Shown: positions 1-47,086 of the stretch, in pieces
Layout: the number at the start of each line of letters is the position of its first letter
Position numbering within the stretch: the first letter of the stretch is position 1
DNA from: Desulfurococcales archaeon
Lineage (GTDB): Archaea; Thermoproteota; Thermoprotei_A; Sulfolobales; NBVN01
Reading direction: 5' to 3'
Assembly: GCA_027064885.1 (NCBI GenBank)
Contig: JAMOOZ010000117.1
Span: 1 to 47,086 of the forward strand
Length of the DNA stretch: 47,086 nucleotides
Program-made: the position numbers and the translations under genes
Notes under the pieces: generated by a model
What the model was told of the DNA's origin: nothing
Database searches by the model: none
What the model saw: only the letters and a program-made list of their open reading frames with translations

Positions 1-577
1 ATGGATTTGCATGGTAACGTTCGATTCCATGCGTGAAGAATTGCATGGCGGCGGATTTGCACGGCGCGACGGCGCGATGGAAATGAAAATGCATAGTGTA
101 TTGGTTAGCTGAATATAGTATAGTACTAGTTATTAATGCGTGGTTTTTTGCGTTGGCTGTGCAAAAAATGTTTTTTGCAGCGTTTCGATCCGTTTTTAAC
201 CTGTTAGATGGCTGTTTGGTTAGAGGCCTGTTTAACCTGTTGGCTGGGGGTTTGGTTTTGCGTGTGTTTAACGGGTTTGCTGGGGTTTTGGTTAGATGGC
301 TGGCTAGTGTTTTGGCGGTGTTTTTGATCCGTTTTGGCTGGCTTTGATTCTACTCGAGGATGACAGGTTATAGCTCTGGCTTACCTGTGGCTGGGTAGAG
401 GGTGGCAGAGGAGAGAAGAGTGCTACAGGGCTGGGAGAGGGCACAGGCTGGCCTGACAGCCTAGAGTGAAGAATAGAGAGAGGAGTAGAATACAGGGCAG
501 AAAGAGAGGTGGAACCGCGGGAAGGGTGCGAGAGAAAAGGCTAGGGGGGCAGAGGCTGAGGGCTGAGAGACGAAAAA
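1..577. other. Non-coding strand-skewed region with short repeats (candidate terminus/origin)
   Basis: G/T-rich + strand followed by a purine-rich tract; repeated TTTAACCTGTT (about 195, 230), GTTAGATGGC (203, 291), GATCCGTTTT (187, 326); ORFs here are low-complexity. Confidence 0.5.
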
Positions 578-1177
578 CTAGCAGGTACAGCGACAACCAT
601 GCAAGCTACGGTTGTAGAGCCTGGACAGGGTATAGACTATGCGTAGGAGATAGTAGGCCCTCTCGGCGATATCGACATAGGTAAAGTTGCCTAGACCTGG
701 GGCTGGCTTGCTAGCCTCATCAATCTCTCTCCTAGCCTCGCTAAGGAGGTTTTTAGTGATGTACTTGCCAGCATCACAGCAGTAATGTATGTCAACACCA
801 ATACTTCTCCCCCTACGGTTAAGAGCAAACTCTAGAAGCCCTAGAATGTCAGCAACGTAGCATAGTGCACTGCAACATATAGTATCCCCATCAGCCCTAA
901 TGTGCTCCGCGAACATGTCAATCTGCCTCTCAAGTATCCTAATCATGGCTAGGAATGGCTTAGTGGGATAGTCCATAGTTGGCACTTCAGCCCTAGCAAA
1001 ATCTGCTACAGTGAGCTTCTCAGCCCCAGGATAGGCTGGCTTCACAATTATGAGAGGTGTAGAGATGCGAACGAGGTAGTGTATTCTGAAGCCTGGAACC
1101 TCAATTTTCTCATAATAGTGGAAGCCGAGTTTTTCAGGAGCGTACTCTTCGAATCCAACTCTTATCCTCTCACTCAT
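578..1177 (-). CDS. Hypothetical protein (about 199 aa)
   Basis: ORF 578..1330; ATG at 1177 (MSERIRV) follows a GGAGTGA SD-like sequence and a TATA-like promoter. Confidence 0.7.
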   Translation of the reverse strand: MSERIRVGFEEYAPEKLGFHYYEKIEVPGFRIHYLVRISTPLIIVKPAYPGAEKLTVADFARAEVPTMDYPTKPFLAMIRILERQIDMFAEHIRADGDTICCSALCYVADILGLLEFALNRRGRSIGVDIHYCCDAGKYITKNLLSEARREIDEASKPAPGLGNFTYVDIAERAYYLLRIVYTLSRLYNRSLHGCRCTC

Positions 1178-1184
1178 GGTCTCA

Positions 1185-1260
1185 CTCCGTGTGTATTCTT
1201 GCACGCTGGGGGGTTTTAAGCCTATCCACACTTGAGGCTGTGCGAATAGGCTTATAAGGG
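1185..1260. promoter_or_regulatory. Divergent promoter region
   Basis: Minus-strand GGCTTAAAACC box and plus-strand GGCTTATAAG between divergent genes; near copy at 2890-2966. Confidence 0.6.
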
Positions 1261-1293
1261 GCCCCAGGTATACCCCTACCAATTGGTGAGAAG

Positions 1294-1728
1294 GTGGCTG
1301 GGCAGAAGTGGACAACAATAAAGGTTCCAAAAGAAGTGGCGGAGAAAGTCAGGGAACTAAGAGCAAGGACTGGGAAGGCCAGCTGGCAGTTAGTACTAGA
1401 AGCACTATCATTCTACGAGAGTGCCCTCAGGTCAAGCAAGCATTTCAGTACTACAACAAACCTGGATAAGCTAGCATACTACATAATGAAGTTGGTTACT
1501 AGTGCTAGCTACTTCAAGTTCGAGACAAACGAAGAGAGTTACAACAAGTTCATGGAAGTTGTGAAACAGGTAGAGAACAGGTTGGGGGTAACATGTGAGG
1601 AGATAGAGCCCACAGCTAGGAAACTGCTAACCAAGAAAAACGGGAAGAATATTCACACCTTCAACATGAGCATAAAAACATGTATTATCAGGCTTATAGA
1701 AAAAATGCTAGCAGAAAGTGGCTCTTAG
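1294..1728 (+). CDS. Protein with N-terminal ribbon-helix-helix DNA-binding domain
   Basis: WTTIKVPKEVAEKVRELRARTGKASWQLVLEAL fits the RHH strand-helix-helix pattern. Confidence 0.7.
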   Translation: MAGQKWTTIKVPKEVAEKVRELRARTGKASWQLVLEALSFYESALRSSKHFSTTTNLDKLAYYIMKLVTSASYFKFETNEESYNKFMEVVKQVENRLGVTCEEIEPTARKLLTKKNGKNIHTFNMSIKTCIIRLIEKMLAESGS

Positions 1729-2058
1729 CATCTCTTTTACCGTCTCCTCCAACTCATTGAATATTTCTTTAGCCTCTCTCCTATCATAGGTTAAGCTATA
1801 TTTCTCAAAGCCCCACCATACCTCAACCTCTATCCTATCAGGGTAGAGCCTAACGTAGGTGTTGGGCCCACCAGTTGTCCTTGTTAGCGTTATCTCCTCA
1901 ATTATCGGAGCCCCACCTACCACGCTAACCTTAGCGGAGACTCCCAGAGCTTCGCTAAGGTACTTATCAATCCTACCACTCTTATAGTATGATAATAGTG
2001 TTTCTAGAGCTCTAACAGCAATGTTCACGAGTTCTTCCTTGCTCACCATTTCTCCCAC
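1708..2058 (-). CDS. Hypothetical protein
   Basis: 116-aa ORF, in tandem with 2066..2722; TTGGPNTYV motif. Confidence 0.7.
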   Translation of the reverse strand: MGEMVSKEELVNIAVRALETLLSYYKSGRIDKYLSEALGVSAKVSVVGGAPIIEEITLTRTTGGPNTYVRLYPDRIEVEVWWGFEKYSLTYDRREAKEIFNELEETVKEMLRATFC

Positions 2059-2065
2059 CCCACCG

Positions 2066-2722
2066 CTACTGTGCTAGAGCTCTTAGAGCCTCGACTAGTC
2101 GTAGAATCTCAGCTATTATCTTATCAGCTGTGTACCTTGCAATCCTCTCCATGGTTTCTTGGTTTGACAGTAGGTCTCTTGTAACCTCCAATGAGAACCT
2201 TTGTTTATACCTATAGTAGAGTTCTACACCACAGCATAGTTTGTAGCTGTCCTCGTCTTCGTAGGGTCTCAGGTACGCTAGTGATGTCGTCTCGTTATTC
2301 CATACGAACCTGAAGGGGAGCCCACAGTTCTCATTCTTGAAGTCTTCAACATGATAGTTTACACATTCCTCTATCTCCCTACTACATTTCTCTTCATCAT
2401 ACTCGCTACTTTCTGGGTCGCAGACCCTATAATTATCGATGTTTTGGCTTATACCATCTTGACAACTGTAGTAGAGCCCTTCAAACCATACACACTCCCT
2501 ATTAAGGTTGAGCAACCCAGTAACATCGAGTGCTACTTCAACTATTTCTTCAGCAAACCCATTACCGACATCCCTAGCATTAACGTATAACTCCCTGATA
2601 TCAACCATACCACCAAGCCTCTTCTCAATACCTTCCCTAACAAGAAGCCTTACCATACCTAGATACTCTGAAAGCCTAGGCTCAAGCTCCCAAACAGATA
2701 CAGGCCTAACCACAGTGCTCAC
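2066..2722 (-). CDS. Hypothetical acidic, Cys-containing protein
   Basis: 218-aa ORF with GGGGGTGAGAG SD upstream. Confidence 0.75.
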   Translation of the reverse strand: MSTVVRPVSVWELEPRLSEYLGMVRLLVREGIEKRLGGMVDIRELYVNARDVGNGFAEEIVEVALDVTGLLNLNRECVWFEGLYYSCQDGISQNIDNYRVCDPESSEYDEEKCSREIEECVNYHVEDFKNENCGLPFRFVWNNETTSLAYLRPYEDEDSYKLCCGVELYYRYKQRFSLEVTRDLLSNQETMERIARYTADKIIAEILRLVEALRALAQ

Positions 2723-2889
2723 TTCCTCTCACCCCCCTTTTGGGCTAGTTTTTTCGCGTACACGAACACACGGACTAGTTCCTCTAGAAGCCAAAAAATG
2801 GCTGTGAAAAATAACACGATAATGTAAGTGAGAGCTACTATTCTTCCCCCCAACTTCCCACCTTCCAGTTGTGTGTTTCTGTGCACACG

Positions 2890-2966
2890 TGGCTTATAAG
2901 CGTTTCACCCCATAGCGATCCAGGAGTAGGCTTAAATACCCCCCGCGTGCTATAGTGCACACGGAG
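2890..2966. promoter_or_regulatory. Divergent promoter region, near copy of 1185-1260
   Basis: GGCTTATAAG at 2891 and GTAGGCTTAAATACCCCCCGCGTGC...CACACGGAG at 2926-2966. Confidence 0.6.
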
Positions 2967-2980
2967 CCCAGAGCCCAGGG

Positions 2981-3493
2981 GTGGAGAAGATGGGTCTCCG
3001 TGAGAAGATTGAGGAGAAGGCCCTTGAAGTTGTGAGAAACAAGTTTTTCGAGGACATATTTAATGTTAGCTGCGAAGATAATATAGACTATCTAGCTAAC
3101 CTGTATGCATCAGCGAAATACGCTGGGTTCAGCGTGGTTATACTATACTCTGATGACATAGAAGAGCTCGAAAAACAGGGCTGGGACATTAGCGAGTTAT
3201 CCTTCAAGGTTACAAGGTCGCTGGCTGAGGTGTACCTTGTCGATATCACTGCACCAAACGGTAAGTCCACAAGGGTAAGAGTAGTGGTTAACACTGTTAT
3301 GACTAGTAAGCTGAGCAAGGAAGAGTGGAGGAAGTATAGCAAGTATGTTGAAGAGTACAAGGATAAGGTAGTTAGCTACGTGTTGAAGGATTGCAGAGAG
3401 AAGCTAGCCAAGGCAAAGAGTGAGATTGACAGCCTCAGGAAAGAGCTCGAAAAGTGTAAGGATAAACTTGTAGAGTGTGGTTGTGAGGCTTAG
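2981..3493 (+). CDS. Hypothetical protein with C-terminal coiled coil
   Basis: 170-aa ORF; heptad-like CREKLAKAKSEIDSLRKELEKCKDKL; T-tract follows. Confidence 0.75.
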   Translation: MEKMGLREKIEEKALEVVRNKFFEDIFNVSCEDNIDYLANLYASAKYAGFSVVILYSDDIEELEKQGWDISELSFKVTRSLAEVYLVDITAPNGKSTRVRVVVNTVMTSKLSKEEWRKYSKYVEEYKDKVVSYVLKDCREKLAKAKSEIDSLRKELEKCKDKLVECGCEA

Positions 3494-3499
3494 CCCCAG

Positions 3500-3510
3500 C
3501 TTTTTTTCCG
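3500..3510 (+). terminator. Oligo-T archaeal terminator
   Basis: T7 tract just after the 3493 stop. Confidence 0.5.
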
Positions 3511-3589
3511 CCATGTTTTTTCATTCTCATGTTTTCCCACCGTTTTCCCACCTTTTTACTGGTTTTGTCTGGATCAAAATGGGGGGTTT

Positions 3590-3720
3590 GCATGCGGTTC
3601 ATGCGGTAGTTTCTACTATTTTTGTGAGTCGGCGTTTCCGACTGGTGCGGGTTTCAGGTGCGCGTGTGGGGGCGGGGGCTGCATGCGGTTCATGCGGTAG
3701 ATGCGGTGCGTGCGGTTGTG
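3590..3720. repeat. 20-bp direct repeat with extra TGCGGT units in a G/T-rich non-coding tract
   Basis: GCATGCGGTTCATGCGGTAG at 3590-3609 and 3681-3700; more (A)TGCGGT at 3701 and 3711. Confidence 0.8.
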
Positions 3721-4027
3721 TGGCCCCTGGGCTGGCCTCTGGGTTGGCTTCTGGGCTGGGGGTTGGGGTGGGGGGTGGCTTGGGTTTCTGGCGTGCGGTT
3801 TGTGTGGCTGGCGGGCTGGTGTTTTGGCGTGTGGTGTTGTGGACGGGTGTTCGGCTGGATCGATTAGACTCCAGTTTTTGTTTCGGGTATGCGGTTTTTT
3901 GACTGTCTCCCTGCGCGGCCTGGTGTTCGGGTGGCTTCAGGGCTGGCTGGACGCTTGTCCTCGTGCGGTGGCTGGCTGTGCGCGTGTTGGGGCGTAGGGG
4001 TTTTCGCCTGGGGGGAAGCAGTATGCC

Positions 4028-4462
4028 ATGCCGTGGAGGCTGGAGGCTGGGAGGGTGAGCCAGGGGGAGCTGACAACAATACCCTACGACGACAAGACCA
4101 CGCTGGAGCAGCTGAGGAGCACGGTGAGGGCAGCACCAGACAAGCTCCCAGAAAGGGTACGGGTAAGGATAACATACTGGCAAAGCCCCAACTGCAAGAG
4201 AGAATACGAGAAAACACGGAGACAAATAATGGAACTATGCGCAGAAGCAGGCCCATGCCCACCAGCAAGAATGATAAAGGCTTTAGCCGCCGCCTTCTGC
4301 TCTGGCTCCTCTACCTGCTCTGGCAAGTGCTCTACTGGCAGCAGGGCCTCTATGCACCGCGTCTGCTCCATAACCTTCTTCATTAGTGGTATCAAGGCAT
4401 CCTGGAACATCAGGTACAGCCCCCGAGCGCTGTTCCACAGCCTCACGCCCACTGGTATGTAG
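4028..4462 (+). CDS. Hypothetical protein
   Basis: N-terminal 85 aa look protein-like; 3' part overlaps the antisense ORF 4084..4617. Confidence 0.45.
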   Translation: MPWRLEAGRVSQGELTTIPYDDKTTLEQLRSTVRAAPDKLPERVRVRITYWQSPNCKREYEKTRRQIMELCAEAGPCPPARMIKALAAAFCSGSSTCSGKCSTGSRASMHRVCSITFFISGIKASWNIRYSPRALFHSLTPTGM

Positions 4463-4617
4463 CCGTTGCAGAACGGTATCTTCAGCTGCACAACCAGCAG
4501 CCTCTTGCTACGCCCATCGTAGTGCTCCATGCTTGACGGCGGCTGATACCAGTCTGGCGCCTTGGCCACTATTGTCCCGCCATACCTTATCATGCAGAGC
4601 TTCACCTTAATGTACAT
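4084..4617 (-). CDS. Hypothetical protein
   Basis: GGGGTG SD upstream; continues the minus-strand run from 4631..4891; C-terminus overlaps the + ORF. Confidence 0.55.
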   Translation of the reverse strand: MYIKVKLCMIRYGGTIVAKAPDWYQPPSSMEHYDGRSKRLLVVQLKIPFCNGYIPVGVRLWNSARGLYLMFQDALIPLMKKVMEQTRCIEALLPVEHLPEQVEEPEQKAAAKAFIILAGGHGPASAHSSIICLRVFSYSLLQLGLCQYVILTRTLSGSLSGAALTVLLSCSSVVLSS

Positions 4618-4630
4618 ACCTGCACACCCC

Positions 4631-4891
4631 CTAGAGCCTGGTTATATCCACTATTCCATCTGCACAGCTTATCCTTAGACCGTCTCGCGTAATCAGCATC
4701 GCCCGCTCGAACACCTCGTTGTCGCCGCCAACCTCAGCGTACACTATGTCTTCAATGTTTATCCTGAGGAAAACCTTAGCCTTTAGAGCAGACTCTGTGC
4801 ATATACCGATGGCCTTCTGTAGTATGTTGTCCCCAATCCTGTAGACGGGGGTGTGAGTCTGGGTTTTGGGCTCGGACATGTGCTCCACCAC
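4631..4891 (-). CDS. Hypothetical protein
   Basis: 86-aa ORF downstream of a CTTAAATAC TATA-like box (about 4915-4923, minus strand). Confidence 0.65.
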   Translation of the reverse strand: MVEHMSEPKTQTHTPVYRIGDNILQKAIGICTESALKAKVFLRINIEDIVYAEVGGDNEVFERAMLITRDGLRISCADGIVDITRL

Positions 4892-4982
4892 TTATTGTAA
4901 TGTGTGTAAAGCAGTATTTAAGGGTTATGCATGCATATACGCTCGGTCTCCTTGAATAATTCAAGTAACGAGTATGACTGTG

Positions 4983-5354
4983 CTATGGCGCTGCTGCCTC
5001 TACCTCTACGCTTGTGTCTGGCGTCTCCTGGAAGTGCAGGCGCACCCTCACGCGGATGGCGCCGTAGAGCTCGGGTGGGTGGTTTGCGAGCAGGGTGTCG
5101 GCTATGAGCCTGGATAGGGTGAGGGCTAGCTCTTCGGCTGTCCATGGCTTGCTGCGGGCTATAGCCTTCACGGCCTCCTCCAGGCTCCTATACTCCAGCG
5201 AGGCGCTGACGGCCCTGTAGCGGACTTCGACGGTTACAGGTGTTACGTCCCCCTTGACCGCGCACGGGAACTCTACGTGGGCTATCCTCACTGTTACCGT
5301 GAACGGCCTACCCATGCTGACTGGGACGGCCTTTATGGGGTGCGGGGCGGTCAA
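4983..5354 (-). CDS. QueF-like (T-fold) protein, possible preQ0 amidinotransferase/reductase
   Basis: EFPCAVKG..VTVEVRY..LEYRSL..TAEELA resembles the QueF/QueF-L pattern CPxTG..IxY..ELKSL..HEE; same operon as the TGT-like gene. Confidence 0.65.
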   Translation of the reverse strand: MTAPHPIKAVPVSMGRPFTVTVRIAHVEFPCAVKGDVTPVTVEVRYRAVSASLEYRSLEEAVKAIARSKPWTAEELALTLSRLIADTLLANHPPELYGAIRVRVRLHFQETPDTSVEVEAAAP

Positions 5355-5644
5355 TCTATCAGCCCCTCATAACGTAGTAGCTTTAGACCCCTCTCGGTTA
5401 TAGCGTACAGGTTTGAGCGGCCAACGTTGCCGACCAGCCTTACCATCTTGTACTTCTCAAGGCTTGTCAGCACCTGCCTTATGGCGGTGATGTCTATGTT
5501 GTCGCCGTACTTTTCGCGTAGGAGCCTGTGTATCTCTGGGGTAGTGAGTGGGCCCCTACGGTATAGCAGGTAGAGTATGAGCACGTCCCGCCTGGGCCTG
5601 GTTATGAACTCCACCTCCACGTCCTCCCCGCTCACTCCTCCCAC
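5351..5644 (-). CDS. Winged helix-turn-helix protein (PadR/ArsR-like)
   Basis: LILYLLYRRGPLTTPEI...LTSLEKYKMV...YAITERG. Confidence 0.85.
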   Translation of the reverse strand: MGGVSGEDVEVEFITRPRRDVLILYLLYRRGPLTTPEIHRLLREKYGDNIDITAIRQVLTSLEKYKMVRLVGNVGRSNLYAITERGLKLLRYEGLID

Positions 5645-5916
5645 TCCTCCTCGTCGAATGCGAAGGCGAAGAGCAGGGAGTCTAGGAGGTCTGCAACCTT
5701 CTCCTCCTGCTCCCTGTTACCGAGCTCGTAGTGTTTGTTAGTTACTATCTTGCCCTTAACCAGTATCACCCTAACATGGACACCTTCAACTATCAGGAAG
5801 ACCAGGGCGTTGGGGCAGCTGTACAGCCTTGCCCACTCCATCTCGCAGCCCACGCTGTATAGGAGCCTGCACATCCTCCTCTCAAGAACCTCCTCCACCG
5901 TGGGCACGGGCATCAC
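5632..5916 (-). CDS. Hypothetical protein
   Basis: 94-aa ORF tightly packed in the operon. Confidence 0.65.
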   Translation of the reverse strand: MMPVPTVEEVLERRMCRLLYSVGCEMEWARLYSCPNALVFLIVEGVHVRVILVKGKIVTNKHYELGNREQEEKVADLLDSLLFAFAFDEEEWEE

Positions 5917-5922
5917 CCCCGC

Positions 5923-6870
5923 CTAGAAGAGCTGGGGGTTTGCTAGGTGGCCGAGGGTGGCCTTGAGCTGGCTTTCAACCGCTTTCTGGTAGCATTTGCC
6001 GTCTAGCCTCTCGCAGCCGAGGACGGTGCGCCACTTGTACTTGTAGTTGAGGCCGTGGGCGCCAGTATCGCTTGCATAGTAGCGTGGGTGGCTGGCGAAC
6101 CATCTGACCGCCTCGGTGTGGAGGCCGAAGAAGTGGAAGCCCCGCACGAGCTCTGGCCAGCCGTAGGATAGGAAGTCCCTCATGAACTCTTTGAGGGTGC
6201 CAGCCGCCTTTCCTCCAGCAAGTATCGCTGTTTTGCCCTTGCTGCTGGGCTTCCTTACGCATACGCTGCCTACGCCGAAGACGCCACCGTAGGGCTCCCT
6301 TCCAGGGTTGAAGCTGAGGGTGTCGCTCAAGTGGTCGGCGTTGCCCAGGTGGAGCTGTAGGCTCTTCCAGTACTCCTCCACGGTGAAGCCCTGTAGTACG
6401 ACTATCATCTTCTCCAGGGCCGCTGGCTCCATACGCCTCAGCATCTTGGCGAAGAGCTGGTGTAGGCCAGCTGTAAGCCATATCCTTGCCGCCCTAAGGC
6501 TGGATGGGAGGAAGTCCCTGCCGTGTACTGGCACGTCTGGCATTGCGGCGGCGGTAACGTAGGGGTACCAGGCTGCTATCCACTTGCTGTAGTCTGTTAT
6601 CCACTTGTGGAGAGCCCTGTCGTCAAGGGCTTCCTGCTCAAGGTCGCTGGCCGACAGGTAGCTGAAAGCGCCGTTGTCGACGAATAGCGGGACATCATAC
6701 TTCTCTGAGAGCTTGCATGGCTTGCAGCCAGTCTTCCACTTGGCGAACCTTACCAGCACGCCTACCCTTATGCCTCGGAGCTTGTTGAGCCTCTCGTCCC
6801 ACTCCTTTATCTTGCTGTAGATGTCTTCGAGGTACCTTGTCTCGGCCACTGCTATGTAGAAGTACTTCAT
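5923..6870 (-). CDS. tRNA-guanine-transglycosylase-like protein (DpdA-type DNA 7-deazaguanine transglycosylase candidate)
   Basis: TGT barrel motifs in order: FVDNGAFS, MPDVP, VLQG, GVGSVC, HFFG, SDTG. Confidence 0.8.
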   Translation of the reverse strand: MKYFYIAVAETRYLEDIYSKIKEWDERLNKLRGIRVGVLVRFAKWKTGCKPCKLSEKYDVPLFVDNGAFSYLSASDLEQEALDDRALHKWITDYSKWIAAWYPYVTAAAMPDVPVHGRDFLPSSLRAARIWLTAGLHQLFAKMLRRMEPAALEKMIVVLQGFTVEEYWKSLQLHLGNADHLSDTLSFNPGREPYGGVFGVGSVCVRKPSSKGKTAILAGGKAAGTLKEFMRDFLSYGWPELVRGFHFFGLHTEAVRWFASHPRYYASDTGAHGLNYKYKWRTVLGCERLDGKCYQKAVESQLKATLGHLANPQLF

Positions 6871-7048
6871 TACCCGAGCCCCGAAGAACAGGCTTGCCCA
6901 TGATGTCTCGTTTTAAGGTGGGAGGGCTGGCTGTCGGATAGTTTCGACGTGGCCTGGAAGGGTTTTAACGGGCTGGCAGTATTACCCTGGGGGCTTTTAT
7001 CCCGACTGGTATTACCATGATGTTACCGCCGCTGGGCGGGCTGGGAGC

Positions 7049-7342
7049 ATGGAGCGTCGGGAGGTGCATGTTATCCTTCACAAGCTGACGGACGACGTTA
7101 CAGCCTTTGATGTCCACACGATAGGGGAGGAGGTGCACATAGAGTTTTTTGGCAGGAGGGGCGTGGCCAGCGATGTAGAGATTATCCTGCCCCTGGAGGA
7201 CGCCAAGGTTCTAGCAGCGAAGCTCGTGGCTGCCGTCCGCAGGGTTGAGAGCGAGAGGAGGAGGAGGACTAGGGAGTACCTGTTCGAGACTCTTAGCTAC
7301 CTACCAGAGAACCTTGCATGGCTTCTGGAGGGTGTGGGGTGA
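7049..7342 (+). CDS. Hypothetical protein
   Basis: 97-aa ORF with GGGAG SD; first gene of a regulator cluster. Confidence 0.7.
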
Positions 7343-7349
7343 GGCGGTC

Positions 7350-7523
7350 ATGAAGGTTGTAACGTTCAAGATTGACGACGACCTCCTGGAAAAGCTTGAC
7401 AGCTATGCTAGGCTGAAGGGGGTAACAAGGAGCGAGGTGATAAGGAAGGCTATAGAGTTGTACTTGAAGATTGAGGACTACGAAATAAAACCAAAACCTC
7501 GGATTGTGAGGCTGTTGAGCTAG
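7350..7523 (+). CDS. CopG-type ribbon-helix-helix regulator
   Basis: [35 protein letters not shown]; ATG at 7350. Confidence 0.9.
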
Positions 7524-7567
7524 CAAGGCTCAAGGTGGCCTATGAGACTGTGAGGGGGTGCGACTAC

Positions 7568-7705
7568 ATGCTTATAACGATAAAGCTGTGCAGGGAGCTT
7601 GTCAACATGCTTGACGATATTGCCAGGCGCAAGGGCACGGATAGGAGCAAGGTAATCAGGGAGGCGCTGATAGAGTACGTTATGAGGCATAGGAATGAGG
7701 GGTAG
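7568..7705 (+). CDS. CopG-type ribbon-helix-helix regulator (45 aa, not in the ORF track)
   Basis: Read from sequence: MLITIKLCRELVNMLDDIARRKGTDRSKVIREALIEYVMRHRNEG. Confidence 0.85.
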   Translation: MLITIKLCRELVNMLDDIARRKGTDRSKVIREALIEYVMRHRNEG

Positions 7706-7708
7706 AGC

Positions 7709-8005
7709 ATGTCTAGCCAGGCGCTAATGTGGATCGCTACGCTGAGCGAGAAGCAGAGGCTTACGCTGAGGCTGATAGCTGACTTCCTGCGGGAGAATGG
7801 TGGCAGGTGCTTCAACTACAGGAGGCTTAGGGCGTTCTGGGATAGGAGGAGGATGTGGAGGAGCCTGGAGTGGCATACGGCTGAGAGGGTAGTGAGGCTG
7901 TTCGCCGAGGATGGGCTGCTGGAGAGGAGGGGCAGGGGTAGGAGGGTCGAGTTCTGCCTCTCGGATAGGCTGGAAAAAATGCTCGGGGAGCTGGGCTGGC
8001 TATAG
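7709..8005 (+). CDS. Winged-helix-like DNA-binding protein
   Basis: LSEKQRLTLRLI...TAERVVRLFAEDGLLERRGRG. Confidence 0.65.
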   Translation: MSSQALMWIATLSEKQRLTLRLIADFLRENGGRCFNYRRLRAFWDRRRMWRSLEWHTAERVVRLFAEDGLLERRGRGRRVEFCLSDRLEKMLGELGWL

Positions 8006-8257
8006 CCCCTCGCACACCGTTTTTACTATCGCGTCAACAACCACTCCGACCCCCAGGCCCACCAGGTACTCTCGTATGTCGTGGTAGGCTCTGTCCCTGA
8101 TGTGCCACTCCTCGTCCAGCTCGTATATTACGAAGCCAATGAACATTATGGCTGGTATAACCTGTGGCAGCAGCATGGCTGCCAGGGCGGTGAGCAGCCC
8201 CCAGAGGTAGTGTGCTAGCCTGTGTACTGTGATGTAGGCTGCTCTTAGGGGGTTCAT
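8000..8257 (-). CDS. Small membrane protein
   Basis: ATG at 8257 (MNPLRAAY); hydrophobic segments; YELDEEWHIRD..DIREY motif. Confidence 0.65.
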   Translation of the reverse strand: MNPLRAAYITVHRLAHYLWGLLTALAAMLLPQVIPAIMFIGFVIYELDEEWHIRDRAYHDIREYLVGLGVGVVVDAIVKTVCEGL

Positions 8258-8259
8258 GG

Positions 8260-8787
8260 CTAGCTTACCGTTACCTTCCACTGTATGTACAGCTGGTCTC
8301 CACTGTAGAGTGTTACAGTGCTGAAGGTCTTCCTGGCTAGCATGTTTCCGCCGCTGGCCGCGTCGAAGATTCCGCTCTCGCATATCTGCCAGGTTGCGTT
8401 GGCTGTGAACGTTGCCTCCCAGACGGCGGTGTCGTTTGTTACGTTGGTTGTCGTCCTTGATACTGAGGCCTGCTGCCTTGCAACCTCGTGGCCTAGGGCT
8501 GTGTCGCTGGCCGACTCTGCCGCGCAGCTGCCTGGGTTGGAGGCGCTGCCGTCGCCTATCGCTATGTACCTGAACGGGGTTGTTACCACGCCGTTTATGA
8601 GGCCTGCCACCTGGGCCTTGCCAACGTTTGTTATCACGTTAGGCAGGACTCGGCGGAGTATCGTCCTGCCGCTCCTATCCCTTACCTCGATTATGACTGT
8701 ACCCTTGAGCCTTATCACCTGGCTGTCTGGCCTTCGCAGTCTCGGTATGCGCATGGGAGACCCCCATTCCAGGTAACTAGTTTTCAC
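8260..8787 (-). CDS. Tail-fibre N-terminal/collar-like beta protein (DUF3751-like)
   Basis: NVITNVG..YIAIGDG..DTALGHEVAR..ESGIFD..GNMLARKTF pattern typical of phage fibre-attachment domains; alternative start 8754. Confidence 0.7.
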   Translation of the reverse strand: MKTSYLEWGSPMRIPRLRRPDSQVIRLKGTVIIEVRDRSGRTILRRVLPNVITNVGKAQVAGLINGVVTTPFRYIAIGDGSASNPGSCAAESASDTALGHEVARQQASVSRTTTNVTNDTAVWEATFTANATWQICESGIFDAASGGNMLARKTFSTVTLYSGDQLYIQWKVTVS

Positions 8788-8825
8788 ACCCGAGTAGATA
8801 GGATATACGGCTACTGGGGGAGAAG

Positions 8826-9482
8826 GTGCCCGAGCTGACGATAGTACACAGTATAGAGCTCGTAGACCATGTGGGTGTGCTGCCGACGTTCAACGAGTCT
8901 GTGGGGCTCAGCGACCAGCTGAAGATTATCCTGCCAAAGATAAGCCTGCCAGACGAGGTTGTTTACGCGTTGAAGAATAGCAAGGCTATGAACTACTGGC
9001 CGCTGATGCAGGCTATGAGCATTGAGGTGCAGAAGATAAGGAGGGTCAATGCTGGGGACTACGTGTTGTCCGAGGATATAAACCAGCCCAAGAAGGCTGT
9101 AGTGGCCGTCCTAGACTATGTTGACGAGGCTTTGAGATGGGAGGGCAGCAGTGTCAGGGATGATGTGAGTTCGTTGAGGTACGACGCTTACGGGGAGCTG
9201 TACATGGTGCCAGAGGCTAGGGCTGGCGAGATATATGATGTGGAGTGGCATAACGCGCTGGTGAGGGCTATCAAGAAGGTTGTCGACATTGCCCGCAAGT
9301 GGTTCCCGCTGAGGCTGGGGCCAGAGGCTAAGAGCCTGCTACGGGAGAAGAAGCCTGAAGACCTTATCGAGCCAGACGACCATAATAACAAGCGGGATGT
9401 GCTTGAGAACGCTGTCAACACGCTGATGCAGCTGGGAGGCTTCATAGTCGTGCTCATGAGGCAGCCTGGGGGCGGTAGGTGA
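8826..9482 (+). CDS. Probable virion/fibre-associated protein with three short repeats
   Basis: AGDYVLSEDIN, AGEIYDVEWHN, PEDLIEPDDHN; stop overlaps start of the 1100-aa gene. Confidence 0.6.
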   Translation: MPELTIVHSIELVDHVGVLPTFNESVGLSDQLKIILPKISLPDEVVYALKNSKAMNYWPLMQAMSIEVQKIRRVNAGDYVLSEDINQPKKAVVAVLDYVDEALRWEGSSVRDDVSSLRYDAYGELYMVPEARAGEIYDVEWHNALVRAIKKVVDIARKWFPLRLGPEAKSLLREKKPEDLIEPDDHNNKRDVLENAVNTLMQLGGFIVVLMRQPGGGR

Positions 9483-12400
9483 TGGCGTTCCTGCTTGGCG
9501 GCGGGCCGTTCATAGCAGCTAGGAGGCTCACAATACCACTGTACCTGACGCTGATAGGCGGGGACTGCTCTGCCCAGGGGCCCAGCCTGGTCTACGTCAA
9601 CCCCTACGCCTACGATTCTGGCTCGTGCGTGATTACGAGCGAGGACACCTTCTACAGTATCAAGATGTGGACTGTTACCATGGATGTTATAGCGTTGTCC
9701 CCCAGCGCCACGCTGACCATCAGGCTCCAGGTGGTAGACCCAGATACTGGCAGTGTGGTGCACGAGGAGTCCAAGACCATCTATGGTAGTGAGGTGCTGA
9801 ACCAGTGGGTGAAGGTTAAGGTTGAGATGAGCGTTGACGAGCCCATAGAGGCTGGCAGGCTTAGGCTGAGGGTTGAGTGGAGCGGCGGGCCTTTCCAGGC
9901 CAAGATACCGAACCTTGGCACGGTTACAGACCTGTGGTCTGGCTATAACCCAGTTGATGAGGCCTATGAGATTCCGCCGCTGTACGAGCACGTTAACGGC
10001 TATGTTGAGACTAGGAGGTACGCCTACCTGCTGCCTGGCAGGAACTACTATGTGCTGCCGTGCGAGATAACCGTGGACGACGAGAAGTATGCGCTTATAC
10101 GCGTGGACAACCCTCATGGTGTGCTTCTCGATGAGGCTGAGACCACCAGGCAGTGCGCCGCCAAGCAGGCTGTGGAGGTGTACAGTGAGCTTCCAGTAAA
10201 GCCGTACTATGCTCTTGAGAAGCCAGCCAAGCTTGCAAGGGTTGCCGAGGCCCTGCAAGCCCTATTGGCCACTGTTATAACGTTGTCGGCTATTCTGAGC
10301 AGGTTCGTGCTCGTGGTGCGGGAGAAGGTTAGCGCCAGGGTTAGGACTCCAGTCCTGCTGAGAGAGGTTGTTAACGCTGCAATAGACAGTGTTATGATGG
10401 TGTTTAAGGCTGGAAGGTTCCTAGCCGAGAAGGTGAGCTTGGCCGAGGCGTTTGCAAGGGTTGTCTACCGTAGCGCTGTGAGCAGGTTTACGCTGGTTGT
10501 AAGTGAGGCCGTGTCCGCTGTAAGGCGTAAGATTGCATCGCTGAGTGAGAGTGTAGCGTTCCAGCTCGCTTCGAGGCTGGTGGCCTACCTGCCAGTTGTG
10601 CTGGCTGAGACGCTGTCGCTTGTTGAGGCGTTTGCCAGGAAGGTGTATAGGCGGTTCACCAGCACGTTCACCCTCGTTGTCAGCGAGGCCGTGTCCGCCG
10701 TTAGACGGGTTATTGCAAGGGTTGAGGAGAGCCTGGCATTCCAGATGGCTTCGAGGCTTGCAAGGGCTTTCGCCGAGAAGCTGGCTGAGACCCTACAGCT
10801 GGCGGAGGCCTTCTCAAGGGTTGTCTACAGGTTCCTAACGAGCTCTTTCACGCTAGTGGTGTCTGAGACTGTAACGGCTGTGAGGAGGGTTATTGCAAGG
10901 GTTGAGGAGTCGGTTAGCGCCGTGCTACAGTCTACTATAGGTAGAGCATTCGGCAGGGTGCTGGCCGATACTGTGAGCTTGGCCGAGGCTGCCGCTGCTA
11001 GGGTGTACAGGTTCATAACCAGCGCTATGACTCTTGTGGTTAGCGAGGCTGTAACGGCTGTAAGGCGTGTCGCTGCAAGGCTGAGTGAGAGCCTGGCATT
11101 CCAGCTCGCCTCAACTGTGGCTAGGAGGCTGGCTAGGAGCCTCGCTGACGTGCTGTCGCTGGCCGACTATCTTGCCAGAAGGGTGTACAGGTTCCTATCG
11201 AGCAGCATGACGCTGGTAGTGTCCGAGACCGTGTCCGCCGTTAGGAGGGCTATCGCATCCCTATCAGAGTCCGTTGCGGCTAGCCTCGCGACAAGCATCT
11301 CCAAGCGTGTTAGGGCTGCGTTTGTGGAGGCTGCAAGCCTTGCAGACGCTATCGTTGCAAGGCTTAGGGCTGGGAGGCTCCTAGCTGAGACCATAGCGCT
11401 TGCTGAGGCGTTCGCTAGGAGGGTTTACAGGTTCCTAACTAGCACGTTCACGCTCGTTGTATCAGAGGCCGTGAGTACTGTTAGGAGGGTGCTGGCCAGG
11501 GTCAGCGAGACGGTTAGCGCCACGTTGTCGACCACCATTGGTAAGAGGGTGAGCACGCTCCTGGCCGAGGCCGTGTCTCTGGCTGACGCTATAGCGAGGA
11601 GGCTTAGGGCTAGCAGGGTGCTGGCCGAGGCTGCAAGCCTTGCAGACCAGCTCTATAGGAGGGTGAAGAGGGCTGCCACGAGCACTTTCGTGCTCGTTGT
11701 GAGCGAGACGGTTAGCGCTGTGCACAGGGTACTTGCGAGGGTAAGCGAGACACTATCCAGCACCCTAGCGGCCACGATAAGCAAGCTTGTGAGGAGGAGT
11801 GCAGCTGAATCCGCCAGCCTAACAGACGTGGTGCACGGAAGCTACCACGGGGACACGGCGCACAGCGATGTGGCGCACAGCGACAGCGAGTTCAGCGACA
11901 CTACACACTCGGACGCGGCTTTCTCGGACACAGCGTTCTCTAACACGCCATTCAGCGACACAGCCTTCTCAGACCAGGCGTTCAGCGATGTGGCATTCTC
12001 GAATGTGCCGTTCAGCAATGTGCCATTCAGCAATCAAGAGCACGCTGACATACATAGTGATAGGGCTTTCAGCGACCAGCCCCACAGCGACGGGCACGGG
12101 GACACAGCCCACAGCGATGGGGCTCACAGCAACGTCTCGTTCAGCAATGTGCCATTCAGCAACACACCATTCTCCAACTCGCCTTTCAGCAACGTGCCAT
12201 TCAGCGATGAGGCCCACTATGACAGCCACAGCGATGTGGCGCACAGCGATGAGAGCGGCATAGGCTTCAGCAACGTGTCTCACTCGGACTCGTGGTATGA
12301 TAGCTTCCCAATATTCGTAGACCACAGCGACCAGGCGCACAGCGACAGCCCTGGAGCACACTCTGATGTGAGCCACAGCGATACGCACACCAACATAGCG

Positions 12401-12781
12401 CACAGCGATGCCACACACAGCGATAGCAGCCACAGCGATACTAGACACAGCGATGTGAGCCATAGCGATAGTAGGCATAGCGATGTGCCGCACACCGACT
12501 ACCCGCACACAGACTGGTTCAGCAACGTATCACACTCTGATGTAACGCACGGTGATAGCTATGGAGACCAGCCTCACAGCGATGCAGCGTTCAGCGACCA
12601 GACCCACTCGGATGTCAGCCACAGCGACAAGGCTCACAGCGACCAGGCGCACAGCGACTCAACGCATAGTGATGTGAGCCATAGCGACCAGGCACACTCC
12701 GACGTTGCCCATAGCGATGCAGCGTTCTCGGACACGGCGCACAGCGATGTGGCGCATGCTGATAGGGCTGGCAGCTTCTAG
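9479..12781 (+). CDS. 1100-aa repetitive fibre-like protein with C-terminal (H/F)-S-(D/N) repeats; candidate radical SAM substrate
   Basis: N-terminal beta-rich domain, central 60/80-aa repeats, C-terminal 62 aromatic-X-D/N motifs; rSAM gene begins 39 nt downstream. Confidence 0.85.
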   Translation: MMAFLLGGGPFIAARRLTIPLYLTLIGGDCSAQGPSLVYVNPYAYDSGSCVITSEDTFYSIKMWTVTMDVIALSPSATLTIRLQVVDPDTGSVVHEESKTIYGSEVLNQWVKVKVEMSVDEPIEAGRLRLRVEWSGGPFQAKIPNLGTVTDLWSGYNPVDEAYEIPPLYEHVNGYVETRRYAYLLPGRNYYVLPCEITVDDEKYALIRVDNPHGVLLDEAETTRQCAAKQAVEVYSELPVKPYYALEKPAKLARVAEALQALLATVITLSAILSRFVLVVREKVSARVRTPVLLREVVNAAIDSVMMVFKAGRFLAEKVSLAEAFARVVYRSAVSRFTLVVSEAVSAVRRKIASLSESVAFQLASRLVAYLPVVLAETLSLVEAFARKVYRRFTSTFTLVVSEAVSAVRRVIARVEESLAFQMASRLARAFAEKLAETLQLAEAFSRVVYRFLTSSFTLVVSETVTAVRRVIARVEESVSAVLQSTIGRAFGRVLADTVSLAEAAAARVYRFITSAMTLVVSEAVTAVRRVAARLSESLAFQLASTVARRLARSLADVLSLADYLARRVYRFLSSSMTLVVSETVSAVRRAIASLSESVAASLATSISKRVRAAFVEAASLADAIVARLRAGRLLAETIALAEAFARRVYRFLTSTFTLVVSEAVSTVRRVLARVSETVSATLSTTIGKRVSTLLAEAVSLADAIARRLRASRVLAEAASLADQLYRRVKRAATSTFVLVVSETVSAVHRVLARVSETLSSTLAATISKLVRRSAAESASLTDVVHGSYHGDTAHSDVAHSDSEFSDTTHSDAAFSDTAFSNTPFSDTAFSDQAFSDVAFSNVPFSNVPFSNQEHADIHSDRAFSDQPHSDGHGDTAHSDGAHSNVSFSNVPFSNTPFSNSPFSNVPFSDEAHYDSHSDVAHSDESGIGFSNVSHSDSWYDSFPIFVDHSDQAHSDSPGAHSDVSHSDTHTNIAHSDATHSDSSHSDTRHSDVSHSDSRHSDVPHTDYPHTDWFSNVSHSDVTHGDSYGDQPHSDAAFSDQTHSDVSHSDKAHSDQAHSDSTHSDVSHSDQAHSDVAHSDAAFSDTAHSDVAHADRAGSF
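10304..11830 (+). repeat. Coding tandem repeats, 8 copies of (F/M)(T/V)LVV(S/R)E.V.A
   Basis: Copies near 10304, 10487, 10667, 10847, 11027, 11207, 11447, 11687 (spacings 183, 180 x4, 240 x2 nt). Confidence 0.9.
11846..12778 (+). repeat. Coding pentapeptide repeat array (H/F)S(D/N)xx, 62 units
   Basis: 15-nt period e.g. CACAGCGAT/TTCAGCAAT; units counted from the translation. Confidence 0.95.
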
Positions 12782-12820
12782 CCCCCACACCTTATAGTTT
12801 TTCCATGTGTAAGACCCGCC

Positions 12821-14029
12821 TTGAGGGTGGAGCGTTTGACTCTACTGGTTATGCCCACGTACAGCTGCCACCTTGCATGTGCCTACTGTTTCGAGAGCAC
12901 TATAGGGTGGAGGATGAAGGTCAAGCTTGACTATGACCTTGACAGGATGATGGAGGCTATAGCCAGGATTAACAGGTTGCAGCCCCACCAGGAGGCCGTT
13001 CTGCATGGCGGGGAGCCGCTGCTCATGCCACTACGAGACCTTGAGAGGCTGATAGCGTTCATCAGAAACCTGGGGCTCAGCGTTAGCGTGCAGAGCAGCT
13101 GCTCGATACTGAGCGAGGAGCACATCAAGCTGTTCAAAAGGTACAACGTGAGGGTCGGCTGTAGCGCTGACGGCCCGCCAGAGCTCAACGTGTTGAGGGG
13201 CTTCTGGCCTAGGGGGAAGCCGCTGGAGGAGCTTAACAGGAGGTACCGTGAGAAGGTGCAGAGGAACATTGAGATACTGGCTGAGGAGAAGCTGCTGGGT
13301 GGCGTGCTCACCATTGTGCATAGGGCTAACGCTGGCGACGTGGAGAAGCTGCGTAAGCTGGTGGGCTGGATCAACAAGTTGTATGAGCTTGGTAGCAGGT
13401 ATGGTAGGCTGAACCCTATGTACGCTGTTACCCCGTGGAGTAAGCCGTATGAGCTTAGCGTAGACGAGTTGTACAGGGCTTACGTGTGGATGTGGGAGAA
13501 CTTCTTCCAGGATAGGCCAGAGCTTGACTGGAGCCCGTACCACGACCTTGTGGCTGTGCTGCTGGGGCAGGAGAGGAGGGCTTTGTGCTGGTTTAACGGG
13601 TGCGGCTTTTACGACGCGCCAGTGTGGACTGTCGGGCCTAAGGGGGAGGTGTTGAGCTGCGATAGGACGCTGGGGGCTGGGATGTGGCTTAGGGCTAGGC
13701 CCCTGCCGAAGACCCAGCTTCTCGATAGGAAGATACGGGCTATAGCGCTGTGCCAGACGGAGCTTGCGGGGGACAGGTTCTGCCACCTCCACAAGGGTGG
13801 GTGCCCTGCCGAGGCCCTGGGCGGGGACTGGAGGAGGCCTAGCAGGTTCTGGAGGCTTTGGAGCAGGCTGCTAGAGTATTTTGAGCGTAGGCTGAAGGCT
13901 TTGGCTCCTTGGCTTAAGCTTGCTAGCGAGGTGCCCGACAGGCTGGAGTACATTGAGATGGTGAGTAGGGGGTGCGTGTGGAACCCGTTCACGGGCAGGT
14001 ACGACTGCCCAAAGGGCGGTAGGGGGTGA
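12821..14029 (+). CDS. Radical SAM enzyme with SPASM/twitch-like C-terminal domain (peptide/protein maturase type)
   Basis: CHLACAYC (CxxxCxxC), HGGEPLL, SADGP, C-terminal CWFNGC..GEVLSC..GGCP. Confidence 0.92.
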   Translation: MRVERLTLLVMPTYSCHLACAYCFESTIGWRMKVKLDYDLDRMMEAIARINRLQPHQEAVLHGGEPLLMPLRDLERLIAFIRNLGLSVSVQSSCSILSEEHIKLFKRYNVRVGCSADGPPELNVLRGFWPRGKPLEELNRRYREKVQRNIEILAEEKLLGGVLTIVHRANAGDVEKLRKLVGWINKLYELGSRYGRLNPMYAVTPWSKPYELSVDELYRAYVWMWENFFQDRPELDWSPYHDLVAVLLGQERRALCWFNGCGFYDAPVWTVGPKGEVLSCDRTLGAGMWLRARPLPKTQLLDRKIRAIALCQTELAGDRFCHLHKGGCPAEALGGDWRRPSRFWRLWSRLLEYFERRLKALAPWLKLASEVPDRLEYIEMVSRGCVWNPFTGRYDCPKGGRG

Positions 14030-14030
14030 T

Positions 14031-14867
14031 GTGGTCGTGAGGCATGTTAGGCTTCCACCTTTCAACGCGGTAGTGTTCAGGGGCGATGATGGGGGTAGGC
14101 TGGCTGAGAGGTGGGAGCCGCTGCTGGCCAGGATTGAGAGGGCGGTGTTCGAGGCCGAGTTCGGTATTGTAGGTGAGTTCGGGAGGCGCTGTAACACTGT
14201 GCTGCTGCCTCCTGGCGGTGGGCAGCAGACCCTTGAGCTGATACGGAGGTATGGGCTGCTGTTCTACCCTATAACGCAGGTTAGAGCGTACCAGGGCTAT
14301 GCTCACACCCATGAGAAGCCTAGGCATCCTGGGGAGGCGGCATTGTTCGGCGTGGCGTGCATCGAGATAGATGACGCGTTGAGGTTCGCCGAGGCCTACC
14401 AGAGGGGCGACCACTACACTCAAGGCAAGCTGCTGGGCTACCCAGAGTGCTGCATCAAGGCGTTCATCGAGGATTGGAACGCTGGCTACTACAGCCCCGT
14501 GATACAGGAGGTTAGGAGGACTCCTGGCTGCCACGACTACGAGTGCAGGATTGACCCGCTGCTCAACCCCACGCTACGCTATATCGGCGTGAAGGCGATA
14601 CCGTTCTGGCCCCACAACCTGGTGTGCAGGGAGGCGCACAGGTGGGCCGAGCACTTCATCGACGTGGTCAGGAGGATAGACAAGAAGGCCTACAAGGCGC
14701 TCCTGGAGCTGCTGGCCGAGCCCGTTGAGTTCAGCCAGGTTAACGGTATCATAGAGGTGAGGGTGGGGAGCCCGCCGTGGATGCTGATTATCAGCCAGGG
14801 CTATAGCGATGAGACGATACGGGTGCGCCTCATCCCAATGTACGACCCAGTTGAGGAGTATGGGTGA
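14031..14867 (+). CDS. Conserved-type archaeal protein with GxLLGYPxCC motif (DUF483-like)
   Basis: GKLLGYPECCIKAF and FWPHNLVC motifs; in operon with the rSAM gene. Confidence 0.6.
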   Translation: MVVRHVRLPPFNAVVFRGDDGGRLAERWEPLLARIERAVFEAEFGIVGEFGRRCNTVLLPPGGGQQTLELIRRYGLLFYPITQVRAYQGYAHTHEKPRHPGEAALFGVACIEIDDALRFAEAYQRGDHYTQGKLLGYPECCIKAFIEDWNAGYYSPVIQEVRRTPGCHDYECRIDPLLNPTLRYIGVKAIPFWPHNLVCREAHRWAEHFIDVVRRIDKKAYKALLELLAEPVEFSQVNGIIEVRVGSPPWMLIISQGYSDETIRVRLIPMYDPVEEYG

Positions 14868-14870
14868 TGT

Positions 14871-15647
14871 GTGGTGCCGCGTAGGGGTGTGCCAGAGCCC
14901 AAGGTGGGGGAGGTCGACGACCCCACGTTCAACAGGATATACGAGATTGTTGCCGAGAGGCTGCCCTACGACGCTAGGATACTACTGCTGAGCCACACGG
15001 GCTCCAGGGCCTACGGGTGGAGCTGGTACAACTTCGACTACGACATCCACGGCGTGTTCGCCTGTAAGGGGTGGTGGGACTGGGTTCACATAGGGGTTGA
15101 GGGCTTCGACATCAACATGTACGAGCTGGGCCACCTAATATACATGGATTTGTACTATAAGCATGGAGACACAATTATCAACATGGGCAACCCAATCTAT
15201 CTTGACCCAGAGTTTCCCTATGACGAGATGCTGGACTTGATTAGCACGGACTTCTGGCATGATAGCATGGTTGACTATCAGATTGCGAGGCTACAGACGT
15301 ACTTCAGCGCTAGGACGGCGCTGCACACGTATAGGGTTATGATTGTGCCGATGTACTTCATGAGGTTCGGTAGGTTCGAGCACAACATATTCAGGGCTAT
15401 GATTGAGCTCGGCCTAGACCTTGAGGGCCCCTATATCTGCCGTGAGGCGTACCTTGCACAGTACAAGATAACCAGCAGGAACCCCGTGCTCAGCGAGGAG
15501 GAGCGAGAGCTTGTGTGGAGGGAGATACGGATGCTCCGCGAGATGTTTGCCGAGTACAAGAAGAAGTACCATAAGCCTTGGAGTAGGGAGAAGTGGGAGC
15601 GGTTCATTGAGCTTGTGAGGCCGCTGTGGGCTGAGTGTGAGTACTAA
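14871..15647 (+). CDS. Pol-beta-superfamily nucleotidyltransferase
   Basis: GSRAYG...DYDIHGVF (GS..DxD) with a later D in FDINMYEL. Confidence 0.8.
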   Translation: MVPRRGVPEPKVGEVDDPTFNRIYEIVAERLPYDARILLLSHTGSRAYGWSWYNFDYDIHGVFACKGWWDWVHIGVEGFDINMYELGHLIYMDLYYKHGDTIINMGNPIYLDPEFPYDEMLDLISTDFWHDSMVDYQIARLQTYFSARTALHTYRVMIVPMYFMRFGRFEHNIFRAMIELGLDLEGPYICREAYLAQYKITSRNPVLSEEERELVWREIRMLREMFAEYKKKYHKPWSREKWERFIELVRPLWAECEY

Positions 15648-15679
15648 AGCTTTACTGTGGGCTTACCGTGTAGTCTAGC

Positions 15680-16450
15680 GTGGAGGGGCGGGCCGTGATA
15701 AGGCATTCCATCCGCGTGAAAGCGGACGTGTGGATAAACGGTAGGTTCGTCGGCGCCAACAGCCCGACAGAGACGCTTAAGGATGACATTGTAACGGAGA
15801 TGGGCACGTGCGGCAAGAAGGTAACCATTATCGATAAGATATGCCTCGTGGACGACCAGGGCACTGAGAGGGACTGCACTACAGACCTCAGCTACGAAGA
15901 CCACAGCCCTAACTATGTGCTTGTTAAGGGCAGCATACAAGCCACAGCCTCATACACTGTAGCCAAGATTAGGGCTTACAGTGTTGACAAGCTGTACTTC
16001 GAGACCGACTACAGTGTAGCGCTTAACCAGGGGGACGTGCTAGACGTAACGTACCAGATTAGCGCGACTGTAAGCTGCTCGCTTAGCGGCAGCGTTACAC
16101 AGCTGGAATGCGACCCTAGCGGGTACATCCAGAACCTTCTAAAAGCGTTCATAGGTGCTGATAGGGCTGTACTGTGCCTCAAGAGGGCCCTGCTGATGTA
16201 CTATAGTGAGACTGAGGGCAAGTATGTTAGCGGGCTGGCTATAACTCTGAGCATAAGCTATGACACGGCTCAAAACAAGGTTACGGGGAGCGGGAGCGGC
16301 ACCAGCACGCTAGACTTTGAGGCGGAGTACCTAGAGTACGATAATGGTGCTAATCCGCCAGTACCGTTGATAGAGCAGCATTTCAGCCAGACACTGCCAA
16401 TATATAGGGACACCGTGGTCAATGTTAGCTACGAGTTTACTGTTCAGTAA
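15680..16450 (+). CDS. Beta-rich probable virion protein, two related halves resembling 8260..8787
   Basis: Halves end VALNQGDVLDVTYQI and LPIYRDTVVNVSYEF, cf. VTLYSGDQLYIQWKV. Confidence 0.55.
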   Translation: MEGRAVIRHSIRVKADVWINGRFVGANSPTETLKDDIVTEMGTCGKKVTIIDKICLVDDQGTERDCTTDLSYEDHSPNYVLVKGSIQATASYTVAKIRAYSVDKLYFETDYSVALNQGDVLDVTYQISATVSCSLSGSVTQLECDPSGYIQNLLKAFIGADRAVLCLKRALLMYYSETEGKYVSGLAITLSISYDTAQNKVTGSGSGTSTLDFEAEYLEYDNGANPPVPLIEQHFSQTLPIYRDTVVNVSYEFTVQ

Positions 16451-16661
16451 CCTCCTCCTCTACTATGGTTTTTTCCGTAACCGTCTCTTTGAGCTCGCCC
16501 GTCTCCTCCAGGGCTCTCTCTGCGACTTCTATGAGGGCTCTGAGTACTGTCTCCCAGCTTGTGTAGAGTTTTGGTGCTAGGGCTTTTGCTAGTGCTACTA
16601 CCTCTATGAAGCTCGCCTTCTCCAGTACCTGCCGCACCTGTTTCCAGTCTACCTCGCTCAC
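16437..16661 (-). CDS. Hypothetical protein
   Basis: 74-aa ORF with AGGTG SD. Confidence 0.7.
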   Translation of the reverse strand: MSEVDWKQVRQVLEKASFIEVVALAKALAPKLYTSWETVLRALIEVAERALEETGELKETVTEKTIVEEEVTEQ

Positions 16662-16672
16662 GGCTCAGCACC

Positions 16673-17194
16673 TTAGATTAGTACGAAGTACAGGTTTCCG
16701 AGCATGTAGAAGTGCTTGTCTCGCTTGGCTATCTGTATGAACTTGTCGTTTTGGGGCTCGTATATTAGTGGCTCGTCGGTGTCGGCTGGGAATATCAGGT
16801 TGTATGCGTGGCCAGCGTCGTAGTCTAGGACTACTGCGACGGCGTTGACGCCGAAGAACTGGGCCATCCTGGCCTTGAATAGTAGGGCGTACTTGTCGCA
16901 GTCGAACCTGTCGGCCACGTATGGCAGGTAGTTGGTTACGTCCCAGTGGGCCATCATCCCCCAGTCGCTGAGCTTGGCTGTGTACCACTTGCCGTCCAGG
17001 GGGAGCCAGCGCCACCACTGCCAGTTGGGTAGCTTCTGGAGGCGCTGGGCTATCCAGTCGGTATCAACCTCTACCACCTTGGGCTTGAATGGCGGCACGT
17101 AGTTCTTCTTTATGTTGGCTATCTTGACCTCTACCGCCTGTATCTTGGAGAGTATGTCTGGGAGGCTAGCAGCGGGACGCGACAACCGCCTCAC
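16673..17194 (-). CDS. Transglutaminase/papain-like Cys protease-fold protein
   Basis: FDCDKYA...GHAYN...YEPQND gives a Cys-His-Glu/Asp triad pattern. Confidence 0.7.
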   Translation of the reverse strand: MRRLSRPAASLPDILSKIQAVEVKIANIKKNYVPPFKPKVVEVDTDWIAQRLQKLPNWQWWRWLPLDGKWYTAKLSDWGMMAHWDVTNYLPYVADRFDCDKYALLFKARMAQFFGVNAVAVVLDYDAGHAYNLIFPADTDEPLIYEPQNDKFIQIAKRDKHFYMLGNLYFVLI

Positions 17195-17492
17195 CGAGTA
17201 GTACTAGTGTGGCGGCCAGGGTGGCTATAAGGAGTCCACGAAATGCCGCGTCTATGATTTGGCTTGCGTAGGAGATGGACTCAAGGTACACGGCTACCAG
17301 CTGTCGTAGCGTTGCGTCTGACGTGGTGTTGCCAGTCAGGTTTAGCTGGTGGAAAAAGGTCTCGTTGACAAGGGCTACCTTAGCCTTTGAGGTGGCCCAG
17401 GCTGCTAGTATGAGCAGTACGGCTGTAAGCGCTAGGACTGCCACTAGGGCTGCCTTGAAAGCTAGTCTGGCCAGGGGGTGTACTTTTCCCAC
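17166..17492 (-). CDS. Membrane protein with two TM segments (start uncertain)
   Basis: AALVAVLALTAVLLILAAWA and LLIATLAATLVLL; three N-glycosylation sequons between them (NET, NLT, NTT). Confidence 0.6.
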   Translation of the reverse strand: MGKVHPLARLAFKAALVAVLALTAVLLILAAWATSKAKVALVNETFFHQLNLTGNTTSDATLRQLVAVYLESISYASQIIDAAFRGLLIATLAATLVLLGEAVVASRC

Positions 17493-17668
17493 TCTTCGAG
17501 CACCTTTATTATCTTGTCCAGCTCCTTGTCTGCCTTCTCTACCATGCTCTTGCACTGTTGGCACTCGCCGTTGCCGCCGTTGCTGGGGCAGAAGTCTTGG
17601 CAGTGTAGTATGTCGCATAGCATCTTGCGTATGCTTTCCGCGTCGAATGTCTGGCCAGTCTGGGGCAC
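17462..17668 (-). CDS. Small Cys-rich protein
   Basis: CDILHCQDFC...CQQC, possible Zn binding. Confidence 0.65.
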   Translation of the reverse strand: MPQTGQTFDAESIRKMLCDILHCQDFCPSNGGNGECQQCKSMVEKADKELDKIIKVLEEWEKYTPWPD

Positions 17669-17714
17669 GGGGTCTCACCAGTTCGAGTCTACCGTGGTGG
17701 GGGTGTATAGGGTG

Positions 17715-18038
17715 TTAGGGGGGTTTCCAGTGTAGGCCGAACATTGCTGCTACGAATGATAGAACCATGCCTATGAGCATGAGTACGAACTTGAGCATTC
17801 GGTGGTTTGAGGCGAGCTGCTTTATGTACATGTCCTTGAAGTCGTCGAACTTCCTGTCTAGGTCGTCTAGCTTCTGGCTGAGCATTGCTATGTCCTGCTT
17901 TATTGTTGCTATGGCTTCAACCTCCTTTGACAGTATATCCACGCGCTCCTCAAGCCTGGAGACCCTCTCTCTGAGCTCGGTTATAGCGTCGTATATCTCC
18001 TCGTTTGTGCGCGGGTCTCCGCCGAGTGGCACGGCCAT
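17715..18038 (-). CDS. Coiled-coil protein with C-terminal transmembrane anchor
   Basis: Heptads ITELRERVSRLEERVDIL; TM FVLMLIGMVLSFVAAMFGL. Confidence 0.8.
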   Translation of the reverse strand: MAVPLGGDPRTNEEIYDAITELRERVSRLEERVDILSKEVEAIATIKQDIAMLSQKLDDLDRKFDDFKDMYIKQLASNHRMLKFVLMLIGMVLSFVAAMFGLHWKPP

Positions 18039-18077
18039 CCCCCAGTAGTCTGGGGGGCTGCGGGTAACCTTGTACTG

Positions 18078-18506
18078 TTATGCTCCTAGCTCTGATAGGA
18101 GCTGGGTTAGCGTCTTTGCCCTGTCAAGCTTCTCCTTGTAGAACACGTACCAGACGCCGTTTCTTAGTTCGACCCGCTCGGCCTCGCTCCAGGGGAGTAC
18201 CCTGAAGTCATCCTCGCCCCTCACCTTGACCGCTAGGTAGACTTGGGCTCCAGCCCTCCTGGCATAGTTCATTATGCCCGTGTACTTGTGCTCCTCTATG
18301 TAGATGCTTCGTGGCTTGTCGCGGAGCTTCACCTCGAACATTAGTATCCTGCCAGCCTTGAGTGCTACTATGTCTGGTACGGCCTCGCTGCTCCTGGCGC
18401 CGCTCGCTGGTGCCCTCATGACGCTCCAGCCAGCCTTTTCCAGGCGTTTCTTCAGGCTGTACTCTGCCGTCTTGCCGATGAGTCTTGCTCTGTAGCCGCC
18501 TCTCAC
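18078..18506 (-). CDS. hjc: Archaeal Holliday junction resolvase
   Basis: G..AE..L..L...GW.V.RAPASG...PDIVA...FEVK signature. Confidence 0.92.
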   Translation of the reverse strand: MRGGYRARLIGKTAEYSLKKRLEKAGWSVMRAPASGARSSEAVPDIVALKAGRILMFEVKLRDKPRSIYIEEHKYTGIMNYARRAGAQVYLAVKVRGEDDFRVLPWSEAERVELRNGVWYVFYKEKLDRAKTLTQLLSELGA

Positions 18507-18567
18507 TGCTGCCCCCAGCTGTGCGTGTTAAGCGTGTGTCGGGGTTAAGTGGGGGGAGGGTAATGGT

Positions 18568-19194
18568 GTGGTCGGCGCTGCTGGCTCTTGTGCACGTACG
18601 GTTTATACGGGCGGACACAAATGCTCCTACACGGTGTTACCTTTGTCCGCCGCCGAGCAGGAGCGCGACCTTGCCCTTGAGCTGCTTGAGCGGTATAGGG
18701 GTGTTGGCGGCGGCCTCGGCGGCGGCAGCTATGATGATGTGGACGAGTACGGTTACATAGGTATAGTTGTGGACGTGCTGTTGAGGAGGGGGCACCCAGT
18801 CTACGCCTGCTCGGCGGCCTATAGGTGGTACAGGTACCGTAGGAGCCTCTTCAAGCTCTACTGGAGGCTTAGGAGGAACCATGAGGCGCCCAGGGACTAT
18901 GTGCGGGCTGTTGAGGACGAGCTGCTGATGACCATGCTGGTTCTCGGCGCCTACTTCTACACGTGCGGCGGGAGATTCGCGAGGCTCGCTGGCGAGAACG
19001 GGAAGAGGTGGGCTAGAGACCTCTACGCAGAGCTCGTAGACTGCGCTAAGAGGCTGCACGCCTACATGAGCCCATGCCTACAGTATAGGGAGCAGGGTAG
19101 GCGGATGGTGGAGCGCTGCTGGGCGGCCAGGGCAGAGCGCGCAGCCAGGGGCGCCGACCCACTACTCATAGAGGGCATAATGCGCAAATACTAG
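18568..19194 (+). CDS. Hypothetical protein
   Basis: 208-aa ORF, start uncertain. Confidence 0.6.
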   Translation: MVGAAGSCARTVYTGGHKCSYTVLPLSAAEQERDLALELLERYRGVGGGLGGGSYDDVDEYGYIGIVVDVLLRRGHPVYACSAAYRWYRYRRSLFKLYWRLRRNHEAPRDYVRAVEDELLMTMLVLGAYFYTCGGRFARLAGENGKRWARDLYAELVDCAKRLHAYMSPCLQYREQGRRMVERCWAARAERAARGADPLLIEGIMRKY

Positions 19195-19849
19195 GCCAAA
19201 CCCATTTCGATCCAACAGTTAAACCACCATCTAACCCCTCCCCGCGCCCCACCCCAAAGAGAGAGGAAGAGACAGGTCAGGGATACAGAGGGCAAGGCCA
19301 GAAAGAGCAAGCTAGAAGCATTGAACCAGGAATTAGAGGCCATTGCTCTAAGATACTACTAGAAGATACAAAGCTAAGAGAATTCTTTATAATTATACTT
19401 TAAGGCCCCACGCTCTCCCAGCCCGCCACGGCGTAACACTCACCCGATATTCTTTCACGCTCCATGCGATTCCATGGATTCACCTCCAGGTAAACCAATG
19501 GAAGCCCACACCATCACACCATAGTGGGACAAGCCTCCCACACATCCCATATACCAACACTTAACCAGACAGTAAAACGAGCACCCCATCAGCCCCAAGA
19601 ACCGTCAGACGATACCCAATTCCGCCCCGCATACTCCCACAGTACAGAACACCAGTGAAAAAGTATAGTGTAATACTGAAAGATGGCTAGCGAGCTCTAA
19701 CACTTCACGCTATACGCTTATACTTGCGTAGGGTTTACAGACCAGTAACCCTATGGATTAGAATGAGGCTCTGATGTGGGGTGTATACCCCAGCCTAGGA
19801 CTGCATACCAGGGAGAAGAAGCGGGTATACCCTATGAGGATCGATTAGG
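19195..19849. other. Long non-coding A/C-rich region between convergent genes (candidate origin)
   Basis: About 650 nt without a credible ORF; shares motifs with 1-350. Confidence 0.5.
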
Positions 19850-20440
19850 CTATAGCGGTGGGCCAGGCGGGGAAGACGAGCCCAACCCTATGGCTGGGGC
19901 TAGGAGGCTCTTTACCGAGAGGAGGAGCGAGTGGAGAACGTCGAAAAGCTCCTTGAGCCTGCCAGAGCTCTTAGACTTGTTTAGAACGTTCATGAGGCCG
20001 TTAACCCTCTTCTCCAGGTAGCCCTGTATTATCCTGGCGGCCTCAAGCACGTCAACAACCTTCACAAGGGCCTCCGCTAGAACCTTCCTGGCCCCTACGG
20101 TTGTCCTCCTCGCCCTCTCGCTCGCGGCCAGTATCAGCTTGGTAACGTCCCTGTACGGCGGAGCCTTCCTCGCAACCTCCCTGTTAAGCCTGGCCAGCAT
20201 CCGCTGCACATCCCTTGGGCTCAGCGGCCTGCTCTCCTGCGCTGTAACGTACATTGCTAGAACCCATGGCCTGCTGTGGGGCAGGTCGAACTGTATGATA
20301 ACCACTCGCCTATCCTCGCTAGTGTCAATGTTGACCTTGGCGACTGGCTTGTATGGCCTGATAGCCCTGACTAGGGGTAGGAGCAGGCTATTACTCGCGG
20401 AGATAACCTTTTTAAGGGCCTCCCTACTCCACCTACCCAT
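19850..20440 (-). CDS. Basic protein, possibly a degenerate restriction-endonuclease-like fold
   Basis: LSPRDVQRM..KLILA..TVGARKVL..VKVV resembles the Mrr-type C-terminal pattern; no clear catalytic motif. Confidence 0.45.
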   Translation of the reverse strand: MGRWSREALKKVISASNSLLLPLVRAIRPYKPVAKVNIDTSEDRRVVIIQFDLPHSRPWVLAMYVTAQESRPLSPRDVQRMLARLNREVARKAPPYRDVTKLILAASERARRTTVGARKVLAEALVKVVDVLEAARIIQGYLEKRVNGLMNVLNKSKSSGRLKELFDVLHSLLLSVKSLLAPAIGLGSSSPPGPPL

Positions 20441-20517
20441 GGCTGTCGCCCTCGTTCTTGTTGGGTTTGGGGTGTTGTGGCGGGTCGGGTCTCGGGCCCC
20501 ACCCCCTCCCTCTCCCT

Positions 20518-20817
20518 CTAAGCGCCAAACCTTGCTGCAACCCTCCGCATAATCGCCTGGGCCCTGAATGCGTCCATCACCTCCTCCGCCAGCTGCTTTG
20601 CAATCCTCCTACGCTCGTCGGGGTCTAGCTCGGGGTGCTTCATCTTAACAACTGTCTCTACCACCTCATATACGCTCTGCGCCACTTCCCGCTCGTCAGC
20701 CCTGCCGCTGGCGTAGACGTATGACAGGTACATTAGAGTCCTAGCTATCTCCATCCTCACCTCGGTGTCGTCTATACCGCTGATAAGGTTGAGTATGACC
20801 TGCTGGACGGTGGGCAT
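20518..20817 (-). CDS. Hypothetical helical protein
   Basis: 99-aa ORF in operon. Confidence 0.75.
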   Translation of the reverse strand: MPTVQQVILNLISGIDDTEVRMEIARTLMYLSYVYASGRADEREVAQSVYEVVETVVKMKHPELDPDERRRIAKQLAEEVMDAFRAQAIMRRVAARFGA

Positions 20818-20818
20818 G

Positions 20819-20974
20819 CTACACGCTCACCCCCAGCTCCTCCAGAGCCTTTACTAGAGCCCGCGCAACGATATCTTCTACCCTCAGCCCCGTCTCGCTG
20901 GCAGCCCGCTCCAGCGCCTCGTAAAGCTTCCTGGGCACCCTAACCTCAAGAACAACTATCGGGGACTCAGCCAT
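20819..20974 (-). CDS. Ribbon-helix-helix protein (51 aa, not in the ORF track)
   Basis: Read from sequence: MAESPIVVLEVRVPRKLYEALERAASETGLRVEDIVARALVKALEELGVSV. Confidence 0.8.
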   Translation of the reverse strand: MAESPIVVLEVRVPRKLYEALERAASETGLRVEDIVARALVKALEELGVSV

Positions 20975-20999
20975 CCCCGAGCCCCCGTCTACTCTACCC

Positions 21000-21542
21000 C
21001 TACAGGCCCTCTATTTCAATCTCAACCCTGGGCCTCGGCCCAGCGGGACGCTCCTCCCTCCTCTCCTCCTCTCTGCGCTCCTCGCCCCCACCAGCCTCTC
21101 CACCCTGGGCTCCAGCCTCGCCAGCAGCCTCAGCCTCCTCCTCACCGCCAGCCTCCGCCAGGTACTCCTGCAATATGTCGTCGAACCTGCCCTCCCCACC
21201 AACCTCACTCCACTTATACATGTACTGCTCCGCACGCCGAATATTGTACTGCATCTGCCTCAGCATACGCGCAAACTTAGCCTTCCTCCTAATCTGCTCC
21301 TCAAGCCACCACTCAGGCACCTCTACGGTAACGGATAACACAAACTTATCCCTCTCCTTATTAGTGCCAATACTGTACGAGAGAACAACACCCTTCTCCA
21401 CCAGTTCACGAATCCTATACTGGGCAAACCTTGAGATCACTTCCAACGCGCGCATAACAATCACGTCCACCTGACGCAAAACAAGCTTTTTCAGGAATTC
21501 CCTCTCCTTGGGCGTTATCGACTCACTCAACATATCACCCAA
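21000..21542 (-). CDS. Hypothetical protein with acidic low-complexity tail
   Basis: Likely ATG at 21533 after GGTGA SD; Glu/Gly/Ala-rich C-terminus. Confidence 0.75.
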   Translation of the reverse strand: MGDMLSESITPKEREFLKKLVLRQVDVIVMRALEVISRFAQYRIRELVEKGVVLSYSIGTNKERDKFVLSVTVEVPEWWLEEQIRRKAKFARMLRQMQYNIRRAEQYMYKWSEVGGEGRFDDILQEYLAEAGGEEEAEAAGEAGAQGGEAGGGEERREEERREERPAGPRPRVEIEIEGL

Positions 21543-21663
21543 CCAAACACTCTTTCAAATCAAGAGCAATAAACAGTCCATATTACCAATGTATAACGTT
21601 ATGTGCCGCACCCACTAATATACCCGAGGACAGGTGTCCGCGCGTCCAGGAGGTGGGTAGAAC

Positions 21664-22038
21664 ATGCCCCTATATAGAGCTGGCATAGACATGTTCAAGA
21701 AGTACGAGAAGAAGTTCAACCCGACAGTAATCGGCACAAGGTTCACAGACGTCAGAGACCTAGCGCTTGAGAGGGCCCAGGAGGGTCTGATAACGGTCGG
21801 CACCATCAGAGACCTCGTAAGGCCAATACTTGACCAGTACGGTGTAACTGGCGGCCTCAGGGCAACCTACCTAGCCTTCGCGCTGGCACTAGCCAGGCAC
21901 ATGTTCCGCCAGAAGGGCGACGCCGCAAAGAAGATAGCAACAGCCCTCAAGAGCTACTACGCCAGCGCCTACGACCTAGACCCAGCCATACTCGACGAGA
22001 TAATCAACGTGGTTACGGGCTGGGTAGCGCCCTACTAA
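21664..22038 (+). CDS. Major capsid protein, SIRV2/rudivirus (Adnaviria) type
   Basis: KKFNPTV...ILDQYGVTGGLRATYLAF...LKSYYASAYDLDPAILDEIINVVTG aligns by eye with the SIRV2 MCP pattern; strong GGAGGTG SD; T-tract after. Confidence 0.9.
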   Translation: MPLYRAGIDMFKKYEKKFNPTVIGTRFTDVRDLALERAQEGLITVGTIRDLVRPILDQYGVTGGLRATYLAFALALARHMFRQKGDAAKKIATALKSYYASAYDLDPAILDEIINVVTGWVAPY

Positions 22039-22068
22039 CGCTAGCACATAAAACGATCCGACTCCAAG

Positions 22069-22078
22069 CTCTTTTTTC
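22069..22078 (+). terminator. Oligo-T terminator after MCP
   Basis: T-tract about 30 nt after the stop. Confidence 0.55.
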
Positions 22079-22176
22079 CGCTCACACCATCCGTATACAA
22101 ATATCATACTTGCCCGTCCTCCCCCCTACACCCTAAATCCCATCTCCATGCCCATCCTAGCCTACGGTGCACGGGC

Positions 22177-22749
22177 GTGTCTGCAACCGAGAAAGACCTA
22201 TCAGACGTCCTTAGCGCGCTCTGCGAGGTAGACAAGGAGCTCATGGATATGGCTAGGTGGCTCCACAGGATAGCCAACATAGTGGATGGCCTGGTAAGCC
22301 TGGTAGAATGCGACGACCCCTCATTCTGCGACAGCAGGGCCAGCAAGCTGCTGAGAAAGATAGCCTCAGTCAAGCGGCTCCTAGAGAGGGTTAGAACCAG
22401 CAACCCAGGCAACCTGCTTGACAGGCTCCCATACGGCTGGTACGCCAACATAGACTGGAAAAAAATGCGGCTAGTATCAATAGCGAACAAGGAGTTCCCA
22501 GGCGAGCTCCACATACACCTAGACCTAAGCCTACCGCTAGACGAGCAGGCACTCAAAACCATAGAGGAGAAGGTCATGGCAGAGCTCAAGAGGCTTGTTG
22601 AGATGATACCAGAGGAGGCGGCAGACACCCTCAACACACTGATAAACATGATGAAACACATACAAAGCAAGCTACAGTACATGGAGGAGGAGATAGACGC
22701 GCTACACACAAGAGTAAACATGCTGGCAGCAAGAATATTGGAGGGTTAG
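22177..22749 (+). CDS. Hypothetical coiled-coil protein
   Basis: 190-aa ORF, heptads at both ends. Confidence 0.7.
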   Translation: MSATEKDLSDVLSALCEVDKELMDMARWLHRIANIVDGLVSLVECDDPSFCDSRASKLLRKIASVKRLLERVRTSNPGNLLDRLPYGWYANIDWKKMRLVSIANKEFPGELHIHLDLSLPLDEQALKTIEEKVMAELKRLVEMIPEEAADTLNTLINMMKHIQSKLQYMEEEIDALHTRVNMLAARILEG

Positions 22750-22909
22750 GCCCTGCCAGCTACACACCTGACAAAACACTCTATGTTGAGCCTGCCAAGC
22801 TCGTCGAGACACCTACGCCAGCAGCCAGCACGCGACCTGGCAGCCCTCACATACTCCCCGTACAGTTTTTCAGAAGCCACGTCGGCAAGCTCCCTAGCCC
22901 GCACACCAC

Positions 22910-23374
22910 TCACCCCCACTGACACCTTGCTATGGCCCTCTTATCGAACCTCTCAACCTCGACGTCGACGCTGATACCAAGGTGCTGTGCTGCCTCACAA
23001 AGCCACTTTGGAAGGTCGACGTAGAACCCGTTCTTGTCAACGTACTTCTCGCACCACTCCTCCTTAGCCCTCCTCACAGCCTCCCCTGCAACTATCAGCA
23101 GTGCGGTGGTCTCAATGGCGTTCCTTCCAGGCGTTGGCGCCATCTTATGTATGCACTCCTCCATAGCCTGCCACTTGGCAACAGTAACACGTTCCCTGAT
23201 GCTGCCCACGACTATCCTTCTGGCACACTCTGGACACACAGCATTCCTCCTAAGGTACGGCCCGTCCCTGTAGACCCACAGCCAGTACTCCTCACCCTTG
23301 CTAATCTCTCTGCCGCAAAGCCTACACTTCATTCTGCGCTTGGCTGTTTTGGGCCCTTCTAGCCACTCAGCCAT
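22910..23374 (-). CDS. Zn-finger-containing protein
   Basis: Likely start MAEWLEG at 23374; CRLC...CPEC. Confidence 0.7.
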   Translation of the reverse strand: MAEWLEGPKTAKRRMKCRLCGREISKGEEYWLWVYRDGPYLRRNAVCPECARRIVVGSIRERVTVAKWQAMEECIHKMAPTPGRNAIETTALLIVAGEAVRRAKEEWCEKYVDKNGFYVDLPKWLCEAAQHLGISVDVEVERFDKRAIARCQWG

Positions 23375-24066
23375 CACTTGCCCCCTCCTAGGCACTTCTC
23401 TAGCAGCTGCTTGTTGTCGAAGACGTACCACGGTATCTTGAAGAGCTTGCCGACGCCGTAGATGTAGTAGTAGACTTCTGGCAGCAGCCGCTTCTTGCAG
23501 CTCATAGCTATCCACTCCATCTCGTCTGACACTGGCTCGCAGCCCTCAACATGCCTGTGCAGTACAACCACCGTCATCACATTCTTGGTTACTACAGCCC
23601 CGACAATCTTCTCAACCTCCCTATCATTCCTTATGATGTCGACGATATCGTCCTCGTGCCTGTTGAACTCTACTGGCACGGCAGCACCGCAGCGCGCAAG
23701 CCTGTATATCATGTCTATAGCCTTCCTCGGCACCTCTATTGGCAGCCATAGCGTCGGCGCCCTAATCGAGAGCCAGGCTATAGTGTCCACGAGCTCTAGC
23801 AGCTGGTAGGGGTCTAAGTCCAGCACATCCTCGCTGTACACAAACTCGGCGTCATCAGCGTCGACAACATAGCAGATATCGCTGTCCTTATAGGCCACGC
23901 TAAGACTCCTGGTTCTAGGGTCAGCGTACACTACCGCGATGCCGAACCAGTTCTCTACCATAGCAAGCCTCGAAGCCAGAGGCTGGAAGCTCCCACGCAC
24001 ACAGTCGCCAATACGCGGGTAGGGCACATCAATATCAGCTAGAACAGTTATCTTAGGCTCAACCAT
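23374..24066 (-). CDS. Hypothetical protein
   Basis: 230-aa ORF translationally coupled to neighbours. Confidence 0.75.
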   Translation of the reverse strand: MVEPKITVLADIDVPYPRIGDCVRGSFQPLASRLAMVENWFGIAVVYADPRTRSLSVAYKDSDICYVVDADDAEFVYSEDVLDLDPYQLLELVDTIAWLSIRAPTLWLPIEVPRKAIDMIYRLARCGAAVPVEFNRHEDDIVDIIRNDREVEKIVGAVVTKNVMTVVVLHRHVEGCEPVSDEMEWIAMSCKKRLLPEVYYYIYGVGKLFKIPWYVFDNKQLLEKCLGGGK

Positions 24067-24280
24067 GCCCGCTCACACCCCACTCCCTAAGCTCGGGCAC
24101 AATCTCCGAGAGAAAACGGGCAACATAACGTGGAATCGGCAGCCTCTCGGGCCTAGAGAAAAACGGTGGAATGTAGACAACCCTCTTTCTAGGGCCGTAC
24201 AGGACTAGGCCTACAAGGCCCCCAGGAAGCACGCGATAGTATATGCGCCAGTGGCCCAGCTCCACACGGCCCACCCCCAC
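24059..24280 (-). CDS. Hypothetical protein
   Basis: 73-aa ORF in operon. Confidence 0.6.
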   Translation of the reverse strand: MGVGRVELGHWRIYYRVLPGGLVGLVLYGPRKRVVYIPPFFSRPERLPIPRYVARFLSEIVPELREWGVSGHG

Positions 24281-24318
24281 AAAGTAGAATTGGATCGAAA
24301 AAACTGACGGGGGAAAGG

Positions 24319-25563
24319 TTAGTCGTACCTTGTCCTCTCATCCCTCTGGTATAGCTCGCGTAGCAGGCTCACTTGCTCCTCCTTGGCCTCGGCACCCTTT
24401 TCTAGTGCCCTCGCTATTCTCTCCAAGAGCTCGTAGAGCTTGCTGTAGTCTCTGCGGATTGCCTCGGCTACCACCTGGTCGCTCACCAGGTGCGCCGCGC
24501 TCGGCAGCCTACCCTCTATCCTCCTGAACACCTCAACAGCAACCCTCATGGCCTCGCTGTAGTCGTTGAACCTGACGCTGACGTAGTTCTCGTGGCCTAC
24601 GACGCGGCCCTGCGGCGCCATCCTCGCTATTATGTCCCTGACTATCTCCTCGGCTGTTGCTGGGTAGTCGCTGAGCCAATACTTTATCACGCGGACGTCG
24701 TAGCCCTCTACACTCTTGGTGCGTGGGTTGTATCCTGGAACCACTGCTACGATGAAGTGTTTACGAGCCCTCATTGCCAGCTGCTCCATAGTCTTCGGCA
24801 CCCACATACTGGTGGTCGCTGGGTCTAGCCTGCTGAAGTCTACGAGTAGCGCTATGTCGCCAACCCGCTCTACGTGTACCTGGCCAGCTATCCTCTCTGG
24901 CGGATACTCCACGTTCACCTGCTCCAGCATGGATACACCGTACTCGCTGAGCATCCTAGCCAGCTCCGCCTGGTCGCTGGCATTTACCAGGCCTGGCTGC
25001 CTCACCAGTATGTCTAGCTTGTTAGCTAGTGGCATGTAGCGCCTCTCTAGCTCCTCCCTCGGCACCACCTTCGCTATCGCTGGGTCGCGGTCGGCCACGA
25101 TGCCAACAATTGCCAGCTCCTTGGCAGTGTCCTCGCTGAACAACTCCAGCGCCACAGCCATCTGCACGGCGTCAGCAGTTATGATGGGAGTTATGCCACG
25201 CTGTATCATAGCCTCCACATGAGGTACCGAAGTCTCGTGGTGGTCGTAATACCTTACTGGCTGCGGCAGCTTAGCCAGCGCCTCTATGAACGCTGCTGGC
25301 GCCTGCACGTTTACTGGTATGTCTATGACCTCGGTGCCCCTAACGCTCTCGTACTGCTCTGCTATCTTGGCGAAGGTCTCTGCTGCGGCTCTCGGGGTGG
25401 TGTCTGGGAACTTAGCGTAGCCTAGCACGTTTTCGCCGCGCTGCCTCAGTATTCTAAGCCTGGCCGCCAGGGTTGCAACGCCGTGCGCGTCTGGGCCCGC
25501 TATTACGATTCTATCGTAGGCCTGACGCTTGGGGGTTTGGGTGTATGCGAGGGCTAGGGCCAC
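24319..25563 (-). CDS. DHH-family phosphoesterase-like protein
   Basis: DAHG, VIDIP, YYDHH, VADRD and GH motifs; own TATA (TTTATATA) and GAGGTGA SD. Confidence 0.7.
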   Translation of the reverse strand: MALALAYTQTPKRQAYDRIVIAGPDAHGVATLAARLRILRQRGENVLGYAKFPDTTPRAAAETFAKIAEQYESVRGTEVIDIPVNVQAPAAFIEALAKLPQPVRYYDHHETSVPHVEAMIQRGITPIITADAVQMAVALELFSEDTAKELAIVGIVADRDPAIAKVVPREELERRYMPLANKLDILVRQPGLVNASDQAELARMLSEYGVSMLEQVNVEYPPERIAGQVHVERVGDIALLVDFSRLDPATTSMWVPKTMEQLAMRARKHFIVAVVPGYNPRTKSVEGYDVRVIKYWLSDYPATAEEIVRDIIARMAPQGRVVGHENYVSVRFNDYSEAMRVAVEVFRRIEGRLPSAAHLVSDQVVAEAIRRDYSKLYELLERIARALEKGAEAKEEQVSLLRELYQRDERTRYD

Positions 25564-25789
25564 GACCTCTCACCTCGGGGTCTTGGTCTGGGTTCTGGCC
25601 GTGTAGTGTACTTGTGTACGGAGCTATATAAATGTTTGTACACATGGCCTCTTGTGTATAGGCATATATATCGGCCCGTGTGCAGGAGCAGCGTCCGCAA
25701 CGTTTAACGTTACGCTACCCTTTCCCGTCTGGGCCCTGTACCTTATAGCTGCCGCTCCTAGCCAACGCCCCCTTCGAGGTGGGGCGGCT

Positions 25790-26845
25790 GTGAAGATTGC
25801 ACTCGTAACCTCCAGGGCCACCTCGCTCATGGAGGTTGCCAGGGCCATAGCCTACGTCGCCCGTAGGCGTGGCTTGCAGCCAGTCATACTGGAGTACGCC
25901 CCCTCTCCAGTCGACATGAAGCGGATGGCTGGCATGGTCATAGTTGTCATGACGATGAACCCGCTGCTCTCCAGGAGCTGGTTCCTCGCAGCCAGGGACT
26001 ACAACAAGGAGAACATACCGTCATGGATATACACCACCACCGAGGGCAGGCTCCCCAAACGCTACGTCAAACCGTGGATGCAGCGAGACCTAGTCTTCAT
26101 AGCCAACAGCCAGTACACCCGCGAGAAGCTTGAGGAGGCAGGGCTAACCGTTGTCGACGTAGTCCCACACGGGATCGTTATGAGTGAGGTGGAGCAGGCA
26201 GTCAAGCTTGCAGAGACCGCCAGAAAACACCTTGAGTCTAGGCTGGGGAGCGGAGTCTACTACGTAACAGTGGCCAGCAGCCACCGCCGCAAGGGCCACG
26301 AGCTCTACGCCAGAGCCATAATGCTGGCCCGCCAGGAGTGCGAGGAGTGCAAGTTCTACATTCTAACAGGGCAGGAGGCAACAGTGTACTACAGCGACAT
26401 CGAAGGAGTCTACGTCGACCCAAGGTTCGGCCAGCTCTCAAGAATGGAGGTTCTAGCCCTCATGGCGGCAGCGGACTGGTACGTGCAGCCCAGCCTCGCA
26501 GAGGGCTTCGGCCTACCAGTGCTTGAGGCCCAGGCAGTCGGAACCCCATGCATACACCCAGCCTACCCGCCGCTCACAGAGCACAGCCACAAGGACAACC
26601 TGTGGGTGCCCTACGAGCAGGTCATATACGACCCCATGGGCGAGGGTATAGAGTACGAGCTGCACATCTACAGGGCCGACGAGATGGCAAAAACGATACT
26701 CAAAGCCTACGACATAACCGTAAACAAGAAGGACGAGTACAAGGCACTGTCCGAGAGGGTCAGGGAGCACGCCAAGCAGTACGACGCGGAGAAGGTCTAC
26801 GGACGCTTATTGGACTCTATCTCGGAAGTAGAGGAACTGGGGTGA
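25790..26845 (+). CDS. GT4 (GT-B) glycosyltransferase
   Basis: IANS..T, VVPHG, RKG, PSLAEGFGLPVLEA; GTG at 25790 after GAGGTGG. Confidence 0.92.
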   Translation: MKIALVTSRATSLMEVARAIAYVARRRGLQPVILEYAPSPVDMKRMAGMVIVVMTMNPLLSRSWFLAARDYNKENIPSWIYTTTEGRLPKRYVKPWMQRDLVFIANSQYTREKLEEAGLTVVDVVPHGIVMSEVEQAVKLAETARKHLESRLGSGVYYVTVASSHRRKGHELYARAIMLARQECEECKFYILTGQEATVYYSDIEGVYVDPRFGQLSRMEVLALMAAADWYVQPSLAEGFGLPVLEAQAVGTPCIHPAYPPLTEHSHKDNLWVPYEQVIYDPMGEGIEYELHIYRADEMAKTILKAYDITVNKKDEYKALSERVREHAKQYDAEKVYGRLLDSISEVEELG

Positions 26846-26847
26846 GC

Positions 26848-28203
26848 ATGCCACTCGGCAGCACACTAGACTTCGAGAGCCTGATAAGGGAGCTTAGGAG
26901 GCAGAAGCAGAAGTACCACGCCAAGGTACTCTCCTCCAACGCTCTTTTCGCAAACTGGCTCAGAAGCATGGACATAGGCGACTTCATGCCCTGGTACGTC
27001 TGGCTCATGATACCCGAGTTCACCTATTCTGGCATAGCCTACAGCCTCCTCTTCGACATACCGCCATACGAGATAGTGCCAGTCAACTGGGACTTCAACG
27101 TCGAACTGCCAGACGTGGACGAGTGGCTCCAGGGAATACTCGCGGACGTCTACAAGATAGACTGGAGCACCATCTACGAGTGGCTCAGCGACATAGAGAA
27201 GCTGGTCAAGGAGACTGTTGAAGAGCAGTACCAGGAGAGCATGATACAGACGAGGCCCAGGAAGGCGGTCTACGGTAAGACACGCTACAACAGGAGCTAC
27301 CTAGACCCCCCAGCGGTTCGCGAGGCCATACGCTCAACCATGTTCAAACTATGGGTGGAAAGGTATACTCTGAAACAGCTGAGAGAAGACCATGACAAGA
27401 TGGCTAGGGAGCTACAGCTCAGCGACGGCTTCAAGATACTGCTATTCCACAAGATAAGCCAGGTCATCTACGCCCAGCCGTCAGCCCTGATACTAGGCTA
27501 CGGGGTTCTAGGCAGAAGCTACCTGGGCAGGAAGGTTAGGCCAGAGCCAGAGGCAGAGTTCAAGATGTTCAACTACGACCTGGAGCTCATAGAGTGGCTG
27601 GGCAACACCCTAGACCACGCCAAGGTAGGCCTAGTCCTCGGCATAACACCGCTAGGCTACGGCTACCTCCTACCCCCACGCACCGTGTTCAAGAAGCCCA
27701 TAATCCCAAAGCAGCTCCAGCCGCTCACAGAGTTCGTCAGGAGGAGGGGCACACACCAGATACACAATATAACATGGAACCCGTTCACCATAGGCAACTA
27801 CAACCGCCCCGAGGAGCAGCGCGACTACCGTAAGAGCGAGCGAGCAGACCAGTACATGAGCCTCCAGCTCATACGCTACCAGATAGAGCGCATAGTAGAC
27901 CCCATCATACGCCGCTACGAGACAAACCCAGTCAAAATACGCATGTACAAGAGCGCAGTCCTCCAGCTGGTCAGCCTGCCAGCAAAGCGGCACAGGTGGG
28001 GCTACGAAGCCTTCAAAGCAATGAGCGAGGATGAGCTGGTCTCGTGGTGGAAGGAGCACTGGAAGTCCCAGGGCTTAAAAGAAGACGTCTTAGACCAGCT
28101 CTATAACGCGGTAAAGAGGTGGCTTCCCGAATGGAGGAGGCTCAAACTCCAGCTGGGCAGACGGGTCAGGGAGGCCAGGTACCGCCTAGCACACCTCAGG
28201 TAG
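26848..28203 (+). CDS. Probable minor virion protein (rudivirus-like structural module)
   Basis: ATG at 26848; Tyr/Gly motifs KAVYGKTRY, LGYGVLG, LGYGYL; position between GT and giant protein. Confidence 0.55.
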   Translation: MPLGSTLDFESLIRELRRQKQKYHAKVLSSNALFANWLRSMDIGDFMPWYVWLMIPEFTYSGIAYSLLFDIPPYEIVPVNWDFNVELPDVDEWLQGILADVYKIDWSTIYEWLSDIEKLVKETVEEQYQESMIQTRPRKAVYGKTRYNRSYLDPPAVREAIRSTMFKLWVERYTLKQLREDHDKMARELQLSDGFKILLFHKISQVIYAQPSALILGYGVLGRSYLGRKVRPEPEAEFKMFNYDLELIEWLGNTLDHAKVGLVLGITPLGYGYLLPPRTVFKKPIIPKQLQPLTEFVRRRGTHQIHNITWNPFTIGNYNRPEEQRDYRKSERADQYMSLQLIRYQIERIVDPIIRRYETNPVKIRMYKSAVLQLVSLPAKRHRWGYEAFKAMSEDELVSWWKEHWKSQGLKEDVLDQLYNAVKRWLPEWRRLKLQLGRRVREARYRLAHLR

Positions 28204-28460
28204 CAGCGCCCCAGGGCCTACAGCTACAGCCCCAGCAGAGCAGGGACGAGCAGATACGCCAGAAGCTAGCAGAGATAATCGGCGACATCCTAGCCAAGGC
28301 GCAGGAGGTAGGCTTCGAGCTGGCAACCCTGGACTACGGCGAGCTTGGCAGGTGCCCACACCTCAAGCCGCTGGTTGAGAAGAGCAGAGAGCTAGTGGTA
28401 GCCCTCAAGAAGCTGATGTCAATGAGGAAGGAGCTAGCATCTGTACAGCCGACAGGTTAG
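28119..28460 (+). CDS. Hypothetical protein
   Basis: 113-aa ORF with Q/P-rich N-terminus, overlapping the previous gene end. Confidence 0.6.
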   Translation: MASRMEEAQTPAGQTGQGGQVPPSTPQVAAPQGLQLQPQQSRDEQIRQKLAEIIGDILAKAQEVGFELATLDYGELGRCPHLKPLVEKSRELVVALKKLMSMRKELASVQPTG

Positions 28461-28518
28461 CCCGTACACATCTTAGCTTTTACCCAAGGCCGCACAGTTT
28501 TTTAAACGGGGCGCCTGG

Positions 28519-28836
28519 ATGCCCAGCGCACCATCCGCCCCACCAGGACAGAGCAAGATTGTCCAGATACCACCCATCACAGTTATGGTGGACGACTGCC
28601 TAGCCCACATTCTCGAAGTCGCCCAGCTCGACTTCCCCTGGGGCACCGAGTACGCAGTCTCAGTCATGGTGGAATGCAAGGGTATACGCAGCAGGGTCTT
28701 CAACCTCTCTGTGAGGAACGAGAAGGAGCTAAAGGCCAAGCTGATAGCCGAGGTTACAAAGTTCAAGCTAATGCGCCTCGTACTCGGCGACGAGACGACA
28801 AGAGACGTGGTAGGGGGTGTCCCACTTGTCAGATGA
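28519..28836 (+). CDS. Hypothetical protein
   Basis: 105-aa ORF after a TTTTTAAA box. Confidence 0.75.
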   Translation: MPSAPSAPPGQSKIVQIPPITVMVDDCLAHILEVAQLDFPWGTEYAVSVMVECKGIRSRVFNLSVRNEKELKAKLIAEVTKFKLMRLVLGDETTRDVVGGVPLVR

Positions 28837-31800
28837 CCCGTACTTCCACTACACGCGAGATGACGTGGAGTGGCTGGCCGACCAGCTCGCAGACGTGCTG
28901 GTAGCCGAGACTAGGCAGCAGCGCCAGCAGTACACTGTGATAACCATAGATATGGTAGAGCTCCTAGACCTCAAGGCCATAGCGAGCGGCGTCTTCGGCA
29001 TAACAGACCCTATAGGCCAGCTCAAAGACTGGCTCAAAAAGATACTCGAAGGCTTCGTCCAAACCATAGTCGATAAGATAGGCTCACTCATATCTGGCGT
29101 CTTCAACGAGGTAATCAAACCCATACTAGACCGTATATCCTCTGCCATAAGCGCGCTCGCAGACACCGTAAACAAGGTAGTCATACAGCCGATTAAGGAT
29201 GTGCTCAACTGGATCGCTGAGAACATACCAAAGCTCAAGGACACGGTTACAGGGCTCATAGACAGTATCAAGAACGGCCTGAACACTCTGAGCAACACAC
29301 TGGTAAACATTACAAGCCAGATACTAAGCCTGGTCAACAGTATATCGAGCGCCGTAGGCGACGTCATATCTGAGATAACCTCGAAGATACAGGAGATAGT
29401 GAAGTCGGTCTCCGAGGGTATACAGAGCGCTGTAAGCGCAGTCCAGGACGCCCTATCAGCCGTGCAGAACGCGATTTCTGGCATTGTAGACCAGATATCT
29501 AGCACCCTCTCAAACCTGGCAAGCAGGATAGGCGACGTCATAAGCAACGTGGTCTCAACCATAACATCCCTTGTTGAGAAGATAGGCGGCCAGCTAAGCG
29601 ACATAGTGTCCTCGATAGCTGGCAAGCTAAGCGACCTACTGGGCAGGGCTGCTGGTACAATACAAGACCTGCTGTCAAGGGTTGGCTCGGCAGTCAGCAA
29701 GATAGGCGACGCAATATCATCAGTCATCAACGCAATATCATCCAGGCTCCAGAACCTAGCCAACTCTGTAGCCCAGGCCATATCCAAGCTGCCAAGCCTC
29801 ATATCAGAAGCCTTGGGTAGGCTCAGCAGCCTAGCCTCAAAGGTGGCCAGCAGCATATCGGGGCTCCTACACAAGGCCGCCAGCACAATACAAGACATAG
29901 TTTCCAGGATAGGCTCAGCCGTGGGCAAGATAATCGGCGAGATAACATCGGCGCTCCGCAGGCTGGGCGAGAAGCTGGGCGAGCTGGCGAGAGGGGTAAT
30001 AGACGTTCTGACAAAGGTGCCAGGCATAATATCTAACATAATATCAAAGATATCCAGCGGCCTCCAAGACATTGCTGGCAGGATATCCAAAGCCCTCAGC
30101 GGGCTAATCGAGGGCGCTGGCAAGGCCATAGAGGGCATCATAGGCAGGATATCAAAGATTGTAGACAAGATAGTCGGCACCATCACCTCAGCTCTTGAGC
30201 GTGCAGGCCAGACAATACGCAAAATGGTGGAGAACGCCGTAGCGGCCATAGAGAAGCTGCCAGACACTATAGGCAGGATAGTCTCAAGGATAGGCGAGGG
30301 CCTATCCAGCCTGCTACAGCGCGCCAGCGACCTCATAAGCAAGATTATAGGCGGCCTACAGCGCGGCATAGGCCAGATACTGTCTGGCGTGAGGAAGATA
30401 GTGGATAGCATAGTCTCAGCAGCCAAGAGCGGCATAGACAAGCTGGTAGACCTCCTCGGCAAGGCCAGGGACGTGGTAGGCAAGATAGTAGACAAGGTCA
30501 AGAGCCTCCCAGACGTCATAGAGGAGGCCCTCGGCAAGGTCAAGGACTTCCTCAGCGACGTGGCTGACAAGTTCAAGGACGTCCTAGAGACTCTTGGCAA
30601 GATGCTGAGCCCAGCCCACGTAGCAGTAGTGGTCTCAGACCTCCTCCGCAGAGCCGCCCCAGACGTCTACAACGAGCTCAGAAGCACCCTGGCAAGAATT
30701 AGGAACCCACTAGACTTCATAGCCAACTTCCCCAAGCTGATGTTCCTATCAATGGTCGGCCTAGCAAAGGTAGTATGGTACCTGATGCCAAAGGAGGTCA
30801 AGGACTTCTTCAACAACGTCGCGAACGCGGTTAAAACCGTTGGAGAGCACTTGATGGGCTTCGTAAACGCGATAATGAAGTTCCCAGAATGGTTCCCCAA
30901 CTGGTTCAAGCAGCACATAGCAGAGCCCATAGTAGGGGCCCTCAAGCGGATAGGAGAGTGGATATGGGAGCACCTACCAGACTTCGTCAAGGACTTCTTC
31001 AGCAAGGCCGTAGACTTCTTCAAGAGCATACCAGACTACATCAAGGAGGCGGCGGACAAGATAAGGGAGGCTGGCGAGAAGATAGTAGAAGCCGCCAAGG
31101 CTGTTGGAGAAGGCCTCAAGAAGTTCTTCGAAGACCCACTCGGCACCCTAAAGAGCGTGCTTGAGTGGCTGTGGGAGCACGCCCTCAAGCCACTCGGAGA
31201 ACACATCTACGAGGGGCTTAAAGCGCTAGGAGAGTGGATATGGGAGCACCTACCAGACGCGGTCAAGGAGTTCCTTGAGAAGGCCAGGGACGCACTGGTA
31301 GCGCTGAAGGACGCTATAGTGGGCTTCTTCAAAGACCCCGTTGGCACGCTTAAGGGCGTACTACAGTGGCTCTGGGACAACGCGTTCAAGCCTCTAGGCG
31401 AGCGCATATACGAAGGCCTCAAGGGCCTGGGCCAGTGGATATGGGAGCACCTGCCCGAGCCAGTCAGAGAATTCCTTGAAAAGGCTAGGGACGCACTGAT
31501 AACCATCGGCGAGAAGGTCAAGTCTGGCGTAGAGTGGCTCATAGAGCACCTGCCAGCAGTCAAGGACGCACTTATAGCTGTTAAGGATGCAATAGTAGCG
31601 TTCTTCAAAGACCCTGTAGGCACGCTGAAGAGTCTGCTCGAATGGCTGTGGGACAACGTGTTCAAGCCTCTAGGCGAGCGAATCTACGAGGGGTTGAAGT
31701 CCCTCGGAGGATGGATATGGGAGCATCTGCCAGACCCTGTTAGGGAGGCACTGCTCAAGGTCAGAGACTTCTTCGGCTGGCTCTACGAGCAGCTGGTAGA

Positions 31801-34800
31801 ATTCTTCAAAGACCCCAAGGGCAAGATACTGGACTTTCTCAGGTGGCTCTGGGACAAGCTGCTCCTAGCCAAGGACTGGATTGTAGACCACGTAGTTAAG
31901 CCGTTAATAGACATTCTAAAGACAATCTGGGATTACGTCAAGAAGGCTGTGATATGGATTGCAGAACACGTATTCGATGCCCTAGTAGAGTTTGGAAGGT
32001 TCGTGCTCACTGGAGCCTACAAGATAATCACTGGCCTAGCCGACATACTGTGGAATATAGGTAAGACCCTTGCTGGGGCATTCCTCAACTTTGCTGCCAG
32101 GGTTGAAGGCTTTATCGCTGAGCATCTGCCAGGAGGCATCTACAAGCGGCACCTAGAGGTTTTGGAGGAGGCTCTGGGCAAAGATGCAGCTAAAGCAGTA
32201 GCCGCAGTTACTGCTCCATTTGCAGTACCATTATCGCTTGTCGGCGGATTCTACAAGATTATCTATGAGAAGGCTAAGGATATGATGCCAGTAATAATGA
32301 GAGACCCCGTAGGCACAATCTACGGTATAGCCAATCTTGCAATATTCGGTGCCGTGATGGGCATCATTCTAGAGAGTGCCATCAGCAGCCTTGCCAGAAT
32401 ATTCAAGGGTATAGAGGTTAGTCTCTCCGCTCTGCTCAGGCCGCTTGGTATAGGCACGAAAGGCGAGGGTAAAGTCAAGATAGACGTTGGAGAGGCCCTT
32501 GAAAAGCTTTCAAAGAGTATTGGCAAGATAATGCCAGACGTTGCGAGGTACCTCATAATAGGCCATATGATATGGTGGGCCGAGCCGACAAGGGCCATCA
32601 CAAGGTACTGGCTCACCAACTACATAACCATAGAGCTTCCGCCTATGGAGCAGACCCTCCGCAGCCTACGCCGCCACCTGGCGACCCCAGAGGCGCAGAC
32701 GTACTACAGGATATACGTAGACCAGCTGAGGATGGGCGGTATATCACAGCAGTTCATAGACTACCTCTACCCGCTGCCAGACAAGCTCCTATCGATATAC
32801 CAGGAGGTTGCAGCCAAGTACGACGCCAACCTCAAGGCTCTAATCATAACCGACAGGTTCGGCCAGCCACGCGTCTTCCCAGCAAGCCTAGTGGCTGAGA
32901 TACCGACACCAAGCGAGCTAGCTCACATGATGATACGAGACATCATACTAAACCCCAGGGACTTCGCCGCCGTAATGAGCATGCACGGCTTCACGCCAGA
33001 CGTAGCATTCATGTTCTACCTGCTGCACTTCAGGTACCCCAGCCCAGAGAAGCTCGCAGAGTTCTTCTGGCGCGGCGTGGCTGGCGAGCTGTGGAACCCC
33101 GACGAGTCCTACGACAAGGACATAGTGGCCACCTTCTTCAAGAAGGGAGAGGTGCCGAAGCCAAAGGCGCCTAAGAAGTTCAACTTCGACGCAAAGTCGC
33201 TGTTCGAGATGATGAAGCAGTACATGAAGTGGCACGACTACGCCAGGATACCGTGGCACAAGGGCTGGCCCACAGACAACGCCATAATTATGGAGCTGAT
33301 AGCCGACATCCCAGGCAAGATAGACCTGCGCTGGATGACCAGGTGGGGCCTCTTCGACTACTGGGGCGCGTGGGGCTACGGTATCAAGAGCAGTATAGAG
33401 GAGATAACCACTGGCCTACTCAAAGAGGGCCAGACAACCTCAGCAGCAGCAATTGTGGAGAAATACCTGAACTCGCTGAAGAGCGGCAAGATAGAGTTCG
33501 ACGTCCGCCAGTTCGCCAGGACTCTCCAGGCAACAGGCCTGCACCCCTACTGGGTGCCGTGGATAAGCATAGCCGAGACAATCAACGCACTATCAGAGGA
33601 GCGTACACTGCTCAGAACTGGCTTCATAAACCTGTTCAGGGAGGGCCTGTGGACGCTAGACCAGCTGAACGTGCTGCTCTCTGGCTTCTTCACAGTAGTA
33701 TTCAAGACTGGCTACTTCGACCCCAACACTATGGACTGGAAGGAGGTTAACGTAGAGTTCCCAGTAGCATTCCTGCCAGCAGAGTCGAAGCTGCTGGAGC
33801 TAAGGGCTGTCATGGACAAGGCGCTTGACATCTACCGTGAGGCCTACAGGTACCTGATACGCTCAGCCCTCTACTACACTGTAACGGTGGAGGAGGCGGA
33901 GGAGATACTCAGGGACATAGTTGGAGCCATAAATGCCAACTTCTTCGTCAGCGAGATACGCAAGATAACAGGCAAGAGCCTAGGCCTAGAGCTCGACAAG
34001 GGCTACTGGGCGGCCTGGAGGAGGTACGTGGAGCTACTCCAGGACGTTGAGGCCAGGCTTAGGACACGCTACTACGCACGCTACATCATCTGGAGCGTCC
34101 TCTGGGGCCTACGCTGGGGCTACACTACAATCAGCGAGGCCGAGAAGTGGGTAGAACAGATGGTAAACGTTATGCACGAGCACAAGTACGTCGAAGACAT
34201 GATAAGGATGTCCGTAGACTTCATGATCCAGAGGTTCTACAAGGAGATATCCGTGAGGGCCATAGTCAACAGGCTGAGGAGCAGGAGGATAACGGTTGAC
34301 GAGGCCCTGGAGGAGTTCAAGAAGCTCGGATTCGACGAGAAAACCGCCAGGCTCTACATTGACGCGAACGTGATATGGTACACTCCGAGCATAACCACCT
34401 ATGCCAGCATGCTTGAGGTGGTGCCAGAGGCCCTCGACACTGTGTTGAACGTCGTGGCCAGGTTCAACCTGCCAGAGGATGAGCGGCTCTACTGGATGCT
34501 CTACCTTGCAAGGCAGCCAGTACGCGACGAGCTAACCCTAGTGCGCACGAGGATATACCAGCTCCTAGCCCTGGGCATGAGCCCAGAGGAGCTTACAGCC
34601 CTACTATCAGAGTACGCTGTAGGCTACGTCTACAAGGACGGTAAGCTTGAGCTTGTAGCAGGCCCCAAGGCAAAGGAGGCCCTAGCAGTCTACGACAAGG
34701 CCGTCGAGGTCTTCCAGGCGTTCGGCATATCCCAGCACGAGTGGGTGCTCTACAACCTGATAGCAAGAATGGAGAACCTCAAAGACATAATGAAGGCTGC

Positions 34801-36172
34801 TGAGAAGGAGAGGATACCCAGCCCAACAACCATGGCAAGTCTGGCAGAGTACCTTGTCCTCCCAGAAGACCTGGTGAGGAAGACCCTTGAGGAGTACCAC
34901 GTTGCGCCAGAGTGGCTCCCATACTGGCTGGAGTACATCCGTGTTAAGCCCCTCAAGAGCGATTACAAGAGCCTGCTAAGCGTCTACATACGCGCCCTAC
35001 GCTACAAGGCCGTCTCAGAGGACGAGTTCAAGAAGTTCCTGAAGGAGCTGTCCGAGTGGGGCTTCACGCCCAAGGAGGTGGAGCTGGTAAGCAGGCGTGC
35101 AGCACTTGAGGAGGCCATCGTTGAGGCTAGGGAGGCAGCCAGACTCTACATACCAACACCGACAATGCTAGCAACCCTCGCAGAGTACATGGTGCTCCCC
35201 AGCGACCTGATAGCGAAGGCTCTGGCTGCCAGGCATGTGCCAGAGGAGTGGACTAAGATATGGCTAGAATACATCAGGGTAAGGCCAGTCAAGAGCGACT
35301 ACAAGACGCTCCTGACAGCCTACATACGAGCTCTACGCTACGGTGTGGTCAGCAGGAACGACGTTGAAGCATTCATAAAGGAGCTTAGCCAGTGGGGCTT
35401 CACGCCCAAGGAGATTGAGATTATAAGGCGCAGGGTAGAGCTCGAAGAGGCCATAGCAGCCGCGAGGGAGTACATACCAACACCATCCATGCTGGCGACA
35501 ATGGCCGAGTACGTGCCAGCGGTTAGGAGGTACGCCCTTCAGGTCCTTGAGAAGCGTAGGGTGCCGAGGGAGTGGTGGCCAGTCTGGCTGGAGTACATCC
35601 ATGTTAGGCCGCTTGCCAGCGAGGTGCGCGAGGTCGTAAGGGACATACGCCAGCTCTACGAGTACTTCGCAATCAAGCTCGACGACCTCAAGCGCCTGCT
35701 CAAGCGGTTCGTACAGTACGGCCTGGAGGACGAGGAGATAGCCCTACTAGTCTACGGCAGCCAGCTTCGCGCCGCGCTGAGGGCATACAGGGAGCTGGTA
35801 GGAACACCGAGACAGCTCGTAACTATGGCAGAGTACAGCCCCAAGGCCAGGAGGCTAGCCCTAGCACAGGTCTACAAGATGATTGACGCGCTGCCAGTAG
35901 ACCAGCCTACCAAGGAGTTCCTCAAGAAGATGTGGGAGGAGTACATCCGCGTGCGCCCAGTCTACGACGAGGTGCGGAGGTACATCACCGAGCTAATAAG
36001 CGACTATGCCGAGGGCGTGATAGGCGACGACGAGCTCAAGCAGGAGCTTGAAGCGCTCAAGGACTGGGGCCTGGACGACTACGAGATACAGTTCTACATG
36101 TGGCTGGCGCAGCGGAGGCGGGTGAGGTACGTCTACCGTGAGCTTAGGAGGCAGCAGTACTTCGGGCTATGA
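28817..36172 (+). CDS. Giant 2451-aa helical repeat protein, probable terminal-structure/virion protein
   Basis: Amphipathic 11/18-residue-type repeats, Trp-rich FFKDPxGTLK..WIWEHLP repeats, C-terminal IPTPxMLA..W..YI.VRP repeats. Confidence 0.8.
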   Translation: MSHLSDDPYFHYTRDDVEWLADQLADVLVAETRQQRQQYTVITIDMVELLDLKAIASGVFGITDPIGQLKDWLKKILEGFVQTIVDKIGSLISGVFNEVIKPILDRISSAISALADTVNKVVIQPIKDVLNWIAENIPKLKDTVTGLIDSIKNGLNTLSNTLVNITSQILSLVNSISSAVGDVISEITSKIQEIVKSVSEGIQSAVSAVQDALSAVQNAISGIVDQISSTLSNLASRIGDVISNVVSTITSLVEKIGGQLSDIVSSIAGKLSDLLGRAAGTIQDLLSRVGSAVSKIGDAISSVINAISSRLQNLANSVAQAISKLPSLISEALGRLSSLASKVASSISGLLHKAASTIQDIVSRIGSAVGKIIGEITSALRRLGEKLGELARGVIDVLTKVPGIISNIISKISSGLQDIAGRISKALSGLIEGAGKAIEGIIGRISKIVDKIVGTITSALERAGQTIRKMVENAVAAIEKLPDTIGRIVSRIGEGLSSLLQRASDLISKIIGGLQRGIGQILSGVRKIVDSIVSAAKSGIDKLVDLLGKARDVVGKIVDKVKSLPDVIEEALGKVKDFLSDVADKFKDVLETLGKMLSPAHVAVVVSDLLRRAAPDVYNELRSTLARIRNPLDFIANFPKLMFLSMVGLAKVVWYLMPKEVKDFFNNVANAVKTVGEHLMGFVNAIMKFPEWFPNWFKQHIAEPIVGALKRIGEWIWEHLPDFVKDFFSKAVDFFKSIPDYIKEAADKIREAGEKIVEAAKAVGEGLKKFFEDPLGTLKSVLEWLWEHALKPLGEHIYEGLKALGEWIWEHLPDAVKEFLEKARDALVALKDAIVGFFKDPVGTLKGVLQWLWDNAFKPLGERIYEGLKGLGQWIWEHLPEPVREFLEKARDALITIGEKVKSGVEWLIEHLPAVKDALIAVKDAIVAFFKDPVGTLKSLLEWLWDNVFKPLGERIYEGLKSLGGWIWEHLPDPVREALLKVRDFFGWLYEQLVEFFKDPKGKILDFLRWLWDKLLLAKDWIVDHVVKPLIDILKTIWDYVKKAVIWIAEHVFDALVEFGRFVLTGAYKIITGLADILWNIGKTLAGAFLNFAARVEGFIAEHLPGGIYKRHLEVLEEALGKDAAKAVAAVTAPFAVPLSLVGGFYKIIYEKAKDMMPVIMRDPVGTIYGIANLAIFGAVMGIILESAISSLARIFKGIEVSLSALLRPLGIGTKGEGKVKIDVGEALEKLSKSIGKIMPDVARYLIIGHMIWWAEPTRAITRYWLTNYITIELPPMEQTLRSLRRHLATPEAQTYYRIYVDQLRMGGISQQFIDYLYPLPDKLLSIYQEVAAKYDANLKALIITDRFGQPRVFPASLVAEIPTPSELAHMMIRDIILNPRDFAAVMSMHGFTPDVAFMFYLLHFRYPSPEKLAEFFWRGVAGELWNPDESYDKDIVATFFKKGEVPKPKAPKKFNFDAKSLFEMMKQYMKWHDYARIPWHKGWPTDNAIIMELIADIPGKIDLRWMTRWGLFDYWGAWGYGIKSSIEEITTGLLKEGQTTSAAAIVEKYLNSLKSGKIEFDVRQFARTLQATGLHPYWVPWISIAETINALSEERTLLRTGFINLFREGLWTLDQLNVLLSGFFTVVFKTGYFDPNTMDWKEVNVEFPVAFLPAESKLLELRAVMDKALDIYREAYRYLIRSALYYTVTVEEAEEILRDIVGAINANFFVSEIRKITGKSLGLELDKGYWAAWRRYVELLQDVEARLRTRYYARYIIWSVLWGLRWGYTTISEAEKWVEQMVNVMHEHKYVEDMIRMSVDFMIQRFYKEISVRAIVNRLRSRRITVDEALEEFKKLGFDEKTARLYIDANVIWYTPSITTYASMLEVVPEALDTVLNVVARFNLPEDERLYWMLYLARQPVRDELTLVRTRIYQLLALGMSPEELTALLSEYAVGYVYKDGKLELVAGPKAKEALAVYDKAVEVFQAFGISQHEWVLYNLIARMENLKDIMKAAEKERIPSPTTMASLAEYLVLPEDLVRKTLEEYHVAPEWLPYWLEYIRVKPLKSDYKSLLSVYIRALRYKAVSEDEFKKFLKELSEWGFTPKEVELVSRRAALEEAIVEAREAARLYIPTPTMLATLAEYMVLPSDLIAKALAARHVPEEWTKIWLEYIRVRPVKSDYKTLLTAYIRALRYGVVSRNDVEAFIKELSQWGFTPKEIEIIRRRVELEEAIAAAREYIPTPSMLATMAEYVPAVRRYALQVLEKRRVPREWWPVWLEYIHVRPLASEVREVVRDIRQLYEYFAIKLDDLKRLLKRFVQYGLEDEEIALLVYGSQLRAALRAYRELVGTPRQLVTMAEYSPKARRLALAQVYKMIDALPVDQPTKEFLKKMWEEYIRVRPVYDEVRRYITELISDYAEGVIGDDELKQELEALKDWGLDDYEIQFYMWLAQRRRVRYVYRELRRQQYFGL

Positions 36173-36295
36173 ACACCCCACTGAAACTATTTCAAGGTGA
36201 TGGTGTGAGCCCCTACTCTCCCCGCACTTTTTCTCTCCAATTCCCTCCCGAAACTACTCGCATTCAAAACCACACATGCAACGAGAATAGTTTCG

Positions 36296-36607
36296 GTGGA
36301 AGCCATGTGGTGCCCAGACCCCAACAGTCTAGTTGAGCGCTGCACAAGGCTACGCTGCCTACCCCCCGAGCTTAGGCACAGGTGCATATTCCAGCTGGCA
36401 TTCTTCATAATGGAGATGGAGCACTGGCTAGTGTTCAACAAGTACAGCCTGAACGAGGAGCTTAGAGAGTTCCAGTGGAGCCTTGAGCGGGATGGGCTGA
36501 AAAAACTGCTAGACCCAGAGGACTTCTGCACCTACCTAACGCTCTTCGACATGTGGCTCACGGAGATGGAGCAAGGGTTCACTGGCTGCTATGAAACTCT
36601 CCTATGA
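36296..36607 (+). CDS. Hypothetical protein
   Basis: 103-aa ORF. Confidence 0.6.
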   Translation: MEAMWCPDPNSLVERCTRLRCLPPELRHRCIFQLAFFIMEMEHWLVFNKYSLNEELREFQWSLERDGLKKLLDPEDFCTYLTLFDMWLTEMEQGFTGCYETLL

Positions 36608-36923
36608 GCCTACCCTCCCTCAACATCTCAACAACCATCGAGAACGCAGCGTCGGCAAGCGGCTCTGGCAGCGTTGCAGCACAACAGTCAAGGTAGACCC
36701 TAGCGTTGAAGCCGTGCTTATGCTCGCCAGTAACTGGGTCGTCGTAGAAGCCCTTGTAGTACTCTATTATCGGGGTCATGCTGGCAACGTTGCTGTCTGG
36801 CGTTACGTTAAGCACGTAGACAGCCATGAAATCAAGCACTCCATCCTCAAACTCCAGTACGACAACAGTATAGACGTGGTACTGGCTCATTATATGCCAT
36901 GTTATGGTCTCAGTCTTAACCAT
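36579..36923 (-). CDS. Hypothetical protein
   Basis: 114-aa ORF with GGAG SD. Confidence 0.6.
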   Translation of the reverse strand: MVKTETITWHIMSQYHVYTVVVLEFEDGVLDFMAVYVLNVTPDSNVASMTPIIEYYKGFYDDPVTGEHKHGFNARVYLDCCAATLPEPLADAAFSMVVEMLREGRLIGEFHSSQ

Positions 36924-37023
36924 ACTGCTCCAGCCTCACAGGAGTATTTGTGTACGGTTTGTTTTTCTGGCTTCAGCGTTATATGCTGGGATTTGTAGAG
37001 TCTAACAGTGGAGGAGGAGTGTC

Positions 37024-37368
37024 TTGAGCGAGTCCCCCTCACTGGTCGAGGAGATTAGAAGGGCTAGGGAGGAGATAAGCAAGGCTATAGAGGAGGCTAG
37101 GAAGGCTGCTGAGGAGGCCTCCAAGGCTATTGAGCCAGCGCTGGAGGAGCTTAGGAAGGCCGCAGAGGAGCTGGTAAAGATAGGCGAGTCCGCCAGGATG
37201 CCCCCACCGCCAAAGCCTCCAGAAACAACACCGTCAAGCGGCGCTACAGCAACTGGATCAAAAACACGTACAGGTTCCAGGAGGGCTTCTGGCGCGGCCC
37301 AGCAGCAGGCGCCGCCCACAAGACCTGTCCCGCTTAGCGAGCTTGAGAAGAGGAGGTCTAGGCGCTAG
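37024..37368 (+). CDS. Coiled-coil/low-complexity protein
   Basis: EEARKAAEE repeats; GGAGGAG SD. Confidence 0.7.
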   Translation: MSESPSLVEEIRRAREEISKAIEEARKAAEEASKAIEPALEELRKAAEELVKIGESARMPPPPKPPETTPSSGATATGSKTRTGSRRASGAAQQQAPPTRPVPLSELEKRRSRR

Positions 37369-38330
37369 GCCCTGTAGACCACTATGCTCCCGTACCCGTT
37401 GAACCCAGACTCTGTTTTTTCCAGCTTGTACGCTAGCAGCTTCCCCCTGGTAGCCTTCAACGCTCTTGCAGCTGCCAGCATCGCCGCGACTGCTCCCACG
37501 CCGCACCAGCTGAGCCTACCCCTAGCGTTTAGCTCCAGTAGCTCGCCCCAGTTCAGCCTCAACACAACCTCTATAGCCCTCTTGTCCTCCTGCTCGGCGT
37601 CATACTTTGTGCCAGTATAGTGGCTCATGTCGGTGCTCGCGAGGATAACCGTGTCCCTGCCAAGCTCCAGTACAGCGTTGGCTATAGCCCTGCCAAGGTA
37701 TGCTATAGGGCTCTTAAGCGCGTATGGCACTATTATCGGCACTATCCTCACGTCTGGCCCTATGAGCGCCGAGAGAATGGCAACGTGAACCTCTATACTG
37801 TGCTCCCTGGCGAAAAGCTCGGCCTCGCCATACCTTATGGCTATTCTGCCCTTGACAGCTTCAACTATAGCCTCCGCCATCCTGTCGTCAGTCCACAGCG
37901 TAGCCACTGGGCTCGCCAGCCCGAACCCCCTACCAACTGTTATCCTGTCAGTCCGCCCGTAGTGGTCTGGCCCGAGGATGACCACGGTCTCTGGCACACC
38001 CTCAACCACCATGTAGTAGTAGGCCCACCCGTACACGCCGAGAGCCAGCCTCAGCGGCGCGTGCGGGGCTACGAAGCCCAGGTACCCCCTCCTCCCAGCC
38101 AGTATCCTCCTCCCAGTATCTGGCATCGAGCCAGGCCCATCATTGTTGTAGAACATCCACCTGACATGCCCCATTAGCTCGTCGAACCTGCCTGGAAAGT
38201 ACATCCCAGCATGGGCAAGCCTCTCAATCGCCACGTCTCCCAGCCTCGCAGCAATACCATTATGCGGGCCTGGCCCCCTAAAAGGGGCGTAACCCCCATA
38301 CTCTCTCTGAGGCTGACAGGCTATGACCAC
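37365..38330 (-). CDS. MEMO1-family (AmmeMemoRadiSam protein B-like) protein
   Basis: APHA, ILGPDH, EHSIEV, STDMSHY, CG, GYGS motifs; likelier start GTG at 38234. Confidence 0.88.
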   Translation of the reverse strand: MVIACQPQREYGGYAPFRGPGPHNGIAARLGDVAIERLAHAGMYFPGRFDELMGHVRWMFYNNDGPGSMPDTGRRILAGRRGYLGFVAPHAPLRLALGVYGWAYYYMVVEGVPETVVILGPDHYGRTDRITVGRGFGLASPVATLWTDDRMAEAIVEAVKGRIAIRYGEAELFAREHSIEVHVAILSALIGPDVRIVPIIVPYALKSPIAYLGRAIANAVLELGRDTVILASTDMSHYTGTKYDAEQEDKRAIEVVLRLNWGELLELNARGRLSWCGVGAVAAMLAAARALKATRGKLLAYKLEKTESGFNGYGSIVVYRA

Positions 38331-39231
38331 GACGGCCTACACGATTACTGGCGAGAAGCTCCTAGACATTGCCGCCAACATAGTCCGCCAGTTCTTCCAC
38401 AAATACAAGCCAATACGGCCATACCTCTTTGTGAGCGGCGGCAAGGACAGCGTGGCAGTAGCAGCCGCGGTAGCCTACGCTGGCGACTCAATAAAGAACA
38501 AGGTAATAGTAGTGTACAACGAGCTTATGGGCAACACTCACCCTAGGAACGTGGAGCAAACATACAGGATTCTAGAGAGCCTCGGCTACGAGCAGCCGCA
38601 CAGGGTTAGGAGCCCCCACTACACGAACGTTAGGATAGCCGTTCTAAAGGGGTACAAATCGATCCACATAGAGGCGTTCAACAGGCATGGCGGGGACTTC
38701 TGGCACGGGGTTAGAACATGGGGGATTCCAGTCAAGCTAGCAGCCAGCGGCACACGCTGGTGCTACAATGAGCACAAGCAGAAGCACTGGGACGCCCTTC
38801 CACACGTTAACGGTAAGCGCTACAACATAATGGGCATAAAGATGGCTGATAGCAAGTGGAGGAGGATAAAGTGGAGCAACGCGAGGGACTATGCCAGAGA
38901 GATAACTGTAAGGCGCAAGGACATTAGGGAGATAGTCTTTACACCCATACTGAGGCTCACCGACAACCAGGTATGGCTCATCATACGCGAGGCAGGCCTA
39001 GACAAGCACCTCGAAACCTACCGCCAGTGCGGAGACAGCCTAAACTGCGTCTTCTGCCCCTTCCGCCGCTACGAGAAGCAGGTAAACATCATACGATGCA
39101 TAGGGGTAGACGACCCGATAGTCCGCCGTGCACACGAAACCCTGCATAGTATGCTGGAGCAGACTGACCAGCTCACCCGCCTTAAAGCAGAGGAGTGGCT
39201 CAGGGCTATAGAGGAGGCTGGGAGGGGGTAG
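38323..39231 (+). CDS. PAPS-reductase/PP-loop family protein
   Basis: SGGKDS PP-loop, RWC, C-terminal CVFCP. Confidence 0.85.
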   Translation: MTTTAYTITGEKLLDIAANIVRQFFHKYKPIRPYLFVSGGKDSVAVAAAVAYAGDSIKNKVIVVYNELMGNTHPRNVEQTYRILESLGYEQPHRVRSPHYTNVRIAVLKGYKSIHIEAFNRHGGDFWHGVRTWGIPVKLAASGTRWCYNEHKQKHWDALPHVNGKRYNIMGIKMADSKWRRIKWSNARDYAREITVRRKDIREIVFTPILRLTDNQVWLIIREAGLDKHLETYRQCGDSLNCVFCPFRRYEKQVNIIRCIGVDDPIVRRAHETLHSMLEQTDQLTRLKAEEWLRAIEEAGRG

Positions 39232-39234
39232 CCC

Positions 39235-39651
39235 GTGCCCACTCCCGAGACAGCCCTACTCGCGGCCCACGTACCGTTCATAATCTACATCCTCTATGAG
39301 ATGAAGAGGAATTGGGACGAATCACTGTTATTAGCGCTGCTAATGACCGTGCTGGCCCTGCTGCCGCCCCTTCTCAAGCTGGTGGCTTGTAGCCTCCCGC
39401 CACTGCTCGCGCTAGTTGTCTCCATAGTGGCTCTCCTAGGCGCGGGGTTCATGGTGGCCATAGGCGTTGACACATTGATGGATGTTAAGGCGTACTATGG
39501 CCTCAGAAGGCACGTCAAAGGAGTGATACTGCTGCTGCTGGTTTTAGCGCTGTACACGGCAGACATGCTCTATGCGCTAGATATCATCAAGCAAGTGGTT
39601 GTCATACTGTCGCACAGCTGCCACTGCACATGCAACACAAGCCTAATCTAA
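39235..39651 (+). CDS. Multi-pass membrane protein
   Basis: About four hydrophobic segments. Confidence 0.7.
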   Translation: MPTPETALLAAHVPFIIYILYEMKRNWDESLLLALLMTVLALLPPLLKLVACSLPPLLALVVSIVALLGAGFMVAIGVDTLMDVKAYYGLRRHVKGVILLLLVLALYTADMLYALDIIKQVVVILSHSCHCTCNTSLI

Positions 39652-39702
39652 CATAGCAACCCAAATCCCAGAGTTTTCCCCCACACATACCTGGGTGGGC
39701 GG

Positions 39703-40305
39703 ATGAGCTGGCTAGGCCTCAGACATAAGGGCGTAGAAGTCCTGTATCCTGATGAGTGGAATAGAGTTGTCGATGGCCTGGATATTCTTAAACAATATCT
39801 CGACGAGAAGGTTGGCGTTGTAGACCTGAAGAACCTGTCAAGCGATGTCGCCCCCTCAGAGGACAACAAGTACAACCTGGGCGAGGAGGATAGGGCGTGG
39901 AGGGCCGTCTACGCTCACTACGGCTACTTCCTAGACAACGCCTATGTGCAGGGGCGCCGCGTGTTGAAGGACGGCGACCCAGTGTCGGTCTACTACTTCG
40001 AGGGGCCAGCGAAGGAGGAGATAGACGCCATCTACATGAACACCAGCAGGCCCAAGAGCATAGACACCCTAGCACTACAGGTCGGCCCCACACCAACCCC
40101 GCTCAGCGATGTGGACAGGGTTGTGAAGCGGATACACGTCAAGGTGCCAAGGAGCAGTCCAAGCATAGTCTACCTCGGCAGCGAGGACAAGCAAGAGTAC
40201 ATACTGGAGCCAGGAGACATAGACGTCTTCGAGGTAGATAACCCGAGGAAGATTTACGTGAGGAGCCTCGGGAACGCCACCATATACATAGCCTTCGAAG
40301 AGTAG
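39703..40305 (+). CDS. Probable virion/fibre-associated protein
   Basis: LYPDEWNRVV and PSEDNKYNLG...WRAVYA motifs of fibre-type proteins; beta-rich C-terminus. Confidence 0.55.
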   Translation: MSWLGLRHKGVEVLYPDEWNRVVDGLDILKQYLDEKVGVVDLKNLSSDVAPSEDNKYNLGEEDRAWRAVYAHYGYFLDNAYVQGRRVLKDGDPVSVYYFEGPAKEEIDAIYMNTSRPKSIDTLALQVGPTPTPLSDVDRVVKRIHVKVPRSSPSIVYLGSEDKQEYILEPGDIDVFEVDNPRKIYVRSLGNATIYIAFEE

Positions 40306-40405
40306 CACTGGCACTAGCCGACCAGCCCTAGCCTCCTGTTTTTTCTCGTGCCCACACCCTTTTCACGCATGCAATGCCTCTCCTACACATTGTCCAGGGG
40401 TAGAC

Positions 40406-41464
40406 GTGAGGCCAAGGTACATCTTCTACGTGTACCCTATGTGGCACCGTGTCTCGTTCACATTGATAGCTGAGAAGCATGTGGAGCAGCTCAAGCGCTG
40501 GTATAGGGTTGAGCGCATAGACGAGCTGGCTTTTCCCCACATAATGCCTATGAGCAGGCCGATAGTCTTCATGCACCCGTTCTTCTACGCTATGAGCCGC
40601 GCCGCCAGGTTCATAGCCAGGAAGCTCCACCTCTACAAGGCCATAATCGGTGTTGACGTGGCTGACAGCGACCACATAAGCAGCCTAGCAGTATCAATGA
40701 CGGACTACGCTACAGCCATGATAGTCCCCTCAAGCTTCTCCAGGCAGGCCTACGTCCGCAGCGGTGTCAAAGCCCCAGTCTACGTTGTCCCCCACGGCCT
40801 TGACAGGGAGTGGTATGAGCGGCCCAACATAGCCCCGAAATATTTCGGAGACCTCCTAAGGCTCAAGGAGAAGAAGGGCTACAAGTACCTACTATACTTC
40901 CTCTGGCACAGCCCCTACCGCAAAGGCTTCGACCTCGTCGTAGAGATATACAAGAGGCTCAAGCAGGAGCGCAAGGACGTCAAGCTAGTCTTCAAAACCA
41001 AAACAGCCGACGGCAGGGAGGCCGCGATAATGCGGGGCCTGGGCGCGATACACGTCTACGGATGGCTCACCGAGGAGCAGAAGATGGCCCTATACGACAC
41101 GTGCGACATCTACATCCTAGCGAGCAGGGGCGGAGGCTTCGAGATGAACGGCCTAGAAGCGCTGGCCAGAGGCCTACCAGTCATAGCCGCGAGGGGCGGG
41201 AGCTGGGAGGACTACCTGCCAGACTGGCTCCTAGTAGACAGCAAGCCAACACCATGGGTTCTCAAGGACAACCCTATCCACGACGGCAAAGGCGTAGAGA
41301 TGAGGATCGATAAGGCTGTAGACAAGCTCCACGACATACTTGAGAACCTAGACGACTACAAGGCCCGTGTAAGGGAGCACGTCTCAAAAATCAGGCACAT
41401 CTACAACTGGGACAATGTGGGTAAGCTGTTGCGGAGGGTGGTGGAGGATGTCTCGCAGCCTTAA
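40406..41464 (+). CDS. GT4 glycosyltransferase
   Basis: IVPSSF, VVPHG, RKG, SRGGGFEMNGLEALARGLPVI. Confidence 0.92.
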   Translation: MRPRYIFYVYPMWHRVSFTLIAEKHVEQLKRWYRVERIDELAFPHIMPMSRPIVFMHPFFYAMSRAARFIARKLHLYKAIIGVDVADSDHISSLAVSMTDYATAMIVPSSFSRQAYVRSGVKAPVYVVPHGLDREWYERPNIAPKYFGDLLRLKEKKGYKYLLYFLWHSPYRKGFDLVVEIYKRLKQERKDVKLVFKTKTADGREAAIMRGLGAIHVYGWLTEEQKMALYDTCDIYILASRGGGFEMNGLEALARGLPVIAARGGSWEDYLPDWLLVDSKPTPWVLKDNPIHDGKGVEMRIDKAVDKLHDILENLDDYKARVREHVSKIRHIYNWDNVGKLLRRVVEDVSQP

Positions 41465-42014
41465 GCACATCTCCACCGAGGAGGCTGGCAAGTACGGCTG
41501 GGGCCTCATACTGGTGAGGCGCTCAGAGCTCTATAGGCTCCTCCAGCAGCTCCTCCAGCGCAAGCCTAGCGCTGACATTCTTGAGGTCGGCGCCTACAAG
41601 TGCATGCTCTACCACTGGCTAGACCAGAACTTCCCAAGGCGAACATACGGTTGGCGCTACGTGGGAGTAGACATCCTAGGGCCGTTCCCAGAATGGGAGG
41701 GTAAGGAGTGCTACGTGATGAACGCTGAGGCCCTAGAGTTCCCAGCCGAGAGCTTCGACGCCGTGCTGATGATAGAGGTGCTGGAGCACATACCAGACTA
41801 CACCAGAGCCCTGCGCGAGGCCTACAGGGTGCTGAGGCCAGGCGGCCTCATATTCATACAGAGCGTGATATGCAGCGACCCTAACGCGCTGGCAGACCGT
41901 ACCCACTTCCACGTCCTACATCCTGAGACCCTGAAGCGGCTACTAGCGTGGCTGGGCTTCAAGCGAGCCGACGCGGTGGAGGAAGCAAACTTCGCGGTCT
42001 GGGCTTACAAGTAG
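41415..42014 (+). CDS. Class I SAM-dependent methyltransferase
   Basis: ILEVGA, GVDI, FDAV..EVLEHI, RVLRPGG; probable start 41448 (MSRSL). Confidence 0.9.
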   Translation: MWVSCCGGWWRMSRSLKHISTEEAGKYGWGLILVRRSELYRLLQQLLQRKPSADILEVGAYKCMLYHWLDQNFPRRTYGWRYVGVDILGPFPEWEGKECYVMNAEALEFPAESFDAVLMIEVLEHIPDYTRALREAYRVLRPGGLIFIQSVICSDPNALADRTHFHVLHPETLKRLLAWLGFKRADAVEEANFAVWAYK

Positions 42015-42030
42015 AGAGTGGTGGGCACGG

Positions 42031-42720
42031 GTGCCAGCCAGGCGCAGGCGCACAATGGATAGGAACCCGATACGCCGCTTCGAACTGTGGGATAGGAAGC
42101 TGAAGCCAGAGATTGTCGCCGAGCAGCTCCGAGCGGTCAAGGAGCTTGCAAAGCCCAAAATGCTCAGCTACCAGGTAACCCACGAGTACCTGATAAAGCT
42201 GGTCAAAGATGTGCTGGCCTCATTCCCGAGCGAGGCGGCCAGACACCATGAGTACATGTGGTTCGCCCAGGGAGTCTGGGAGTGCACGCAGAAGTACAGG
42301 GGGCCAGCCCTTGAGAAGTGCGCCGTGCAGAAGTACGTGCACCACAAGGTCAGCGACCTCAACGACACAGCCATGAGGATAATAGCCTCACGCCTCGGCG
42401 TCAAGCTACCACCATGGGACACAATCCTGGTCAAATACCTGAAAGTCCCAATACAGGTTACAACGGTAGAGACAGTCTGGGGGTACCCCTTGGTCAGGCT
42501 CGGCTCAGTACAGCCAGTTTACATCGAGGCTGAAAAGAGCGGCCTCAACATACAGGTAATAATAACAAAGCCCAGCGGCGCCAAGATAACCACTACAGCC
42601 GAAGACCTGGGCGAGGGCAACTACAAGGTGGACATATACTTTGACGAGAAGGGTATGTGGCTGATAGAAGCGGTGTTCCCAGACGGGTATAAGATGAAAA
42701 AACAGGTGTACGTGGGGTAG
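42031..42720 (+). CDS. Second SIRV2-capsid-fold-like protein fused to a C-terminal Ig-like domain
   Basis: RRFELWDRKL.P...VKELA...VKDVL...YMWFA...GPAL pattern; C-terminal ITKPSG..DLGEGNYKV..GMWLIEA. Confidence 0.6.
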   Translation: MPARRRRTMDRNPIRRFELWDRKLKPEIVAEQLRAVKELAKPKMLSYQVTHEYLIKLVKDVLASFPSEAARHHEYMWFAQGVWECTQKYRGPALEKCAVQKYVHHKVSDLNDTAMRIIASRLGVKLPPWDTILVKYLKVPIQVTTVETVWGYPLVRLGSVQPVYIEAEKSGLNIQVIITKPSGAKITTTAEDLGEGNYKVDIYFDEKGMWLIEAVFPDGYKMKKQVYVG

Positions 42721-42725
42721 TTTTT

Positions 42726-42923
42726 TCAGCCCATCTCATGCCCCCTAGTCTTGCCAGCCCTACCGCCCATCTGGCCCCCGCCGCCGCACTTCTCCTCAAG
42801 CTCCTTAACCATCTTTATCAGCTGGTCTATCTTCTGCTCAATCTTCTGGAGCTTCCTCTCCAGATAGTTGAACTGTAGCTTGATGCTTATCTCTCCGCCA
42901 TCCTCAGCGTTTATCGCAGGCAT
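42726..42923 (-). CDS. Small coiled-coil protein
   Basis: LERKLQKIEQKIDQLIKMVKEL; GGTGTGA SD. Confidence 0.7.
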   Translation of the reverse strand: MPAINAEDGGEISIKLQFNYLERKLQKIEQKIDQLIKMVKELEEKCGGGGQMGGRAGKTRGHEMG

Positions 42924-42942
42924 CTAGCTCACACCCCTACCG

Positions 42943-43425
42943 TTAGACTATCTGGCTCCACGGCTGGAACGCTGCCCTAATCTCGAAGCTGTAGTCTAGC
43001 GTTAGCGGGTTCTGGTCGCTCACGCCAGCATTCCTAACTATCACAGTAACCTTGTGGAATGCTGTTGCCGCACGCTCCAGGAACAGTAGCAGATGCTCGT
43101 CGGTGAAGTCTGCTGGGTTGTAGACACCCCTCCTGTACAGCTTGCCGTCAACGTACCAGCGCACCTCTATCTCGGCGTCTGGGTGTGTGTCGGCTAGCGC
43201 GGCGAAGTTTGCCATGTCAATCCAGCCCATCAGTGTGTGCGGCTTCTTGTTAACTATCTCGTACTGGCTGGTGTCTATCACTGTAACCTCAACATTCTCT
43301 TGTTTTATGTCAACGCTCTGCGCTATAGGCGCCAGGTGTATGATGCTAGCCTTCGCTATCCTGTTAGTCTCCTCTATCTGCCTGGCAATATTTGATGGTA
43401 CCTGGGTTGGGGGGAACTCTGGCAT
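42943..43425 (-). CDS. Beta-rich hypothetical protein
   Basis: LMGWIDM motif shared with the next ORF. Confidence 0.7.
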   Translation of the reverse strand: MPEFPPTQVPSNIARQIEETNRIAKASIIHLAPIAQSVDIKQENVEVTVIDTSQYEIVNKKPHTLMGWIDMANFAALADTHPDAEIEVRWYVDGKLYRRGVYNPADFTDEHLLLFLERAATAFHKVTVIVRNAGVSDQNPLTLDYSFEIRAAFQPWSQIV

Positions 43426-43470
43426 GGTCGCCCTACCCTCCAGTCTGGTAGTAGTAGTGGCACCCCACTC

Positions 43471-43884
43471 TTATGCAAAGCGTCTCATCAGCCATGCCTT
43501 CACGCCGATGTCTGGCTTCACCGCGGCTATCCAGTAGGGGATATCGAATACTTCTCCCCTGGTTACGGTAACCGTTAGCCGCGCCCTACCCCACCTGGGT
43601 ATGTACATGGGCTTAACATGCACCAGCGCCGCGTCCCCTGGGGCGCTATACTCGGCGCATAGGCTGCTGGGCCTCTGCTGCCCAGCAGCAACATACATCT
43701 CTATGCACAGCTGAACCTGCGTGCCAGCAGGCATCCCGCTAAGGTCTACCCAGCCAGTTAGGATGTAGTCGTCATCCATCTCTGGCACCTGCACCAGGGT
43801 GGCTTCAACACCGACCCCAGCTGGCCTGGCGACGCCAGTGTAAACCTCCTTGCCATCCATCACGCCCGCCTCCAGCGCCTCCAC
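43471..43884 (-). CDS. Beta-rich hypothetical protein, probable paralog of 42943..43425
   Basis: LTGWVDLSGM; similar strand pattern. Confidence 0.65.
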   Translation of the reverse strand: MEALEAGVMDGKEVYTGVARPAGVGVEATLVQVPEMDDDYILTGWVDLSGMPAGTQVQLCIEMYVAAGQQRPSSLCAEYSAPGDAALVHVKPMYIPRWGRARLTVTVTRGEVFDIPYWIAAVKPDIGVKAWLMRRFA

Positions 43885-43979
43885 GCTATAGGTTGCATCG
43901 GCGGTTGCTTTAGCACGCTAGCCCCACAACCCCCTGGGAGCTTAAAGCCAGCCAGAATCCCCGCACTTGTGTACGGTGC

Positions 43980-44828
43980 GTGGGAGCCGTGCTACACATC
44001 ATAACCTGGGCCTACCCGTCTCCAGCCATGTTCAAGCGCAGCGCCCCCGCCACACTGAACAAGCTCAGCGTCCACATTTTCAACGGTATACTAACCATTG
44101 CAACGGCAATGATTGACGGTGATCGCATAGTAATAACGCCAGACGGGGACATGGCCCACAGCGTGTCCTACGGCCACAACGGCGAAGACGTGCTCATGCC
44201 ACTCTACTATGGTGCGAGAAGCGACTTCCACTCACTGATAATGGACATACTAGACCCCAAGTACAATGACTTGGAGGTACCCTACAAGCTCTACATAGGC
44301 AGGTACGACGTCTACTGCGCCACGCCAACCAGCGGCGACACGGCAGAGTGCGAGGTCGTGCAGAGACGCGAGCCCGAGTACGAGCCCAGCATAGACCTCC
44401 CACCAAACAGTATGACCATCATGGCCTACACTGACATGGCCTCAGCCCTTGAGCTGGCCCTCCACAACAGGCCAGTACCAATCACAACACTAACCATAGG
44501 CGTCGACAAAAAGGGCAACATAGCATCAATCTCTGCCAGGCTCCTAGACAACGTAATCCACGTCATAGGCCTGGACGACCGTGAGATACTGGTAATCGAC
44601 TCTATGGGCGAGAAGGTGTCAAGCGTGATAAGCATCTTAGAATACAGCGATGACAAGAAGACAGCCATGGACGTCCTAGTTCACGGTTTGATGGAGTGCC
44701 CATCATGCGAAATGATATTCCTTGGAGCAATACAGGTCGACCTAAGCAGGGCCTCAAAGGCTATCCAGAAGATGATTAGGTCAGACCAAGAGTACGTCCT
44801 TCCAGCACCACAAAATATGCACATCTAG
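43980..44828 (+). CDS. Hypothetical protein
   Basis: 282-aa ORF after a GCTTAAA box. Confidence 0.7.
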   Translation: MGAVLHIITWAYPSPAMFKRSAPATLNKLSVHIFNGILTIATAMIDGDRIVITPDGDMAHSVSYGHNGEDVLMPLYYGARSDFHSLIMDILDPKYNDLEVPYKLYIGRYDVYCATPTSGDTAECEVVQRREPEYEPSIDLPPNSMTIMAYTDMASALELALHNRPVPITTLTIGVDKKGNIASISARLLDNVIHVIGLDDREILVIDSMGEKVSSVISILEYSDDKKTAMDVLVHGLMECPSCEMIFLGAIQVDLSRASKAIQKMIRSDQEYVLPAPQNMHI

Positions 44829-44843
44829 CTGGGGTGAACAGCC

Positions 44844-45251
44844 GTGTCGGCGCTGCCCGTAGCGCTCGTAAAGTATGTAGACCCTAGGGTTCTCGGGAAG
44901 GCTGTTGAGCTCATAGAGAAGCATAGGAAGAAACTTCACATGGACGCTAGGAGGCTCGCCGACCTTCTCGCGGAGGCTGTGAAGAAGCTTGTAGACGAGA
45001 GTGGAGGAGAGCTGGACAGAGCAACATACCTTAGGATGGCACTGACCGTTCTTGCGGCGGTCAGAATGTACATGTACATTCTAGCTGAGGCGGCTTACAA
45101 GCGTATAGAGCAGTCTACGCCAGAGGCTCCAGGCAAGAAGCTGGCCTACGTGAAGACGGTGAACGAGGCGCTGGAGGTTGCGTGGCACCTGTCGGTGATG
45201 GTTCTAGAGTGCCCAGAGTGTGGCGAGGAGGAGAAGCCCCTCTACATGTAG
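44844..45251 (+). CDS. Hypothetical helical protein with C-terminal CxxC
   Basis: GGGGTGA SD; CPEC. Confidence 0.75.
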   Translation: MSALPVALVKYVDPRVLGKAVELIEKHRKKLHMDARRLADLLAEAVKKLVDESGGELDRATYLRMALTVLAAVRMYMYILAEAAYKRIEQSTPEAPGKKLAYVKTVNEALEVAWHLSVMVLECPECGEEEKPLYM

Positions 45252-45421
45252 GTTTTTAACCTCGCACGGCCACGACGGCCCCTTTTAAGGCCTAGTTCTG
45301 CTCTAAGCTTAGCACTACAACAGTTAGAGTGCCGCCAGCCGCTCCACTTTTATCCAAGCGGTATTACACCTTCTGTACACGGCCCAACGGCCAACGTACA
45401 CATGGTCGGAGGTGTGTATGC

Positions 45422-46426
45422 ATGTCGGATGCAACCAAGAACCCCATAACCCAGGTTGTACCTGGTTCTGTTGAAGAGGAGGAGATTGTTTTTGAACAGG
45501 TCTACTGGCGCCCCTTCAACCGCGATAGGGTAATACATCACGAGCCTCTAACCGAGTTCTTCCACGACCACGGCGTTGGAACATGGATTCTTCCTAGGTT
45601 GGAGCAGAGGGAGCAAAGGCTACTGGCTATAAGGCTCGCAAAGACGCAGACGAAGGTTAGGCGCCGCGGGTATAGGATGGAGCAGCTTGTCAAGGTGCTC
45701 CAGCACATAGAGCGTGTGTGCGGCGCGCTGGGGATAGACGAGAACACATGTTCGCTCGCTGCAAGCCTAGCCCACAAGCTGTCCATGTACGTTATAAGGC
45801 ATAGGGACGCTGGCAAGGCCGCTGTAGCACTCTACGCCGCACTCGTCAGCCAGTGCTACCCCTCCGACGTCATAGCTGAAGCCGTTAGCATGGTGTTGGG
45901 CGAGTACAGTAAGGATATCGAGTTCTGGATAAGGAGGCTCATAACAAGGTATGGTCTACCGTTGAAGTGTACGAATCAGCGGCTCCTGGTATCAAGGATA
46001 ATCAGCATGGCAGCCTCCAGGCTCAACCTACCTGACAGCGTGCGCCTCCTCGCCGATAGGCTGGCCATGCTCTACTATGTGCAGAGCATTCCCAGGGGGC
46101 TGGCGGCTGCAAGCGTCTACGCTGCAATGAAGCTCAGCGACATGTACACCACCGAGGACATGGTGGCTGAGGCCCTCAACATAACAGACGCCTCAGTGAG
46201 GAACGCCCTGAAGAAGATGGGCCTCACAGTAGTCTACTACTACTGTGCAGACAGGCCAATGGGCTCGTGCATAAAGCTGCTAGAGTGGAGGCAGGGCGTC
46301 GACAGTGTCGGCCTGAGAAGCCCAGGAGAATTCGCCATCCATGTAGGCGCCAAGGACTACGTCTACGAGCTAATGCTAGGAAAGCCAGTAAAGCTCTACC
46401 TAGCCCCCAGGGGGGATGGCAAATGA
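45422..46426 (+). CDS. TFB (TFIIB)-like protein lacking the N-terminal Zn-ribbon
   Basis: B-reader-like WRPF..HDHGVGT; two cyclin repeats incl. PRGLAAASVYAA..VAEALNITDASVRN; ATG at 45422 after GGAGGTG. Confidence 0.75.
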   Translation: MSDATKNPITQVVPGSVEEEEIVFEQVYWRPFNRDRVIHHEPLTEFFHDHGVGTWILPRLEQREQRLLAIRLAKTQTKVRRRGYRMEQLVKVLQHIERVCGALGIDENTCSLAASLAHKLSMYVIRHRDAGKAAVALYAALVSQCYPSDVIAEAVSMVLGEYSKDIEFWIRRLITRYGLPLKCTNQRLLVSRIISMAASRLNLPDSVRLLADRLAMLYYVQSIPRGLAAASVYAAMKLSDMYTTEDMVAEALNITDASVRNALKKMGLTVVYYYCADRPMGSCIKLLEWRQGVDSVGLRSPGEFAIHVGAKDYVYELMLGKPVKLYLAPRGDGK

Positions 46427-46737
46427 GCCTGAAAACCCAGCTCCTAGAGCACATACTCTCTTTTTGCAAGTCCAAACACAGAAACTGGTTCACAAAGGAG
46501 GAGCTATTCGTCTACATCTGGCACCGAGACCGTAGCGTCAAGATAGAGTCGGTTCTGCGGGAGCTTAGGAGGCTGGTTAGGGACGGGTTCCTCGTGAGGC
46601 AGGAGGTGTACAATGGGGAAAAAACAGTCGTCTACTACGCGATAATCAGCAGGATAAGGAGCTACCTCATCTCCCAGAAATCTCGACGACTTTCTGACTA
46701 CCTTCGCCAGCCTCCTCAGCAGCCTCTTGCTCAATGA
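46423..46737 (+). CDS. Winged helix-turn-helix protein
   Basis: ATG at 46423; FTKEEL..SVLRELRRLVRDGFL. Confidence 0.75.
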   Translation: MSLKTQLLEHILSFCKSKHRNWFTKEELFVYIWHRDRSVKIESVLRELRRLVRDGFLVRQEVYNGEKTVVYYAIISRIRSYLISQKSRRLSDYLRQPPQQPLAQ

Positions 46738-47074
46738 GCTTTCTCACGTCCAGTACGTAGACGCCAGGGTCTTTCTCTATGAACCCGTTCTTCTCCAGTA
46801 TCCTCCTGAAAGCCCCCATGTTTATGTCGGTGCCGTACATGGCTATTATGTTGGCCAGCTCCTTGCTTAGAATCATAGCCTTAATCCTCGGCCCCTTCCT
46901 CAGCATTATCAGCTTGATAGCAGCCCTCACCAGCGCAGTACCTATGCCAAGATTCCTCCACGCCTTAGCCACGTACACGTCGTATATGTACCCGCTCCAC
47001 TTCCTGTCAACAATCAGCAGCAGGTAGCCGACAGGGATAACGCTGTCGCCCACAATAGCCTCGGCCCTGAACAT
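46667..47074 (-). CDS. GNAT acetyltransferase (may be 5'-truncated by the window edge)
   Basis: IYDVYV..WRNLGIGTALV acetyl-CoA motif; LEKNGF. Confidence 0.85.
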   Translation of the reverse strand: MFRAEAIVGDSVIPVGYLLLIVDRKWSGYIYDVYVAKAWRNLGIGTALVRAAIKLIMLRKGPRIKAMILSKELANIIAMYGTDINMGAFRRILEKNGFIEKDPGVYVLDVRKLIEQEAAEEAGEGSQKVVEISGR

Positions 47075-47086
47075 GATGCACTTGTA

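What the first reader, a model, noticed from the sequence alone, without database searches (positions are those of the whole stretch)
9479..15647. Virus-encoded radical SAM maturase next to a fibre-like protein carrying 62 aromatic-X-Asp/Asn motifs
Seen: the 1100-aa protein ends in 62 H/F/W/Y-x-D/N triplets (mostly HSD, FSD, FSN). A radical SAM/SPASM-type gene starts 39 nt later, followed in tight tandem by a GYPxCC protein and a nucleotidyltransferase. Established: triceptide-forming rSAM/SPASM enzymes link an aromatic ring at position 1 to the C-beta of residue 3, and His-Xaa-Ser repeat proteins sit next to their rSAM maturases. Those substrates are typically short RiPP precursors in cellular genomes. 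Inference: here the substrate is a large virion structural protein that may receive dozens of three-residue cyclophanes, giving a rigid, heat- and protease-stable receptor-binding needle. I know of no such system described in a virus.
Basis: partly seen in the sequence, partly recalled or inferred. Interest (0 to 1): 0.95.

Follow-up and report, generated by a model that had tools for sequence, protein, structure and literature searches.

The report
Viral fibre repeats with dedicated radical-SAM enzyme
An archaeal virus, and many phages, encode a fibre protein ending in dozens of aromatic-x-Asp/Asn triplets next to a radical SAM enzyme of the peptide-crosslinking kind, which suggests that viruses chemically staple their own receptor-binding fibres.

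Summary
ORF 9479-12781 (1100 aa) ends in 62 [HFWY]-x-[DN] triplets, against 12.8±2.9 in shuffles. A radical SAM gene follows 39 nt later, then a DUF483 (GYPECC) gene and a Pol-beta nucleotidyltransferase.

The linkage between repeats and enzyme holds in both directions:
- From the enzyme: 15 of 22 dereplicated rSAM relatives have a dense triplet protein in the locus, in several gene orders. None of 138 control loci does.
- From the repeats: 17 of 22 IMG/VR contigs with a real triplet array carry this rSAM family beside it. None of 58 pattern-only contigs does.
- 25 of 43 SPASM-type family members carry HxD repeats on their own C-terminus.

Carriers include Thermus phages Cumys, phiMa and phiLo. 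One array sits on a J-like central tail fibre. The enzyme family scores best against DynA, anaerobic sulfatase maturase and cyclophane-forming maturases. It reaches no curated cut-off.

Best reading: a virus-encoded maturase modifies the fibre's triplets, probably by ring-to-C-beta crosslinks between residues 1 and 3. The chemistry is untested. The gene module was noted in print in 2024 and guessed to modify DNA. I found no paper that proposes the fibre as substrate.

The parts
8260..8787 (-). Neighbouring 175-aa tail-collar / gp80-like fibre protein, divergent from the operon
   Evidence: Pfam Gp80 at 1.2e-6 (29.4 bits, cut-off 27) and Phage_tail_fib N-terminal at 0.0028. PHROG 5417 at 9.6e-21 and tail fiber protein phrog_4176 at 1.2e-5. 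The same family lies directly upstream of a distant rSAM relative in L106.
8826..9482 (+). 218-aa ORF overlapping the fibre gene start by 4 nt; function unknown
   Evidence: ORF list. No Pfam or PHROG family. No homologue found in the related loci.
9479..12781 (+). 1100-aa fibre-like protein: N-terminal region, about seven 60-aa repeats, and a C-terminal triplet array
   Evidence: ORF. The 60-aa repeats carry 'TLVVSE' at aa 338, 398, 458, 518, 578 and 658. Its non-repeat part is homologous to the repeat proteins of related loci at 1e-7 to 5e-19. No Pfam family for aa 1-330. All 13 listed population variants are synonymous.
11846..12763 (+). Array of 62 [H/F/W/Y]-x-[D/N] triplets (aa 790-1095), the proposed substrate
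   Evidence: It holds no Cys and no (C/S)x(P/A)xR motif. Pentapeptide_4 scores 30.3 bits, below the cut-off of 38. Only marginal PDB matches to pentapeptide-repeat domains, E 0.06-0.5.
12821..14029 (+). 402-aa radical SAM enzyme of anSME / daropeptide / triceptide-like type with one twitch-like auxiliary-cluster motif
   Evidence: Pfam Radical_SAM at 4.6e-14. C16-x3-C20-x2-C23, the G63-G64-E65 motif, C256, C261-x13-G-x4-C280, and HLHKGGC328 in place of CX2CX5CX3C. NCBIfam best matches are AmcB 2e-18, DynA 7.4e-16, anSME 6.4e-15 and YhhB 8.6e-15, all far below cut-offs. The PDB profile search puts anSME 4k36 first at 2.5e-21 over the full length, then the ChlB rSAM domain at 7.4e-15.
14031..14867 (+). 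278-aa DUF483 protein (GYPECC), a conserved partner of the rSAM
   Evidence: Pfam PF04467 at 1.3e-8, 35.3 bits, cut-off 25. Follows the rSAM in most related loci. Alignment A3: H92, G136-Y137-P138 and C199 are invariant; H94, D127, H128 and C140 are nearly invariant. No PDB sequence relative. Atlas clusters are mostly Uroviricota.
14871..15647 (+). 258-aa Pol-beta-type nucleotidyltransferase (RlaP-like), a module member in the window's clade
   Evidence: S41, G44, D56 and D58 are invariant and S45 is nearly invariant. 11 of 12 members hit RlaP weakly, best 1.9e-5; the window's own protein scores 14.5 bits against a cut-off of 23. The Atlas's nearest clusters are RlaP families. It lies next to the rSAM or the repeat gene in three gene orders.
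15680..16450 (+). 256-aa protein of unknown function, often found near the module
   Evidence: Homologues at 3e-17 to 7e-102 in L010/L097, L090, L091, L092, L096, L101 and L105, on either side of the module and on either strand. No Pfam or PHROG family.

Best explanation
This is a virus-encoded protein-maturation module. The fibre-like protein carries a C-terminal array of aromatic-x-Asp/Asn triplets, and that array is the substrate of the adjacent radical SAM enzyme.

The most likely chemistry is that of the triceptide and daropeptide enzymes. The SAM-derived 5'-deoxyadenosyl radical abstracts a hydrogen from C-beta of the Asp/Asn at position 3. The substrate radical adds to the ring of the His/Phe/Trp/Tyr at position 1. 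The auxiliary Fe-S cluster takes the electron. Each triplet ends as a three-residue macrocycle, 2 Da lighter.

With 62 triplets here, and up to about 140 in relatives, the distal end of the fibre would become a densely stapled rod. DUF483 is an obligate accessory of unknown role; it has a conserved His/Cys set that may be a metal site or a substrate-handling site. The nucleotidyltransferase is a clade-specific extra step.

Shown here: the array, the enzyme class, the conserved two-way linkage, the enzyme-repeat fusions, and purifying selection on all four genes.
Inferred: that the enzyme acts on the array, which atoms are joined, the order of steps, and the effect on the virion.
For: 1. From the enzyme to the repeats. 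Of 22 dereplicated (>=90% identity) rSAM-family clusters other than the window, 15 have an ORF with at least 13 triplets per 100 aa in the locus.
   - In most the repeat ORF lies directly upstream on the same strand.
   - Other orders also occur: NTase between the two genes (L101, L102), convergent after DUF483 (L004), and 4.4 kb away on the other strand (phiLo).
   - Four of the 7 clusters without repeats have at most 119 nt upstream of the rSAM.
   - None of 138 loci with unrelated rSAMs (2.03 Mb) exceeds 8 per 100 aa.
2. From the repeats to the enzyme. A DNA pattern for (HxDxx)x4 in IMG/VR gave 80 listed loci. 22 have a real dense ORF. Of these, 17 have this rSAM family adjacent (HMM E 3e-19 to 3.5e-114) and 11 also have DUF483. 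None of the other 58 loci has either. The 17 loci form 16 new clusters.
3. Enzyme-repeat fusions. 25 of 43 SPASM-type family members carry at least 4 HxD (mostly HGD) in their last 80 residues, against 0.11 per 80 aa elsewhere in the enzymes.
4. The conserved unit is the triplet, not the period or the middle residue. Spacing is 3-9 in relatives. Position 2 is Ser in 687 of 834 triplets of archaeal-type loci. In Thermus phages it is S/G/A/T/L and others.
5. Positions 1 and 3 covary: H-D 440, H-N 64, F/W/Y-N 229, F/W/Y-D 101. The repeats are not independent, so this is only descriptive.
6. Enzyme class. All 61 family members hit DynA (best 1.1e-62), anSME, YhhB, AmcB and GrrM/OscB. The closest solved structure, anSME, acts on whole proteins.
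7. Motif precedents in passages of PMC11002830 and PMC12912966: Trp-Asn/Asp and Phe-Asn (OscB, XncB), Tyr-Asp (YxdB), and His at position 1 (HaaB, YhhB, MicB).
8. The array has no Cys, which rules out thioether chemistries, and no anSME motif.
9. Fibre context.
   - A 1194-aa repeat protein in L245 matches tail fiber (6e-57) and central tail fiber J (2.7e-47).
   - In Cumys the repeat gene follows baseplate and tail-collar genes.
   - 7 of 60 repeat proteins carry Laminin_G_3 lectin domains.
10. All four genes are under purifying selection in another study's samples.
Against: - No chemistry was tested.
- The window's enzyme reaches no curated cut-off of any named maturase (66.6 bits against 425 for AmcB).
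- Its clade lacks the CX2CX5CX3C cysteines, 0 of 18.
- No reference sequences of characterised enzymes were available, so no tree could place the enzyme among them.
- Three rSAM relatives with upstream sequence have no array (L106, L113, L114).
- 5 of 22 arrays have no rSAM in the fetched stretch. L207 has about 9 kb downstream without one.
- Residues i and i+2 face the same side of a beta-strand. Conserved positions 1 and 3, and their covariation, would also fit a purely structural motif such as metal sites and Asn ladders.
- The period-5 part is weakly pentapeptide-like.
- A His-Asp crosslink has no precedent in the passages I read.
- The authors who first noted the module favoured DNA modification, and they report relatives beside deazapurine genes in cyanobacteria.
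- Virion location of the window's protein is inferred from relatives only. Most repeat proteins have no recognisable structural domain: 5 of 9, and most of 60.
Confidence: 0.55

Rival explanations
1. The rSAM does modify the triplet array, but by other radical chemistry than a ring-to-C-beta carbon-carbon bond. Candidates are a C-N or C-O link (as in dynobactin or darobactin), epimerisation of Asp/Asn or His, or oxidation of the Ser at position 2 as anSME does.
For: DynA is the best family-wide match (61 of 61 members, best 1.1e-62) and anSME the best solved structure. Dynobactin contains a Tyr C-beta to His N link (passage of PMC11002830). Ser occupies position 2 in 687 of 834 triplets of archaeal-type loci.
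Against: Position 2 is Gly, Ala, Thr, Leu and others in Thermus-phage arrays, and HGD dominates enzyme tails (161 of the HxD there). Ser therefore cannot be the universal target. There is no (C/S)x(P/A)xR motif. The strict aromatic-plus-Asp/Asn pairing fits a link between 1 and 3 better than a single-residue change.
Confidence: 0.2
2. The array is purely structural: a trimeric needle or beta-helix in which residues 1 and 3 face inward. His plus Asp would bind metal ions, while Phe/Trp plus Asn would form core and ladder layers. This is comparable to the His-x-His iron sites of the T4 long-tail-fibre tip, which I recall from memory and did not check here. The rSAM, DUF483 and NTase would then act on something else, for instance viral DNA, as the 2024 Thermus-phage paper proposed.
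For: H-D and F/W/Y-N covary. Spacing is 5 in 50 of 61 cases, with weak pentapeptide-repeat similarity. The published suggestion is DNA modification, with rSAM + DUF483 next to deazapurine genes in cyanobacteria. DUF483 is fused to methyltransferase domains in one all-viral Atlas cluster.
Against: This reading does not explain the two-way co-occurrence across unrelated phages and several gene orders. It does not explain why the enzymes themselves carry HxD tails. The spacing is irregular in relatives, which argues against a fixed-period fold. The enzyme belongs to the protein/peptide-modifying SPASM branch.
Confidence: 0.17
3. The linkage is only inherited gene order at the end of a tail or fibre gene block. 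The three enzymes would be an unrelated auxiliary or counter-defence cassette.
For: Many archaeal-type loci are related viruses with 37-75% rSAM identity and the same gene order. RlaP-type nucleotidyltransferases are common phage genes.
Against: The link persists where the order differs (L004, L101, L102, phiLo). It persists between bacterial and archaeal viruses that share only about 30% rSAM identity. It also persists when the N-terminal part of the repeat protein differs. Fusions exist. None of 58 and none of 138 control loci show the pairing.
Confidence: 0.06

Closest known systems
Triceptides and their three-residue cyclophane-forming rSAM enzymes (OscB, XncB, MscB, YxdB, HaaB, YhhB, MicB)
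   Same: They use an aromatic-X-X3 motif with a link between residues i and i+2. W-x-N/D, F-x-N and Y-x-D, and His at position 1, are all reported (passages of PMC11002830 and PMC12912966). Several motifs can occur per substrate. The enzymes are SPASM-branch rSAMs, and the window's best NCBIfam matches include AmcB, YhhB, GrrM/OscB, FxsB and XyeB.
   Different: No curated cut-off is reached. The substrate is a 1100-aa structural-type protein with 62 motifs, not a short leader-core peptide. The passage says all characterised triceptides are cleaved before the first motif, and no protease gene is seen here. The system is virus-encoded. DUF483 and NTase partners occur instead of RiPP tailoring and export genes. 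The window's clade lacks the second-cluster cysteines. H-x-D is not among the motifs in the passages read.
Daropeptide maturases DynA / DarE
   Same: DynA is the best family-wide NCBIfam match, hit by 61 of 61 members with best E 1.1e-62. Dynobactin joins Trp to Asn C-beta and His to Tyr C-beta (passage).
   Different: Scores are below the cut-off of 450 bits; the window's own enzyme scores 58.1 bits. Daropeptides are small antibiotics with a single core, not repeat arrays on virion proteins.
Anaerobic sulfatase-maturating enzyme (anSME)
   Same: It is the closest solved structure by profile (4k36, 2.5e-21, aligned over positions 2-360 of the profile). It has no N-terminal RiPP-recognition domain, and the window's enzyme likewise starts directly with the rSAM core. 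From general knowledge, it modifies a full-length protein at a short local motif.
   Different: Its target motif (C/S)x(P/A)xR is absent from the fibre. The cut-offs are not reached: 55.2 bits against 441.
'rSAM module' of Thermus phages Cumys and phiMa (Viruses 2024, PMC11437467)
   Same: The genes are the same: rSAM 32-33% and DUF483 32% identical to the window's. They are preceded by Cumys_13, which holds 58 dense triplets, almost all HxD.
   Different: In the passages I read the authors describe two proteins of unknown function, do not mention the repeats, and suggest DNA modification. There is no NTase in the Thermus phages. Their enzymes keep the full SPASM motif and carry HxD tails.
His-Xaa-Ser system (HxsA-D)
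   Same: A repeat protein with His-containing triplets is paired with rSAM maturases. HxsB appears among the matches at 6.7e-8.
   Different: The score is 31.7 bits against a cut-off of 370. The motif here is H-x-D (38 copies), not H-x-S (1 copy). No HxsC or HxsD counterparts were seen.

Membership tests
Radical SAM superfamily (PF04055) | Pfam model above its gathering score | tested here: met
   53.4 bits against a cut-off of 29.5, E 4.6e-14.
Radical SAM superfamily (PF04055) | CX3CX2C cluster motif and GGE SAM-binding motif | tested here: met
   C16, C20 and C23 are present. G63-G64-E65 are invariant in A1 and A2. CX3CX2C is found in 58 of 61 family members.
SPASM subfamily | Seven-Cys motif CX9-15GX4C ... 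CX2CX5CX3C ... C (as recalled) | tested here: not met
   The first half is present (C261-x13-G-x4-C280; 60 of 61 members). CX2CX5CX3C is absent in the window and in all 18 of its clade, replaced by HxHxGGC in 17 of 18. It is present in 42 of 61 of the wider family. No Pfam SPASM hit was listed. The window's enzyme is better called twitch-like.
Triceptide maturases (NCBIfam AmcB, YhhB, GrrM/OscB, FxsB, XyeB) | Score at or above the curated equivalog or subfamily cut-off | tested here: not met
   AmcB 66.6 against 425, YhhB 54.5 against 445, GrrM/OscB 42.8 against 310, FxsB 39.6 against 370, XyeB 25.5 against 450 bits.
Triceptide maturases (NCBIfam AmcB, YhhB, GrrM/OscB, FxsB, XyeB) | Adjacent substrate with aromatic-X-X3 motifs | tested here: met
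   62 triplets lie 39 nt upstream. The linkage is conserved.
Triceptide maturases (NCBIfam AmcB, YhhB, GrrM/OscB, FxsB, XyeB) | Product carries ring-to-C-beta links (-2 Da per motif) | not testable with these tools
   This needs co-expression followed by MS and NMR.
Anaerobic sulfatase maturase | Curated cut-off reached, and a (C/S)x(P/A)xR target | tested here: not met
   55.2 against 441 and 43.9 against 349 bits. No such motif in the fibre.
Pentapeptide repeat proteins (PF13599 / PF00805) | Pfam gathering score | tested here: not met
   Pentapeptide_4 scores 30.3 bits against 38. PDB matches have E 0.06-0.5. Spacing is 5 in 50 of 61 cases here but irregular in relatives.
DUF483 (PF04467) | Pfam gathering score | tested here: met
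   35.3 bits against 25. The precomputed Pfam column lists PF04467 for 8 of 10 homologues.
Pol-beta nucleotidyltransferases, RlaP family (PF10127) | Pfam gathering score; G[SG]...DxD motif | tested here: inconclusive
   The window's protein scores 14.5 bits against 23. 11 of 12 relatives hit weakly, best 1.9e-5. The motif residues S41, G44, D56 and D58 are invariant and S45 is nearly invariant.
His-Xaa-Ser system | HxsB cut-off and H-x-S repeats | tested here: not met
   31.7 bits against 370. HxS occurs once in the array, HxD 38 times.
Phage tail fibre / host-specificity proteins | Homology of the repeat-bearing protein to annotated fibre families | tested here: inconclusive
   The window's protein has no PHROG and no informative Pfam hit. 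Its relative L245 matches tail fiber at 6e-57 and central tail fiber J at 2.7e-47. L174 matches a virion structural protein and L185 a tail fiber weakly. 5 of 9 tested have no hit.

The most novel reading that the evidence does not exclude
Viruses of both bacteria and archaea use RiPP-type radical chemistry to build their particles. A virus-encoded rSAM would install tens to more than a hundred three-residue macrocycles, including a previously undescribed His-to-Asp link, along the distal end of a receptor-binding fibre. This would be the first covalently 'stapled' virion protein of this kind and by far the most heavily modified rSAM substrate known. DUF483 would be a new substrate-handling partner. 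The HxD tails on many enzymes would be built-in substrate or docking segments.
Probability: 0.4. Interest if true: 0.95.

Novelty: new variant of a known kind. Interest (0 to 1): 0.88.

Why it matters
If the enzyme acts on the array, several things follow:
- rSAM crosslinking would extend from small secreted peptides to large structural proteins of viruses.
- It would give a function to DUF483, which is widespread in phages.
- It would give a function to a protein family with at least 116 distinct 50%-identity clusters of large proteins bearing C-terminal H-x-D arrays.
- It would add a new way of stabilising or tuning phage receptor-binding fibres.

The system is directly testable. Three cultured phages of the harmless thermophile Thermus thermophilus HB8 carry it. 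All known cultured carriers come from hot springs, and the window's DNA occurs in a hydrothermal-vent run. The habitats of the IMG/VR carriers were not examined.

Tried and rejected
Searches and tools that led nowhere:
- DNA similarity of 9479-15647 to GenBank phages: no match.
- tblastn of the fibre's first 780 aa and of ORF 26548-28203 against phages: no match.
- PHROGs and Pfam on 20 further window ORFs found no capsid, portal or terminase, so the virus type stays open.
- No terminal repeats were found and no tRNA.
- PDB sequence searches for DUF483 and the NTase gave nothing meaningful, E 0.44 or worse.
- The Atlas structure search for DUF483 returned only DUF483 clusters and sub-0.5 TM matches to methyltransferases.
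There is no model of the array, DUF483 or the enzyme, and no verdict on rSAM-DUF483 binding.
- Expression: no RNA holder was listed.

Readings rejected:
- Thioether chemistry, because there is no Cys in the array.
- An anSME-type target.
- A recent DNA-level repeat expansion.
- A host core gene: the rSAM family was not found in 60 relatives of the MAG at E<=1e-20, and there is one copy in the MAG itself.

Literature:
- Ten full-text searches found no paper that links this rSAM to fibre repeats.
- The hit on phage N4 was irrelevant.
- The JACS 2022 triceptide-landscape paper is not held. Most subscription journals and all supplements were out of reach, so earlier description cannot be excluded.

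Correction to my own notebook: entry 3 says 13 reverse-test loci have DUF483. The output shows 11.

Full report
WHAT IS THERE.
The window is one whole 47,086-nt contig of a 2.0-Mb metagenome-assembled genome. On the + strand lies a tight gene row:
- a 218-aa ORF at 8826-9482, overlapping the next gene by 4 nt;
- an 1100-aa ORF at 9479-12781;
- after a 39-nt gap, a 402-aa radical SAM gene at 12821-14029;
- after a 1-nt gap, a 278-aa DUF483 gene at 14031-14867;
- after a 3-nt gap, a 258-aa nucleotidyltransferase at 14871-15647;
- after a 32-nt gap, a 256-aa ORF at 15680-16450.

The 1100-aa protein has an N-terminal part without a recognisable family. It then has about seven 60-aa repeats. From aa 790 to 1095 it has 62 [HFWY]-x-[DN] triplets: HSD 30, FSN 10, FSD 9. 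Fifty of the 61 spacings are 5 residues. Shuffles of the same residues give 12.8±2.9 triplets, with a maximum of 25 in 2000.

The array is old and is kept by selection on the protein. Of 50 fifteen-nucleotide units, 46 are distinct, and both Ser codon families are used. In contigs from another study, one of which spans 11500-15647 without gaps, the 13 listed variants in the fibre gene are all synonymous. So are the 8 in DUF483 and effectively all 10 in the rSAM. The NTase has 5 synonymous variants of 8. These are 40 of 296 variants; the rest were not shown.

THE ENZYMES.
The rSAM has the following features:
- C16-x3-C20-x2-C23 and the GGE motif;
- C256 and C261-x13-G-x4-C280;
- HLHKGGC328 where relatives have CX2CX5CX3C.

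Its clade of 18 sequences lacks that second motif entirely, while 42 of 61 members of the wider family keep it. There is no N-terminal recognition domain; the core starts at about residue 7.

NCBIfam ranks AmcB, DynA, anSME, YhhB, DarE, GrrM/OscB and FxsB highest, all far below their cut-offs. Across all 61 family members, DynA (best 1.1e-62), anSME, TIGR04083, YhhB, AmcB and GrrM/OscB are each hit by 61 of 61. The closest solved structure by profile is anSME, over the full length at 2.5e-21. Next come the cyclophane synthase ChlB (rSAM domain), CteB and SkfB. The enzyme therefore belongs to the protein/peptide-modifying SPASM/twitch branch but to no named family.

DUF483 passes its Pfam cut-off. 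It has an invariant or nearly invariant His/Cys/Asp set: H92, H94, D127, H128, GYP-x-C140 and C199. It has no solved relative and is mostly a phage family in the Atlas.

The NTase has the Pol-beta G-S...D-x-D signature and weak RlaP similarity.

THE LINKAGE, TESTED BOTH WAYS.
From the enzyme. tblastn found the rSAM in only three GenBank phages, Thermus phages Cumys, phiMa and phiLo. In Cumys the gene order is baseplate genes, tail-collar fibre, a hypothetical gene, Cumys_13, rSAM, DUF483. Cumys_13 is full of H-x-D triplets at irregular spacing.

Scans of viral, genome and metagenome collections with an alignment of the 18 closest homologues gave 30 family loci in 22 clusters, plus 138 loci with unrelated rSAMs that serve as controls.
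- Fifteen of the 22 clusters have an ORF with at least 13 triplets per 100 aa.
- Of the seven without, four have at most 119 nt upstream of the rSAM. Three (L106, L113, L114) have sequence there but no array.
- No control locus exceeds 8 per 100 aa.
- The gene order varies: repeat-rSAM-DUF483-NTase; repeat-NTase-rSAM-DUF483 (L101, L102); rSAM-DUF483 with the repeat gene convergent (L004); and repeat genes 4.4 kb away on the other strand (phiLo).

From the repeats.
- 22 hold a real dense ORF, and 17 of these have this rSAM family next to it. Eleven also have DUF483 and one has the NTase.
- None of the other 58 loci has either gene.
- The 17 loci form 16 clusters, none shared with the first set.
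- Of the five arrays without an rSAM, L171 is cut at the locus edge and L203 and L204 have little flank. L207 has about 9 kb downstream without one.

Fusions. 25 of 43 SPASM-type family members end in at least four H-x-D triplets, mostly HGD, against a background of 0.11 per 80 aa. None of the 18 in the window's clade does.

WHAT IS CONSERVED IN THE ARRAYS.
The triplet is conserved, not the period. Spacings of 3, 4, 5, 6 and 8 are all common in relatives, with runs such as consecutive triplets.

Position 2 is Ser in 687 of 834 triplets of the archaeal-type loci. In the Thermus phages it is S 42, G 31, A 20, T 18, L 15 and others, and in enzyme tails it is Gly.

Positions 1 and 3 covary. His goes with Asp (440 against 64 with Asn). 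Phe/Trp/Tyr go with Asn (229 against 101 with Asp). The repeats and loci are related, so this is a description, not a test.

A phmmer search of 1.84 billion representatives with the array found 381 proteins at E<=1e-3.
- Of the best 150, 116 have at least 13 triplets per 100 aa.
- Their median length is about 740 aa.
- The array reaches the C-terminus in 91 of the 116.
These are large proteins, not short precursors.

IS IT A VIRION FIBRE?
The evidence is indirect.
- The window has a tail-collar / gp80-like gene next door and a 2451-aa tape-measure-like ORF.
- It also has an archaeal Holliday-junction resolvase, a TFIIB-like gene, and a gene shared with Sulfolobales Beppu filamentous virus 3.
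- No capsid or terminase gene was recognised.
- Among relatives, L245's repeat protein is a J-like central tail fibre at 6e-57 and 2.7e-47. L174 and L185 hit structural and fibre families more weakly, L192 hit only a family of unknown function, and five of nine had no hit.
- Seven of 60 repeat proteins carry Laminin_G_3 lectin domains, and one carries a tip-attachment-protein J Ig domain.
- In L004 the repeat gene ends a block that includes a 970-aa lectin-type protein.

HOW IT MOST LIKELY WORKS.
The enzyme class, the two-way linkage and the fusions make the array the most likely substrate. Passages of a review report C-C links between residues i and i+2 for Trp-Asn/Asp and Phe-Asn (OscB, XncB), Tyr-Asp (YxdB), and His at position 1 (HaaB, YhhB). 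A 2026 paper shows YSK, HAS and FTK cyclophanes followed by ADP-ribosylation of the cyclophane His. That is a precedent for a nucleotide-type second step, though by a different enzyme class than the NTase here.

The triplet repertoire of these viral arrays (H/F/W/Y at 1, D/N at 3, free position 2) fits that pattern. The absence of Cys excludes thioether chemistries. I therefore favour ring-to-C-beta crosslinks in each triplet, which remains an inference.

Alternatives are other radical chemistry on the same array, or a purely structural array (metal sites, Asn ladders, a pentapeptide-like helix) with the enzymes acting elsewhere, as the 2024 paper guessed. The structural reading accounts for the covariation and the period of 5. 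It does not account for the co-occurrence or the fusions.

NOVELTY.
The module was noted in Cumys and phiMa and in prophages in 2024. It was described there as rSAM + DUF483 + one unknown protein, with DNA modification as the guess (passages only). My ten searches found nothing that links it to fibre repeats or to peptide crosslinking. Subscription journals and supplements were not searchable.

I rate it a new variant of a known kind. The radical chemistry is familiar. What is new is the substrate class (large virion-type proteins with tens to more than a hundred motifs), the viral setting across bacterial and archaeal viruses, the partners (DUF483, NTase), and possibly a new His-Asp link.

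LIMITS.
- No chemistry and no structure models were obtained.
- No reference sequences of characterised maturases were available for a tree.
- The loci are of unequal length and many are cut.
- Relatedness among loci inflates simple counts.

Noticed in passing
L004:8978-11032 (+): The rSAM of this IMG/VR tailed-phage contig is 684 aa because a LAGLIDADG/Hom_end intein sits inside the CX3CX2C motif. The extein reads C-x3-C-x2, then the intein, ending in HN and followed by Cys. Splicing would restore the cluster-binding motif.
   Followed up: partly
rSAM family proteins P0021-P0062; also L185, L211, L245, L246 and others: Many enzymes of the family end in H-G-D repeats, often closing with motifs like PHGDHTD or HGDHWD. 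Whether these tails are self-substrates or docking segments is unknown.
   Followed up: partly
L106:9070-9992, L111:1297-2644, L115:1018-1389: A distant rSAM subgroup (25-27% identity, full SPASM motif) has no triplet array. It sits between tail-collar-like fibre genes, and the ORFs downstream of the rSAM in L111 carry clustered W-C-N / W-x-N motifs. These may be a minimal form of the same enzyme-fibre pairing.
   Followed up: no
window 28817-36172 (+): A 2451-aa ORF gives strong matches to many tape-measure-protein PHROGs (for example phrog_58 at 2.7e-59) and to coiled-coil Pfams. Its role in an apparently archaeal virus with no recognised capsid or terminase gene is unexplained.
   Followed up: no
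window 24319-25563 (-): This 414-aa ORF is 25% identical over 96% of its length to a hypothetical protein of Sulfolobales Beppu filamentous virus 3. It was the only GenBank virus match among the four non-module window queries sent to tblastn.
   Followed up: no
window 18078-18506 (-), 45329-46426 (+), 25652-26845 and 40406-41464 (+), 37365-38330 (-): The contig also holds an archaeal-type Holliday-junction resolvase, a TFIIB-repeat protein, two GT4 glycosyltransferases and a Memo-like protein. This gene content is typical of crenarchaeal viruses or mobile elements.
   Followed up: no
window 14871 and 14874: In one other-study run (X2) the first two GTG codons of the NTase gene read ATG, so the annotated start is plausible but variable.
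   Followed up: no
L095:6305-8845, L108:4047-6587, L110:3-3350 (+): Directly upstream of the triplet-array gene lies a long open frame rich in Asn/His/Lys ('HNN' repeats, 847-1116 aa). I did not check whether it is a real low-complexity protein or an off-frame reading.
   Followed up: no
window 12782-12820: The 39-nt spacer between the fibre and rSAM genes contains TTATAG followed by a run of five T. It could be an internal archaeal promoter or a partial terminator that sets the fibre-to-enzyme ratio. This was not tested.
   Followed up: no

What the first reader, a model, noticed from the sequence alone, without database searches (positions are those of the whole stretch)
11846..12778. Repeat array has mirror-symmetric spacing, implying one long antiparallel hairpin with an aromatic tip
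Seen: numbering the 62 units, the default length is 5 aa. The irregular units are 14, 17, 26 (4 aa), 28 (8 aa), 30 (4), 31 (7), 32 (3), 34 (7), and 36, 45, 48 (4 aa). Every irregular gap k has a partner at 62-k (14/48, 17/45, 26/36, 28/34, 30/32), centred on WYDSFPIFVD at 12293-12322. Simple tandem duplication would not give this. Inference: the chain folds back on itself in register, like the needle of the T4 gp37 long tail fibre, with the aromatic loop as the receptor-binding tip.
Basis: partly seen in the sequence, partly recalled or inferred. Interest (0 to 1): 0.9.

Follow-up and report, generated by a model that had tools for sequence, protein, structure and literature searches.

The report
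Mirror-symmetric fibre repeat with radical-SAM partner
The end of a large virus tail-fibre-like protein is a run of 62 short His/Phe-x-Asp/Asn repeats whose irregularities are mirror images about a central aromatic loop, as expected if the chain folds back on itself, and the gene is always followed by an enzyme pair that probably cross-links those repeats chemically.

Summary
All 11 are mirrored (exact p = 2.9e-6). Aromatic anchors k and 63-k sum to residue 1883 for 28 consecutive pairs.

The mirror recurs in homologues. In 50 of 177 arrays it passes a strict test at p<=0.01, with lineage-specific patterns and concordant changes in both arms. The closest homologue is mirrored only near the tip.

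An in-register antiparallel fold-back is the best reading, but it is not shown. The AlphaFold2 monomer was unusable (pLDDT 49). Trimer state, metal binding and receptor binding remain inference.

Every unit is an aromatic-x-Asp/Asn motif, the substrate motif of cyclophane-forming radical SAM maturases. The next two genes are a radical SAM/SPASM enzyme and a DUF483 protein. The same triad stands in Thermus phage Cumys, after its baseplate genes. It also stands in 24 of 25 diverse arrays fetched from public contigs. 15 of 17 of these enzymes carry HxD repeats at their own C-terminus.

Most likely this is a fold-back virus fibre needle stapled post-translationally. No paper found by my searches describes that.

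The parts
9479..12781 (+). 1100-aa fibre-like protein (GTG start, overlaps the stop of the upstream ORF 8826-9482 by 4 nt)
   Evidence: No Pfam or PHROG family above threshold.
10301..11833 (+). Shaft region: 8 repeats of 60 or 80 aa (LVV[SR]E motif at residues 278, 339, 399, 459, 519, 579, 659, 739)
11846..12292 (+). N-arm: units 1-30 (residues 790-938), rich in F-S-N/D units
12293..12322 (+). Centre of symmetry / proposed turn: WYDSFPIFVD (residues 939-948). Conserved as WFADNFPSFID in the closest homologue P0001.
12323..12778 (+). C-arm: units 33-62 (residues 949-1100), mostly H-S-D units. The protein ends 8 aa after the last anchor.
12821..14029 (+). Radical SAM/SPASM enzyme (CX3CX2C at C16/C20/C23, plus conserved C-terminal CX2CX5CX3C cysteines). 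No N-terminal recognition domain.
14031..14867 (+). DUF483 protein with a conserved GYPxCC...HxPCxxxC cysteine/histidine set
28817..36172 (+). Context: 2451-aa tail length tape measure protein, which marks the contig as a tailed virus or provirus
   Evidence: PHROG tape-measure families, E down to 2.7e-59

Best explanation
Residues 790-1100 are the distal domain of a fibre protein of a tailed virus. The host is probably archaeal, because a TFIIB-like gene lies on the contig. The domain consists of two equal arms of about 30 units each, of the form aromatic(H/F/W/Y)-x-(D/N)-x-x. The arms run antiparallel and in register (residue i opposite residue 1883-i) about a turn at WYDSFPIFVD. The C-terminus therefore returns to the base of the shaft. 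Any one-residue deletion or loop in one arm must be matched at the same height in the other arm. That constraint explains the mirror, and why homologues change both arms together. The array is also the likely substrate of the two enzymes encoded directly downstream, a radical SAM/SPASM enzyme and a DUF483 protein. The most likely chemistry is a three-residue cyclophane staple (aromatic ring to C-beta of the D/N) in each unit, giving a thin, rigid, heat-stable needle. Shown: the mirror, its recurrence, the conserved gene triad, and the enzyme class. Inferred: the fold-back, the oligomeric state, that the enzyme acts on the array, the chemistry, and receptor binding at the tip.
For: Mirror in the window. 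Family: 206 proteins at E<=1e-3 and 377 representatives. Of 177 distinct arrays with at least 30 units, 50 pass the strict mirror test with at most 10 of 1000 shuffles reaching the observed score, and 32 have none. Their centres lie at relative position 0.47-0.58. A unique longest unit of at least 8 aa lies in the central tenth in 69 of 124 arrays, where about 12 are expected. In 147 of 164 homologues the array ends within 12 aa of the C-terminus. Triad: Thermus phage Cumys has its array protein Cumys_13 after the baseplate and tail collar fibre genes, then rSAM, then DUF483. Its array is also mirrored block by block. In two public scans, 24 of 25 arrays with at least 18 units and unit diversity >=0.5 have an rSAM homologue in the locus, and 17 also have DUF483. 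Only 1 of 13 low-diversity simple repeats has an rSAM. The order array, rSAM, DUF483 on one strand is seen. The array genes follow tape measure, fibre J-like or host-specificity genes. Enzyme: the rSAM has invariant CX3CX2C and SPASM cysteines. Its nearest NCBIfam models are cyclophane-forming peptide maturases (AmcB, DynA, YhhB, DarE, GrrM/OscB, FxsB, XyeB), anSME and HxsB. 15 of 17 rSAM homologues carry at least 3 HxD motifs in their last 60 aa. All 62 units fit the aromatic-X2-X3 motif defined for triceptides, including the His motifs HTK, HAA and HNR (PMC11499958, part 1 of 3 read). H is replaced only by F, W or Y, and 10 of the 12 N residues at X3 follow F.
Against: No structure supports the fold: the AlphaFold2 monomer has pLDDT 49.1 and pTM 0.16. 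127 of 177 arrays do not pass the strict mirror test. The closest homologue, P0001, is mirrored only in the 11 tip-proximal units, has unpartnered 10-aa and 4-aa units in its N-arm, and has a second 34-unit array after a proline-rich linker. All rSAM matches to characterised maturases are far below their cut-offs (best 66.6 bits against 425), so the chemistry is not established. The window's own rSAM lacks the HxD tail. The substrate would be a 1100-aa protein with no leader, unlike known triceptide precursors. The authors who noticed the Cumys module proposed DNA modification. The unit-diversity threshold was chosen after seeing the data. A residue covariation test between the arms gave no signal.
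Confidence: 0.55

Rival explanations
1. [quoted passage not shown] The mirror has no structural meaning.
For: Weak matches to Pentapeptide_4 (E 4.3e-7, 30.3 bits), Pentapeptide_3 and the SV2 luminal domain over the F-rich residues 796-852. SV2C and a pentapeptide protein are the only PDB sequence matches, at E 0.06-0.5. 115 Rheinheimera phage 'pentapeptide' genes match 7% of the query.
Against: All Pfam scores are below the gathering cut-offs (38 and 27 bits). A parallel helix with four units per coil gives no reason for a mirror at p = 2.9e-6 that recurs with different patterns in 50 homologues. It also gives no reason for a central longest loop. Cumys_13 has many 3-, 4- and 6-residue units. 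AlphaFold2 gave no confident model. From my own experience, not from a call, such helices usually fold confidently.
Confidence: 0.1
2. The mirror reflects antiparallel pairing between different chains (residue i of one chain opposite residue 1883-i of another), giving an extended rod with a dyad at WYDSFPIFVD rather than an intrachain hairpin.
For: Any antiparallel homo-oligomer would impose the same mirror on the sequence, so fit this reading equally well.
Against: The centre holds the least regular units, with Pro/Gly-rich loops, and inserts of up to about 25 aa in homologues. That fits a turn better than a tightly paired dyad. The array is C-terminal to attachment or shaft domains and ends a median of 5 aa after the last anchor. 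An inter-chain rod would put the two virion-attachment ends about twice as far apart, at opposite poles.
Confidence: 0.1
3. The rSAM/DUF483 pair does not touch the fibre. It modifies DNA or another target, and its position after the array gene is only gene order. The H/D ladder instead binds metal ions, as the gp37 histidines bind iron.
For: The authors of the Cumys genome paper suggested a DNA modification role. They noted rSAM/DUF483 homologues next to deazapurine genes in cyanobacteria (passages read). T4 gp37 holds seven irons on histidines along its needle (PMC6957217, passages read).
Against: 24 of 25 diverse arrays have the rSAM in the locus, in the order array, rSAM, DUF483. 15 of 17 rSAMs carry HxD repeats of their own. 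The nearest characterised relatives are peptide or protein maturases. 20 of 62 units are F-x-D/N, which cannot bind metal, yet they keep an aromatic ring.
Confidence: 0.12
4. The region is a disordered, low-complexity His/Asp/Ser-rich tail, and the mirror in this one protein is a coincidence.
For: The composition is 22.5% S, 16.1% D and 12.9% H. AlphaFold2 gave no secondary structure.
Against: The exact p is 2.9e-6. The mirror recurs in 50 of 177 arrays, where about 2 would be expected at p<=0.01. The spacing is conserved despite sequence divergence.
Confidence: 0.03

Closest known systems
Needle/tip domain of the bacteriophage T4 long tail fibre protein gp37
   Same: It is a distal fibre domain rich in regularly spaced histidines. 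The window's mirror implies the same kind of chain reversal at a distal tip. gp37 is a trimer with seven irons held by histidines along the needle (PMC6957217, passages). The up-and-back topology of gp37 is recalled, not read here.
   Different: No sequence similarity to any solved chain. The motif is H-x-D in a 5-residue period, not H-x-H. A third of the units carry F instead of H. The arms are about 150 residues each. The gene comes with a dedicated rSAM/SPASM and DUF483 pair. Trimer state and metal binding were not tested.
Triceptide (three-residue cyclophane) RiPP systems: precursor plus rSAM/SPASM 3-CyFE maturase (e.g. HtkA/HtkB, HaaB, YhhB)
   Same: The substrate motif is aromatic-X2-X3, and His and Phe are both accepted (PMC11499958). 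An rSAM/SPASM enzyme is encoded next to the substrate. The nearest NCBIfam models are these maturases.
   Different: The putative substrate is a 1100-aa virion protein with 62 motifs and no leader. The rSAM starts at its CX3CX2C motif with no N-terminal recognition domain. Scores are far below the family cut-offs. A DUF483 partner, often fused to a methyltransferase-like domain, is present. No product has been observed.
Pentapeptide repeat proteins (Rfr fold; Pfam Pentapeptide families)
   Same: A five-residue period with an aromatic or hydrophobic residue every fifth position, and sub-threshold Pfam matches.
   Different: Below gathering thresholds. The consensus is H/F-S-D/N-x-x rather than A-(D/N)-L-x-x. 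There are many 3-, 4-, 7- and 8-residue units, placed as mirror pairs, which a parallel four-unit coil does not explain.
The 'rSAM module' of Thermus phages Cumys and phiMa (bioRxiv 10.1101/2024.08.14.607894)
   Same: The same triad: a protein of unknown function, an rSAM and a DUF483 protein. Cumys_13 is a homologue of the window's array (32% identity, E 1e-5).
   Different: In the passages I read, that paper treats the module as a possible DNA modification system. Those passages do not mention the repeat array, its mirror, or a fibre substrate.
His-Xaa-Ser (Hxs) system: HxsA repeat peptide with rSAM maturases HxsB/HxsC
   Same: A repeated His-x-small motif paired with an rSAM. HxsB is among the NCBIfam matches (E 6.7e-8, N-terminal part only).
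   Different: 31.7 bits against a cut-off of 370. The motif is H-x-D. The context is viral and structural. What I know of HxsA itself is recalled, not checked here.

Membership tests
T4 gp37-type fibre needle | Sequence homology to the gp37 C-terminal domain | tested here: not met
   phmmer and a profile search of all PDB chains found no fibre protein. The best hits were SV2C at E 0.06 and enteropeptidase at E 0.2.
T4 gp37-type fibre needle | His-x-His iron-binding motifs | tested here: not met
   All 62 units are [HFWY]-x-[DN]. H-x-D makes up 38 of them.
T4 gp37-type fibre needle | Chain runs to a distal tip and returns, with the arms at equal height | tested here: inconclusive
   The mirror spacing, the central longest loop and the C-terminus at the array end imply it. 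There is no structure.
T4 gp37-type fibre needle | Homotrimer with metal ions on the axis | not testable with these tools
   No usable model. It needs EM, crystallography or metal analysis.
Pentapeptide repeat protein | Reaches the Pfam gathering score of a Pentapeptide family | tested here: not met
   Pentapeptide_4 scored 30.3 bits against 38, and Pentapeptide_3 scored 22 against 27.
Pentapeptide repeat protein | At least eight contiguous five-residue repeats | tested here: met
   Units 1-13 and 49-61 are uninterrupted 5-mers.
Pentapeptide repeat protein | Right-handed quadrilateral beta-helix fold | tested here: inconclusive
   AlphaFold2 gave pLDDT 49 and no secondary structure.
Triceptide / 3-CyFE system | Aromatic-X2-X3 motifs in the substrate | tested here: met
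   62 of 62 units. The motif definition is from PMC11499958.
Triceptide / 3-CyFE system | Adjacent rSAM enzyme with a SPASM cysteine motif | tested here: met
   The gene lies 40 nt downstream. Invariant C16/C20/C23 and CX2CX5CX3C in 17 homologues.
Triceptide / 3-CyFE system | Maturase scores as a member of a characterised cyclophane synthase family | tested here: not met
   Best match AmcB, 66.6 bits against a cut-off of 425. All others are also below cut-off.
Triceptide / 3-CyFE system | Short leader-core precursor peptide | tested here: not met
   The putative substrate is the C-terminal third of a 1100-aa protein.
Triceptide / 3-CyFE system | Aromatic-to-C-beta cross-link (-2 Da per motif) | not testable with these tools
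   Needs mass spectrometry or NMR.
Cumys/phiMa-type rSAM module | Array protein, rSAM and DUF483 genes in a row on one strand | tested here: met
   Window genes at 9479-12781, 12821-14029 and 14031-14867. Cumys genes 13, 12 and 11. Viral loci.

The most novel reading that the evidence does not exclude
A widespread class of virus tail-fibre tips is built as a long two-armed fold-back needle. Each five-residue rung (H/F-x-D/N) is covalently stapled by a dedicated viral radical SAM/SPASM enzyme with a DUF483 helper. That would make dozens of RiPP-type cyclophane cross-links in one virion structural protein. It would be the first enzyme-installed carbon-carbon cross-linking of a phage receptor-binding fibre, and by far the most heavily modified radical SAM protein substrate known.
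Probability: 0.35. Interest if true: 0.9.

Novelty: new variant of a known kind. Interest (0 to 1): 0.8.

Why it matters
If the arms pair as inferred, this is a fibre-needle design that can be recognised from sequence alone, by its mirror spacing. At least 377 protein clusters carry it, and no Pfam or PHROG family covers it. If the neighbouring radical SAM enzyme staples the repeats, virion proteins join the substrates of RiPP-type maturases. That would explain the unexplained 'rSAM module' of Thermus phages. It would also give DUF483 a first functional context. And it would offer a natural scaffold of tens of identical cross-link sites for enzyme and materials work. A cultured, harmless system (Thermus phage Cumys on T. 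thermophilus HB8) makes the idea directly testable.

Tried and rejected
Structure prediction. The AlphaFold2 monomer of residues 785-1100, with a 30-row alignment, gave pLDDT 49.1 and no secondary structure, so it is unusable. Complex prediction with three copies of the same domain returned 'no answer' (score 0.00, controls not run). It counts neither for nor against trimerisation.

The AlphaFold2 model of the DUF483 protein is confident (pLDDT 89.3). Foldseek against the PDB gave 0 matches at E<=0.001, so no function could be read from the fold.

The ESM Atlas search returned only unnamed clusters, scores 0.83-0.89, some viral, and holds no structure for this protein.

Residue covariation between mirrored units. 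The corrected pass had only 80 usable units and showed no signal, so it is underpowered.

Using the longest unit as the tip is noisy. |C-arm minus N-arm| was <=10 aa in 95 of 184 arrays. The overall Pearson r was negative, because misplaced tips make the two arm lengths trade off.

phmmer could not separate family arrays from simple H-x-D satellites: 65 of 151 pattern-bearing ORFs matched. I therefore used a unit-diversity cut chosen after seeing the data.

The genome-contig scan returned mostly unrelated low-complexity repeats (HGDGG, RRYDD, HDDEG). Only one locus, L174, had a genuine short array with rSAM and DUF483.

The search for related loci failed with alignment A1, which had no conserved stretch. 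With the window's DUF483 protein alone it found nothing.

Literature. Searches found no paper linking radical SAM or cyclophane chemistry to a phage fibre. PMC13434306 mentions cyclophane only in a reference on an HExxH domain. Supplements were not consulted.

Full report
THE OBSERVATION. The finding lies in the C-terminal 311 residues of a 1100-aa ORF (9479..12781, + strand). I parsed residues 790-1100 with a single rule: aromatic H/F/W/Y, any residue, then D or N. This gave exactly 62 anchors. WYDSFPIFVD is at 12293-12322.

All 11 irregular units are mirrored about unit 31. None of 100,000 random placements reached this. Of 100,000 shuffles of the order of the observed gaps, 310 did. The exact values are 2.9e-6 and 60/18,900.

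In residue terms, anchors k and 63-k add up to 1883 for 28 consecutive pairs spanning 300 residues. The sum drifts to 1884-1885 only in the three pairs next to the centre. The DNA shows only short, diverged 15/30-nt tandem stretches.

IS IT A PROPERTY OF A FAMILY? The domain has many relatives. A word-seeded search found 206 proteins at E<=1e-3 among 7,180 candidates. An exhaustive search of 50%-identity cluster representatives found 377, of which 90 were at E<=1e-10. Most come from contigs of phage size, and one is named as an uncultured Caudovirales protein.

I parsed every array of at least 30 units in these proteins, and in the loci fetched later, giving 177 distinct arrays. For each I asked whether one mirror constant matches more anchors than shuffles of that array's own unit order.
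- 50 arrays pass, with at most 10 of 1000 shuffles reaching the observed score. In 32 of them no shuffle did. About 2 passes are expected by chance.
- Among those that pass, the mirror centre lies at relative position 0.47-0.58, median 0.50.
- 127 arrays do not pass.

Where an array has a unique longest unit of at least 8 aa, it lies in the central tenth in 69 of 124 arrays, against about 12 expected. In 147 of 164 homologues the protein ends within 12 aa of the last anchor, with a median of 5 aa.

The irregularity patterns differ between lineages but change in both arms together. P0019 has 4-aa units at outward positions 4, 6, 14, 27 and 28 of both arms. P0009 has them at positions 7, 25 and 26 of both arms. 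P0063 carries an 8-aa unit at the same height in both arms, and P0044 lacks it in both.

Exceptions must be stated. The closest homologue, P0001 (48% identity in the array, same N-terminal domain), keeps the tip-proximal pattern 4-5-8-5-4 | 7 | 3-5-7-5-4 and the tip motif (WFADNFPSFID). But its N-arm has an unpartnered 10-aa unit and an unpartnered 4-aa unit. Its C-side is longer. A second 34-unit array follows a proline-rich linker. I cannot tell whether that is biology or a repeat misassembly on a 5-kb contig.

WHAT FOLD? A mirror of spacing along one chain is what in-register antiparallel pairing demands, and I know of no other cause. It cannot come from inverted DNA duplication, because the reverse complement would not encode the motif.

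The intrachain fold-back is favoured over an inter-chain antiparallel rod. The centre carries the least regular, Pro/Gly-rich and most variable loops. The chain also ends exactly where the C-arm ends.

A parallel pentapeptide-repeat helix is the obvious textbook alternative. Pfam does give weak Pentapeptide_4, Pentapeptide_3 and SV2 matches on the F-rich stretch. All are below their gathering scores, and that fold does not explain the mirror.

I could not obtain a structure. The AlphaFold2 monomer was unusable (pLDDT 49.1). Sequence and profile searches of the PDB found nothing. So the fold-back is a strong inference, not a result. Trimer state, metal binding and the receptor-binding role of the aromatic loop remain conjecture. 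Resemblance to T4 gp37 is functional at most. gp37 holds seven irons on histidines along its needle (PMC6957217, passages). But the motif here is H-x-D, a third of the units have F in place of H, and there is no sequence similarity.

The only cultured-phage hit is Thermus phage Cumys. There the homologue, Cumys_13, follows the baseplate and tail collar fibre genes. It is followed directly by an 'rSAM protein' and a 'DUF483-domain protein'. The window has the same order:
- the array gene at 9479-12781;
- a radical SAM gene at 12821-14029 (Pfam Radical_SAM, E 4.6e-14);
- a DUF483 gene at 14031-14867 (E 1.3e-8).

The Cumys_13 array is also mirrored block by block.

Most matches are out-of-frame or are simple satellites. 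Of 38 ORFs with arrays of at least 18 units:
- 25 have diverse units, and 24 of those 25 have an rSAM homologue in the locus;
- 17 of the 25 also have DUF483, and several of the others are cut by the locus end;
- 13 are near-perfect simple repeats, and only 1 of these has an rSAM (the threshold was chosen after seeing the data).

The order is array, rSAM, DUF483 on one strand. The array gene follows tape measure, fibre-J-like or host-specificity genes.

THE ENZYMES. Seventeen rSAM homologues share the CX3CX2C cluster motif at the very N-terminus, with no recognition domain before it. They also share a C-terminal CX2CX5CX3C SPASM motif. The nearest NCBIfam models, all far below their cut-offs, are cyclophane-forming peptide maturases (AmcB, DynA, YhhB, DarE, GrrM/OscB, FxsB, XyeB), the anaerobic sulfatase maturase, and HxsB of the His-Xaa-Ser system.

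Every one of the 62 units fits the aromatic-X2-X3 motif on which such enzymes make three-residue cyclophanes, including His-containing HTK, HAA and HNR (PMC11499958, part 1 of 3 read). Histidine is replaced only by F, W or Y. Ten of the twelve N residues at X3 follow F. That fits a need for an aromatic ring better than a need for a metal ligand.

15 of 17 rSAM homologues carry three or more HxD motifs in their own last 60 residues, though the window's own enzyme has none.

DUF483 has an invariant CC pair, further conserved Cys and His residues, and in long forms a methyltransferase-like DLGCGxG domain. Its model is confident but has no neighbour in the PDB.

The authors who noted the Cumys 'rSAM module' guessed at DNA modification (bioRxiv 10.1101/2024.08.14.607894, passages). 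My searches found no paper connecting radical SAM chemistry with a phage fibre.

CONTEXT OF THE WINDOW. The window is a whole 47,086-nt contig of a 2.0-Mb binned genome, and it holds that genome's only copy of the array. It encodes:
- a 2451-aa tape measure protein (PHROG E down to 2.7e-59);
- a TFIIB-like protein and a Memo-like protein;
- two GT4 glycosyltransferases;
- a PAPS-reductase-like protein.

It is therefore most likely a tailed virus or provirus of an archaeon. The N-terminal two-thirds of the fibre protein hold eight 60/80-aa repeats, probably a shaft.

VERDICT. The fold-back reading is well supported by inference but is unproven. The gp37 analogy holds for topology only.

The best overall explanation is a two-armed fold-back needle whose rungs are substrates of a co-encoded radical SAM/SPASM and DUF483 pair, most likely for cyclophane stapling. 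I put about 0.7 on in-register antiparallel pairing of the arms, about 0.65 on the enzyme acting on the array, and about 0.4 on the specific cyclophane chemistry.

Noticed in passing
window 10301-11833: The N-terminal two-thirds of the same protein hold eight repeats of 60 or 80 aa (multiples of a roughly 20-aa LAExxSLAEAFARxVYR-like sub-repeat). This is probably the fibre shaft. The closest homologue, P0001, shares it.
   Followed up: partly
window 28817-36172: A 2451-aa ORF matches many PHROG tail length tape measure families (E down to 2.7e-59), and phrog_7334 at its C-terminus. It marks the contig as a tailed virus or provirus, yet it lies 16 kb downstream of the fibre gene.
   Followed up: partly
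window 45329-46426: A TFIIB-repeat protein (Pfam E 8.8e-7) is on the contig, which suggests an archaeal host or virus. Most other ORFs have no Pfam or PHROG match.
   Followed up: no
loci L012, L017, L034, L041, L047, L048, L077, L089, L092, L097, L106, L108, L111 and others (rSAM genes): 15 of 17 rSAM homologues end in their own PHGDxPHGDHTD-like HxD repeats, so they may be pseudo-substrates or self-modified. The window's rSAM lacks this tail.
   Followed up: partly
window 14031-14867 and DUF483 genes of L010, L017, L034, L041, L047, L077, L092, L097, L108, L112: DUF483 folds confidently (pLDDT 89.3) but has no PDB fold neighbour. It has conserved GYPxCC and HxPCxxxC motifs. Ten of 14 homologues are fused to a class I methyltransferase-like C-terminal domain, which hints at a second modification.
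   Followed up: partly
P0001 residues 1054-1256: The closest homologue has a 30-aa proline-rich linker, followed by a second 34-unit array. That array begins like its own C-arm (HSDMMHSDT...). This is either a duplicated arm or a repeat misassembly.
   Followed up: partly
window 11846-12778: There is covariation within units. N at the third position goes with F at the first (10 of 20 F units against 2 of 40 H units). FSN units usually end in P (FSNVP).
   Followed up: partly
L003 (IMG/VR) and L049: These loci hold very long arrays of 128 and 93 units in ORFs of 795 and 660 aa, both next to an rSAM gene. Needle length appears highly variable.
   Followed up: no
L174 (Actinobacteria MAG contig VAWP01000041.1): A small 163-aa ORF has a lipoprotein-like N-terminus and an 18-unit HxD array, next to rSAM and DUF483 homologues. 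The module may also exist outside fibre proteins.
   Followed up: no
window 14871-15647 and 15680-16450: Two further same-strand ORFs (258 and 256 aa) directly follow the DUF483 gene. They have no match in Pfam, NCBIfam or PHROGs. They may belong to the same operon.
   Followed up: no
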